Shown here: piece by piece, positions 1-64,000 of the stretch
Layout: each line of letters opens with the position of its first letter
Position numbering within the stretch: position 1 is the first letter of the stretch
DNA from: Antedon mediterranea
Lineage: Eukaryota > Animalia > Echinodermata
NCBI RefSeq assembly: GCF_964355755.1
Contig: NC_092677.1
Location: forward strand, 22,803,175-22,867,174
Direction of reading: 5' to 3'
Length of the DNA: 64,000 bases
Translations under genes and position numbers: made by a program
The notes under the pieces: model-generated
The model's database searches: none
Seen by the model: only the letters and a program-made list of their open reading frames with translations
What the model was told of the DNA's origin: nothing

Positions 1-1908
1 AGACAACTACTAGCTCCTTGCACAACAGATAGAGGAGGCTTACAATTTCCCGCATAAGAGCGGCTAAACCCAAAAAGCGGAGAACTTGTGAAGGGTTTCT
101 TGGAAGAAGTATTTTTACTTTCTCTCGCCATGGATGGAGTAATATATTAATTAATTTTATTTCCATGGAGGAATTGGCCTCTCTCAATGTTTATTTACGT
201 TTCGCGTACGTTTCATGCATTCATTTCAATTTCACGTGGGAAAAATCTTTTTAGGGCCTTCATGACGGCAACATCGGGTTGGCACGGTCGAAATACACTT
301 TTGTCATCGTCATTCTTTTATATACTGTCAAAAAAAACTACTAAATTAAAGCACTCAGGCCTAATAAAAATAACATTAAATCATTTCGGAGTAAATTGAA
401 AGAGCCTAAGAAAACCAAAGTTTCTGAAATCTACTTTTAGGCCTAGGAGGCCTACATTTCTATAGGCAATATTTTAGATATATCTATTAAATAATTGTAA
501 GATAATTAGTGCCATGTCTAGGCTACTACATTTTAAATATCGCAAAATAGCTTGATTTCGGAATTTCATTGCACAATAGAAGCAAAACGTTTTTGCTCCC
601 AAAGTAAACCCACGTGAATACGCCTTTTTCATTCACGAAACGGAACACATCTTCGATCGATGACAAACAATGCCGTGCAACGAAGCGTAACCAACAGAAA
701 TAACATAGCGTTTTCAAGGGATTTCAGGACACCATGTTAATTAAACAATCGCAACTCTTGTACGGAGGATCGTATGAGAAAATAAATTACTGTAAAATGT
801 TCTTAAAAGATTGGCCTACATCACTGTGTAATTGAAAAAATTTGAAAAATGTTTTTCACTACTTTAAAATCCATCGAAAAAAACACCACAGTGTATTAAG
901 CATAGGCGTTTTTCACCGACGTTTTTTCGCAGTGCAGTCGCGGTATAAAACGTTAAAATTAAGTTAAAATAGTGGGCAAGTAAAAAAATGATGAGGGCAA
1001 CCAAAATCTAAAACCTACTTGCCCGAAGGGCAACCAAATATTTTAGGATTCTGCGAGCCCTGGTTATCATTTTTGCATTATTACAAATAACCAAATTGGC
1101 ACCATTTTCTCTTGCAGTATGTTTTATAATATCTGTAACTGATTGTTTGCAATTTGTCCTATTTCTTATGCCAAGACATGACAGTTTATTTCCTCGCTGC
1201 TCGATTGTAATCTAGTCGGAAATTGCCAAAATAACTTGGTACCTGATATTCACATTCGCAGGAAATGACATTTTGCTTCATTACGTCTATTTTTAGACAG
1301 GATAACATTTTTATTTTCTGGGAAGTCTGGTTTTCTGAATGCTCAACTTTGTACCAATTTGTGTCAATGACTTTTTGGTAACTGTTTATTTTGTCTTTTT
1401 ATAAAGTGAAAACATTTTTTACAATTTGTTTTCCTATGGAAGTGATTAACTTATTAAACTTAACCTAATTAAAACTACAAAATAGTCTACAGTATTCAAA
1501 TTCTATTTTTACCATATATCCTCTGGTATAATCCCACCCGTCTACAACACAAAATTGGGCCGACTTTACAGTAGGCGGTGGGACTACAGTGCCTGAGAAA
1601 TCCTGGTTCAGAAAAAAATAAAATTGGTAAGTATTGTAAAACTCCATCTGAACTGGCTAGAGAGAGGCCTACATCCAGACCAAAGTCATTACTGGGACTA
1701 TAGCCTGTTTGTGAAATTAGACATAAAGTAGGGGTGGGATTTAATCCCAAAGTGGGATTATTCCCGACGATATACGGTAATCTTCATGTTTTGGGGAAGC
1801 AATGCATATTTAATTAGAATGTGATTTACCCCTTTCACATTGAACTAGCAAACCTAGTTTTCACTGTTAAATTTGGATTTGTGGTTGGTATAAGTGTGAG
1901 TGAATTCC

Positions 1909-2959
1909 TGTGTGCAAACTCTGGGGTGAAACAGTTGAATGCTCTCTAGTGTGTGCAAACTCTGGGGTGAAACAGTTGAATGCTCTCTAGTGTGTGCAAA
2001 CTCTGGGGTGAAACAGTTGAATGCTCACTAGTGTGTGCAAACTCTGGGGTGAAACAGTTGAATGCTCTCTAGTGTGTGCAAACTCTGGGGTGAAACAGTT
2101 GAATGCTCTCTAGTGTGTGCAAACTCTGGGGTGAAACAGTTGAATGCTCTCTAGTGTGCAAACTCTGGGGTGAAACAGTTGAATGCTCTCTAGTGTGTGC
2201 AAACTCTGGGGTGAAACAGTTGAATGCTCTCTAGTGTGTGCAAACTCTGGGGTGAAACAGTTGAATGCTCTCTAGTGTGTGCAAACTCTGGGGTGAAACA
2301 GTTGAATGCTCTCTAGTGTGTGCAAACTCTGGGGTGAAACAGTTGAAAGCTCTCTAGTGTGTGCAAACTCTGGAGTGAAACAGTTGAATGCTCTCTAGTG
2401 TGTGCAGACTCTGGGGTGAAACAGTTGAATGCTCTTTAGTGTGTGCAAACTCTGGGGTGAAACAGTTGAATGCTCTCTAGTGTGTGCAAACTCTGGGGTG
2501 AAACAGTTGAATGCTCTTTAGTGTGTGCAAACTCTGGGGTGAAACAGTTGAATGCTCTCTAGTGTGTGCAACAGGGAAAAATTTCATTTTAAAATTTTGT
2601 TTAGCAATTATTGCTAATCAAACTGATTTTTTAGTCGAGAAACATAGTTTTTTATTGTCTTTTTTGCTACACAATTTTAGAAATGTGTAGCAATAAGGTT
2701 GTTTTGTATAGCTTTTTGCTATGCTACACTGGCGAAATTATTCCCTGGTGTGCAAACTCTGGGGTGAAACAGTTTAATGCTCTCTAGTGTGTGCAAACTC
2801 TGGGGTGAAACAATTAAATGCTCTCTAGTGTGCAAACTCTGGGGTGAAACAATTAAATGCTCTCTAGTGTGCAAACTCTGGGGTTAAACAGTTGAATGCT
2901 CTCTAGTGTGCAAACTCTGGGGTTAAACAGTTTGAATGCTCTCTAGTGTGTGCAAACTC
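1909..2959. repeat. 41-bp minisatellite (TGTGTGCAAACTCTGGGGTGAAACAGTTGAATGCTCTCTAG), ~16 copies plus ~5 after an insertion
   Basis: Directly visible head-to-tail copies without spacers. Confidence 0.97.
2572..2747. mobile_element. hAT-type MITE inserted into the minisatellite
   Basis: TIRs CAGGGAAAAATTTC / GAAATTATTCCCTG (13/14); 8-bp TSD GTGTGCAA at 2564-2571 and 2748-2755. Confidence 0.88.
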
Positions 2960-3240
2960 CTGAGACACGCCGTTGGTCAAAAGATTATTATCATTGCGCG
3001 GTCATTCATTGCTTTAGTTGTACAGAATTTCTTGTTGGTGTAAATGGTCAGCAACCCTGGAGAAACTCTAGGTATATAGTATGCTCCATTTAATAATTTG
3101 ATTCCTACATTTAACTTCTAAATAGTAAATCAGATAATATTTAAATATAAAATAGATGTAGCCTATATTTTTGTAAAACTATTGTTTAATAAAATAGGAG
3201 AAAATAAATAATTTTTGGTAAGAAATTGTCACATACAAGG

Positions 3241-4840
3241 CAGGGGTGGCGCCAGGATCTTCCCGACACGGGGGCTACATTCCCCGACGAGGGGGCTATG
3301 CGAGCATCACTAGGCTGGGGGCCAGGGGGCCGCCAAGGGCCCCCGGTGGGGGTCCAGGGGGCGAAGCCCCCAGAAGCAACGCGTTCTAGCGTCATTTGAG
3401 GTCATTTTAATCAGATTTAGGGTAGCCATTTTTTCCATTTTTTATAATGCATAAATAAAATACTGCGTGCAAAAAAACGATGCGCGATGACTGTTTCAAT
3501 CCATATTTTTCAATTTAAAAAATAAAAGTTCAAAGAAAATTTTGAAAAATAGAGTTGGAGGTCCCGGAAATTGGACTTATTATACTTCAAAACATGAAAC
3601 AAAATATATCAAGTCCCTATCAAGAGGTTGTGACTGAGCTAAGAAATGTTTGAAAAATAGAGATGTTAGGTCCCGGAAAATGCACTTTTTGTACTTCGAA
3701 ATATGACCAGCTTTATTGTTGGGGCTGAGCTAAGAAACTGTTTAAAACTAGAGCTGCAGGTCTTCAAAAAATTGCATTTTATACTTCGGAAACATCAGGC
3801 CTAGAGGCTTAAAAAACGCAAGCGTAGACCTTTTTCAGTCGGGTAAATAAGTTTATTCCTCCCAAGTGTATGCGTGCGTACCATCTGGACTTCCGAGTGG
3901 TGAGAAATTCATGACATACAGGACATTGAAAATGTAATAACTTAGCTATAATAAGATGTTGGCTAAGCGAAAATGGCATGTTTTTTTGTTTAGTAATGGA
4001 TGAAAAATTTATTTTAGGTGCCCCACGGTACATAAGGTTACTAATTGTAAATTTAAAAAAATGGTGAACATACGAACAATTAACGTAATTCGTTTTTGCT
4101 GTAGTGTAGCGTACGTCGACGCAGTACACGACGTAACCGTCAGTAAACTTTGCCTGGAAAATAACTACAGTACACATTTTGGTCCCTGGATGGAACATGA
4201 TATCACGCGTCTCGACCCAACGTTGAACGATTCGTACAAAGGGATACCGCCAGACAAGTGCGAACCTAGCTATTGTTTAGTAGTAAGTTAGATCGCTGGC
4301 AATAATGAATGCATATAAAGTGCATAATATCACTGACGTACTCTCACGGTCAATGGAACGTCGTGGTTTTCTAGGCGCTGAAGCTATATGAAGTGAACGC
4401 GAACGCTTTTTACTGTATATTATATTCCCCGACAAAAAGTACCCGTGTTCCCTTCGGTAACCGTCGGTAAACTTCGCCTGGAAAATAACTACATTACACA
4501 TCTGGATGGAACTTGATATCACGCGTCTCAACCCAACGTTGAACGATTCGTACAAAGGGATACCGCCAGACAAGTGCGTACCTAGCTAATGTTTAGTAGT
4601 AAGTTAGATCGCTGGCAATAAATGAATGCATGAAAGTGCATAATAGCCCTCTGACGTACTCTCACGGTCAATGGAACGTCGTGGTTTTCTAGGCGCTGAA
4701 GCTATATGAAGTGAAAGCGAACGTTTTTTACTGTATATTATATTCCCCGACAAAAAGTACCCGTGTTCCCCGACGGGGGGGCTAGGCTCCTCGACGAGGG
4801 GGCTAGAGCCCCCGTAGCCCCCCCGCTGGCGCCACCACTG
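3241..4840. mobile_element. Non-autonomous hAT-type DNA transposon (1.6 kb) with an internal ~320-bp tandem duplication
   Basis: TIRs CAGGGGTGGCGCCAG / CTGGCGCCACCACTG (14/15); 8-bp TSD ATACAAGG at 3233-3240 and 4841-4848; GC-rich subterminal motifs CGACGAGGGGGCTA. Confidence 0.92.
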
Positions 4841-5090
4841 ATACAAGGTTAGTACGAAAACTACAACTCAGTGTTGTGCAACAGAGTAGGGGTGTGATTT
4901 AAAAATGGCATGTCTGATTAGCTGATTTGTTGCAGCAATTTCCGCTTTATGATTACCTGCCTTTTTTTAAACACAGCTGTAGCAGTACATACTGTAGATC
5001 AACTAATTTGTCTAGTGATAACAAATAAAAAATATTTTATTTTATCATTACAGATTACCTTTGCTATTATCTTGGAAGAAAAATTTAAAG

Positions 5091-5331
5091 ATGGCTAGCT
5101 ATAACGGTGCTACTACAGATTCAGTGATTGTAGTGGGAAACACTGTAAAGTGTTCACCAAGACTTGATGGCAAACCAGAGAACATTCAGTACATCAAAAA
5201 AGAGTTTATTATGGGCAAAGTGATGACAAAGTTCTTCCAAAAGAGACGGCCAGAAAAAAGAACTTTTGAAGTAGTTATGGAGACAAGACGACTGATTTGG
5301 CGGCGCCAGATGGGTCGTGTTGAAGGATATA
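5091..5331 (+). CDS. PLCG1: PLCG coding exon 1 (N-terminal PH domain start)
   Basis: ATG 5091; MASYNG...[31 protein letters not shown]; donor GTAAGT at 5332. An upstream acceptor (cag 5051-5053) implies a 5' UTR exon further upstream. Confidence 0.9.
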
Positions 5332-8300
5332 GTAAGTAAATACAGCATGTAATTGATCTTTTGCTTTACAATCCAACTGACTGTTATAGGTCTAGTAGAC
5401 TTTCAGTTGTAAAATGTTAGTTTAGAAAAACTATAGGAGAGTTAGTAATTGTATGCCAATGCTCAAATGTATTGATTGAAATTTATATTTATACTGGGTA
5501 ACCTCTTCAGTCAAAGACTGGTCTCCCAGAGGGCCCAGTTGGTGATCAGTGGCTGTGATGTACTAATACACCGGGGTAACCCCCTACTCGTCTCGAAAGA
5601 TGTACTAGGTTCTTTAAAGTGCACACGAGCTAGATGTGTACACTGGACCTACGGTTTATAGTCCTTATCCGAGAAGACTCGTTCTACCATCAGAACCATG
5701 GGGTGAGTGAGCCTCGAACCCCTGCCGATGTTATGGCTACGTAATTACGGTTCCACTGTCTTAACCGCTCGGCCACTCACTCATTGGAACATAAATGTCT
5801 TGTAGGCCTACAGCATTAAAAAATGAGAGCAAAAAAAATAGCTTGCTAGACAATTGTTTGCCCTAATGCATTTGTATACAGTAACGATCACATCAATCAG
5901 ATAATTACAATACTTTGTACAGTTACATTACTGACACGGATATAGTCTACTGCAAATACTCCATTTTTGGCCCCGGGAGACTCCCATATTTTAAACTCGT
6001 CTCCCAGCATAACATTAGGCTCCCTGTTTTCTTCGTTTCTGAATTTGTTAATGTATAATTTGTATTTTTTTGCAATAAATGAATAAATCTTCCAATCAAG
6101 CGAATTTACGATATTTAAGCGGTTATAATTTATTGATTATAATTTATGGATTTTTTTTTCAAATAGAAAGTTTCTTCAAATCACATAGCCACAATACCGA
6201 TAATATATAGAGGGCGCTGTTGATCTAAAAAACCACCACCTCCACCTTTTTGACCTTCAGATGCTGGCATATGATAAGCCTTGGGTATATGCCTACTGTA
6301 ATTTCACCTGTCGCTGACTGATCACCTTAAAATTTTTATTTAAATTTGGTGTAAAATTTTTTATTTTTTTTTTTAGTATCAAACGGACCTGAAATTTAAT
6401 TTCCGTTGATATTATGATATACAGGTCATTCAACCACACGTATAAAATGAAGTGTGAACTAATTGCAATCACATACTTCTAAATTTGAATAAATTAGTGA
6501 TACAAATTATTAACGATGCAATAATATTTTTTTATTTATTTTTTTTTTATTTCATCATATAATACATTACAAAGGAAAAACATAATCAAATAAAAAATTA
6601 ACATTTTAATTTTTTATTTGGTGTAAAATGATGTACTTTACAGTAGGTACACGTTAATTTAAAGAAAGGAGCTGGGTATAATAATTTGTTTTCCTATACA
6701 GTATAGAGTACATCCTTTATTCAGGGTTTTAGGATTTGATGGCTTGTTATGTTAAACTGTAGGTATAACACTGTATTGATTGGAGGTTTATATTACAGTT
6801 TTAGTACACAGTACTGTATGTTTTTTCATTGTTAATTATATGGAATTGAATTGATAGTACAATAATGGAAAGACCATGTGAAATCATGTGTTTATTTTGT
6901 TTTAATTAGCTGCCAAATTATGAAATGAAAATTGATGGAAACGTATTATGACAGATTTAAACTAAATTTAATTAAATGTTGTCAGTAATGTAAATATTGG
7001 TGTCTGTTCTGATTGTGTGTATGATGACAAAGATGAATTGACACTGCAGTGCATCCTGCTATTGGGGTTTGTTTTGGGTGAATCAGGTCAAAGTTTATGG
7101 CCGTCAACTGATGTTGGGTTTATAACCCTCTCTACCCAAACAACAAACAAGCAAGAAAGGCAGGAATATAAAAAGATCTGTAAAATGAGAGTGGTTTTTT
7201 GTTGCAGAGTTTATTAGTGTTAACATTGCCATTTATGTGCCCATACAGTAAACTGATTGAAATGATCTAGATTGCTGTAGAACGGCAAAGCTTCTCAACA
7301 GACCGAGGGAGGGCCCTTGGTGGCCCCCTGTCCCCCAGTCAAATGTTGCTCACTTCGCTCACAAAATACTCATCGCTGGTTGTGCCCTGAATTGTGAGAG
7401 GTCTTTATTTTTTTCAGTGTAAATGGTAACATGAAATATGAAAAAATGCAACACAATAACATCAAAAAGTGATAAAATAGAGTAAAATATAATCAAGAAA
7501 ATTAGTTTTCTTTTTTCCAGTGGAGTTTGATTTTGGTAACTGACTACTGTTAGATTCGTAAAAGTTCCAAAAATCTCTGGGTGTGCTGCTGTATGTATTG
7601 TATACAGACTCTTATAAGAATAAAGATCTAGCCTTGCCTGGTAAACCATATGGTACAGGCTGGCTATTACTGTACCTTCAAATGAATAGGCATTTGAATA
7701 ATAATATTGTCTAGTACACTGTAGTTGATATGTTGCAGCATGTGAATGAACTACAACACCAACAGACAGTAATAATATGGTACAGTACTATTTCCAAGGT
7801 TGATTGTATACGGAAGTTCTTTTCTTCCTCTTTCTGAATGTTAAAGTTTGTTATCAATCAATGATTACTTTCTGTTTTGATTTTGCTATTAATCAAATCA
7901 TTAAAAAGAAAGTGCATAATTTATACTGTTCAAATCTATATACCTGTCTAGTATGATATTTATTCTAGCTAATTAATGTAAATCCTGTAGCTTTAATAAA
8001 ATAAGTTCCATTAGATAAGAGTACTGTAATAGACACTATCTGACACTGACAGACTTCTTATACATTGAATTTGATTCTAATTCGGTTTTACCTGTTTTAC
8101 ACTATTCAAATGTATTTGTGCAAATCGAAAGGATTAAAGATGGATTGTTCCCCTGAAAAAATAATTTGTTAATATTTTTGTTGAATATGCCATTTATGTA
8201 TCACATAATAGTTATTCATTTATTTACTTGAAAAAAACTTTTATTTTATGCACAAAATAGTCAAATTGGCTGCCAGCCAATGGGTTTTTGGTTGAATTTA

Positions 8301-11300
8301 ACCGTTATTTTGTCATTTTATAACTGAAAACAATAATTTGATTTCAGTTTTTTTTCTAAGGAAGTGATTAACTTTATTAAAACTATTAATTTCTGTGACA
8401 AATTCTAGTCCTGTGCCTTTTTTGCTTCAGTGAAATTGGTATTTCAAACAGTCTCTACGAAACAAAAAATTCTCTACAAATCAGAGCTTAGGAAATGTTG
8501 ATGAGCACTTTCATGCTAATACATTTATAGATAAAACATGCGTGATAAAATTAAAATCGCGGCTATTAACTCTTGTAGTAGAAAATAATAAAGAAGTAGC
8601 TGAATTTTTATTCTTCGAATACATCAGAAATTTTCCTAGTAAAAACAGGATTAAGGTTCACATGTCACCTTCCATGCACTTTGTTTCTAACGATCTGAAA
8701 TTTTTACACTGTACATACTGAAAAGAATGTTTTAGTGCAACACAGACATGTTTTTTTAGATAATTTATTTAGCTAATGATGACGATAGTCCATTATGTAT
8801 ATGATGTAGTATTTATTAATGGTGTCTTCAGATCAATGTGTACAGTATAACCATTTAAGAATAATTTAGATATGTCCTCCATGGTATAGCAATAACATAT
8901 ACCGTACATAATTTCATAGAATAGTACTGTACTACTAAAATAATGGAGAGCAAATTATTTTTCATTACAGAGTACCTCCTAAAATACATTCAGAAAATAC
9001 ATTATAAAAAAAAAAGAAAAAACAATACTGCCTCTAATATAGCATTTAATTTTATAAACTATTGTTAGTATCGTATTGGTTAGACACTGATTATCTTTGT
9101 AGTTTGGCCTTTAGGAAACAGGAAGTGATCATGTATAGCAGGTTTACTGGTTTTTGTATTTTTATCTCAATTCAATCATATTAATTAAATAATATAAATG
9201 ATGGCAAGACAAGTAAATACCGGGAGGGTGTGAAGAAAGTCAGAAAGTTTGAAGTTAAAATGATAATAAAACTAAGTGCAGAGTCAACTTCAACAAGATT
9301 AAAACTCTAAAGCAATAAAGAAACATCTTCTGCTCAAACTTCAAAAACATAAGTGCATCAGATGGGTTGGGTCTTGCAAAATTAAATGTGTTTTCTGTGT
9401 TACCTGATGGATGTGGTTCTTTAAACAAACATTTTCCACTCAAACTTTTAAAAAATAAGTGCATCGAATGGGTTAAAGGGGGATTCTGGGTTTAAAATTG
9501 CTTTTAAATATCGTTTATTTATTAAATAAAAAATATTATAACAATATAGACATGTCAGAATGAAGAAGTAATAACGAGAAATTAAAAAAATTAAATTTCA
9601 TATACATTTTAGGGTAAATTCATGGAAAGTCTGTTTTTCAGCAGCTTAGGGAAGCTCATTAATATTCATGAGATATTCACAAAATCACGTCACCAGTGGA
9701 TTCCAAACTCGCGACGTAATGTACGTTGTCTTTGTCAACTAATTTACATCTCTCTCCCCTGTCAAACGACGACCACCCGATCATTGTGAAATACATTTTT
9801 TGTAGATTTTCTAAGCTAGGCCTAAAGTGTAATAATAACAGTAGTAGCATATATTTATTTGACATTTAATGAAATACAAAATTTAGTACAGATTACGGAG
9901 TCATAAATTATACTATTTTTATACCTCTATAGTACAGATCGTATTATCGGCTTCACGTACAATACTACTCGAGGCCTAGCCTAATGGGCGAGAGCCATTT
10001 TGACTAGGGATTCCATGCCACGATGGCTACGTTAAAACAGTGGGGCCCATAGCCCTAGCTAGCCTACTACTAGACGATTGGCCCATAAATAACAAAACCC
10101 ATCCTATCAACCAAACTCATAAACAATCTAAACCTAAAATGTTCTACAAAATCGGCTGTAAATATTGAAGGAAACAAAACAAGGTCCGATCGCCGTCCAC
10201 ACGTATGGTGTCCCGATCGTCTAAAATAAAATAGGCTTAGTTTACTCTCCAAAAAATCGGATACTCTCATGCATCAAGCAAGTAGACCAGGTAGTAGGAA
10301 GGAGACCTAGCCGATCCGGCCCAGTTAAAAATTGAGCTAGCTAGTGTAGTAGACCCTATTGATGCGAATTGATACTACCAGGCCTTTTACTATAGGCTGC
10401 ACTACACAAATATTCCAACTCTCTCATTCGAGCTATATTATCTATACCATTCCGGTAGGTCGAGTCGACCTTCAATCAAATACTGTATATCGTTCATGTT
10501 GTGATTATAGACGGGGTATACTCGACCCGACCAGTTTGGTATTGTTGTATCTGCTTATCACGTGACGATGCCAGGCATGGGCAGCAGAGAGAGCATGTGT
10601 ATCGTCGTCTCGCTCGATCCGATCCTCAGCAGGAATGTACAGTATACGTTACGCTTCATTGATTTTGATTTTTCCCTAAGTCGGTGCGAAAATCGGCAAA
10701 CGTAAAGTGCAAACATATCTAATTTTTCACTATTTTGATGAATTTTCATAAAAAATTGACTATATAAATGGGAAGACCGACTAAAATTACATCAGATAAG
10801 TATAATTTTACAAAAGTAATTGATATGGTTAATGATAACGAGTCGTCGGAAGACGGACCATTTCACGAATTTCCTATTTTGTAACCACAGTGTGATTTTG
10901 CCGTAGCTGCACTTGTAATCTGGCCTGATTTCACAGCCTTCATTCTGCTTCACTGGGCGCTTATATAAATTGAAACTTTTACCGTTCAAGAGACAAACAA
11001 ATATATTTTACATTTTTTACTATTCATTTTAAACCCGGAACCCCCCTTTAAGTCTTGCAAAGTGAATACCGGTATGTTTTCTGTGTTACCTGATGGATGT
11101 GGTTCTTTAAACAAACATTTTCCGCTCAAACTTCAAAAACATAAGTGCATCGGATGGGTTGGGTCTTGCAAAATTGAAAGTGTTTTCTGTATTACCTGAT
11201 GGATGTGGTTCTTTAAACAAAAATTTATTTTCTCAGAATGTATTGTTTTGTATGAAGATATTGTGGGCAGTTTGACAGTATACAGTATTTTACAATTGTA

Positions 11301-14300
11301 AAATCACATTTATTCATGAAAACAATTGGTTATAAAATACCTTAGATTTATATTTAATTTTATTATTAATATGTTGTAGTTCATTTTATTAATATGAAAA
11401 ATGACAATTTACGTTACAATCTTTTTTTAGTTGATATTAGTGAAATCAAAGAAGTCCGACCAGGAAAAAATTCCAGAGACTTCGAGAAATGGTCAGAAGA
11501 AGCACGCAAAATCGATCGCAATCTATGTTTTGTGATATATTACGGGTCAGAATTCAGGCTGAAAAGTATTTCATTGGCTGGTAATTATTATAAATATGTT
11601 TTTCTTCTGATTATATAAAAAAAATTATTAATTTACAAACAATGGTTACAATAAGCACATTTCTAATAAACGCTAATTTATTGGACGATTGTGGGTCATA
11701 TTTTTACGCTCACATTGTGGTGTATTTATATATATATATTTGTCAGTGGAAGATTGGACAATGCAACGTCCCTTAACAACAATACTTTGCTCTTGAGATC
11801 CACATGAAAATATAATTTCACCTTTGGTATTTGTTCCATTCCACTCATAAACGTTCATTTTTTCTATACTGTATAGTTCCAAAAGGAAATATTGTTATGG
11901 TTGAAAATGTCTTGACGTACAATCAATGTTTAATACAAAATTTAGACCAGACACAATTTCTCACTGCAAACTGTAATTAATTGCTATTTATAGTAGTTAA
12001 AAATAATTTTCAATTAATTTGAAATTTAATTTAATTATTGGATTAAAATTTAATTATTTGAATTTAAGTAAATATCAAAGATCAGCGAAGAATATTTCAT
12101 TGCCATCCAATGCAGATTTAAATGAAGCGAGTCAATTCTACAATGTTTTGTTGCAATACACCTAACATTACTGTACCTGAAATGTAAATGATGTCTCTTA
12201 GTCTTACCAAGATGTAATAGCCCCCCCCCCCCCCCCCCCCCCCCCCATGGTGGGGGTTGTGCCGAAGCGAATTTTGTTACAGGACACACTTAGATGGCCG
12301 GAAATGGCACTCTCGCACGCAAAATCCATGATAAATGGCACCTTTCTAGTTCGCCGGAAATGACACTTTATTAGCAGGGATAACGATGCAAAATTAAAAG
12401 TTGTTATTTTTCAACCAATTTAAACATTATCTGTTGGTATTTTGTTTCAATATTCCAATAAAGAAAGAATTACGAAAATCTGACTTGTAGTTTTCGAAAT
12501 ATAGGGTCTAAAACATTGCCGAAAATGATCGTTTTTAGTCACGAACGTTGTAAACAAATTGCGCCATTATTCGGTAAATAATTACATATAAAAATTACGT
12601 TTTATAGTAATTTCTTTTATATATCAACATTGGAAATTTCAATAAAATATGTTATTAAATGTTTATAAAATATATAGAGTTGTTTATTTAACGGAATTCG
12701 TACAAATTCATTGCTCTAAATTTGTGTAGTACCGTTCAGTACAGAGAGATCACGTCGCGAGAGAAAACATTCCGCTGTGGGTGATTCGCGTCCACCAATC
12801 AAATAGCCACAATCCACCGTCTCTGCCGATCGCGGGAAAGCTCAGCTTTGATTGGCTTACGATGACATCATATCACAAAATAGTGGTTTTGTAGTTGAGC
12901 CTCGCGTAATTTTCACAAATATTGTTTCAAAAATGAAATAAATGAACCTTCTTTATGGTATGTGTGATTTTCCTTTAAAAGATTTGAATAATAAAGGCTT
13001 AATATCGAGAAAAAAACATTTTTTTGGCACTTATAATAAATATTTCTCAGAGAAAAAAGCACATGGCTTGTAGAACTATATTATCTTGGCGTAGGAAGAC
13101 AAACAAATCCCAGGTTATGAGAGGCTTAACTACAAAAACAAGGTTGAATAGTGTAAGGACCGTTCGATGATTTTTGAGTAAACAATCTACCGCGTATGGT
13201 CGTACGCGCTAGATAGTACGATATTTTAACTACATTTTTTACATGTTTGGTTGGATGTAATGGAAATAAAAAATAGTTTATCTGATGGAATGATATGTAA
13301 ATAAACAAATACTCAAAAGAATTATGTTTACAGTTCAATTATTTTCAGAATAATAATACATAAAAATGTGTTTACCAATGGACAAATAATCGCGTCAATG
13401 ACATAGCGCGCATGGTAACGTACGCGGAGTTGAATCGTAAAAAGTTTACATGCGCCCTCTGTAGTATGTGAAACGATCTATTTAAAGAAGTTTAAGTAGA
13501 GATCATCACGCGTCACCACCTCTCACGATGCTCTTTGATCGGCCGCCGTAACTTAACATCGCGCTCATTGTGATAAATTTCTGTTTGTATTTTTGGGGTT
13601 AGTGTAGACTGTAGCCTACTCTGTGCATACTAATATACACACAAATATGTCACACGAATAAAATATTGAACCTCTAAAAAAAGGGCACCCTTAAAATTTA
13701 GGGGGGTCCGGACCCCGTGGACCCCCCCCCCTCTGGATCCGCCCCAGGGTAGCATTACTCAAATTTTCCTTTGTTATCTAGTAATGATGCTTGAAAAATC
13801 TAATTTCAATTGTAGATAATATGCCCGTGAATTACAGTAATTCCTAATATGACAAGAACACATAGAACTATGCTTTTAACGTTTATTTTAATTCATAGAC
13901 ATATCTAGTGTAGGTTTTCAAAAGAGTTAATGAAATTTCCTAACCTAAAAATTGGTTTTCATTGTTAGGACAATTGCAATTCAAATGTTACTATTCTGCG
14001 TCTGTTCACCAATACAATTTTAAAAAGACATGTGATTTTTTCACCAGCAAGAAATTCTTTGGGAAATCCCCTTCTTCTTCAAAATACCATTGTAGTGTTC
14101 ATAAAACAAAATTCTTTAAAATAATTTATTAAGCACTTCTGTTACTGTAATGAAAATACAGCACAGATTTATTAATACATTTTTTTGTATTGCACAAGCA
14201 CAACATTTGGTTGTTTTAGGGGTTTTGGTCAAAACTGTTTCATGTAAAAGGATATTATAAATTAATAACATAAATTCACCAATAAATCATGATTTTGGTA

Positions 14301-17300
14301 CACCTCAGAAATCACATCCTGCTTGCAAAAGGATGAATACCCAAGATTCTCTGGAACTATGGCAAATAATAGAATTTTATTTTTACAAACTTATCTGTGA
14401 CATGGATTATTTTCAATTTAAAGTCCATATCAACAATAATAACAATCCATATCAACAATAATAACATACAATATTATTATACTGAGACAGTATGAATTAA
14501 ACAATAAAATCTTGATCCTGATGCGTAACGATCGATCGACTCATTTATAGTAGGTTTTTGTGACACTGATTGTTTATGATTATTGTTAATATACAGTAAT
14601 ATTTAATATTTCTAAATATCAGCTTCAAATGCAGATGAACGTCATTTCTGGATGACTGGACTTGCCTGGTTACTAAATGACACAATGAAAGCAGGCCATT
14701 CATTACTAAGTGAAAGGTAAGAAACTACAACAATTGAAACTTATTTTAACTCAAGTTCAATTTTGTGCAAAAAACATGATATAATACTTAATTTTAGGAT
14801 AATAATAAATACAAATATTAATGTACAGCAAGAAAATAAATGGTTAATTTTGTGAAATCAAACACATCGACACGTTTTATACAAGAGCTGTCATTTGTTT
14901 TGTTTCCATAAATGTAAACAGACCATCGAAGTTGCCTTATTAAATTAAATATTTTTTTTTATGTTAACCGCTAATAACAATGTAATTAGATTTGTCATTT
15001 ATTTTGGGATCCGATCTCCAAATTTGTGATTCAGTCAGTTTTGAACACCAATAGGCATATTATAACAACACAGTTAAAATATAATTCGTAAATATTCAAT
15101 ATGTAAAATAATAAAAATGTTGAATTGATTAAAATTCAAGAATAATGGTGATTATGTGCAAGTACATGAATTTGTCTTTACACAGACGAGTGGTAACATA
15201 GAATCTGAACCCCCGTCCGCTCTGCATTTTGTTTAACTTGTCATAAGAAATAATTAAGTGTAAATTATTGTTGTTTTACACTTACCGTTTACCGCTTGTC
15301 TGCGTAAATTGGCCCTAAATATTAGAAACTCCTTTATCCATGTATCTTTCAAATTTTTTACTAATTAATGTTAAAAGCAAATGCATTTATACAATAATAA
15401 TAATATTTATTGGTTACTCTCCTTTAAAACGGAGGAACACTCTCGTAATAAGAGGTTCGACCCATACAAAATGTTTACAAAATATAGTCATACAGATACA
15501 AAAAGTTAATAATGGTTCACACTTAATTTTTAATTTACCACAAAAACTTGATGCGTTTAAATTTCACAGCATTCCAGGTGTATTACTTGCTTTATTTATT
15601 ATGTTTGTTTGTTGCCATGATAACGTCCACAATTTTCAAATTATCGTCCTACCAATCTATACCAACAAACTATATTGATTTTCAGAAAAATCGATATATT
15701 TGTGACATCACAACAGCTAATTAAAATGTTGAGTTTTCTGTATGCTATAGTCTTCAATATGGGCTAAAATATTAAATATCATGCCCTTCTTTGCTCTCTG
15801 CATTTTGCTAAGTATTTCTCTCAATTGCTTCATTTATAAATTGTTGTTCTCATCTTTGTGTATATTTTTTTCTAGATGGCTTTATAAAGAATTCTTTGAT
15901 ATGGGCAAGATGCGAAGTGACACGTAAGTGGAATTCAAAACCCCTCTTCATCTTTCCTTATGTCTATAGGCTGAGTTTGCACGATAGATATTAAATAACC
16001 TAATATTTTGTGACAAATGCGATGTATGATGATTTTGCATTGACGTTACTGTCCCTTTGTCCAGTAATTGAATAGAGCAACAGATTTTAGCAGCTATGTT
16101 TTTATTTTCCATTTTCACAGCCCACTATGGGTTATTTTATTATATAATTTGTGTGTATATATAAATGTTTTAATTTTCTTTTGAATATATTATATTATTG
16201 TGTTTTGTGTGGAGCATCCTTTGGACTGAAGAGGATACACAGGAAACTAATCATCAGTACGCTTCATCGTTGTTAGACAAAAGAAAAAAAACTTTGTCAA
16301 CACAATTTATCCATTATTCTGACAGTTTTTATTAAATTTACTATATAAACTAAAATAAATTTTAAAAATAAATAAAAAAATACTTTTTCTAATATTTTAT
16401 TTAGTTTTTATGTTATATAATTTTAATTTTTTTATTTCAACAATCCTAAGGAGCTCTTTAACTAAAATACATGAAATATACTGTGGTTACAACAGACAAT
16501 CAAAGTAGCAAAAATCAGAAACAAAACATTTAAAAGAAAGCTGTTTCCCAGTTTGTTTTCATATTTTTCTATTAGTATAAGATAATCTTTTTCATGTAAA
16601 TATATATTTTCAAATATTTCTACAGTAAAAATCAAAGTTTGTGTCTTTTCCCACGTAATTTCAAAGAGTTCTCATAAAAAACCTCCCTAATGTAAAATAT
16701 TGTCTTATGAAAATGGTGTTATTCACCACATAAATAATGAACATTTATCATTATGTGTATGATGTGGTCATTGTATCCTTCAGTATATATGTGCGTGTCT
16801 CATTATAAACACATGCAACACTGGTTCCATATGTGGTTTATGAGTTTTAAGATGCCTTTTCAATCTTTAATGTTTAAACATAATCTCAACCTTAAATTAG
16901 CAACAATGGTATCTGTGTTTCTTTCTTCATTCCACATTTCTAATTAATTTTCATTCCTAACTAGATCTGTATTCGTCAATGTATATGAACTACTTTTATG
17001 CTCAGCAACATATGTGCAGATTGGCATAGTATTTTTTTTATACCAAAGATATTGGGAATTTATTATACAGTTGAAACTTCAATAAGCAGTCACCTCCCGT
17101 AAGCGGCCAACTCCCATAAGTGGCCACCTCCATTAACGGCTGCACTTTCAATAGCCTGTTTGTTCTTCCTATCTAATTAATGCATTTAGTACCTCCCGTG
17201 CCACCTCTCAAAAGATGCCGCTGCCTCTTTTTTAAAACAAAAAATTTGATTTTTTGTATGGTAAATTACCTCCCGTAAGCGACCACCAAATAAATTCATA

Positions 17301-20300
17301 TTGATATTAACAACAAAAATACAATTTGAAAACTTATTTTGCTTTATATATTAGCTTTATTTTGAAGTGATTTATAGGCCCAGTGCGTTAAGAATGCCGA
17401 AAAATGTTGTGCATGTTGGCCCTTTATCGGCAGAACCTCCCGTGAGCGTTCACCCTCGGGACCGGGTGAAGTGGCCGCTAACTGTAATGACAAATTATAA
17501 CTAAGCAAAAGTATATATCTGTATGACTGAAATGAACAAATACTGAACAGTGAAGATGAATGGTCGTGCAAATATATTAGCTGGAGTGGTTTATTTTTAC
17601 AAGCCAAGACTGAAAATTAACAGTCATCCTATTTTTGTGATGGTCAACCTGTTCTGTTTTGGCTCCACCCTTTTGCCTGCAAGGGTGGTACTGCATTAGG
17701 CTTGAATACTATACATCACAATTTACTTGAAGTAGCCTAGAGATAAATCCAAAAGAAGCACCAAGTCATTTTTAATGTCACTCCTTTTTATTATCATTAT
17801 AGGTATGGTGTTTTTGGCAGTGTTAATCATTTTTTATTTGGCCATCATTTAATTTTAACTGGCCCTGCTGGTTTTGGACACAAACAAATTTTATAATTGT
17901 GATTGTATTATTTTATTTTCAGAAAGACAAAAATACAACAGAAAAAGTAAGGTGTTTAAGTGTCAGAAATGACTGCCTTAAATCTCAAACCATTTTCTCT
18001 TACATAAGAATTGTTTATATCTTGCTCAAACTTCCTCGTCCATCTATTTTATTATCTTCTTATATATTGCCACACCTCCACCATCATTTCCATGTTACCA
18101 CCAATTGGTCACCATCATCGCACAACCATATTCACCACTACCACTGATATCACACTACACAATCACCACCATATACCATCATCATGATAAAAGTCAAACC
18201 ACCACTGATATGGTCACCATCCCGTCTATTGACTGACGACTGATATATCATCATTACTACCTATCACTTTCACCTTATAACAAACCATCAATGATATCAT
18301 TACAGTCACCACCATCACAATCTCCACCATCACAATCTCCACTACCACTGATATCACAGTCACCACCAACCCACATCACAATCGCCACTACCACTGATAT
18401 TATCACAGTTACCGCCATCACAATCACCACTAACACTGATATCCTCACAGTTACCGCCATCACAATCACCACTAACACTGATATCATCACAGTTACCGCC
18501 ATCACAATCACCACTAACACTGATATCCTCACAGTTACCGCCATCACAATCATCAACATCACAATTATGATAAGAAATGAACACTGATATCATTATGGTA
18601 TCATCACACCACCATCATTGATATCACGGTTACCAGTACCAGCACTGCACTGATATCATCATCACTGCTACCTCTGCATAAACCATGATAATCTTTTCCA
18701 TAGTATAGCTGGTCATGGTGAAAAACTTGATGATATTAATAATATCAAGATCATTTTCTGAAGAATACATATATTATTCTTATATTGGATCTAAAGTAGT
18801 AGTTTACACTTACAGTATTTTTACTTGAATTGAGTTTCAACAACTGTATGTCTTTACAAATTACTTTAATTTTCAGGCTATTTTTAGTAACAAACCAGAA
18901 GTGTCATTTTGAAATGATGGAGAAAATCTTAATACAACAGGATATAATTCCACCACACAAACCAGTTGAATGTCTTGCAATATAAAATGTGTTTGATAAT
19001 AATTACACTATTTAATGGAAGAAATCTGCTGCATAGTCTAGGCTAGCCCTGACTTTAAACCCACAAAGATTGGGCTCAAAACGACACTCCTGGTAGAACA
19101 CATTCATAGAACATAGCATAGAAACCATGTGATCATATTATTTTATTATTAATCTGGTAGAATTAGAAAAGTAGGATTTTTGTCCATATCATATACATTC
19201 ATGCGGTTTAAGATTCTTTCTTAAACCCAAACTCAAATACATTACATTCCTATTTTTTATTTAATCATTATTTTCAAAATACGCCATAATATCTGTATTA
19301 TTTCAACATTTAAGAGTCGCGGCAAAATGCTTTTCCTTTAATTAAACAATTGAATAGAATAAAAAATAATGGTGATTGAGAGAAGAGGAGGGCCAAAATA
19401 AGGACGACCCAATTAAACTGTTAGTATTATAATGTACTTATAAATACATTTGGTAAAAATTATTATAAATTTATACATGATGAATATGAAATTAGAAAGC
19501 AAAAGGAAAACAATGTTTAATAGATTGTAGAAGATAAAAAGATGGTATTGTGAAGGTAATTTACAAAAGGTTGACCTTTTCAACACTTATACTGATTAAT
19601 CTACATTTAACATACTTGATGAATTTTCAAGGAATTGTTAACAGCAGTATAATTAATCAAATAATGTAGATATTGCTTTTACTAGCTACTCATTTCATAA
19701 TTATGTATTAATTAGTGTCCTTCAACTTAAGGTTCAAATACTTAATAATTAATTACTGTGGCCTTTTAGCAAGAACTCTTTTTTCGTTGGGAGCAATTCT
19801 CTAACCTTATCCAGAAGGGAAAAAATGAGTTACTTTAGCCTAGCAGATAGACAGAAATCTATAGTTGTATCTCCTTTATTTATCTTTTGGTAAAATGTTG
19901 CATACCATAAATACAAGCAATTAGTATTGATTAAGCTTTGTGTTTGACTGGTGGTATAGGTAGATCATTTGAATCCTTATTCCTGTATCATAATGACAGC
20001 ATCTTCTAATAGAACAAATTCAGCACTTTTCACATACTATATACAGTACATTAAATGTCTGCAAGTCTTCTAACCAGTTGATAGATGTATGAAGTTATGC
20101 AAATCTTACATATAAAGTCACATTTTTATGAACAAATATTTTTCAATGAAATTTGGCACAACTATAATGCTTCGTAGAGGATTAAGTGTAAATTTAACTT
20201 AGTCCTTGTGACGAGTTCAAATCTAGTTTTCATCTATCATAACTTATGCTAAAATCCTTCTCATTAAACCCTATTGACCCTCGTTTTCATCCCAGATTTT

Positions 20301-23300
20301 CATTTTGCAATGTTTGTCATGTCTTGATTTGTTGCATACACAAGTTTTTTTTTGTTTTAGTTTTTTGCCGCATTTTTGATCAAGTAGTAAATAATTGGTC
20401 AATTTTTTAAAATTTGGTTTGGTTGACCTGGAGTGTTCACGTTCAATTGTGTCGGCTTAATTCACTCATTGCAGAATCTGAGAAAACTTGGAATAAAATT
20501 AGTAATCCCGAGGCCTTGTACTTATGACAAAAAATATTATTATTATAAATGTATTGCAGTAACTTTCTTTATTTCCTTCAATATATACTATACTGTAGTT
20601 ATTAAATATCTAATTTACATTCTTATATCCTTATTCAATAGACGTGTAACATTAATATATAATATTTTTATAACAATTTATTGTATTAAACTTATTTTGT
20701 TTAATGTTTGTTAGTGAATAATTAACAACATCGATCAATGAAAAAATAAAATGATCAATTTTGACAATTATTAAAACTCTAGTATACATAAACCGATTTA
20801 TAAAGTTTGACTGATGTATGACTTTAATTGTAGTGCCATATCATCATCATCAGTGTCCATGTGGATTGCACTAGTCTTTTCCCAGCTTAAACAACAAGTA
20901 ATAGGCTTTGAAAATAAAATAAAACATAATTCTGTAGGCCTTTAGTGACATAAATACAAAGGGGAGATGATTGTTAAACTTATAATTACAATACATACAT
21001 CAGCAAACCAAGTGGCAGGAAACCAAGCCTTAGCAACACAACAGTTATTTAATATTTGAAAAAATAAACATACACAAAAAAATACTTATGTTGCTGACCT
21101 ATTTTTAAAGTACTTTCTAAGAAAACATAAAAAATATAGATTATAGACATTTTGTATGGTCACCCAAAACATTGTAAATGGCCACCTGTGAAAAACACTC
21201 ACAGGTGGCTTGTGTTGAATAGATGCAGGTGACTAAGCATGAATCATTCTATTGATTGTTTTTATTAGCTGGTTGTAAACTTGCATTTTAAAATATTTAC
21301 TCTTTGCAATGTTGGTAAATCTTTTAGTTTATTTATTTACAATTACCTTAATTTTGTTGATTCATAATCCATTACTGAGACATGATAACAACAAAGTATA
21401 AGATCTAAGGCATGTTGAGTGAGTCTTGTTAGCTAACTCAAAGGGTACGGTAATTTGTGGTATTAAAAGTCATATTCAGAAACAATGATCAACAATTCAA
21501 ATGTATTGCGATTAAAACCAAAGTTTCATCATTATTACTGTACTCATCTCCCGGTCCATGCGTATGAAGTCGATATACAGTATTTGTGACACACAATTAG
21601 CAAAAGTTGACATCGTAGGCTTATACAATGTTGCCTTCAAATCTACTATTTTTTGTAGACAATTTCAAATGACCATGAATTGACCATATCTGTTAAAACT
21701 TATTGATTTTGATGTTTTGGTAATTTGCTTCCACAAGCCTATACAGTAATACTAATAACTAGTAATACAATACCGCACTTTTTCGTTAGACTACGAGTCA
21801 CATTTTCAATAGTTGGTGTTTGACCAAAGAAAAAAATCAATGAAACGTTACGGATTAGCATTAATTTGCCCTCTTCTGCTAGCGTTATAAATCCCTGATG
21901 TGAGGCAAATATTCAATGCTAACCGCAGCCTAGGTTCAGACACAAAATACTGTATATGTGTGCCGTGTACCATGTGTGTTTTGTGAAATCATATTCTAAT
22001 GCTTTAGTTTCTATGAGAAAATGAGATTGTTTGCAATCCTTTGGGAACAGATTTGCAGTTGTGTTTTAACTTGCAGTATACTTACACACTGCTATTTATA
22101 ATTGAGATCATTTATTGTCTCTGCTGTAGTGCAATAATACAAAATTGACCAATGAATGTAGTAGTGAGGCCTGAGCATTTACTTTGCCTAGGGTAAAATT
22201 CAGCATTTTTATGGGATTGATCTGTTATCTTTTGAATCCACTTAAGGCAAATGTAGTGACAAAAAAATATCATATATACTGTAGTTGTATAGTTTGCCCA
22301 AGTCATATGCAAAAAGATATTTTAGCTATTGAGAATTGATAAAGTCAAACAGAAATAACAAATTTGAAGCCTAAGCCTAATATAACTTATAAGATAATTT
22401 TTTTTTTTAAAGTGATGGAATTATGTATAGGTTTTGATTATATAATAATATTTTTCTGTATTCATTTTGTTTTTTGGTCTCTGTCTCTGAACTGAAATGT
22501 TCAATGAAATGTTGACAACTATACTATTTGTATACACTGTAGAGTTGTTTTCCAGAAAATTATGTATTAGTAATAGTAAAAGAAACTTAAAATCCTGAAT
22601 ACAATTTTTATTTAGTCTTATTATATTGCATTCATGATCACAAAATATTTCACATAATTGAAAAGATATGAAATGGATGATGATAGATTGTTTTGTGCTA
22701 TATCAATAGCATATTGATTAAACTGCGACATTCAGCAAGCGCCTTGCAGTCACTCAAATATAAATATATTTGTGGTGCGTAACCACCAGTATGGTTGGTA
22801 AGGTGTCAAACGAACCTGACCACTTTTCACAACCCTGTGATTATTCTTTTTTCTTTCTTTCACTGTATTTTATATCATTTAATTTCACCAAATTACATTT
22901 TGTTTTCTTTGCAGAGTTTCACTGAAAGATCTTAAGTCATTCCTTCCAAAAATAAACTTGAAAATGAATACCACCAAATTAAAAGAATGTTTTAATGTGA
23001 GTATTTAAAACGTATTTAACATGCATAATTGATCCTGTTTCTCAATTTCAAGTAATAATCACACACTGATAAACAAGTTACTTGGGAAATGAAATGCAGC
23101 AGAAATCCATTACCGTATTTATTCAAATAAAATTGAATAAAATAATATAAAAAACAACTGTTGACAGAAAACAATTATCTATTAATGTGTTATGGCTTTC
23201 TTGGGTTAAAATAAATAGGAAATGTACTTTTAAGTATTAGTGTACATTATTACTTCATTACTATCATAGCTGGATCATTAAATATTCTCCAAGGGAGTTG

Positions 23301-26300
23301 ACTATGGTTTGAATTGTCCTGCCTGTAATAAAAAATAAAATTGATAGCAATAAAATATCGCCATTATTAGTATTACCTATAGTGTGATATTTTTTGTGTA
23401 GAGTACTGATACAAGCCCATAACCATAATTGCTGGTTGGGAAGGTGGTTTCTTTAGTTTGAAAAAGACACTTTCGAAAAAAAAAGGTTTGTTTGTCGACA
23501 CTAAATATCCATTATATAAAATGGTTCCACTCATATATTATATATATATATATTATAAGACATGTTAAAAAAAGTGCTGATAGTATATTTGTCTTGATAC
23601 TGTATTGCTTTAGATCCATACTCAGTGTAAGTCTATATGGGTGTTTTAGATCCATACTCAGTGTAAGTCTATATGGGTGTTTTAGATCCATACTCAGTGT
23701 ACAAGTCTATATGGGTGTTTTAGATCCATACTCAGTGTACAAGTCTATATGGGTGTTTTAGATCCATACTCAGTGTACAAGTCTATATGGGTGTTTTAGA
23801 TCCATACTCAGTGTACAAGTCTATATGGGTGTTTTAGATCCATACTCACTCAAAGTCTATATGGGTTTTTTTTTAATAGAATGTTGATCATTGGAAGAGA
23901 GGAGAGTTGGGATTTGAGCAGTTTGCTGAACTTTATCACAATTTGATAGACCAACCAGAGGTAAAAATATGCTTTAATGATTTTATTTTAATAGTTAAAG
24001 ATTAGTAGTAAGTAGTACTAGAGTCTCCATAAACCATAGCCACCCTGGTTTGATGGTGCGATTAGGAGAACAAGTCTTCTCTGATAAGGAATTTCCTTAT
24101 CAATATATTATTAATATACCAATTAATATTTTCATGAATTCAATGAATATTATATCCATTCCACGAATACAAAACACACAAATGTCAAAGGTGAGGCCCT
24201 CGTCTCATATTAGAAATACAGAGCTAAGAAATTGGCTGTTGAGTAGAGCCATTATAGACAACAAGTTATAGGTTGATTTTTAATGCGCATCATTCACAGC
24301 CTATAGCTTGGCACAAAATTTTCAATATCTTGACAAAAACCTGAATCTGCAGTGTGTAATACCAGAGAGGTATACCTCCCTGGTATTACCAATACATACA
24401 ACATAACAATTACCTCGTAATCGTGAGTATAGATCAAAATAATGCACGGCATGTGATACTGTGATATAATTTAAATTCACCAATCAAATAAATTTAATTG
24501 TTAAATGGCTTTTCATTGCATAAATAGAATAATCTATGTTGTTTTCAGTTGAATGTATCTTCTGTCAATACTTGAAAGATGATAAGGTTTCATATAGTTA
24601 AACCTTGAACTGTGTATTATAGGCAGACTGGCCAATAATGTTAGTTTATGTCTCATTAGAATGAACAATCTAAGTGAGACACTAAGTAGATTAGATATTG
24701 GGAACAATGACCAATTATGGAAATTTAACCGGCCTTACAAAATATGGGTTATAGTTTTAAGGTAATAGTATTATAAACAGCAGTCTATTTGCTGTTTATC
24801 AAACTGATTTAGATAGGTAATTTCTAAAGAAGACATGCAACTTTATTTGTGTGTTGTACGTTTTATTCTTTCTTTCTTAGTTTATTCATCCTATATGCAA
24901 ATTGACAGTTTGGTAAAAATAGCTAAAATAATAATATAATTATTATAATAATTATTATTAATGTATAATATAAATATATAATACAACAAATATGTTTATA
25001 TTAAATACATTAGACAACAAAAAATACACTTGTTAAGCGTCACCACCCCCGGATTTTCGAACCGCCTCTGTTTTTAATTTTTAATTGACAAATTACGTAA
25101 GAACAATAATATTGCATAAAATTGGTTTTTTTTAAGTTGAAATTGTATGTAGTGATTCAGTTCTTCTTATTTTAAAATTTCAATGTCAGTTTATTTCAAA
25201 ATGGTAGCAATATCAATGACCTAATAAAATATAGTACTTTAAGGGGAAAACATAAAACAGGTTGACACTTAACAAGTATATTTTTTTTATTTGGACTTAT
25301 TGTTTATATTGAACAATTTTTTCACAGTATATACTTGTTTATGTATACTTATTATATTATTATTTTCTATTCATTTGTTTACAGATATCTGAAAGATTCA
25401 ATGAATTATACACTGATGGGGAGTAAGTATTATAGTGTATGAATTGCTTTAGACTAATTGAAGCTAGTTTGATTATGGAGTGGAGTTGTTCAATGGTGGC
25501 TTGATGGTTATAATGTGTGGCTACTAATCCAAGGGTCCATCCATCCACTGATAAACTCACCCTTCAATAAACTTGGCAAATTCCTCTTTTTTTTCGCGCT
25601 GCACATTTCCTTTGGAATGCACTACCTCTGGGTGTCTGTTTCTGCTGTGTAGCGCTGAATATACTGTGTATTTCAAAATAGATATAAAATGTAATTTTTA
25701 TATTTACTTCATTCCTGCTCAATTTTTGTTCCGAAATAACCGTTTAAATCTGTAGGTGGTCATTGACAAAAATCGTTAGAATTACCCAAAATACAATAGG
25801 TCCGGGCGTTACTGCCGTGTAGTTGTGACTCAAAGTCAGCAGCTGTCAATCAAATAACCGTTTTTGTGTTTCAGGTAGATTTTGCAGCAATAACCGGTTA
25901 AGTTGCGTTCTAACATCGAATTTATTGGGTGTTTTAACCATTATTTTTCTGCTGCCATTTAACCAGTTACTATAAAAGATTGTTCTGTTTCTGCTCCCAA
26001 GAAATTGGGCTTAATTTATTCACACCATTTTTAACCAATTATTTTTATGCAGCAGAAACAATGCCATAATATACATAATTTGTCAACGTTGAAATGGTAC
26101 CCACATATTTTATGTGTTCACTTTCTCTAAGCGCTGCGAGAGTGCCTTATAAATATTCAGATTATTATAATTAAAAATCATTCCTTGATAATGATAGGCT
26201 TAAAAGTGTATGCATTGATCATCTACAACACTAATGAACGGTAGTTATTCTACCTCCCAAGTTATTTTAGGTTCCCAGGCCAATCAAATAAACTTATATC

Positions 26301-29300
26301 GTTGACTGTTTAAAATACCGTGTAATATTGTTTAAAGATGTATTGTCCCCCTGAAAATTAATTTTTACAATTTTTTTTTGTTGAATATGCCATTTTAATG
26401 TCTCATAATAGTTATCCACTTTTTCCAAAATTTGGATCTAAACACAATTCATTTACCTGAAATTTTAAGCAAAAAATGGTCAAATTGGCTGCCAGCCAAT
26501 GGATTTTTGGTTGTATTTAACCACTTATTGTGTTATTTTATAAGTGAAAACATTGTGTTTTTTTTTTCTACGGAAGTAATTAACTTGATTAAAACTACAA
26601 AATAACATATATTCAAAATCTGATTTAATTAATCTTTATTTTTCATGTTTTTGAGGACAATACATATTTAAGCTTAATTTATTTTAAAAAATTGGACGTT
26701 TTAGACTGTAACACCCTCTTATTTTAGATTTTGGCCCAGTAGTAGTAGTTTATTTAATGGCAAAGAATTCATATTTTTATCATTAACTGAAATGAAACAA
26801 AATACATCCTCTTCATTAGTTGATGATTTGCTTGGCCAACAAATTTAGTTTTTGGCCATATTTATAATTTGTAATTGGATCTATGATGTTTCTTTTCATA
26901 CCCACTGCTAATTAGTTATTTTAATATGTTTATTTTTAAATTTGTGTACCACAAAGATACTGCAATTTTAGCATTTAAATGATACTTAATTACCTTGCTG
27001 GTGAAAAATAAACACACAAATATGATATTTATAAAACAACAATTGATGGCTAATTGTTAAAGGATACATGTAGATTGTCTCCTTGTATTTTTGGCTATTA
27101 TGCAGTGTATCACATAATTTTACACACTACAGTATCTGTCATAATTTATTGACTGTTAAATTGCAATATACACACAAAATATGCAGAAATATGCAGAAAT
27201 TCACCAATGAAACTTCTGTGTCAATTAGGCAAAGTTAGCACAATCTGTGACTATTATGTAAATTTGTGTGTTTGCTTTTTTTTCACAGGAAGCGAGTAAC
27301 AGTTACAGAATTTATCAAGTTTCTCGCTATGGAGCAAAAGGTAATATAGCTTTAAGTGTTGTAGATAAAGATGATGACAGTTTTCTAAGAAATGTAGCAA
27401 AATTCTACAGCCAGTTTGTACTCAATTACAAGCCTGAATATAATTATAAAACCACAGTTAGCGTAGTAGCAAAGAAATTTACATTCCCACACAAACAATA
27501 AGGAAAGTGGGTACTTTTCATTTATATTTATTTAATAAAAAAAGAGTAACTTAGCAAATAAAATAAACTGTTTACTATGAAATTAGCAGAGAAAATACCC
27601 CAATAGCTGCTATAATTATAGTAAAAATGCTTGTATTATAACAGTAAAGATATATATTTTAGGATGCATTGGCAAATCACCCAGCTGTGGTTCGACAACA
27701 CATGAGGTCATTTCTTGAAAATCCAAGTAGGATGTCCCAAGATCAGGATCCATATTTCACAACTGGAGAGGTACGTTTCTAGTAAATGTTAAATACGGTA
27801 AACTCTGACTGAACTTGCGTATGATGTAAGGCCGTGTTTCCACAGCCAGAACAAAAATTATCTGTTAATTTAAATTGAGTCTCAATTAAAGAATAAAGTG
27901 CACATGATCAGTCATACCGAGCAACCAAGTGCCCAATCACAATGCAACAATTTGTCCTTCAGGTCAAAGGTTAAAAATTATCGCATTTATCCGATTTGAA
28001 TGAGATAATTTTTCTCAAGCGTAATTGGTTAAATCCTGTCTCCACAGGCAGTTTATCAGTTAATTATCGGTTTATATTTATAAGTCAAAGTTTGCAGATA
28101 TTGGAAAAATTTATGCCGAGTGCATCTCTTCCTTTGCACTTCTTATGCAAGCGTGTGAAGTGTTCAAATAGAGACTTCAAACAGATTGGTCACAAATATA
28201 TCATTGGTCAGATGATGCTGTTATATAATGAAGCTGTTATATAATGAAGCTGTTATATAATGAAGCTGTTATATAATGAAGCTGTTATATAATGAAGCTG
28301 TTATATAATGAAGCTGTTATATAATGAAGCTATTATATAATGAACTATTAAAGTAATTAAATGTTTGCAGTACATCATTTAGATTCATAAAAAAGAAATT
28401 GAAATTTAGAATGGATTCTGGATTCAAGCTAAAACTAACTGACTCAGAAATCACACTGTAAATACAGATCTTACTTTACACTCAAACCTTTAAAAACACT
28501 ATTTTAACAAATTAACAGTTAGGCATCATTTTTATAATATTCAATTGTGTAATTTCTTTCTTTTTTAGTTTCTTGACTACTTGTATTCCAATTCAAATAG
28601 TCTATGGGATGAGCAACATGACAAGATAACAGATAACATGGATCAACCAATGTCACATTACTGGATTGCATCTTCTCATAATACGTAAGTTTCATATTGA
28701 ATTATTAGTTAGTATTATATTGAAACTATACACGGTCTAGTAATAACTAAATAATAATAATAATAATATCCTGGATTTATATAGCGCCTAATGTTGTGAA
28801 ACCTCTAAGCGCTGAACATTATTACCCCAGTCATTTTTTATTAAACACATACTCCCATAATGCAGCTAGTAATCAGCGCAAGGTTGTGTCTTGATCTAAC
28901 CGGGTTCCCATTTAAACACCTGAGTGGATATAGGCAAACATAAGTAAAGTATCTTGCCTAAGGATAAAAGTAATGCGACGAGAGTTGGAATCGAACCGCG
29001 ATCTCACGATCAGTAGTCAAACGTCCAACACATTGCGCCACAGGCCTACAGTAAAGATGAGAACATTTATATGAGTGAAAATAGTGTCAGGTCGTGTGAA
29101 ATAGCTCAAGATTATCCTACCTAAGGTCATATTTTAATGAGCGTCGTAAGAGCAAAGTATTCAGATTCATTGCAACGAAGTTGCATTACAAACGGATATG
29201 ATGTCACTCGCTGGCGATTAACCAAACTCTAACGCACGTATAGACCTACCTTCGTTGTTATTAAAAGTAGTAGTGGTTGGGGTAGGAGTTACAGGCCTAG

Positions 29301-32300
29301 GCCTAGACCGAACACTTGGGCTCGGCATTATCGATGGGTTGTCAGGCATACCAACCAGCCGATCGTTTTGGGGTTTGGGTTTATATTTGGTCTAGGCCTA
29401 AAATATCATTTATGGCAGAAAAATGTTCAAATCCCGTACTTGCACCGGCTCCAGACTTATTTACTCGGTCTTTCGCCGCTTTATACGACGACCCCTTCAA
29501 TTTCGTTTGGATATAATTTAAATCCTTCTTTATTATGAGGATGGCCCATCTGCTAACGTGTCCGCCATCTCGTTGAACACAGACATCTTGTTGCCAGTGC
29601 TTTTACGCCAGTTTTTCACTTCCAACCGATCTCTAAACTCAGGGCTTCCCCACAATGAAATAAGGTATTTTACTTCGGTTTCTCGCCAATGCGCATGCTT
29701 CGATGACATTTTAAATTAATTAATATAATAATATTAATAATAATAATACTGTATAGTGTAACAACAAACAAAAGGTATGATTTTTTCGCACGTTCACCAA
29801 TCATAACAAATGGATCAGCTTGGCTATACGATGAGGAGCACATGTCACGATGTGATGTGGCGAATATTTTTTATTTTATTTTTATTTTATTTCATCATCA
29901 CCCTACAGTGACCAAACGTCACCATTAACAGGGCTGAAAGTCGTAAAATATAACATATAATATACAAGCAAAAATCAACAGATAACAAGACAACATTTAA
30001 ATATTACTGACATTAGACAAAACCTTGTGACGGAAACAAGCAAGGGAATCAAAAAAAATATCAACAGATCCATCAATTTTACATAGTGAATGGTATAACT
30101 TAGGCAAACGATTAACAAAACCATTTTTAGTAATATTTACCCTCCCTCTTGATATAGAAAATAAAGCAGGATAACGCAATTGATATTGTGGAACAGAAAT
30201 AGGAAAGTACACTTCAAAATTACCATGAAAAATTGAGTTCACAGCCTTAAAAAGAAAAATTAAATCAAATAACTTACGCCTACCCGCTAAATTAAAAAGA
30301 ACGTCTTTGCTAATAGAACCAAATTTACGCACATAAAATCGACAAAACTTGTTCTGTACACTTTGTAATCTAGAAGACTGGGCAAGAGAAATAGAGTTAA
30401 AAATAACACTGCAGAATTCAAGATTCGACCTAACTAAAGATTTGTATAAAATAACTAATGCCTTTTTATCGTTGATATGTCTGCAATGTCTCCAAAGAAA
30501 ACCCAAAAGTCTATTGCATTTAGAGACTATAAAATCAATATGTTTACAGAAGGTTAATGAACTATCTAAAAAAACACCAAGGTCTTTGTGAACAGAGACT
30601 CTTTCAAGTATAATATTCTTAATATAAAAGTCAAAATAGATGGGTTTTTTCTTAAGAGTAAAAGACATTGATTTGCATTTAGAGGCATTGACTGACATAT
30701 TCCAAGTGTCGCACCAGTGAATGAGTCTGTCAACGTCTTCTTGTAACAACAACATATCATTTAAAGTTTGTATAGACTTAAATAATTTGATATCGTCAGC
30801 AAACATAAGAACATTAGAATGACGAGGAACAAAGGAAAAATCGTTAATAAACATAATGAAAAAAAGAGGCCCCAAAATAGACCCCTGAGGCACTCCAGAT
30901 AAAACTGGAAGCCATTCAGACGCGTTACCATCAAAAGTGACTCTCTGAAACCTGTCCGATAAATAACTTGTAAAAAATAAAATTAAATCGTGATTTAGAC
31001 CAAATTGTTGAAGTTTAAACAAGAGCAACTTATGGGAGACCCTGTCAAAGGCTTTAGCCATGTCTGTATATACAACTTCGCATTGCCCTTTTGCATTTAT
31101 TGCGTCATACGCATGTGACAACAGAACAGACAAATTTGTTTCACAAGACCTTCCTGGGTAAAATCCGTGTTGATGGTCACTGGTGATATATGTTTAAAAA
31201 TTTGGTCGTGAACAATTTTTTCAAAAACTTTAGAAATAGTTGGCAACAATGAAACCGGTCTATAATTGCGTACATCAGATTTAGAACCAGCTTTAAAGAT
31301 AGGGCACACGTTAGCTTGCTTCCATTTTGTATTATTGTAATTTGATTGGCTAGATATCTAACCTAGGTCATATTCATCGATGCGTGACTTTCGTATTGTA
31401 AGCGACGTCCACTAAACTCATACCTTGAGCTTTTGTAGCGTACGAAATATCAGTGTCGTACGAGGTGGCTTCCACTAATCTTTTCCTGGTTCAGACCTAT
31501 GGACTTGTACGCCGCGTACAGTACGAAAGCATAACTCCGTAGGTCTGAACATGCCCTTAAACAGACAAATGTAAGGCATGTTATTATGATTCAATATTTT
31601 GTCTGTAAAAAACATATTTATACATTGTGACTCAAGAGTCTTGAGATGGAACATGAATTGACCAATCAAAATTAATAGATAAATAAATTATGAACCAACA
31701 AAAAATAAGTATCAAACAAAATCAACTAACAGAACAGGTCACCTATCTACTGTTTGATTTTTGTTTAAAAATTCCTATCTTATATGACACCAATAGAGAT
31801 TGGTGTCAGCAGGAAAATTGCATAATACAGTACCTGAAGCACGAGTTTAGAAAAAACAAAAACAATATTATTCTTATTTTTTAAATAGGACAATCTTCCA
31901 AACTACTGTATCAATAGCAAATTTAATGTTATTGATGTTACCATGACGATGATACATGGGAGACAATGTCTTTTGTACCGTACATGATTTATGAAAAAGC
32001 AGAATTATTGATTGTGTTAAATAATAATAATAAAATATTATAAATAATAAATAAAATAACATAACAAATAAAAATGTTTGATATTTGATGATATTTTTTA
32101 ATAACATTGTTTTTGAATAAAGGTATTTAACAGGTGACCAGTTCTCTAGTGAATCTACTTGTGAAGCTTATGTCAGGTGTCTAAGGATGGGATGCAGATG
32201 TTTAGAGTGTAAGTTTTCTCATTTGCCATGTGTTTGATTTGTCTACTCCAAAGCTTGTGAAAAGCACAAGAACCCTTTTCATGTATATTTTAAAACTACA

Positions 32301-35300
32301 GTTTTTACAGACACTTTCCCATGAAGCAAACGAGGGGCATTGCATGTTTTCATACTACGTCCAACACCTATTATATTAAGTAGACACTTAAGATAAGATA
32401 ACTTTATTTATCCTCAAAAAGGAAATTCATTGCTCATCATAAACAAAAAAGAAAACACAATAAATCCAATTATAGGATAGAACAACCATTCATATAAAAA
32501 CATCTAAAAAATACAAAACAGTTAAAGCTCAGGTACAGGCATGAATTTTAAACATAATATCTGGTTAATTGCACATAAATCAAATATTTGTAATAGAAAT
32601 CTAGACGAAAAAACATTAATATCCCTTAAAATGGTCAAATACAAAATTTGACAAAGTTATATTTAATAGCTATATTTAGTCATCTGATAAGATTTTTTAC
32701 CCGCCGTTTATTTTTCATAGCTTTTTAAAAATGCCTCTCTATTTACAACATTTGTGTATAAAAGAATAGAGATTTTGCTGTGTAATTTGAACTATCCCCC
32801 CACTGATAAGAAAGTGCTTATTTTCAACAAGCTCGTGTAACACAAATAAAATCCCAAAAATAATGAAACATAGGACAATCTATAGATCGATAATTATTGG
32901 AATGTCTGATCAATATAAATTTTTTGCCCGGACCTGGCCTGATGGTGTCTCCTTATATATATATATATATATATAATTTTTTTTTCTATTTTTGTTTAGT
33001 TGTACAGTATCTCCATTAAGATCCAATCCCTGACACCCACAGCATTGTCTTTTTTTTCCAGTAATTTTCCATTGGATTTATACTATTTTTCCTGTTATAT
33101 CTTTATTTTTGGCACAGCTAGCTTTTCAATTTAGAAATAAAACGCATCCAGGTGCATCGATTTGAACCATTCCGCTGGCACTAAATTTCTTTGCATATGT
33201 TTTTTAATGTATTTCCTTTTATTATTTACATGGTAATAGTAAACATAACAGTATTTTATAGAGGATTGCACAATTTTGTGATAACCGAAAAGAAAAAAGT
33301 AAGGAAATCCGAATTAGTCTTAATATTTGTATATTTCAGTGGACTGTTGGGATGGGCCTGATGGACTTCCCATTGTATATCATGGTCATACACTCACCAC
33401 TAAGATACGCTTTTTAGATGTTCTTATTGCAATCAAGGAACATGCTTGGATTGTTTCAGAGTAAGTGTTTTTGTTTTTGCTGTATATAATGACCAATAAA
33501 AAAAGTTGTAGCCATGTAACTTGCTAATCATGGCAATCTAACAACAGGATTCTGAACTCAATTTGCCAAGATAGGAACTCGTAACAGTACTTTGATCTTA
33601 TGATGACAGTGGAAAATTCATAATAGACGGTTACAGCACTGTACTATCTACCTATTCTCCAGCACGCTATCTATTTGAGGAAGCCAATTGGCCAATCAAA
33701 AATCAGTCAAGCGTTTAGGGGATGTAGAACTGATCATGTTGCAACTCTTTGATCCACCGGAGCTCTGCATCCTCTTGTTAGATTGCCTTGATAATAAAGT
33801 AAATTTTTAAATTCAAACTGTTGCTAATTGAATAGATAAAGTATTGGTTATATTTCTAGGCTGCTAATTGTTATAGGCCATTCCATACATACAACTATTG
33901 CTCGAGTTTGCACATTTACTGTATCCATGCAATATGCCTGCCACTGTACACAATTGAATGGGAGGCTTGAAAAATCTGCATCACTTGCAGTATTTATTCA
34001 TATAGTCACTATTCTCATAAATAAACAAAAGGCAATTGCTCAATTTATTTGCTGGCTCATTGAGAGTAAACATGCTAGCAAGATAATCACATATTATACA
34101 GATATTGCCTGCTTAGAGTTTAAATATAAGATTTGACATCCCCGAGGGAATGATATTTTGTTCGAGGGAATATATTTCCCGAAGCGCTGGCTGAGGGAAA
34201 TATAATATATTTCTCGAGAACATAATATCATTCACAAGGGGTTGTCAAATCTAATATTTCACCGATTATTACCGATATATATCGGTTACAATACACACAC
34301 ATTCACGTATTTACATAGGCTATGTAATATAATAATATATAATGACAATAATAATAATTAATTGGTTGATAATGAAAATCAAGAGTGAGAATAGTCTATA
34401 CCAGATTCTGCACTCACTTCTCTTCTTTCAAAACTTGAACATTCTCTATTTAAAGACACCTTCCCTACGTTTTTTAGATCTATTTTAAGATCACAAACTA
34501 TATTTAATGTAAAAATAATACTATATGGTCCTATTATATTAGCGGCCCGCTATAAATCCCAAAATGCATTGCGTGCGGATTGATATTTCTGCTTTTCTTC
34601 TGTAATTAACCCACTTTTCGATCGATCGCGAGGCCAAAACAAATGGAAAGACTCCTAACTTTTCAGCAAAAATACCGGGTTTTCCCCAATAGGTATCAAC
34701 GGAGTCTGGCAAAAATAGAAAGACAATTAAGGCAGCAACTATACAACGTCAGGCTAGGTATATAGCTAGCGTACGATGTTCGTACGTTACCAATGTTTAC
34801 CAGCTAGGCCTACAAAACTAAGCCTAGCTAGGCTAGGCCTAAAGACCGTCAACGAGAGGTCATTCGTCACGAGCTACTTAGGTAGTGCATTGTTTCTCAC
34901 TTTTTATCATAATTTACCATACAACGTACATTTAAGACAAGAAATGACATGGTTTAATGTTTTGAAAGTAATGTATATGTATTATTTTTACAAAACGTCA
35001 CAAATTGTAGGGCATGTGTCTTTAATTCAAGACATTTCTTTATCAATTTGTTTTATTTATTAATGCATAGAAGTAAAAATTAAAAATACCTAGAGATAAA
35101 CATTGATATAATAATAATAATAATAGTATTCTTATATAGCACTTACTGTAAGAAACAAAAAAAGGATGATTAAGCAGATAAACCATCTTTACCTCTCTGA
35201 TCTCTAGCACTTTGAAGCTCTCATATGAGAACTTGCTGTAAAAGACTTGTGAAAAAGGCATCTGTCTTTCCTATCCTACCAAAATAAAAAATAAAAAGGT

Positions 35301-38300
35301 GTTCCTCAAGATGTGTTTTTCAAATATCCTAGAACTAGAAGATAGATAAAACAAAAAGACCCCTTCCCTACGTTTTTTAGATCTAATTTAAGATCACAAA
35401 CTATATTTAATGTAAAAATAATACTATATGGTCCTATTGCGATAACTTTTTTTGTCTTTAAATGGTTAAAAATGTGAAAAATAAGTTGATTCTAATAATT
35501 ATAGCGGCCCGCTATAAATCCTAAAATGCATTGCGCGCGGATTGATATTTTTGTTTTTCTTCTATAAGTCACCCAAAACAAATTGAAGTCTCCTAACTTT
35601 TCAGCGAAAATAATGAGTTTTCCCCAATTTGTATCAACGGAGTCTGGCAAAAATAGAAAGACAATTAATGCAGCAACTATACAATGTCAGGCTAGGTATA
35701 TAGCTAGCGTACAATGTTTGTACATTACCGATGTTTGCCAGCTAGGCCTACAAAACTAAGCCTAGCTAGGCTAGGCCTAAAGACAGTCCACGAGAGGTCA
35801 TTCGTCACGAGCTACTTAGGTAGTGCATTGTTTCTCACTTTTTATCATAATTTACCATAAAACGTACATTTAAGACAAGGAATGACCTGGTTTAATGTTT
35901 TGAAAGTAATATATCTGTATTATTTTTACAAAACGTCACAAATTGTAGGGAAGGGGTCTTTAAACAAACAACAACAATCATACAAAACAGGTCCTTTACT
36001 TCATTAGAGTAATTGATCATGTGCCTTAATTAAATGAGAGATAATGTTTTTTTACAAAGAGACACTTTATTTTAAATGGTTTATATCAAGCCATGACCTT
36101 TAAATACCACTTACTATATAAGTGTTGGAACGTATTATATTTTAATATGTTCTTATTGTATGTAGTAATGCATTGAACCTTTGAAATGAAGGTGAACTTT
36201 AATTTGTATTAATTAGGGAAGTCTAAATTCATCTACATTTTATTTTCTACAAATAATCATTTTTACTAACACATAAATATCTGTTTTTCTTTTTTTTTCT
36301 GTATTAGCTATCCACTTATTTTGTCTATTGAAAACCATTGTGGTCTAGCACAGCAGCGGAACATGGCAAGTACATTCCAAGAGGTGTTTGGAAGTAAGAA
36401 ATACATTGAATCAATATTTAATCATTGAAAGACATGCCTTGGCATGCTGAGGTCATTCATCAGTGCATTCAAAAAGTAGAACAAATCTAAATTCATCCAA
36501 CCCCAAAATAAGTGTCTTGTCTTATATATGTTATGTTCCTATATTTATTATCTTCGCGCTGAATGTAAATATTTGGTTCACAACATGAAGTTAGAATTAT
36601 GTCTAACTTTTTTGCTGTTTAGGGCGTTACATGTCTTTTTTATGTGTTTTAGATTTATATTTTTATACATTGCAAATTTTATCATTATGAATGAATGAAA
36701 ATGTTTTATTTTATGAATAATTTTTGTTTTTATAATGGTTTAGATATACAAATTGTATATTTGTTTATATGCATTTTACAGCTGCTTTTTGGGTAATAAT
36801 ACTGTAGTATGTTGATCGCATGTGAAAAAAACTATTATTATTACATCATGTATTTTCAGGTTTATTATTGACCCAGCCAATTGATAGAGATGCCAATATT
36901 CTTCCTTCTCCCAATCAATTAAAAGGTAAAATCATTCTCAAACACAAGAAGATTCCAGATCAAGGCACTGAAACATTCACAGTACCAGTTAGCACTGATG
37001 GTAAGTTATCTATCAACAAACAAACTCCAACTAATTTAAGCCAAATCTCGCCCCATACAATAATGAAAAATATGTGCAAATAATAAATGTCTATGATTGG
37101 ATTGGAGAGAATATTTTCATGAGGCAAGTAGAGTGATTTTTTGAATTTTTTATTTTTCCTTATTTATAGAGGGTGACCCTAAATAGCGTATTCTGACAAT
37201 CAAGGGATTGAGTTATAATAAATGTCTGTGTGTAACAGTGACTGTGTGTATACTAGTACACCGCGGTAACCCCCTACTCATCTCGAAAGATGTACTAGGT
37301 TCTTTAAAGTGCACATGAGCCAGATGTGTACACTGGACCTATGGTTTATAGTCCTTATCCGAGAAGACTCGTTCTACCACCAGAACCATAGAGCGAGTAA
37401 TCCTCGAACCCTTGCCAATATTAATATGTCTTAATCGCTCGGCCACTCACTCAAATAGACCATTTCATCTTTCAACCGATGGGACTGTTTCTCTATTCTA
37501 CAAAGACAAAGCATTTATTATAATATCTATATCATTTACATTGTAAACTTACATTCAGTTAATTTGCCGTTTCATATTGAATGTTGAAGGCTAGGATGTC
37601 ATTAGAAATGGCGCATTCACAGGTTGGCTTTCGATAGTGACAGGGCAATCATTTTTTTAAACCTAAATTTTTGATTGTGATGCATAATAAACCAACTATA
37701 TACTTGTATAGAATACATAATTGAGAGTTCCATCACAGACAATGTTTAGTACATTTGACTCACTTCCTATTTTTTTTTGGTTGTAAATGATCAACTCACT
37801 GTATATGTTTTTTTGTGGTTATTTTCAGTTGCTGACCTTGATATAAGTAACACACTTAAAAATGGTATTTTGTTGCTTCAGGATCCAGCAGATATGGTGA
37901 GTGGCAAAAAGACGCATTGAAATACACAGTTTGATTGTTTTACATTGTAGCCTATACTAGAATGCTGAAACACGCATTTAAAAAAAAGAAATAAAATAAT
38001 TTACCAAATATGTATCAATAAAAAGAAAAATTGATAGAAGCCGCACAATTTAAAATACATAAATTTATTTAGGTGAGAGAGTTTTTGTGATTTTGTGGAT
38101 ATTTATTTGAATTTGCAGCACAGTTGTGTGCTCGCATCATGCGGTAACATTGGCCTCCTGGCCAGAAAATGCTTAGAATCCAAGACCACAGTGCTGGTGG
38201 TCTTGGGCATACATTTATAATTATTGCAATGGGTTTTTTTTTTAAAGAATTGCCATTGGCTTCATCATGGGCTTAAAACCTGGCTGGCCATCCCAGATGA

Positions 38301-41300
38301 GTTTAAACCACATTGGGACAATACTTTCATTTGTTTTATTTTAAGTCTATAGGCATATATGGCTGGCCAAGGATAACAAATAGTAAATTTGTCAATTTCC
38401 TATCAGATATGTAAATCTCCCTGATGCAGGTGCTGTTTGTGGAGCTGTTCATCAAGGTAAACTCCTACTCATCTCGAATGATGAACATGAACTGGGTTCT
38501 TTAAGGTGGACACAGGCAAACTATGTACATGTTCCACCACCAGATCTAGGAGCAAGTCGGCCTCAAGCCCATACCGATATTGTTTACTCTTTGAGTACAG
38601 TAAATAGTGCCCCTGCTTTAACTGCTCCACCATTTGATGGAATAAAATAAATAAATGTTAAATACTAATTTTTGCACTAAAAAATGTTGAAATAAATTTT
38701 AATTGCATAAATGACAGGAGTGGACACCTCACTATTTTGTTCTAACTGAAACCAAGATGTTTTACTCTGAAGAACATGAGTCACAAGCCACCCAAGATGA
38801 TGAAGATGATACTAGCAGTACACTTGAGGTCATTACATTTTGATATCAAATTATAATGCTATTTGTAATACAATTAAGCTGCTGCTATATGCTGCTAAAA
38901 AATAAAAAAATGAAACATTTTTATTGACTTCACAATTTTACTATTAGGTTACTTCATATAACCTATTGTTTCTGTCAAGTATCTTTATTTATTAGGCTAT
39001 CCACTAATTGTATCGAGCAGATCACCTATTGTGATTGTTGAATATCTCACTTGTTTATTCTAATTTGTTGTTTTGCATAAATTTATTAATGTAAACAACG
39101 TAAATCGTAAATGAAGAAAGTGTAAGCTTTTCTATGTTTGGCATAAGTTTGTACGCAAACTGCTGGCGAGAACATTTGATCTATTTAATGCAATCTTGAT
39201 ATAAATGGTTTATTTTTTTATATATATAGACAATTTCTATTGATGAGCTGCATTTTTCAGAACCATGGTTTCATGGTAAATTAGACAAACATGAAGGGAT
39301 GCAACCAAGAGCAGTAGCTGATAAATTACTAACAGAGTATCAAAAGGGAGATGGAACATTCCTGGTACGAGAAAGCGATACCTTTAAAGGAGACTACTCG
39401 TTATCATTTTGGTAAGTAACAAATATTTTTTATTGTACATGAATAAAATCCCATGCCTGAATCATACCAACTCATTCCTACTTGATTGCTTGGTTGATTC
39501 AAGTACCATACAATAAAGGGTTTAAGTTCACCCTCGAGTACAAGCCCTTTTAGTCAATTTTCATGCAAAATGAAGCGAACCGATATAAGTCCACTATAAT
39601 TTTCAGATCTGAATTTGCAGTTTGCATCTCGGAATACGCCATAAATCAGACCTTTTTGAAGCTGGAATTATAGACCTAGGCTAGGCAGCAAGTAGACACA
39701 TGCCTAGAATACGCTCCAAGGGTTTTAAATTGCACACTCCATTGGCGTATGTATGAACAATAAATAAAATTCCTGCTAATTTTGATGATATAGCCTTCCT
39801 TTCGGTCCTTGGGTATAATCCCACCCATTATCCTGTGCTGTAATACTAGCATATTAAAAAAGATGTATATAGATATATTACCATGCCATTGATCAGTGTA
39901 TTGTATAAGAAATGATTAGAAGTGAAATAAATACTTATGTTATAAGGGATATTGGACTAGCATGTAAGACGCATGGGTCTGTGCTATATTGCATGTAAAT
40001 AAGCAAGATGCTTTACTCTCATTGCCTAGTCCTTTGGATGGGATGTAAAGCCATTGGCGCTGTGTATACATACATTGCATGTAAGCACAATAAAGAACTT
40101 GGTATACATTATTCGGAATAAATATGGGATTGCATCGAGACGGTAATTTATACAAAAGAGTAATCTGTGCATGCATATATATAAGCCAGTTATACACCAT
40201 GACTGTATTGGTCGATTTAACGTTTGGTCTGACAACAAAACGTAGCACAATTTATAATGTCTTTTTTAAACTTTTCAAGAATAAAAAATGGTCAATCAGT
40301 ACGAAGCGAATACATACATAGTAGGCCTAAATTCTTCTTTTTAGTTTATCCTTCTTCTCTTTACAAACATAATAGTAGCCTTCCCAAACAAGCTCAATAG
40401 CCAAGCCTGCTTGTACAGGGTATATGGCCTAGGAGGAAGCTTACCGAACAGGATGTGGAGCTGTGGAGTGGAGCTGTGGCTTGGTGGTTATGATGCTTGG
40501 CTACCAATCTAAGGGTCCTGGGTTCAAGTCCTGTCATATGTCAGGGTTTTTTTCTCATGACAATTTACAACTCCACTCCCAAAGACTTAATAATAAGTCT
40601 TTGTCTATGTAGAGCATCTTGTGTATATGTTTGTCTTATATGTTCTAGTGCAGTATATGGAGAGCCATCTCGATAGTGCTTTGCACTCATGGCAATCCTC
40701 AGGGTGCTGCACCGCTGTGTTGTCATGTATGTTTGCCTGAAAATTAAATAAAATAAAAAAAATAAAGAGACTTTATACAATCGTCGCGTTCTGTTAATTT
40801 ACCGTCTCGATGTGGAAATTCACTATTGGGCTTTCTGGTGAACAGTGTACTAAAGAGGTCACCCAGTATAAGTCAGAAATAAATCGAAATCAAACTTTAT
40901 GCTGTTGCATTTGAATAAAAGCCTAAATTTTTTTTAATCAGTTTTAAGAAAACATTTAGTTGAATTGTGTGTATGCCTTCTATAATTGATGTGTTTCTGT
41001 TTTCTCCATCTTTCACTAAGGGCGCTAAACAAACCAAACCATTGCCGAATCAAGTCCAAACTGGAACGGGGTATATCAAAGTATTACCTGATTGAAAACC
41101 TATTATTTGATAGTCTATTTAGCCTCATAAACCACTATCGACAATTTCCATTACGCAGTCGGGATCTGGAATTATTATTAGGAGAGTCGGTCCCACAACC
41201 CCCGAGTCACGAAAACAAAGAGTAAGTGAAGTAGCATGGGTATTGAGTTGACACTGCACCATGTCTCCTGTAGTGTGCCTGCTTGTCATTTGTCACATTA

Positions 41301-44300
41301 ACATCATGTTTTTATTTGTTTTGCATGGGTGTTTCATTCATTCTTCTGTTACAGGTGTAGGTCAAAGGTTAACCATATACACATCAAGAAGAAACATTTA
41401 GGCCAAGAGATTAAATATGTAGTGACTGAGTCATCGATGTTTTCAAACCTCTATGAGCTTGTAACTCATTATCGAAAACATACTTTGAAGGCTCGTAATG
41501 GCATGACGATTTTACTAACTGAATCTGTTCCCCAACTTAAACACCAACATCACGAAAAAGAAGTGTAAGTTTGGACAAAACAAAATTCATCAAAATTTTA
41601 CCTTTAAGTGTAATTATTTTTTTATAAATAGGCCAAAAAATAGCCTTTAATAGTAAATTTCAGTTCTTAGAATTAAACAAAAATATTTGAATACTTTATC
41701 AAAATTGCTTTAGTTAAAATAAAATCCAAAAATTTTTGTCTTGCTTTTGCAAAAAATCAATAGTATTGCCATTCTTCCCACAAAAAAAAAAAAAGCATTT
41801 AAAACAATTTGTTTTTATTTATAAAATCAAATGCAGAAAAATGATGATCATTGCCATAAATTATCACCATTCTTAACATTACTGTCTTTATTTCTTATGA
41901 ATTCATTTTACTCTACTTATTGAAAAACTATACCACAATTCATGTTGCATTTTATTTCTGAACATAACAATATTTAATATTTACAAGCATAGAAATTGGC
42001 TTTTTCTTTCATACAACTTTTTTTATTTGTTATTTAACTATCTTGAGTTCAGTTATAATTTTTAGGATTAATTTTCCAGAAAAAGAGTAAGCATGATGTT
42101 TTTATGTTTTAACAACATAATCTTGTTTTTTGTCTTTGACATTGCATGTTTGTTTATTATTTTGTGTGTTAACAAATTTTGCATTATTATAACTCAAATA
42201 ATATTTTTGTATTTCTCTAACTAACATGAATGATCAAAGAAGTACTGCACTGTTTTGTAGAAAAAAATTGTTGAAATTTAAATGTGTCTTGCAGTGCAAA
42301 ATGTTGACATTTTTCGCGACTTCTACTTGTAAAATGTGTAAAAATTAAACCATTTTTTTTTTCAAATTAAAACTACTAATAAATCATCTATATGATAACT
42401 CAAAACATAGTCCTCTACCCTATAAGCCACATGACCAATACTAACCCTTTTCGAGCTGCGGAACTATTTATTTCCCATTTAACCATTCAGCTATGTAATA
42501 TGTACCTCCATCCAATCCAATCCAAAACGGCCTTTACTTATTGAACTACCATGTTTTTGTGCCAGTCCATTAGACGGGTTTTATGATATAGATATAATAT
42601 TAAAAATAAGAAATGTCAATATAAAGCATTGTTTGCTGCAGTACTTATTTGATCTTTCATGGCACATTCTTAGTATTTACTAACTTTGTTGTGTATATTG
42701 ACAGTTGAATGACATGAGTGCGTTTGAATCTTAGTAATGTAATAATGAAATATATAATACAAATATGTATGCAAAATGTACAAAAGCAGCACCTGTCACC
42801 AGGTATAAAGGTGGCAGATGCAGCCTGTGTTGTTCTACCCATACTGTACAAAAGCAGCACCTGTCACCAGGTATAAAGGTGGCAGATGCAGCCTGTGTTG
42901 TTCTATCCATACTGTAAAACCTCGAAAAAAAGCCCTGCCCTTTTTAGTATTCAAACTAAACTAAACTAAAGAGGAGGGCTTCTTTTCGAAATGAATGCCG
43001 TAAATTTTGTGAATTTCTACTAAAACATTACCTGCCAATGTTACATATTTGTGATCAAAATACCATATTAAACTGTCAAATGAATGTATGATATAAACTC
43101 GATCATATATTATATCTGCTTTAAGTTATCTGGCATTAAATCAACTTGTTCTTTTGAAATTCAATAAGTCTATCTCGAAAACAAGCCCATCGAGATTACT
43201 TTTGCAGTCCAAAGAGGCGACTTCATTTCGAGATGGGCTTCTTTTCGTGGTTTTACGGTATTTCTTGCCTAAACGTACATTCTATAAATTATTAATCAAA
43301 CCAAACAAGATTGGCATATGAAATAGATTATGTGTTCAACAAACTGTATGTGTGTGGTGTTATTCTACCTTGAATTTATTGTTGTGATTGTTTGAGTCAA
43401 GTGACCAAGTAGTGAAAGAGTCAGAGTACAGCAAACCAAAATGTAGGCACAGGTTTGAGGCACTCCTCAGCCATAGCAGGTTTGAGGCACTCCTCAGCCA
43501 AAGCAGGTTTGAGGCACTCCTCAGCCATAGCAGGTTTGAGGCACTCCTCAGCCATAGCAGGTTTGAGGCACTCCTCAGCCATAGCAGGTTTGAGGCACTC
43601 CTCAGCCATAGCAGGTTTGAGGCACTCCTCAGCCATAGTCCTTAGGCAAAACAAACATAAACTTGTTAAGCATCACAAATTTAAAGCTGCCTGTTTTATT
43701 TTTAATTTTTTTACAAAGTACCAAAAAACAACCAAAAATTAACATTTGATTATCCCAGCCCTGAAATTTATTCAGAGGTTGATGATTAACAAGTGTATTT
43801 TTTTATTTGGCCTTATGGCCTTAAAATTAGAGGTTGAGTGTACACATCTTGCTTGAGTGCACTTGAGAACCCAGTTCATCTTTTCAGAAATAGTGGGGAG
43901 TTACCCCAGTGTTACAGATGTCGGCCTGTTGTTAATCACTGCAGTGGCCTCTTGGTTATGGAAACCAAAAAGTTGGGATACAAATTTAGACTGAATGATT
44001 TTGATGAAGTTTTCCATATGACTTTACATTCATATAAAAGTAATTACTATAATATTTGCTTTTTTTTCTAGATGGTTTCATAACCGATTAACCAGACATG
44101 AAGCAGAGAATATGTTAAAACGTATACAAAAAGATGGTGCCTTCTTAGTTCGCAAACGATTTGATACCAATGATTCATATGCCATCTCATTCAGGTTAAT
44201 ATTAGTATGCTAAAAATTGTTATCTAATAATGTGTTTATCCCCATGGACTTAGGGGCGGCCTCAGTTTGTTATTACATGCAATCCACTGCATGTAACCGA

Positions 44301-47300
44301 TAACACCTGAAAATTGAAATGTGTATACCTGGTACTACTGGGTATAGGTAAAATAACTGTTTAAACATATTTAAATAATATTTATATTGCTTTATAACGA
44401 TGATTTAAAAGGGACTTTAGGCCCACCCCCTCCCCTAAAATCTAACTCTTTAAAATAATATAATAACTATTTATATTTTTCTGCAACCTGACGGGATCGT
44501 TTTTATCATTTAAAGCCGTCAAATGTGTATACCTGGTACTACTGGGTATAGGTAAAATAACTGTTTAAACATAATTATTTAAATAATATTTATATTTCCT
44601 TATAAAGATAAATTAAAAGGGACTTTAGGCCCCACCCTCCCCCTCCCTCCTAAAATTTAACTTTTTAAAATAAAATAATGACTATTTTTATTTTTCTGCA
44701 ACCTGACGGGATCGTTTTTATCATTTATGAAATATTTAGCCCCCCCTAATCTATAATGCTGGGTCCGCCCCTGATTAATACAATATTCAAAAGATATAAA
44801 ACTTGAACATTTGTGTCAAAATTATTACTTTTCAAAAATATACTTGACAAATTCTGTGGCGTTTATCTGTAAACTTTCAGAGCGGAGGGCAAAATTAAGC
44901 ATTGTCGTATCAAAGCGGAAGGCAGACTGTTTGTTATTGGTACTGCTCAGTTTGAAAGTTTGTCTGAGCTTGTATCCTACTATGAGAAGTACCCCCTCTA
45001 TAGGAAGATGAAGCTTAAATTGCCTGTGAATGACGCTGTTGTAGAACTTCATGGGCAGGTATGTGATTTGGAGGCTGCATTTCTTCTAATTTCAAGTGGT
45101 ATTTTTTTCTAATTTCAAGTGGTATTTTTTTCATACATATCCAACAGTAAGTCGCAAATTATATGATGGATGAACTTTATAATTTAACTTCAAGTCTCAC
45201 TTTAGGCTTAGGGGGTTGAGTTGAAAGAGTCATGAGTTACAACTCTGACCCTAGATCAGGATTGAACCCTGGAACTTGAGATTGGAAGGCAATCATGTTA
45301 ACCACCAAGTTACAGCTTCACTACTCAATGTTCACTGTTTGATTTTGAATTTGATTTGAATTTAATTGGAAAATCATCATAAAAAAATACATACAAAGTG
45401 ATAACATAAATCACGAACATTACAAATAATACATAAATAAAAGATTTTCCAGGATAGCCCAAAAAGCATATCAGCGTATTTCCATTGGGATCCTTTAACA
45501 ATCTGAAATATAAAATATAAACATTACAAAGTATTGCATTAAACATGTAAATATAACAAAAACAATAATATAGAAAACAAGTTTAATTAAAAGACTATGA
45601 TTGACTTATAGTTATTTGGTTGAAAAGAAATGTGATTTAACTTTAAATTAAATTTGTTTTCTATTTGCTGAATGGAATGAGGTAGGTTATTCCATGCCTT
45701 TATGCCTGTGTAATAAAACGTTTTAGATATTTGACTATCAGATTTAGGAACTGAAAAACCATTGACACTACTTCTAGTCATATAATGGTGGTTAGATGAA
45801 ACTCTTTTAAACTTTTCAGTCAAATAAGGTACTGATTTTCCATAAAAAATCTTATGAACATGATTAAGTTTGAGTTGGCAAATTCTATCCTCTAGACATA
45901 ATTGATCGATTTGGTTAAATAACTATACTGATACTAAACTGATTCATTTATTTATTTATTTATTGATAAGTGTGTCTATTCATAATAATGCTGTTTATTT
46001 TAATAAAAAAGATTTTAAAAAAAGATTTTAACTTTAGAAATATAATTAAACAAAATTTGTATTTGATAGAATGTTGACGGTGATGATTCTATTTATGGTC
46101 CTTCGGATCTGTATATTTCACCTAACTACATTGTACCAAAGGTAATGTATTGTACTCTACATTTATTCAATTTAATCATCTATTCTGGTTTTTTTATCAT
46201 CTTGAATAGATTGCCAATGCCACTCTGATCATGTAGCTTGGTTTTTGATCTCAGCCATAAAAAAAGAATGAAACCAATGAATGGAATGAAATAAACAATC
46301 ACACAAATGATAATGTTTTTTTTTTGATGTGTGATAAAAATTATACAAAGAAAATCTTGTTTTGTTTACTTGGAATCAGATAGCAATACTGTTTTTCAAT
46401 CTTATGTGTTTGCAGGTTGTTGTAAAGGCTCTGTACGACTACCGAGCTCAAAGAGATGATGAATTGTCCTTTTGTAAACATGCAATCATCACTAATGTAG
46501 ATAAACAGGATCACGGATGGTTAGTTGACTTTACTATAGCATCTTTGAGAGTGCGATATTGGTATATATATAAACCGCTTCTGATTGATTGATTTGATTG
46601 AAATTTATATTTATACTGGGTAACCTCTTCAGTCAAAGATTGGTCTCCCAGAGGGCCCAGTTGGTGATCAGTGGCTTTGATGTACTAATACACCGGGGTA
46701 ACCCCCTACTCGTCTCGAAAGATGTACTAGGTTCTTTAAAGTGCACACGAGCTAGATGTGTACACTGGACCTACGGTTTATAGTCCTTATCCGAGAAGAC
46801 TCGTTCTACCACCAGAACCATGGAGTGAGTGGGCCTCGAACCCCTGCCGATGTTATGGCTACGTAATTACGGTTCCACTGTCTTAACCGCTCGGCCACTC
46901 ACTCACTCTGGGCTTCTATGGAGGTCTACACTAGAAATCATTTGTAAAAATCTTACACTTACAATCTTACTCCCCTTGATTGGTGAGTTTCACCACATTT
47001 ATGGTAAAACTGTTGATCTGTGAAAAGCATGTCATAAGGTCATAGATGTGTTGCTGACTCGCAAAGGTGTTGGCAAGTTTTAGATGGCAAGCAGCAATTG
47101 AAAACTGCCATCTTATCTATTGGGAAAAGCTACTGGGATATTTACCCAGACATTATTATTATTGTAAAACCTACTACCAAAAAATGTCCAGGGTGAATGA
47201 GACTTTAATTACATCTTCTGAACTGTTAAATGGCTCCATCTTGTACTGAATTCTTTCACGTTGTATATTCTGCAGGTGGAAAGGTGATTATGGTGGCAAA

Positions 47301-50300
47301 AAAAATATGTGGTTTCCATCAAATTATGTAGAAGAAGTGACACCACCTGTAAGCGACACCAGTCCTGAATCAGGACTGCTAGGAGATCTACAAAAAGGAT
47401 CTATTGATTTGATACACTGTAGCTGTGGTAAGTTTAAGATTAAGTTTCATGAAGGAAAAATCTATTGGAGGTAAAGATCCGAGTATTCATTGTTTTACTT
47501 CAATGGAAAGTGTGGTTTAAGGCCAAGTTTTTTTGATATTTTATGGGCTTATCCAGGTGTGAGCTTATATCCACATGTGAGCTTAATCTAAGTGTGTAGT
47601 TATATCCAAGTGTGCAGTTATATCCAAGTGTGGACTTATATCTAAGTATGGGCTCTTATATCCAAGTGTGGGCTTATATCCAAGTGTGGGCTTATATCCA
47701 AGTGTGGGCTTATATCCAAGTGTGGGCTTATATCCAAGTGTGGGCTTATATCGATGTGTGCAGTTATATCCATGTGTGGGTTTATATCCAAGTGTAGGGT
47801 TATATCGAAGTGTGGACTTATATCTAAGTATGGGCTCTCATTTCCAAGTGTGGGCTTATATCTAAGTATGGGCTCTCATTTCCAAGTGTGGGGTTATATC
47901 CAAATGTAGGCTTATATTTATATTTAAGTACTGTGTGGGCTTATATCCACATGTGAGCTTAATCTAAGTGTGCAGTTATATCCAAGTGTGGGCTTATATC
48001 TAAGTATGGGCTTATATCCAAGTGTAGGCTTATATCCGTGGTTGGGCTTATATTCAAGTACTGTGTGGTCTTATATCCACATGTGAGCTTAATCTAAGTG
48101 TGCAGTTATATCAAAGTGTGGGCTTATATCTAAGTATGGGCTTATATTTAAGTATAGGCTTATATTTAAGTATGGACCAATATCCAAGCCTTATAACCAT
48201 GTTTGGGCTTATATTTAACACTGTGTGGGCTTATATCCATGTGTGAGCTTACAGTATATCAAAGTTACTACCAACTATGTGATTATATCCATGGGCTTAT
48301 AGTCTATAGAAGTGAGAAAAAAGAAAATCCTATTAGCTTAGATTAAAGATATCAGTTCAAATAATTGCTTTTCTTACTTTTTATTAAATAAATTAATAGT
48401 TTTTTGCAATAATATTTAATAAGTGAAAGGATAGATGCAATGCTACAAAAAACTAAAATATATTATTTAATTTGGTAAACATTTTTTTTTTCAGATATTA
48501 TTCCAGGAGGCAAGGGTATTCAACTATTCGTATTCTCAATCGTTTCACCAACTCTTCACCAAACACTAGAAATAGCTACACAATCTCGTTTTGAACTTGA
48601 TGATTGGGTTCAAACAATACGTAAAATATCGTACAGGGCGGGAGAACGGGTAAGTGAATAAATATTTTAATCTCCATATCAACATGTCTGATTGACGGCA
48701 GTATCACATTGAAACCTACTCCTCCCCTTCTATAAAATAACTCATTTCTCTTACATTAAAACCTACTCCTCGCCTTCTATAAAATAACTCATTTCTCTTG
48801 TCTGATTGACAGCAGTATCGCTCACATTGAAACCTACTCCTCTTCTATAAAATAACTCATTTCTCTTGAAAAATAGTCACCAACATTTATATTTTGTATG
48901 GCAAAGAGAACTGAAGACATTTTATTTTTAAGAATATTTTATTAAAGGAAAAATAAGTCAATATCCTGACATTTGGTTTAGAACAGAATTGGCAGAGTTG
49001 GTTGGTGTTATCCCAAGGCACTTTTTTCCACACAAAAGTTTTGCTCTGTACAAGTATGTAAATATCAGAGTAGCATTGCAGAGAGGATTTTCAATGTTCT
49101 GGTGTTGTGTCAGAGATTATTGTGGCTTTTGCATCAGTTTTTTATATCCAACATTAAATAAACAAATTATTGTTAATTTCTTATCATTTTCATCTTTATA
49201 ATTGATATATTCATTATATAGTGTTTCCAGAATTAAATCTGTAAAATATTAATATTACATGTTTGGTTAATTAATACAACTTTTTTTTAACCTAAATTAG
49301 GAAAGCATTATTTTTTTTTTAAACTCGAGTCCTCTGCGTACAAATGCCTTTGTTGTTAAAAGATAAAGGAACTTATTTTTTTTTAAATTGCTATAGACAA
49401 GGGATGCTCAAAAAAGAGAGCGACGACTAAGAATAGCTAAGGAGTTTTCAGATTTGATTGTATACTGTAGATCTGTGACATTCAGGGAGGATGGTAAGTA
49501 CCTATGTCAAGACGTAGTAATGTATAAACATAAAATATTACACATTTCAACTACATGCTTCTTGTGTCATGTGAGTGCAGTCAACTACAGAGCCCTCACT
49601 CTGTCCACGACAGTGGCTCTGTGTTAACTAACACAACTACTTAACCCCCTACTTGTCTCAAAAGTACTATGCTCTTTGACATGCATACAAGCATTCTGGC
49701 CATATGGTTTTGTGAATGTTAATAAATATATTTTACACCGATTGTTTAAATAATTGTTATCCTTTAAAATGTCTATATTCTTTTCAACTAGCTATTCCTG
49801 GAAAATATTATGAAATGTCATCATTTCCTGAAACTAAAGTAGAGCGTTTTCAGACAACATTAAGACGTTATAACATGACACAGTTAAGTCGAACTTACCC
49901 GAAAGGTCAACGTATTGACTCATCTAACTATGAGCCAACATTAATGTGGAATTGTGGGTGTCAGATGGTTTCTCTAAACTACCAAACACCAGGTATGTCT
50001 TAAGAAAACATGTTATGACAATATTAAAGAAAATAGTGATTAAGTACCCACATAAATGTACTTAAACCTGTAAAATAAAAAGAGATAAATTTGTCACTGT
50101 ATCAGTAAAGTTTGTATTTCTGCCGTTATCACGAACTCCCTTTAATTAAAAAATGCCTCTCTATCTAAAACAGTTTGTGTACGTGTCACAAACTCATTTT
50201 ACGTATGTTTCCGAACGGTTGAAAATACTTTAGGAACTCCCTTGTGACATAAAAGTATACACACAAAATCCACAAAGTTGTAAAACTCAAAAACAAAGCT

Positions 50301-53300
50301 TTAATTTCAATCAACTTCAACTTTCAACAATCCAGTAAGCACTTCAAACAAAACAGTTTCACAATAACTTTTACAATCTTATTTCAAAATATTATGCTTC
50401 AATCAAAAATTTTTCTCCCTTCTTACAATTGTTATATTTCCCCTTATATACAATATGTTCATAACCTTCTAGATCATTCCTTATACTTCTTATTCTATTG
50501 GATTACAGTTTCTATTAATAGCACTTCTGGAATGTTCCTGATTGTTCTTATATTAATTATACATGGTTTCTTAAATCAAAAAATCTTATTCCAGAATGTT
50601 CATGTAGATACTTAGATGTTACTGTATATGTTAAGGAATGGTAATTTATTACACCCTGTATTTTGATTTCACAATTATGTGATGATTTAAATTACATTTT
50701 TTTATAAACTAAGTAATTTAAAACCTTTAATAAAAATTAACCAAAGTATCAATATAGTGTAAATTATTTGGTTTCTTAGTCTATTTCGTAGTTTATTTTA
50801 CATCAACATTTTCATTTTTACACTTGTGCTTAACAGCGCATAGAGACTATTTGTATTTTGCGCTATATAAATTTAAACCATTATCAAAGTGGTCACATCC
50901 AATCACGATTATGATACACTAGTCATATATGATTAATTAATCTATTTGTTGTTTATTGGAATATTACACAAAGTTTCTAGTCAATCAAAAAGGAGTGGAG
51001 TCTTACCAATTACCAGATGTTGCCACACAATTTATATACAGTACTTGTATGCTCCAATTGAACCTTGAGTTGTTCAAATCAATTCATTTCTTGATCCAAA
51101 AAAAAACAGTAACCAAAATATGAAAGTTTATGGACAAATTTTTCTTATAAAAATATTATAATGAATGATAACAATTTGACTTGACAGATCGGCCAATGCA
51201 GCTGAATGAGGGCTTGTTTCAGATGAATGGACGATGTGGCTATCTTTTACAACCAGAGAGTATGCGAAGTGAAAACTATGATCCTATAGACAAGAGAACA
51301 CTTCAGGGTGTAGATGCTATCCATTTAACTGTTGATGTAAGTTAATTAACTTGTACATAATTATGTATATGCTATAAATATATACATCCAAAGGCAAAAT
51401 ACTGAAAAAATGACAATGCTGTGGGTATCATCAGTGGCTGGATCTCAATGGATATACAAATAAAAAGGCGAAAAAGCTAAATCAAATCTTACATATTTTT
51501 TCTTTAATGGAATTCATTCCAAATTCATTCCAATTCTGAATGAATTAATCAGTCAAAAACAATAAAATTAAAATAATGATTGGTATTGCAGTGTGTAAAG
51601 TATGTAAACACAACATTTTCTAATGTTTTATGTATATCTATTACTAGACAAAACATACCGTCCAGAAAGGTATTTGTGACCTATACTTACATTGCTTTAT
51701 ATGCCGCATCTTCTGTATCTTCAATTCATTGCTATTATACTTTACCCTTGTTGTTGCTACCCCTACATTTGTCACTAGGTCAGGTTAATTAAAAATATAA
51801 TGATTATGAAGTCAACAAGTACAATTAACTTAATGCAATAACATTTGATACATTTTCTCATTTCTGTATGATAATAATTTATTTATGAATGTTTTTTTTT
51901 TAGATTATTGGAGGTAGACATCTAAGGAAAGCAGGAAGAGGATTGATTAGCCCATTTATTGAAGTAGAGATAGTAGGGGCTGAATATGACAGTAGAAATA
52001 AATTCAAGACAGCAACAATTGGTACGTATACAGTAATTATATCAATTGATTATAGAGATAATTTAACAATATTCATAATATGCAATATGTAAGTTTTGTG
52101 AGACTTAAACCCACATTCTCCAGTATGTATTCACATTGATATTTTAATTACAATATTTTCAATCAATTAGTAATAGAACAACAAACTACCTAGTCTGGGT
52201 TCCAGACGAAGTTGTTTTGTCTTAATATTAGTAAAAAGATAAATATTTTGGCACATATGGCGTTTCATACGTATACTACTTGATTTTGGATACTCCGTCT
52301 GGGGAAACACGCACAAGTCACGTGGTTTGACACCAAGAATTCTTGGTGCATACGATTATCCGGTTGACTAGTTTCAGCTGCATGCGATTGGCTACTCACT
52401 CGTACACTGTTTTAATATTCATATTTTAGAATTTCAAAGACTCAACAACTAAGATGATGCGCATGCGCTATGTTACGTTTAGACAATGTGTACTTGGGTA
52501 CATTTATGAAAGTTTCTAAAGGCTAGAAATTATTTTATATGCCTAGTAGTCTGGTAAACATTTGATGGGATTTTTCCCAAGAACATGAAAACTCGTCTTG
52601 ATATGATAGGCTTCTAGCTTCTCCGCAAATCAAACATTGAATGGATCATTTATTACGCGGAGATAATTTTGATTTAATTCCCATCCATACCCTGTCCTGT
52701 TCTGTGTGGTGGTGTAGCCATGTTGTGTGCCGGTGGTGGTATGTATTGTAGGCCTACATTATTGGCGTTTTATTTGGCAGGTCATACGTGCGAATTGAGC
52801 AGGACCTACGAAAAAGGCCTAGGCCAAGGACTAAACAATTGGTAAACAACTTGGCATTACGATTTTATATTTCAACAGTCTCGATCGTACATTCAGCACT
52901 GCACGTACTCGATCTTTTTCATTTTGAAACAAAATGATCATTGGTTGATTCGAAATCCATATTTACATACCGCCCGCCCCATATAGCCAAATACGGTATG
53001 ATAACCTACGTCATTCTTATCGGATGTTTGCGGTCTGCAAATCGATTTCTATACGTGTTTCACAAGTCTGTATTTTCAGACAAAAATCGCGGTCGAAATA
53101 AAAACAAATAAATTTTTAAAAAAGACAATACAGACTTGGGGCAAGTCTACAAAGTACCTAGAGATGGACATATTGCGCATTCGGCTAAACTGGTGGTAGT
53201 CACTGTATTGTGCGCATGAAAACACCACTTTGGTCCACCATGATTCAAATCCTGGTATATGTATATGTATATTCTAACTGGTGTGTAGATTGGAATACAT

Positions 53301-56300
53301 GTAGATAGCGCATGAAATGTTAAGCCGTTAGTCTTGTGTGGGACATGGCTAATGTGCGCGTTAAAGAACGCAGTACACTCCCGGTGTACTGCCCGATTTA
53401 CCACCAGAAGGACCCCACCTGAAACAAGAATTTTCTGTATATCTACCTACTAGACAATTACCACCTATACATCTATCCAAAAAACATTCAGCTTGTATTT
53501 AGATAAAATAAATGTTTTTGTAGTATTATTATTTAAATTACATGTGTGGCTGATTTTTTGTTATCTGTTCTTGCTTTATAAGCCTGCATTTGAAGGATGT
53601 TGATTATAGATGTTACAAGATGTCTGATGTCATGTTTTGAGAACTCAATCATGGTTTTTTTTTAATAAAAAAAACATGATTTTTGAAGAACAAAGCATAT
53701 ATAAAGTTTCACTATGATACACCAACCATTCAATTTTGGCTGTATCATTTAAACAAAAATAAAACATTGGATTGATTGAAACATTCAATTGATGTGCTTG
53801 GACAAACCATTTTCAATTAAGGCTAAAGGTTTTAGGGGTTAAGTTAATGGTACTTGTAAATGAATGTATATTTCTATTTTCAGTTGATAATGGTTTCAAC
53901 CCTGTTTTTAAGGAGTCCTGCGAGTTTGACATTTTGAATCCAGAGTTTGCGTTCATTCGCTTTGTAGTTCAGGATGAGGACATGTTTGGTGATCCTAACT
54001 TTATTGGTCAGGCAACATATCCGTTAAGAGCAATACGATCCGGTAAAATAAAGTGTTTGAATCTTGTTATTAGAAAAATAGGGCAAATTTAATACATTTT
54101 TTAACCACTTTTATTCAATAAAACAAAAGGCAAACTGTACAGAAAACAATAAAATAAGAAAATAAAATAAAATACTAGAGCAAAGTATTAGCCAAGCTTA
54201 AAGGTAGTGGAACAGAAAAATAAAACAATAAAATTTAAATTTAAAAAATAAAATGATTCAATCAGAACATAAAATGTCAAAGCCCTCAACCTGGCTTCTG
54301 AATGTCTTTCACAGAAATGGCAAAGAAAGAGGTATATTACTGGGATGATTAGCCCTTTCACTGTGTATACACGGTATTACCGGGTATTAGAAAACCAATG
54401 ATTTAATCGTATTTGCCTATAATATAGCACCCTCTATATTTTTTGATAAACTTAAAGAATTTATTAAAGCTACATTTTAACATGCGCCCTCTATATGTGT
54501 TTATATCAGCTTGATTTCAATTTCAACTTGCACCATCTGGGAAATAAGATATCACATGTTATAACCATTTTGACCTTAGAACGTTGTATTATTAGCTATA
54601 AGGGCGCAAAAACAACCTCCAGTTACTAAATTTACCCACCTTAATAGGAAAATATCGTGTTCATCATAATATGCAAAAAACAGTCTGAAATAATCGTTAG
54701 TTTTTCTATATTATAGAGATGTTTTTGACCCAAAACTTTCATTTATGCGTAATTTTTTATAAAACGATAAAAATAAATCAATTTTTAAAAATATACATAT
54801 ATTCATCAATATCCAGAGAGAAACTCATATTCCATAAGAGTTTCTTATAGAAAAAATAAAATAAATAAATGTTATCATTGAATTGACAAAAAACAGGAAT
54901 TTTAAAGTAGCTGTTATGACGTCACATTAATATGCAAATTAGATTTTTTTTACTCACAACCGTAGACCAAACTTTTACCCACCTCACACCACAAAAATAA
55001 TTACAAAATTATCTCATTTAGTTTTTTTTTTGCAATTTATTAAAATGGCATATTTTTGTTAAATAAATAATACTCACATAGGTGGGAATAATGCTGCACA
55101 GTGAAAGTGTTAAGTGGCTGCCCACAGTTAAAGTGAAATAATATCTATTTTTTATTATAGTATTCTGTTTTTATGTTCTCAGGATATCGATCTGTTCCTT
55201 TGAAGAATGGATATAGTGAACCTCTTGAACTCTCATCACTGCTTGTCAAAATTGACGTCCGAGTAATTGGGGTAAGGAGAATTATTCTTTAATAACTTGG
55301 GTCACATATTTCCACTTGTACTGTATATTTGAATCTATAAGATCCTCAGAATCTTGTTTAAAGTAGATGATTATTCAACCATTATGTTGCATCTTATTCA
55401 GGTACCTTTGTAATTATTTACCATTTCTATTTTCTTGTTTTCTCATCCAAATTATAATCAAGCAAAAATGATTTGATGTGTAATATTAATTTTAGGCGAG
55501 TGATGAATCTGCTATTTATGATTCAATATCTGTTCTTCGAGAAAGAACGCAAATATTGGAAAAAAATGTGAGTGAGCTGAAAGCAGAAGATGTTCAGTAT
55601 AATATGCGTTGTATGGAATTGGAACGGTGCCAGGAGAAACTGTTTGAATTACAAGAGATGAGAAGGTTTGGTATAGTTGATTGTTTCAGTTAGGTCACAT
55701 GAACGTGCCTATTAAAAAATATAAATAGTAATTGTTATGTGCTTTAAAGATGAATAATGTGAAGACATGTCTGTTTAGCAATTTGTTGTTACTATCAATC
55801 AATCAATTCTTATTTTCCATCATAACAAACATAAAAAAATACAATTTAAGATGGAGGACGTACAACTAAGGCAGAGCCTGAAAAAACGTTGTAGAACCTT
55901 TACAATAAAAACACTAACAAAAACGTACACATACAAATATTGAAGGACATAAATAAATATATATAAAAATACATATAAATTAACAATATACATATGTAAA
56001 GATGCAACCCACCCACCCTTGTAATATGCATAGCCAAAATGAACAAGTTATCTATTAATATAAGCATAAATAAAAAATATAAACTGTACAAGGTAAAGCC
56101 ACTTAGTCAAGAGATTGTATGTGCTTAGAAATCTGTGTTTTGAAATGATTAACACTAAGTAAAAGATTTGAACTTGTCACTTGGGATGAGTTAGGTTATC
56201 CATGCTAAAGCTACATGCATGTACACACATTCATTATGCTATCCTATATGATCTATGTTTTTTAGTGCTGGATTCTGTCTATTTTGTGTCGTATAGTGTA

Positions 56301-56608
56301 TACAGTATTTACACTGTATATACTACATACAGTGTAGCATAGGTGAAATTACACGATAAGATCCATTTTTGACATACTCACATCATCAAAATGAAACATA
56401 AAGACAACAATTCCAGAAGAATTTTGTCTGACTAAGAATTACATTCTTCTTAATGTTGCCCTTTGATGGGTTCTTTCTTTCAATCTTTGTACTTTTTTAG
56501 TTTGCTACTGTATTTAATTTTTAATTTGTTAATTTCTTTTTTTTTATTGACAGAAAGCAACAACTTAGAAAGACTCCAAGCAATAAACAAGCATCTTGGT
56601 TGAGATAA
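5091..56608 (+). CDS. PLCG1: Phospholipase C-gamma (1-phosphatidylinositol 4,5-bisphosphate phosphodiesterase gamma); multi-exon gene, ~1275 aa with exon 18A, ~1278 aa with exon 18B
   Basis: Hand-spliced exons keep one continuous frame with GT-AG boundaries. Diagnostic motifs: [15 protein letters not shown] and [20 protein letters not shown] (X box, both catalytic His), FLVRES and FLVRKR (two SH2), [16 protein letters not shown]...WWKGDYGG (SH3), [17 protein letters not shown] (Y box), DNGFNPVF...[17 protein letters not shown] (C2). The symbol denotes the PLCG family; an invertebrate gene would be co-orthologous to PLCG1/PLCG2. Confidence 0.97.
5471..5782 (-). mobile_element. tRNA-derived SINE, family A, full-length
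   Basis: The minus strand starts GAGTGAGTGGCCGAGCGGTTAAG (A box) ... GGGTTCGAGGC (B box) and ends in a (CAAT)n tail; near-identical copy at 46583-46904. Confidence 0.9.
9477..11047. mobile_element. Kolobok-like non-autonomous DNA transposon inserted in a short tandem-repeat block
   Basis: TIRs AGGGGGATTCTGGGTTTAAAA / TTTTAAACCCGGAACCCCCCT, flanked by TTAA (9473-9476, 11048-11051); the flanking repeat GTTACCTGATGGATGTGGTTCTTTAAAC continues on both sides. Confidence 0.75.
11431..11580 (+). CDS. PLCG1: PLCG exon 2 (PH)
   Basis: [20 protein letters not shown]...[18 protein letters not shown]; ttttag / GTAATT. Confidence 0.95.
14623..14716 (+). CDS. PLCG1: PLCG exon 3 (end of PH)
   Basis: [30 protein letters not shown]; cag / GTAAGA. 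Confidence 0.92.
15876..15923 (+). CDS. PLCG1: PLCG exon 4
   Basis: [15 protein letters not shown]; tag / GTAAGT, phase 2-2. Confidence 0.9.
17068..17484. mobile_element. Tc1/mariner-like MITE
   Basis: TA-CAGTT ... AACTG-TA ends with repeated CCTCCCGTAAGCG subterminal motifs. Confidence 0.55.
17923..17946 (+). CDS. Candidate 24-nt microexon between exons 4 and 5 (KTKIQQKK)
   Basis: ttttattttcag|AAAGACAAAAATACAACAGAAAAA|GTAAGG; phase 2-2, in frame. Confidence 0.4.
18290..18560. repeat. 42-bp minisatellite (ACTGATATCATCACAGTTACCGCCATCACAATCACCACTAAC) in a CAC/CAT-rich low-complexity tract
   Basis: Visible repeats; accounts for the repetitive ORFs on both strands. Confidence 0.9.
22915..22996 (+). 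CDS. PLCG1: PLCG exon 5 (EF-hand)
   Basis: [27 protein letters not shown]; gcag / GTGAGT. Confidence 0.92.
23609..23869. repeat. 33/35-bp minisatellite abutting the exon 6 acceptor
   Basis: TTTAGATCCATACTCAGTGT(AC)AAGTCTATATGGGTGT, ~7.5 copies. Confidence 0.95.
23880..23960 (+). CDS. PLCG1: PLCG exon 6 (EF-hand)
   Basis: [27 protein letters not shown]; tag / GTAAAA. Confidence 0.9.
25385..25422 (+). CDS. PLCG1: PLCG exon 7
   Basis: [12 protein letters not shown]; cag / GTAAGT; needed to connect the phases of exons 6 and 8. Confidence 0.8.
26332..26670. mobile_element. TTAA-flanked (Kolobok-like) MITE; related partial copy at ~8134-8400
   Basis: Ends TTAAAGATGTATTGTCC ... GGACAATACATATTTAA; internal AAATTGGCTGCCAGCCAATGG shared with 8265-8283. 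Confidence 0.65.
27289..27340 (+). CDS. PLCG1: PLCG exon 8 (EF-hand)
   Basis: [17 protein letters not shown]; cag / GTAATA. Confidence 0.9.
27663..27770 (+). CDS. PLCG1: PLCG exon 9
   Basis: [36 protein letters not shown]; tag / GTACGT. Confidence 0.9.
28217..28343. repeat. 16-bp tandem repeat (ATAATGAAGCTGTTAT)
   Basis: ~7-8 visible copies. Confidence 0.95.
28569..28684 (+). CDS. PLCG1: PLCG exon 10 (start of catalytic X box)
   Basis: [14 protein letters not shown]...[15 protein letters not shown]; tag / GTAAGT. Confidence 0.96.
28745..29040 (-). mobile_element. tRNA-derived SINE, family B
   Basis: Minus strand TGGCGCAATGTG (A box-like) ... GGTTCGATTCC (B box); 3' end GCGCTATATAAATCC plus (ATT)n tail. 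Confidence 0.75.
29383..29709 (-). pseudogene. Decayed Myb/SANT-like (trihelix) ORF, probably from a PIF/Harbinger-like transposon
   Basis: [30 protein letters not shown]...[13 protein letters not shown], then after a frameshift [33 protein letters not shown]; matches the W..E...LI.LW ... Y...KD...SG ... F...D.ILG pattern. Confidence 0.7.
29867..31327 (-). mobile_element. 5'-truncated non-LTR retrotransposon (CR1/L2/Jockey-type RT), frameshifted
   Basis: [67 protein letters not shown]; frameshift near 31130-31170; (AAAAT)n 3' tail at ~29867-29892. Confidence 0.95.
32123..32208 (+). CDS. PLCG1: PLCG exon 11 (X box)
   Basis: [28 protein letters not shown]; weak aag acceptor / GTAAGT. Confidence 0.95.
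33340..33460 (+). CDS. PLCG1: PLCG exon 12 (X box)
   Basis: [39 protein letters not shown]; cag / GTAAGT. Confidence 0.96.
34454..35021. mobile_element. Kolobok-like MITE, copy 1
   Basis: TTAA-AGACACCTTCCCTAC ... GTAGGGCATGTGTCT-TTAA. Confidence 0.8.
35357..35959. mobile_element. Kolobok-like MITE, copy 2 (same orientation)
   Basis: AGACCCCTTCCCTAC ... GTAGGGAAGGGGTCT-TTAA; colinear with 34454-35021. Confidence 0.8.
36308..36393 (+). CDS. PLCG1: PLCG exon 13 (X box)
   Basis: [28 protein letters not shown]; tag / GTAAGA. Confidence 0.95.
36860..37000 (+). CDS. PLCG1: PLCG exon 14 (end of X box)
   Basis: [30 protein letters not shown]; cag / GTAAGT. Confidence 0.95.
37251..37452 (-). mobile_element. 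SINE family A, partial/diverged copy
   Basis: Shares the core ...GGTAACCCCCTACTC...GAGAAGACTCGTTCTACC...GGCCACTCACTC. Confidence 0.85.
37829..37896 (+). CDS. PLCG1: PLCG exon 15 (split PH, N-half)
   Basis: [22 protein letters not shown]; cag / GTGAGT. Confidence 0.93.
38718..38828 (+). CDS. PLCG1: PLCG exon 16 (split PH)
   Basis: [20 protein letters not shown]...[11 protein letters not shown]; cag / GTCATT. Confidence 0.9.
39230..39411 (+). CDS. PLCG1: PLCG exon 17 (N-half of nSH2, pTyr pocket)
   Basis: [13 protein letters not shown]...[20 protein letters not shown](W); tag / GTAAGT, ends in phase 2. Confidence 0.95.
40471..40767 (+). mobile_element. tRNA-derived SINE, family C
   Basis: TGGCTTGGTGG A box, GGTTCAAGTCC B box, A-rich tail; related minus-strand fragment at ~45200-45320. 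Confidence 0.7.
41021..41221 (+). CDS. PLCG1: PLCG exon 18A (C-half of nSH2, canonical-type variant)
   Basis: [67 protein letters not shown]; aag / GTAAGT; 201 nt, phase 2-2. Confidence 0.93.
41355..41564 (+). CDS. PLCG1: PLCG exon 18B (duplicated alternative C-half of nSH2; candidate mutually exclusive exon)
   Basis: [70 protein letters not shown]; cag / GTAAGT; 210 nt, phase 2-2, open frame, colinear with 18A. Confidence 0.85.
42066..42086 (+). CDS. Candidate 21-nt microexon in the nSH2-cSH2 linker (INFPEKE)
   Basis: ttttag|GATTAATTTTCCAGAAAAAGA|GTAAGC; phase 2-2, in frame, no stop; U-rich upstream tract. Confidence 0.45.
42777..42916. repeat. 69-bp direct tandem duplication
   Basis: TGTACAAAAGCAGCACCTGTCACCAGGTATAAAGGTGGCAGATGCAGCC... 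occurs twice. Confidence 0.9.
42912..43258. mobile_element. Tc1/pogo-like MITE
   Basis: TA-CTGTAAAACCTCGAAAA.AAGCCC ... GGGCTTCTTTTCGTGGTTTTACGG-TA. Confidence 0.75.
43450..43638. repeat. 27-bp minisatellite (CAGGTTTGAGGCACTCCTCAGCCATAG) x7
   Basis: Directly visible; no spacers. Confidence 0.97.
44072..44194 (+). CDS. PLCG1: PLCG exon 19 (cSH2 N-half)
   Basis: [40 protein letters not shown]; tag / GTTAAT. Confidence 0.95.
44318..44727. repeat. ~200-bp tandem duplication within a GC-ended MITE-like segment
   Basis: AAATGTGTATACCTGGTACTACTGGGTATAGG...GGATCGTTTTTATCATTTA occurs twice. Confidence 0.8.
44881..45058 (+). CDS. PLCG1: PLCG exon 20 (cSH2 C-half)
   Basis: [50 protein letters not shown]; cag / GTATGT. 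Confidence 0.96.
45560..45900 (-). mobile_element. 3' fragment of a CR1/L2-like LINE
   Basis: HHYMTRSS...[19 protein letters not shown] resembles the C-terminal ORF2 motif of these LINEs. Confidence 0.7.
46070..46141 (+). CDS. PLCG1: PLCG exon 21 (cSH2-SH3 linker with regulatory tyrosines)
   Basis: [24 protein letters not shown]; LYISPN lies at the position of the activating Tyr783 motif of PLCG1 (inference); tag / GTAATG. Confidence 0.88.
46416..46519 (+). CDS. PLCG1: PLCG exon 22 (SH3)
   Basis: [35 protein letters not shown]; gcag / GTTAGT. Confidence 0.96.
46583..46904 (-). mobile_element. tRNA-derived SINE, family A, full-length
   Basis: Nearly identical to 5471-5782; explains the duplicated 61-aa ORFs in the track. 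Confidence 0.9.
47276..47427 (+). CDS. PLCG1: PLCG exon 23 (SH3 end, split PH C-half start)
   Basis: [20 protein letters not shown]...[12 protein letters not shown]; gcag / GTAAGT. Confidence 0.95.
47545..48260. repeat. ~18-bp degenerate satellite (GTGTGGGCTTATATCCAA)
   Basis: Dozens of degenerate copies; source of the repetitive QVWAYI/GLYPSV ORFs. Confidence 0.92.
48495..48649 (+). CDS. PLCG1: PLCG exon 24 (split PH C-half)
   Basis: LFVFSIVSP...[21 protein letters not shown]; cag / GTAAGT. Confidence 0.92.
49397..49493 (+). CDS. PLCG1: PLCG exon 25 (Y box start)
   Basis: [23 protein letters not shown]; tag / GTAAGT. Confidence 0.95.
49792..49992 (+). CDS. PLCG1: PLCG exon 26 (Y box)
   Basis: EMSSFPETK...[37 protein letters not shown]; tag / GTATGT. 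Confidence 0.96.
51188..51336 (+). CDS. PLCG1: PLCG exon 27 (Y box end)
   Basis: [26 protein letters not shown]...IHLTVD; cag / GTAAGT. Confidence 0.95.
51904..52021 (+). CDS. PLCG1: PLCG exon 28 (C2)
   Basis: [29 protein letters not shown]; tag / GTACGT. Confidence 0.95.
53884..54042 (+). CDS. PLCG1: PLCG exon 29 (C2)
   Basis: DNGFNPVF...[29 protein letters not shown]; cag / GTAAAA. Confidence 0.96.
54353..55109. mobile_element. piggyBac-like MITE
   Basis: CCCTTTCACTGTG ... CACAGTGAAAGTG-TTAA; left flank is TTAG. Confidence 0.55.
55183..55271 (+). CDS. PLCG1: PLCG exon 30 (C2 end)
   Basis: [23 protein letters not shown]; cag / GTAAGG. Confidence 0.95.
55496..55665 (+). CDS. PLCG1: PLCG exon 31 (C-terminal helical/coiled-coil tail)
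   Basis: [24 protein letters not shown]...[15 protein letters not shown]; tag / GTTTGG. Confidence 0.85.
56554..56608 (+). CDS. PLCG1: PLCG last coding exon
   Basis: Strong polypyrimidine-cag acceptor; [17 protein letters not shown] then TAA 56606-56608. Confidence 0.8.
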
Positions 56609-59600
56609 ATATTATGCAGATATAGGTGTAGTATCCCTAAAGAGCATCTTCGTCCCTCTAACAACTTCACTTCCCTAGATCATAGTAATTTATGGATGTT
56701 CATGTATTCTATTGCCTAAACATTTATGATGGCTAAGTAATGTTGGTTGAATAAAATAATAAATCAAGCAATTGACATGGAACAATACAGAGTGACAGAT
56801 ACCACAGTGTTTAACATATAGAAGATACACACAGTAGAAGATAAATGAAGATTTTATTCTGCTTTTGTGACATCATTACAAACATGTAATGCAAGAGGAT
56901 AACTTGAAAATCGCGGACGTTATTTTGCAAACAAACACACAAAGCAAGTAATATACTTGACATTTAACCAAATAAAAACGTTTTTTTTTATTGAATACAG
57001 ATGACTTACAAACAAATGTGTGAAGACCAAAATAATGTGTGATTGCCTTAATTTGAAAATATTTAATGACCAAGCAGTTAAGATGAAAGGAACAGTAATT
57101 CATAGCCACTAATTCAATGGTATGAGTTCATTAGTGTTTTGAGTTCATGCGTCTGGAGATAGAACAATGTATTGATTTGGTGGATAGAAAAACGGTTTGA
57201 CCCTTTACTGGAGAAGTGCGGTAAACAAAAGACGAATCAAATCCACAATGGCTCCGACCTTTATGAAATTGAGCTATGGCATATTAATACTGAAAAGAGA
57301 CCTAAATTCATATCCTTTTTGTTTCATTTAATCTCAACATCTTTGAAAAATGGAATTTGTGATATTTTAGGTGAGACAGTGATTGTGTCAATATTTGTGT
57401 AGTGTTGTGTGAATGATATTACTCAGGCTTTATAAACTAATGTATTTGGTTTGCAATGACGGTGACATCCTTAAATGACATAGTAAACTTGTAGTATAAA
57501 TTATTGTACAGAGTAACAAGTTATGAATGAGACATACTGTACATTTTTTGAATGATATTCATGATTTTCCCCAGATCTTGTATTCTTCTACAGTAAGCCC
57601 TATATAAGAAGAACCAACATTATAGTATTGAGCCACATTATACAGCAAATCTCTGGCATGTATTTTCGGACTATAATTAATACTGCCTGTAAAGTTAATT
57701 AATTAAACATACTGTAGGAAGCCACACATCACTGTGGTAAATATTAAGTGCAAGAATAAAATATTATTGTCCACACCACACTGAACTACACACGCATTAT
57801 TGAAAGCATAGATATTGTATACTATAACAATACTATAATATCTATATGTTGAAAGTAAACAATGAAAGCAGCATACAAGCAGATAACAATTAAACTAATC
57901 TATTTTAACAAATGTCGCATTCACGTTTTCTTGTAGAATGTGTACCAAACATTTTGACATAATTATTTATTTTTTTATATTTCTACTTTTTTTCCCGGTT
58001 ACAAAAAGATATTATGGTACTGATTACAAACTGAATAAGATAGTACTAAAAAGAATCAAATTATTAATTGAATAGTTGGAAGACATAGATATACTATAGA
58101 CTGTTGTTGTTTTGATATATTAACCTTTAGAATGACTGTTTATTTTGTTTCACAATATTTGTGTACAAGTGAAATATAAATATTGTATATATTTATATGT
58201 TATAAAAAAGCATATCAGACATATTTTTTAAATACTTGAGAATGCAATAGAAGAATAAGCAGTGGTTGTTGGCCAATTTTGATTAAGTTGTTTTTTATTT
58301 CATACATATCCAAAAATCTGTAAAGTGTATCAATCTAAAAATAATCCAAACAAACCTTCATCTATTTTAAATTAAAAAAGATTGTTGTGAAGGAAATGCT
58401 TTTTAGTTTTATTGAAAGTTAACGTCTGCTGTTGCTAGTATCACTTTATCAATAATATAAGAAGCATCATTTTATTTTGCAGTGACGTTTTACTAAGTTG
58501 AATATCTGGAAAATGTATCGTAGTATAAAATGTACGTAAATGGTTTATTAAAACTATTTTATTTTGTTTCTCAAATTCTTTGCAATATTTGTTATAAACC
58601 ACAGAGGCAATTTATCAGGAAATCAACCTATTATGGCTTAGTTGTGACTGGGACGTAATGCAAGGACGTAAGCACAACGCAAGCAAATTGACCAATGACA
58701 AGTGACCTATTAAACCATCACTTGTGATTGGTCAAATTAGTTGCATTGTATTTTCATCCTTGCGTTGCGTTCTAGTGGGAACCAATAGGATTAATTAATC
58801 ACCTAATCAAGTAAACAGAGTACCACCATACAGATAAATTATTATAAGCCCACCACCTAATATTGACGTAACATTTATTTATCAGGTAAAATGTTCAATA
58901 TGTTTATAGACAGATCATGTATGGTACATTTTATTCATTGCTTATTAATAGTGTTTATTACGTGTTTATTCATAATGTGAAATGACCTATAAAGTAATAG
59001 ACTGGCTAATTATAATTTAATAATTTAGTTACATAAATGTTTGATTAAATCTTTATTTTTCATGTAAAATGATCTATGTGGATATAGATAGACATTAGTA
59101 AAATATCCAATTAGTGTTGAATGTCATCTTGTATAATAACCTATATGAGTTCTAAGTCTTAGAAAATCCGACCAGCATGTGCAAAGAGAGATAAATAAGA
59201 AGTTTGTTTGAAATGAGGTTCAATGTCTTTAAAACAACTGAGGCCTGGACCCCACCCCACTAATTTATGGGGAAACTGGACCTGGACTGTGATGCTATGC
59301 TTTATCTGGCCTGCAATATAATTTATGAATAACAATCAGGCCCACACTAGAAAACTTGATCAATGACTTGATAGATTGGCAATAATTCCTTGTTGCACAA
59401 ATATTTATTTGTAAATGACAACTTTTGGGTCCCAGTGAAGTTGGGTTGGCCTGGCCATTAAAGTGTTATAGCATACATTGTTTCACAGCGTCTGAATAGT
59501 GTCCCAAAAGAGGATACTTTGTGATATAATCTGTATTTTCCCCTATTACATGTTTCATATCATTATTTTAAGAGAGTAAACCTATGCAATCATGATTCAT

Positions 59601-60260
59601 TATTTTTTATAAATTTAGTTGTTGATTTGATGTTTACTATTAGGATGTGTGTGTGGTTTAAAATATTTTAACAATTTATTCTAATGAAAGAACTCATTAA
59701 TTCAATTTTATTTACATTTTATAAGCTTATCATTTTCATATGAACGTTTGGATTAAGTACCAGACCTGAAACGATATTGAACTAAACAAACAATGGGGGT
59801 GGTGTTATCAAATGATGCCTTATTTATAATATTTCAAAATATGAATTATTTCCTTATAACATGTATGACAATTCATAGAATGGTATAATACTATTAGTAT
59901 ATTTTTACATAAATACTGTATTTTTATTGACAACTAACAAATTAGTAACAAATGCACATTCATGTAAAAAAATGTTGTACATGGTGCCTGCTTTGTTCAG
60001 ATATTTAGAATTTAATTGATTTTTAAATTAATCGTACTTTTAAATTTGGAAAAAAAAGAATAAACCACCAAACTCTGTAATGCACTGGATGTTTTAATGT
60101 GCCTAAATTTGTAACATTCACTTTACCTTGTATGTCACAGTGGAATTTGACAGATGGGCCTAATGTGTATAATTAGAAAGTTATATAACATTGTACACAA
60201 CAGTCTTTGTAATTGTAAACAATACACATCAAAACGAATAAACAGTGATTTTTAATTGTT
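56609..60260 (+). other. Probable long 3' UTR with distal poly(A) signal AATAAA 60237-60242
   Basis: TE-poor AT-rich stretch after the stop codon; AATAAA followed by a U/GU-rich tract (tttaattgttttgtcttt). Other AATAAA hexamers lie upstream, so the end is uncertain. Confidence 0.45.
58647..58776. repeat. Long imperfect inverted repeat (palindromic MITE-like) in the putative 3' UTR
   Basis: ~59-nt arms with a 12-nt loop; core TTGACCAATGACAAGTGA / TCACTTGTGATTGGTCAA. Confidence 0.8.
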
Positions 60261-62994
60261 TTGTCTTTAATATTGTTTCTAGTAGTAAAATCAAGTCAAG
60301 GTGGTCACTAAATGTTAGTACATATTATCCAGCGAAGCAATACATATGTATGAGGCTTGTTTGCGATAATTTAAAATGGTTGTAAGGTAGTTAATGTATA
60401 TAATGAAAAACACAATCATTCCATAATTTTTCCGTGATCCTACAAATATCATTAGTATTCAGTCTACTGTACATATCAAAAATTATTTGACATTAAATCA
60501 CCAAACTAACTCGTAACCATGTCCATGCCCTAAACGTGTTTAGGCCTATATATAGACGGTTAATCTTCCAGGTTTCACGGTATACCAGTATTTATTACAA
60601 TTATCATAGAGATATTATAGTGAACTATAATATCTCTATGCAATTATTAAAATAATTGCAAAATGTTTGTGTCGGTGTCAGAGACCAGTTACCGAATATG
60701 AATATGAAGAAGGGCTATTTTGTAAGGGACGTGGCATTAGGTTCCAGGACGATTCGGCCCAGGACTATTAGAGCGGAGTAATGGATTAGACTGTCTGCCA
60801 TGCTATTTAACGAGTTAACCGGGTTTGTAGACACAAAGTCCGCTTGGCAGACAATCTGCAGCAACATGCAATTGGAGTATGCGATGCGTCGAGCGAGTGT
60901 TTAATTTAGATTCTTAGTCTTACGTTTTTCCCCAAAATATCCAACTTTGTAGTACGTCAAAATTAAACGGGGCAGATCTGTTTCGAAAGGGGAGGGGAAC
61001 AGTAAAAGATTATTTTGCAAGCGAAGCGGGCTGGGGATCCGAAAGACTTTCTCTGAAAGACCGGGGTGGGGGGGGGCGGATCCAGGGTGTTGTGAAAGGG
61101 GGGGGGGGGGTGCAACTGCAGAGAGTCACGCCAACTCAGCCCCACCAAGGTTTGGGCTGAGTGGAGGCGATTTTCGAAATATAACACCGCTAGATGGTCG
61201 GAAATGGCACTCTCACGTTATTATGAAAAAAAATTTTAACATGAAAACTGAGGTACTAGCCTATTAAATTGTGACATTTTCCCCATAGGCCTATTTTGAT
61301 TAAAAGCGTCACAGAGGGCGCTTTGTTACAACCGTTAATGTAGAAAACGCCAGCTAATGTCGAAACAATCGTTAAGGTAGAACAGAACAATCCACCGCTT
61401 ATGTAGTAAAACCTCCAGCTTAGTTATGTAGAAACACTAACAGAAAGGGGTTTTCCGTCCACTTTTGGCAAAAGTTGCCCATTAGAGTGAATAGAACTAT
61501 GGGTCTTCTGACGGTAGTTTGGCACAAATATTCCAATACATACAGTACAAAGTTACGCACAGTCTTAACGTTTCATGATCATATTGACCTTTTGGCCCCT
61601 GTACTGACCAAGCTTCCCAATTGTTTTTTGGCCAAATTTATTGATATAAGGAAGCAAAAAACATTGTTAACATAGTTTGCTAGAGAGGTGCAGGTAAACC
61701 ATTTCTGGCTCCCCAACTAATAGAAATACTACACCGGAATATTTTGATATAAAAATTATAGAAGTTCAGACGTTCTGTGGTACATTTTAAATTCTATTCT
61801 TGTATGTTCCATTTAAAGCTCATCTTAATGTCAAAGATATATAATATCAATAAAGTAATTGTTTACTTAGAAGAAGTTTACTTGTGCCAGTTATTCAGCA
61901 CTGAAAAAGCCGCGACCCAGGGTGTCCTAGTGGCCCCCCGGACCCCGGCTTAGTCATAAAGTAGTTACATAGTTGCAGGGCCTTTTAATTTTATCATTGT
62001 TGAATGTTTTGTTGTTCGCTTATTGTTAAAATTGGTTTAAAAAAAAAAGAGGTGATGCTGGCGCCAACGAATTTGACAACCTTCAGACAACCAAAATATT
62101 TTTTTGTACAAAAATTAATTTGAAATAAAACGCTAGAAAAATAATCCTTCTGCTTCATCAGCACTGCATTGGTTCCTAATAATCTGACTAAGAAAATGTA
62201 ACTTTGTTACGTTCTATCAATCCATTTTCATATCACGGAATCCATTTTCATAATAGTAGGCAATAGAATTTTAATTGAATAGTGAGGGATTAGTTACAGT
62301 GTTGAATTTGAATAAACCGTTGGCATTGGTAAGCCTAACATTTTTCAAGTTACTGAAAATCCAAAATGAACTTGCTGTTATAATACAAACAAAATTATTC
62401 AATCAAAGCAAAGAAACGCTCTACGAATTTCCGTAGTAATATGGACGTTTATTATGTTATGAACTTTGAACCATGTTTATACCGGTAGCAGTTCTTTCTG
62501 CAAATTGTCTTTGCTGTATTTTGGAGTGTAATTTAAGCAACACTGTTGTACAGTTTATAGTGGATAAATGAAAATGAATTTTGGAAATTGTGGTTTTACC
62601 TTCTGACTTTATTTAGCATTTAGCCTAATTCAAAATAATACAATTTAACATTTTGCTCAATATATTTATAGCAGCTTCATACTTTTTGTATAACTTTTTA
62701 AAATTATTAAATGATAATCAATTTGCATTCATTGATTGTAGTTATAGGCCTATCGGGGACTTCCCCCTGACGTTCGCATTGGACACAAAAAAATGTTATC
62801 CTATTGTTATTCGCGTATGTTTTAATATTACCGGCGGAATATTGTATAGGCTACAATACTCGGTTTGCTAGAGCACGACAGAGTGACATTTCCGGCGAAC
62901 TAGAGCGGGTTGCGCGGGTTCCATTTATCATGAATTTTACGTGCGAGAGTATGGAACGCCTCCTCTGCCTTCAGTTCACATTTATCATTCAATA

Positions 62995-63180
62995 CACACC
63001 AATCGTCATGCAGTACACACCATCGTCATGCAGTACACACCGAACATCATGCAGTAGACACCAAACATCATGCAGTACACACCAATCGTCATGCAGTACA
63101 CACCAATCGTCATGCAGTACACACCAATGGTCATGCAGTACACACCAATCGTCATGCAGTACACACCAATCGTCATGCAG
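62995..63180. repeat. 21-bp minisatellite (TACACACCAATCGTCATGCAG)
   Basis: ~9 visible copies. Confidence 0.95.
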
Positions 63181-63389
63181 TCAAATATTGCATAATTTAT
63201 ACCGCCACCTATCGACAAAATCGAATATCACGTGACGTTTATTAGACGGCTGTAAAACTAAGACTATTTATTTCTTTTTCTCTTCTTCTTTTATGGAATT
63301 CAATAATTGCAATGGCCTCATAGCCGTGCCTGTGTCTCGCATAATAAATTATTGTATATATAAAAAACATAGCATTCACAGAAATCGTA

Positions 63390-63857
63390 TCCGGATATTC
63401 ACCCCCTGGACATTTACCCCCCGGAAAACTACCCCCCGGACAACCACCACCTGGACAACTACCCCCTTAGGACAACTACCCCTTTAGGACAACTATCCCC
63501 CGGACAACCACCACCTGGACAACTACCCCTTAGGACAACTACCCCCCCCCCCCCCCGGGTAATTACCCCGCGTAACTACCTCTGACACAATACTCCCCGT
63601 AGGACAACTACCTCCTGGACCTGGACAATACTCCGAGGGCAAATAATCTTTTAGGACAACTACCTCCGTAGGACAACTAACCCCTGGACAACTACCCACC
63701 AGACAATTACCCCCTAGGAACAATTACCCCCCCCCCCCCCCCGGGTAATTACCCCGCGGACAACTACCTCTGACACAATACTCCCCGTAGGACAACTATC
63801 CCCTGGACAACTACCACCCAGACAACTATCCCTTTAGAACAACACTACCCCCCGGAC
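63390..63857. repeat. GGACAACTACCCC-core repeat array (MITE-associated type)
   Basis: Many degenerate 15-18-bp units with a higher-order duplication. Confidence 0.85.
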
Positions 63858-64000
63858 TAAGAATTAATTTTTGTCTCAAATTTGTCATATATGTATTTTT
63901 GTACACTTGATGAATAATATCACTTTTGATATTTGACCTCAATGCACCGAATAAACGGCGATCTTTAAACAAATTCCCCTCAAATAAACGGTGACCATGT

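Follow-up and report, generated by a model that had tools for sequence, protein, structure and literature searches.

The closest described systems are those of FGFR1-3 and FYN. In FGFR1-3, IIIb and IIIc are mutually exclusive exons from a tandem duplication, and a switch between them replaces half a binding domain (PMC5703972), as is probably so in the present case; sea-urchin Fgfr is described in the same work as having just one such Ig-half exon. In FYN, the FynB/FynT alternatives are again tandem-duplicated, mutually exclusive exons, here in an SH2-containing signalling enzyme, and their use is tissue-specific and changes binding (PMC9741552). As for PLC-gamma, vertebrate PLCG1 and PLCG2 have the same domain order as the gene considered here, and their N-terminal SH2 domain (nSH2) docks on receptor phosphotyrosines (PMC3532599, PMC9203054).

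The gene lies in a 64-kb stretch of the Antedon mediterranea genome (64,000 nucleotides; hereafter the window), where the relevant features are the following:

5091..56608, + strand: PLC-gamma gene; an exact spliced alignment with P0001 gives 32 coding exons
39230..39411, + strand: exon 17, common to both forms; N-terminal half of the nSH2 including the FLVR arginine; ends in phase 2; spliced contig in run X1
41021..41221, + strand: exon 18A (exon A), ancestral type, 201 nt; betaD to the BG loop plus the nSH2-cSH2 junction; H-C-R-I
41222..41354, + strand: A-B intron, 133 nt; two GCATG motifs (41234 and 41323) and branch-point-like sites at +30 and +80
41355..41564, + strand: exon 18B (exon B), derived copy, 210 nt; H-I-H-I; Gly insertion in the BG loop; junction altered and 2 residues longer
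44072..44194, + strand: exon 19, common to both forms; N-terminal half of the C-terminal SH2 domain (cSH2)

The product has 1275 amino acids with exon A and 1278 with exon B. A Pfam scan of both forms (P0001 and P0013) found PH, EF, PI-PLC-X, two SH2, SH3, PI-PLC-Y and C2 domains, in the order of the PLC-gamma family (PH, EF hands, X / PH-SH2-SH2-SH3-PH / Y, C2). The sizes, the 2-2 phase, the AG/GTAAGT sites and the 133-nt spacer given in the initial annotation are all exact, its numbering (17/18A/19) is that of the spliced alignment of P0001, and with either exon the reading frame runs on from exon 17 into exon 19. The A-B intron is shorter than every one of the 31 introns in the A-form transcript (minimum 224 nt), and the acceptor of exon 18A (AAG) is the weakest in the gene. 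A third copy or another duplicated exon was not found in the window, nor was a copy of the alternative exon 17 of Diadema (see below).

Exons 18A and 18B form a tandem pair of copies, each of which is spliced in frame between exons 17 and 19, apparently to the exclusion of the other. The RefSeq isoforms of the crinoid gene differ in that stretch alone (isoform X2 has exon A and isoform X1 exon B); exons 17, A and 19 are letter-exact in P0001, and exons 17, B and 19 in P0013. A first contig alignment had DNA contigs that were continuous across both exons; the joints in it (15 of 74) all fell at repeats and carry no information on splicing. None of the listed sequencing runs is recorded as RNA; run X1 is taken as such because of the GT..AG joints within it. 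In the assembled contigs of this one sample, all four joints are present, with depths of 29.9 (17>A), 20.9 (A>19), 7.8 (17>B) and 8.6 (B>19) over an intron background of 7-10, each joint resting on 27-30 letters at its short side; a 211-nt contig corresponds to 41354-41564. Neither an A>B nor a 17>19 joint was found in these contigs; as contigs drop rare forms, the absence of A>B carries little weight. The claim of mutually exclusive use in the initial annotation is borne out to the extent that one sample and two RefSeq isoforms allow. Skipping both exons leads to a TGA stop in this species; inclusion of both keeps the frame, so frame-based decay cannot explain why double inclusion is excluded.

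The A and B peptides are 41% identical over 58 residues (pair E 5e-14), close to the 40% estimated earlier by hand, and exon B is nearer to exon 18A than to the corresponding cSH2 exon 20 (28%). It is open in the coding frame only (8, 0 and 7 stops across the three frames). For each exon, the best PDB match is the C-terminal half of the PLC-gamma1 nSH2 (E 7e-21 for A, which matches 3GQI/4EY0, and 2e-9 for B). The one-residue BG insertion that had been noticed in B is present; it is not the full length difference, since two further residues lie at the junction end. This Gly insertion occurs in the B exons of the crinoid, sea urchins and sea stars, is absent from sea-cucumber B and is found in none of 101 distinct non-B sequences, 99 of which have the standard 67 residues in this stretch. 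Pro at position 660 is present in 89/101 non-B sequences versus 0/8 of the B sequences listed. The initial annotation had put the betaD5 Cys-to-Ile and betaD6 Arg-to-His changes at the core of the switch. This is not borne out in that form: the two changes occur only in crinoid and sea-cucumber B, whereas sea-urchin and sea-star B retain H-C-R-I (C608 and R609 are present in 101/101 and 99/101 non-B sequences, respectively); moreover, betaD5 Cys and Ile are both found in p85 SH2 domains that bind a single motif, pY-M-X-M (PMC7337045). As judged from the aligned sequences, what the B forms have in common lies in the BG loop and at the nSH2-cSH2 junction, not in the betaD changes.

The same swap is annotated in eight echinoderm species of four classes (crinoid, sea urchins, sea stars and sea cucumbers), whose isoform pairs differ there alone; the idea that this is an old duplication kept under selection is supported by this distribution. 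In an older Lytechinus pictus model, A is followed in tandem by B, as in Antedon. An older urchin model, P0002, joins A to B and then ends; later models of the same species keep the two apart. In Patiria, one annotated form, P0159, skips both exons. Three Logan contigs of 4.1-6.2 kb encode full-length B-type proteins (P0034, P0165 and P0166). A B isoform is not annotated in Amphiura (two isoforms) or in Acanthaster, Asterias rubens (RefSeq) and Diadema setosum (one model each). Outside the echinoderms, the second exon type was not seen in the 115 proteins listed, including 14 from tetrapods and 3 from lampreys, and a human table of tandem-duplicated exon substitutions, which contains FYN and FGFR2, has no PLCG1 or PLCG2 row, in line with the earlier suspicion that vertebrate PLCG1/2 lack such a pair. 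When exon B by itself was used as query in a word-indexed search, a weak method, there was no match, and the B isoforms came to light solely through cluster membership; a full-library search with exon B gave 33 matches, one of which is the Apostichopus B exon, and in both searches crinoid B had no close match beyond its own isoform. Two divergent proteins among the 33 (P0278 and P0279), neither of which has the Gly insertion, score slightly better on the B profile. A metagenome scan returned a single locus, where 18 residues match at the end of a contig, which is of no help, and the ESM Atlas gave generic SH2 clusters at no more than 0.84.

In a tree, a branch with support of 90/91 separates the B exons from all others. 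Four independent duplications are jointly rejected (p-AU 0.0005, LG+G4); in single-lineage AU tests, separate duplications are not rejected (p 0.09-0.34), and the B branches are long. The Gly insertion lies outside the tree columns. Together, the insertion and the joint test favour one duplication in the echinoderm ancestor, which would have occurred before crinoids diverged from the other echinoderms, with A remaining ancestral and B diverging faster. Between classes, identity is 31-53% for B versus 61-78% for A; the low B values would fit relaxed constraint as well as new function.

What the swap does is suggested by where the changes sit. The B form has the betaB5 arginine (FLVR, in shared exon 17) and a predicted SH2 fold: its model, built on an alignment rich in A-type rows, has a mean pLDDT of 91.5, and the nSH2 half of this predicted structure superimposes on the Grb10 SH2 with a Z of 18.8 and an rmsd of 1.2 over 106 residues. 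The B model departs by about 10 A from solved tandem SH2 structures; an A-type urchin control does likewise, and an altered tandem orientation was rejected. In PLC-gamma1, the EF and BG loops of the nSH2 touch FGFR1 beside pY766 (PMC9203054), and the length of these loops governs access to the SH2 pocket (PMC7337045). [quoted passage not shown] We infer from these positions that the swap probably yields two full-length PLC-gammas with a shared phosphotyrosine arginine and a different docking preference or strength on kinases and adaptors. The earlier proposal that the two forms are wired to different kinase inputs may be extended, tentatively, to a regulated switch that has rewired the kinases activating PLC-gamma since the echinoderm ancestor (for example, the Src-driven calcium wave of the egg versus adult or immune receptor kinases), with at least one urchin, Diadema, having also duplicated the other half of this SH2 domain, which could give up to four docking domains from one gene; such a scheme is possible rather than likely.

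Another explanation, which we regard as unlikely, is that B retunes allostery rather than peptide choice, altering basal activity, the activation threshold or release from the receptor via a changed junction and BG loop that relay receptor priming and phosphorylation of the Tyr783 equivalent. The swapped exon includes the nSH2-cSH2 junction (658-668 in PLC-gamma1 numbering), an element overlooked in the first reading, which is allosterically linked to pY783, and BG-loop residues 645-649 belong to the same network (PMC6035297). The inflexibility of the inter-SH2 linker (PMC3532599), the absence of Pro660 from the B sequences listed and the retention of H-C-R-I in urchin and star B point the same way. 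However, the most distinctive mark common to B sits in the BG loop, an element that contacts the peptide, and the catalytic core is reported to be bound by the cSH2 only and not by the nSH2 (PMC3532599). Retuned allostery is compatible with a change in docking preference.

A still less probable explanation is that B is an attenuated form, which keeps the fold, binds receptors poorly and thereby damps or uncouples PLC-gamma from receptor kinases in some cells. C608 and R609 are indeed broken in crinoid and sea-cucumber B, divergence between classes is much faster for B than for A, and the Patiria form P0159 suggests that proteins lacking a functional nSH2 may be tolerated. Against this, nine core residues are kept in B in all four classes (H607, I610, F629, L635, Y639, L653, V657, Q659 and H663), B is 82% identical between Diadema and other urchins, and the FLVR arginine is encoded in the shared exon. 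Finally, it is very improbable that exon B represents a duplicate in decay, or an artefact of annotation, spliced only as noise: although it is the minor form in run X1 (depth about 8 versus 21-30, near the intron background) and crinoid B stands without a close match, an open, in-frame B in eight species largely refutes this, and both B joints, the conserved core and the shared derived residues also speak against it.

The choice between A and B is probably regulated by cell type or stage. In FGFR2, UGCAUG motifs in the intron that separates the alternative exons take part in the switch (PMC2880598), and the GCATG motifs of Antedon are placed alike. An Rbfox-type protein might act on these two motifs, favouring A and silencing B in an FGFR2-like manner; however, the GCATG signal is one among 12 motifs tested and does no better than 206 of 5000 dinucleotide shuffles. 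Double inclusion would be blocked at splicing, not via decay. As for docking-site/selector pairing, none of 8 comparisons gave a duplex that rose above 8 shuffles, and there was no inverted repeat of note. Of the two branch-point-like sites, the one at +80 suits the 81-nt AG-free zone better than that at +30, which makes steric blocking conceivable without favouring it.

Searches of an open-access collection of papers found no description of a PLC-gamma exon switch. Six supplementary files of PMC5703972 contain no PLCG match, though the sea-urchin exons may be there under other identifiers. RefSeq already contains automatic models of both isoforms, and the novelty is in recognising a conserved switch, not in the sequences. 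The switch would exemplify a phosphotyrosine reader diversified via splicing; the vertebrate counterpart is gene duplication, vertebrates having two PLC-gamma genes. It would also offer an experiment of nature, with two states, on the part that BG-loop length and the SH2-SH2 junction play in PLC-gamma specificity and allostery. The fertilisation calcium wave of the starfish egg needs the SH2 domains of PLC-gamma (PMC2132564). In this classic system, SH2 constructs serve to study the docking partner upstream. If two nSH2 variants are made in echinoderms, such work read one of two forms, and which form is used by eggs, embryos and coelomocytes becomes a simple question for RT-PCR or junction counts.

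Compared with the known systems, the FGFR exons encode half of an extracellular, ligand-binding Ig domain in chordates, whereas those of PLC-gamma encode part of a phosphotyrosine reader that is intracellular and belongs to an effector enzyme, and are seen in echinoderms only. In FYN, the swapped stretch is the SH2-kinase linker with the N-lobe of the kinase, whereas in PLC-gamma it runs from betaD to BG within an SH2 domain and includes the SH2-SH2 junction. The pair described here is a tandem-duplicated and probably mutually exclusive exon of the FGFR and FYN kind that is new in PLC-gamma.

Exons 18A and 18B, which encode the C-terminal half of the PLC-gamma nSH2 domain, very probably form a transcribed, echinoderm-wide, mutually exclusive pair that is real and selected. 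The gene is delimited by a spliced alignment in which the matching protein fits exactly; its product has the full PLC-gamma domain set, and the positions, lengths, phases and splice sites of the two exons agree exactly with the initial annotation.

PLC-gamma gene and exon pair
5091-56608, plus strand: PLC-gamma gene, 32 exons
41021-41221, plus strand: exon 18A, 201 nt, phase 2-2, preceded by AG and followed by GTAAGT
41355-41564, plus strand: exon 18B, 210 nt, phase 2-2, preceded by AG and followed by GTAAGT

Over 58 residues the 18A and 18B peptides show 41% identity, close to the 40% or so first estimated by hand, and the best match of both among solved structures is the C-terminal half of the PLC-gamma1 nSH2. 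The 18B peptide is only 28% identical to the equivalent cSH2 exon so that, on sequence identity, 18B is derived from 18A. No other duplicated exon was found in the gene within the window. A phase-2 intron splits both nSH2 (39411/41021, exons 17/18) and cSH2 (44194/44881, exons 19/20) at the matching position after betaC. Intron 10 contains, on the minus strand (29997-31193), an open frame of 398 aa that encodes a reverse transcriptase domain (RVT_1, E 9e-25) and is probably part of a LINE-type retrotransposon. High-copy repeats are found near 40400-40900, and the intron 3' of 18B contains a 27-nt minisatellite of seven copies (43450-43638) and a 68-nt duplication (42777-42916).

The protein P0001 (PLC-gamma isoform X2 of Antedon mediterranea) matches exon A at 100% and joins 17-A-19; P0013 (isoform X1), one further member of its cluster, joins 17-B-19 and differs only in the exon 18 stretch. 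Both forms are therefore already in RefSeq as automatic models. Five sequencing runs match the locus, none of them recorded as RNA, and one (run X1) was aligned singly at 98% likeness. Over 39225-44210 it contains exactly four joints, all GT..AG: 17 to A (depth 29.9), 17 to B (7.8), A to 19 (20.9) and B to 19 (8.6). Some of its contigs start and stop at the boundaries of A and of B, and the introns are covered at a depth of 7-10, so the run also contains DNA or unspliced RNA. No joint from A to B or from 17 to 19 was found in this one sample of assembled contigs over the same interval, where the short side of each joint is 27-30 letters and depth reflects expression poorly. The mutually exclusive use initially proposed is thus supported by the four joints and the two RefSeq isoforms, the absence of an A to B joint being that of a single contig sample. 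In the DNA-like runs X2 and X3, from which the assembly may have been built, a 2043-nt contig spans both exons uninterrupted and without differences.

Look-ups of protein clusters gave pairs of isoforms differing solely in the exon 18 stretch in eight species.

A/B isoform pairs
Crinoid Antedon mediterranea: P0001/P0013
Four sea urchins: P0142/P0143, P0146/P0030, P0145/P0147, P0154/P0156
Two sea stars: Patiria P0032/P0157, Asterias P0033/P0162
Sea cucumber Apostichopus: P0007/P0018

The species name of P0030 begins "Lytechinus v", and the B exon of P0147 is identical to that of the L. pictus model P0002, in which A and B lie in tandem in the same order as in the crinoid. Of 277 proteins retrieved, 260 covered the region, and in 14 of these a B profile scored better; ten of the 14 had served to build that profile. 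All 14 belong to echinoderm clusters or to a single Logan cluster, in which the B exon falls with that of sea cucumbers. Among 115 nSH2-covering non-echinoderm proteins (123 listed, 14 groups, including molluscs, arthropods, a cnidarian, lampreys, tetrapods and just four hemichordate proteins, with three large clusters sampled at 15 of 81-177 members), none has a second exon type, an absence that holds for annotation and not necessarily for genomes. Nor was a B isoform found in the annotated models of Amphiura (two), Acanthaster, Asterias rubens RefSeq and Diadema setosum (one each), or among those of a second holothurian PLC-gamma gene (clusters P0008 and P0035/P0167), where all listed nSH2-covering members have the A-type exon alone.

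Other variants affect the same domain. P0014 (Amphiura isoform X1) has a 23-residue insert between exons 17 and 18A, within nSH2, and P0159 (Patiria isoform X3), 67 aa shorter, skips both copies of exon 18 in frame, which would remove half of nSH2. In P0155 (XP_071490068.1, Diadema cluster), exon 17, the N-terminal half of nSH2, is replaced relative to P0154 by a homologous 58-residue copy (residues 528-585) with FIVRQ for FLVRE. In this one urchin, therefore, exon swapping seems to reach the other half of nSH2 as well, through a further mutually exclusive pair; the crinoid window contains no copy of this alternative exon 17.

In a tree of 67 columns, the ten B rows lie on one side of a branch with support 90/91. 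Constraints that group A with B within one lineage are not rejected (p = 0.17 for the crinoid, 0.34 for urchins, 0.34 for stars and 0.09 for holothurians). Applied to the four lineages jointly, they are (p-AU 0.0005, under LG+G4, which is prone to long-branch attraction). Independently of the tree columns, the BG loop of B carries an inserted Gly in the crinoid, urchins and stars, which none of the 101 distinct sequences of non-B type has. At position 648 of PLC-gamma1, B has Asn in all four classes (9/101 non-B), and Asn631 (3/101) and Thr656 (0/101) each in B of three. Given the joint test and these shared marks, the best reading of the sequences is a single duplication preceding the crinoid split, which is roughly 480 million years old. 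Identity between classes is 61-78% for A and 31-53% for B, and within urchins 90% and 82%; by this comparison B is constrained yet faster-evolving than A. The motif H-[IV]-H-I-K-K is common to B of the crinoid and of sea cucumbers (P0018, P0034), which are not sister groups, while urchin and star B have H-C-R-I; crinoid B has the Gly insertion in common with urchin and star B only. This mosaic could have arisen by convergence, by gene conversion of part of B from A, or through loss of a third exon.

Exon 18 contributes betaD, the EF region, alphaB, the BG loop and the nSH2-cSH2 junction (PLC-gamma1 numbering, consistent with residue names in PMC6035297); the FLVR arginine, as first described, lies in the shared exon 17. 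Earlier work indicates that nSH2 is the receptor-docking domain of PLC-gamma1 (PMC3532599), that this domain touches FGFR1 beside pY766 through its EF and BG loops (PMC9203054) and that the length and composition of these loops set SH2 pocket access and specificity (PMC7337045). The initial annotation emphasised betaD5 Cys to Ile and betaD6 Arg to His. As the core of the switch these changes are not supported: Cys608 and Arg609 are altered only in crinoid and sea-cucumber B and kept in urchin and star B, and p85 SH2 domains that share one motif can have either Cys or Ile at betaD5 (PMC7337045). Common to the B forms are the BG loop and the absence of a junction proline, present in 89 of 101 non-B and none of 8 B sequences printed. 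Judged from sequence, the swap would, with reasonable probability, change docking preference or strength. Another possibility is that B retunes the coupling of the junction and BG loop to phosphorylation at the Tyr783 equivalent rather than peptide choice; it arises because the junction, altered in B, is allosterically linked to Tyr783 phosphorylation (PMC6035297). The B tandem is predicted with confidence (pLDDT 91.5), and the nSH2 half of the model fits single SH2 domains to within 1.2 A. The model is silent on the relative orientation of the two domains, which was reproduced neither for it nor for an A-type control. Net positive charge is higher in B than in A in 7/7 species pairs (+4 to +7 vs. 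+2 to +4), comparisons that are not independent since the species are related.

As to how exclusion may work, the A acceptor has the lowest score in the gene (-4.8 vs. a median of 8.9; B, 4.7; matrix from the gene's 30 other acceptors). Two GCATG motifs lie in the A-B intron (0.09 expected; 206/5000 shuffles, one of 12 motifs tried), and none of 61 other exon-flanking windows has two. In FGFR2, according to PMC2880598, Fox2 represses the downstream exon via UGCAUG in the intron separating the two exons; by analogy, Fox2-type control might operate here, as a lead only. The A-B intron measures 133 nt, whereas the A-form transcript has 31 introns, none of them below 224 nt. Its candidate branch points lie at +80 (likelier) and +30 within the A-B intron. 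Steric blocking has a threshold of about 50-60 nt, and +80 is probably too far for it to act purely. Decay cannot remove double inclusion, which stays in frame; skipping both exons leads to a TGA in the crinoid. No long-range pairing stood out.

Echinoderm PLC-gamma cloning papers appeared in subscription journals. No description of the exon pair was found in the open-access literature, and an earlier mention is possible, most subscription journals lying outside that scope. That the initial annotation knew of no such pair in vertebrate PLCG1/2 agrees with a human table of tandem-duplicated exon substitutions, which includes FYN and FGFR2 and neither PLCG1 nor PLCG2. The swapped part, the PLC-gamma nSH2, is without precedent in the literature searched; the splicing event is of a known kind, its closest known cases being FGFR IIIb/IIIc and FynB/FynT.
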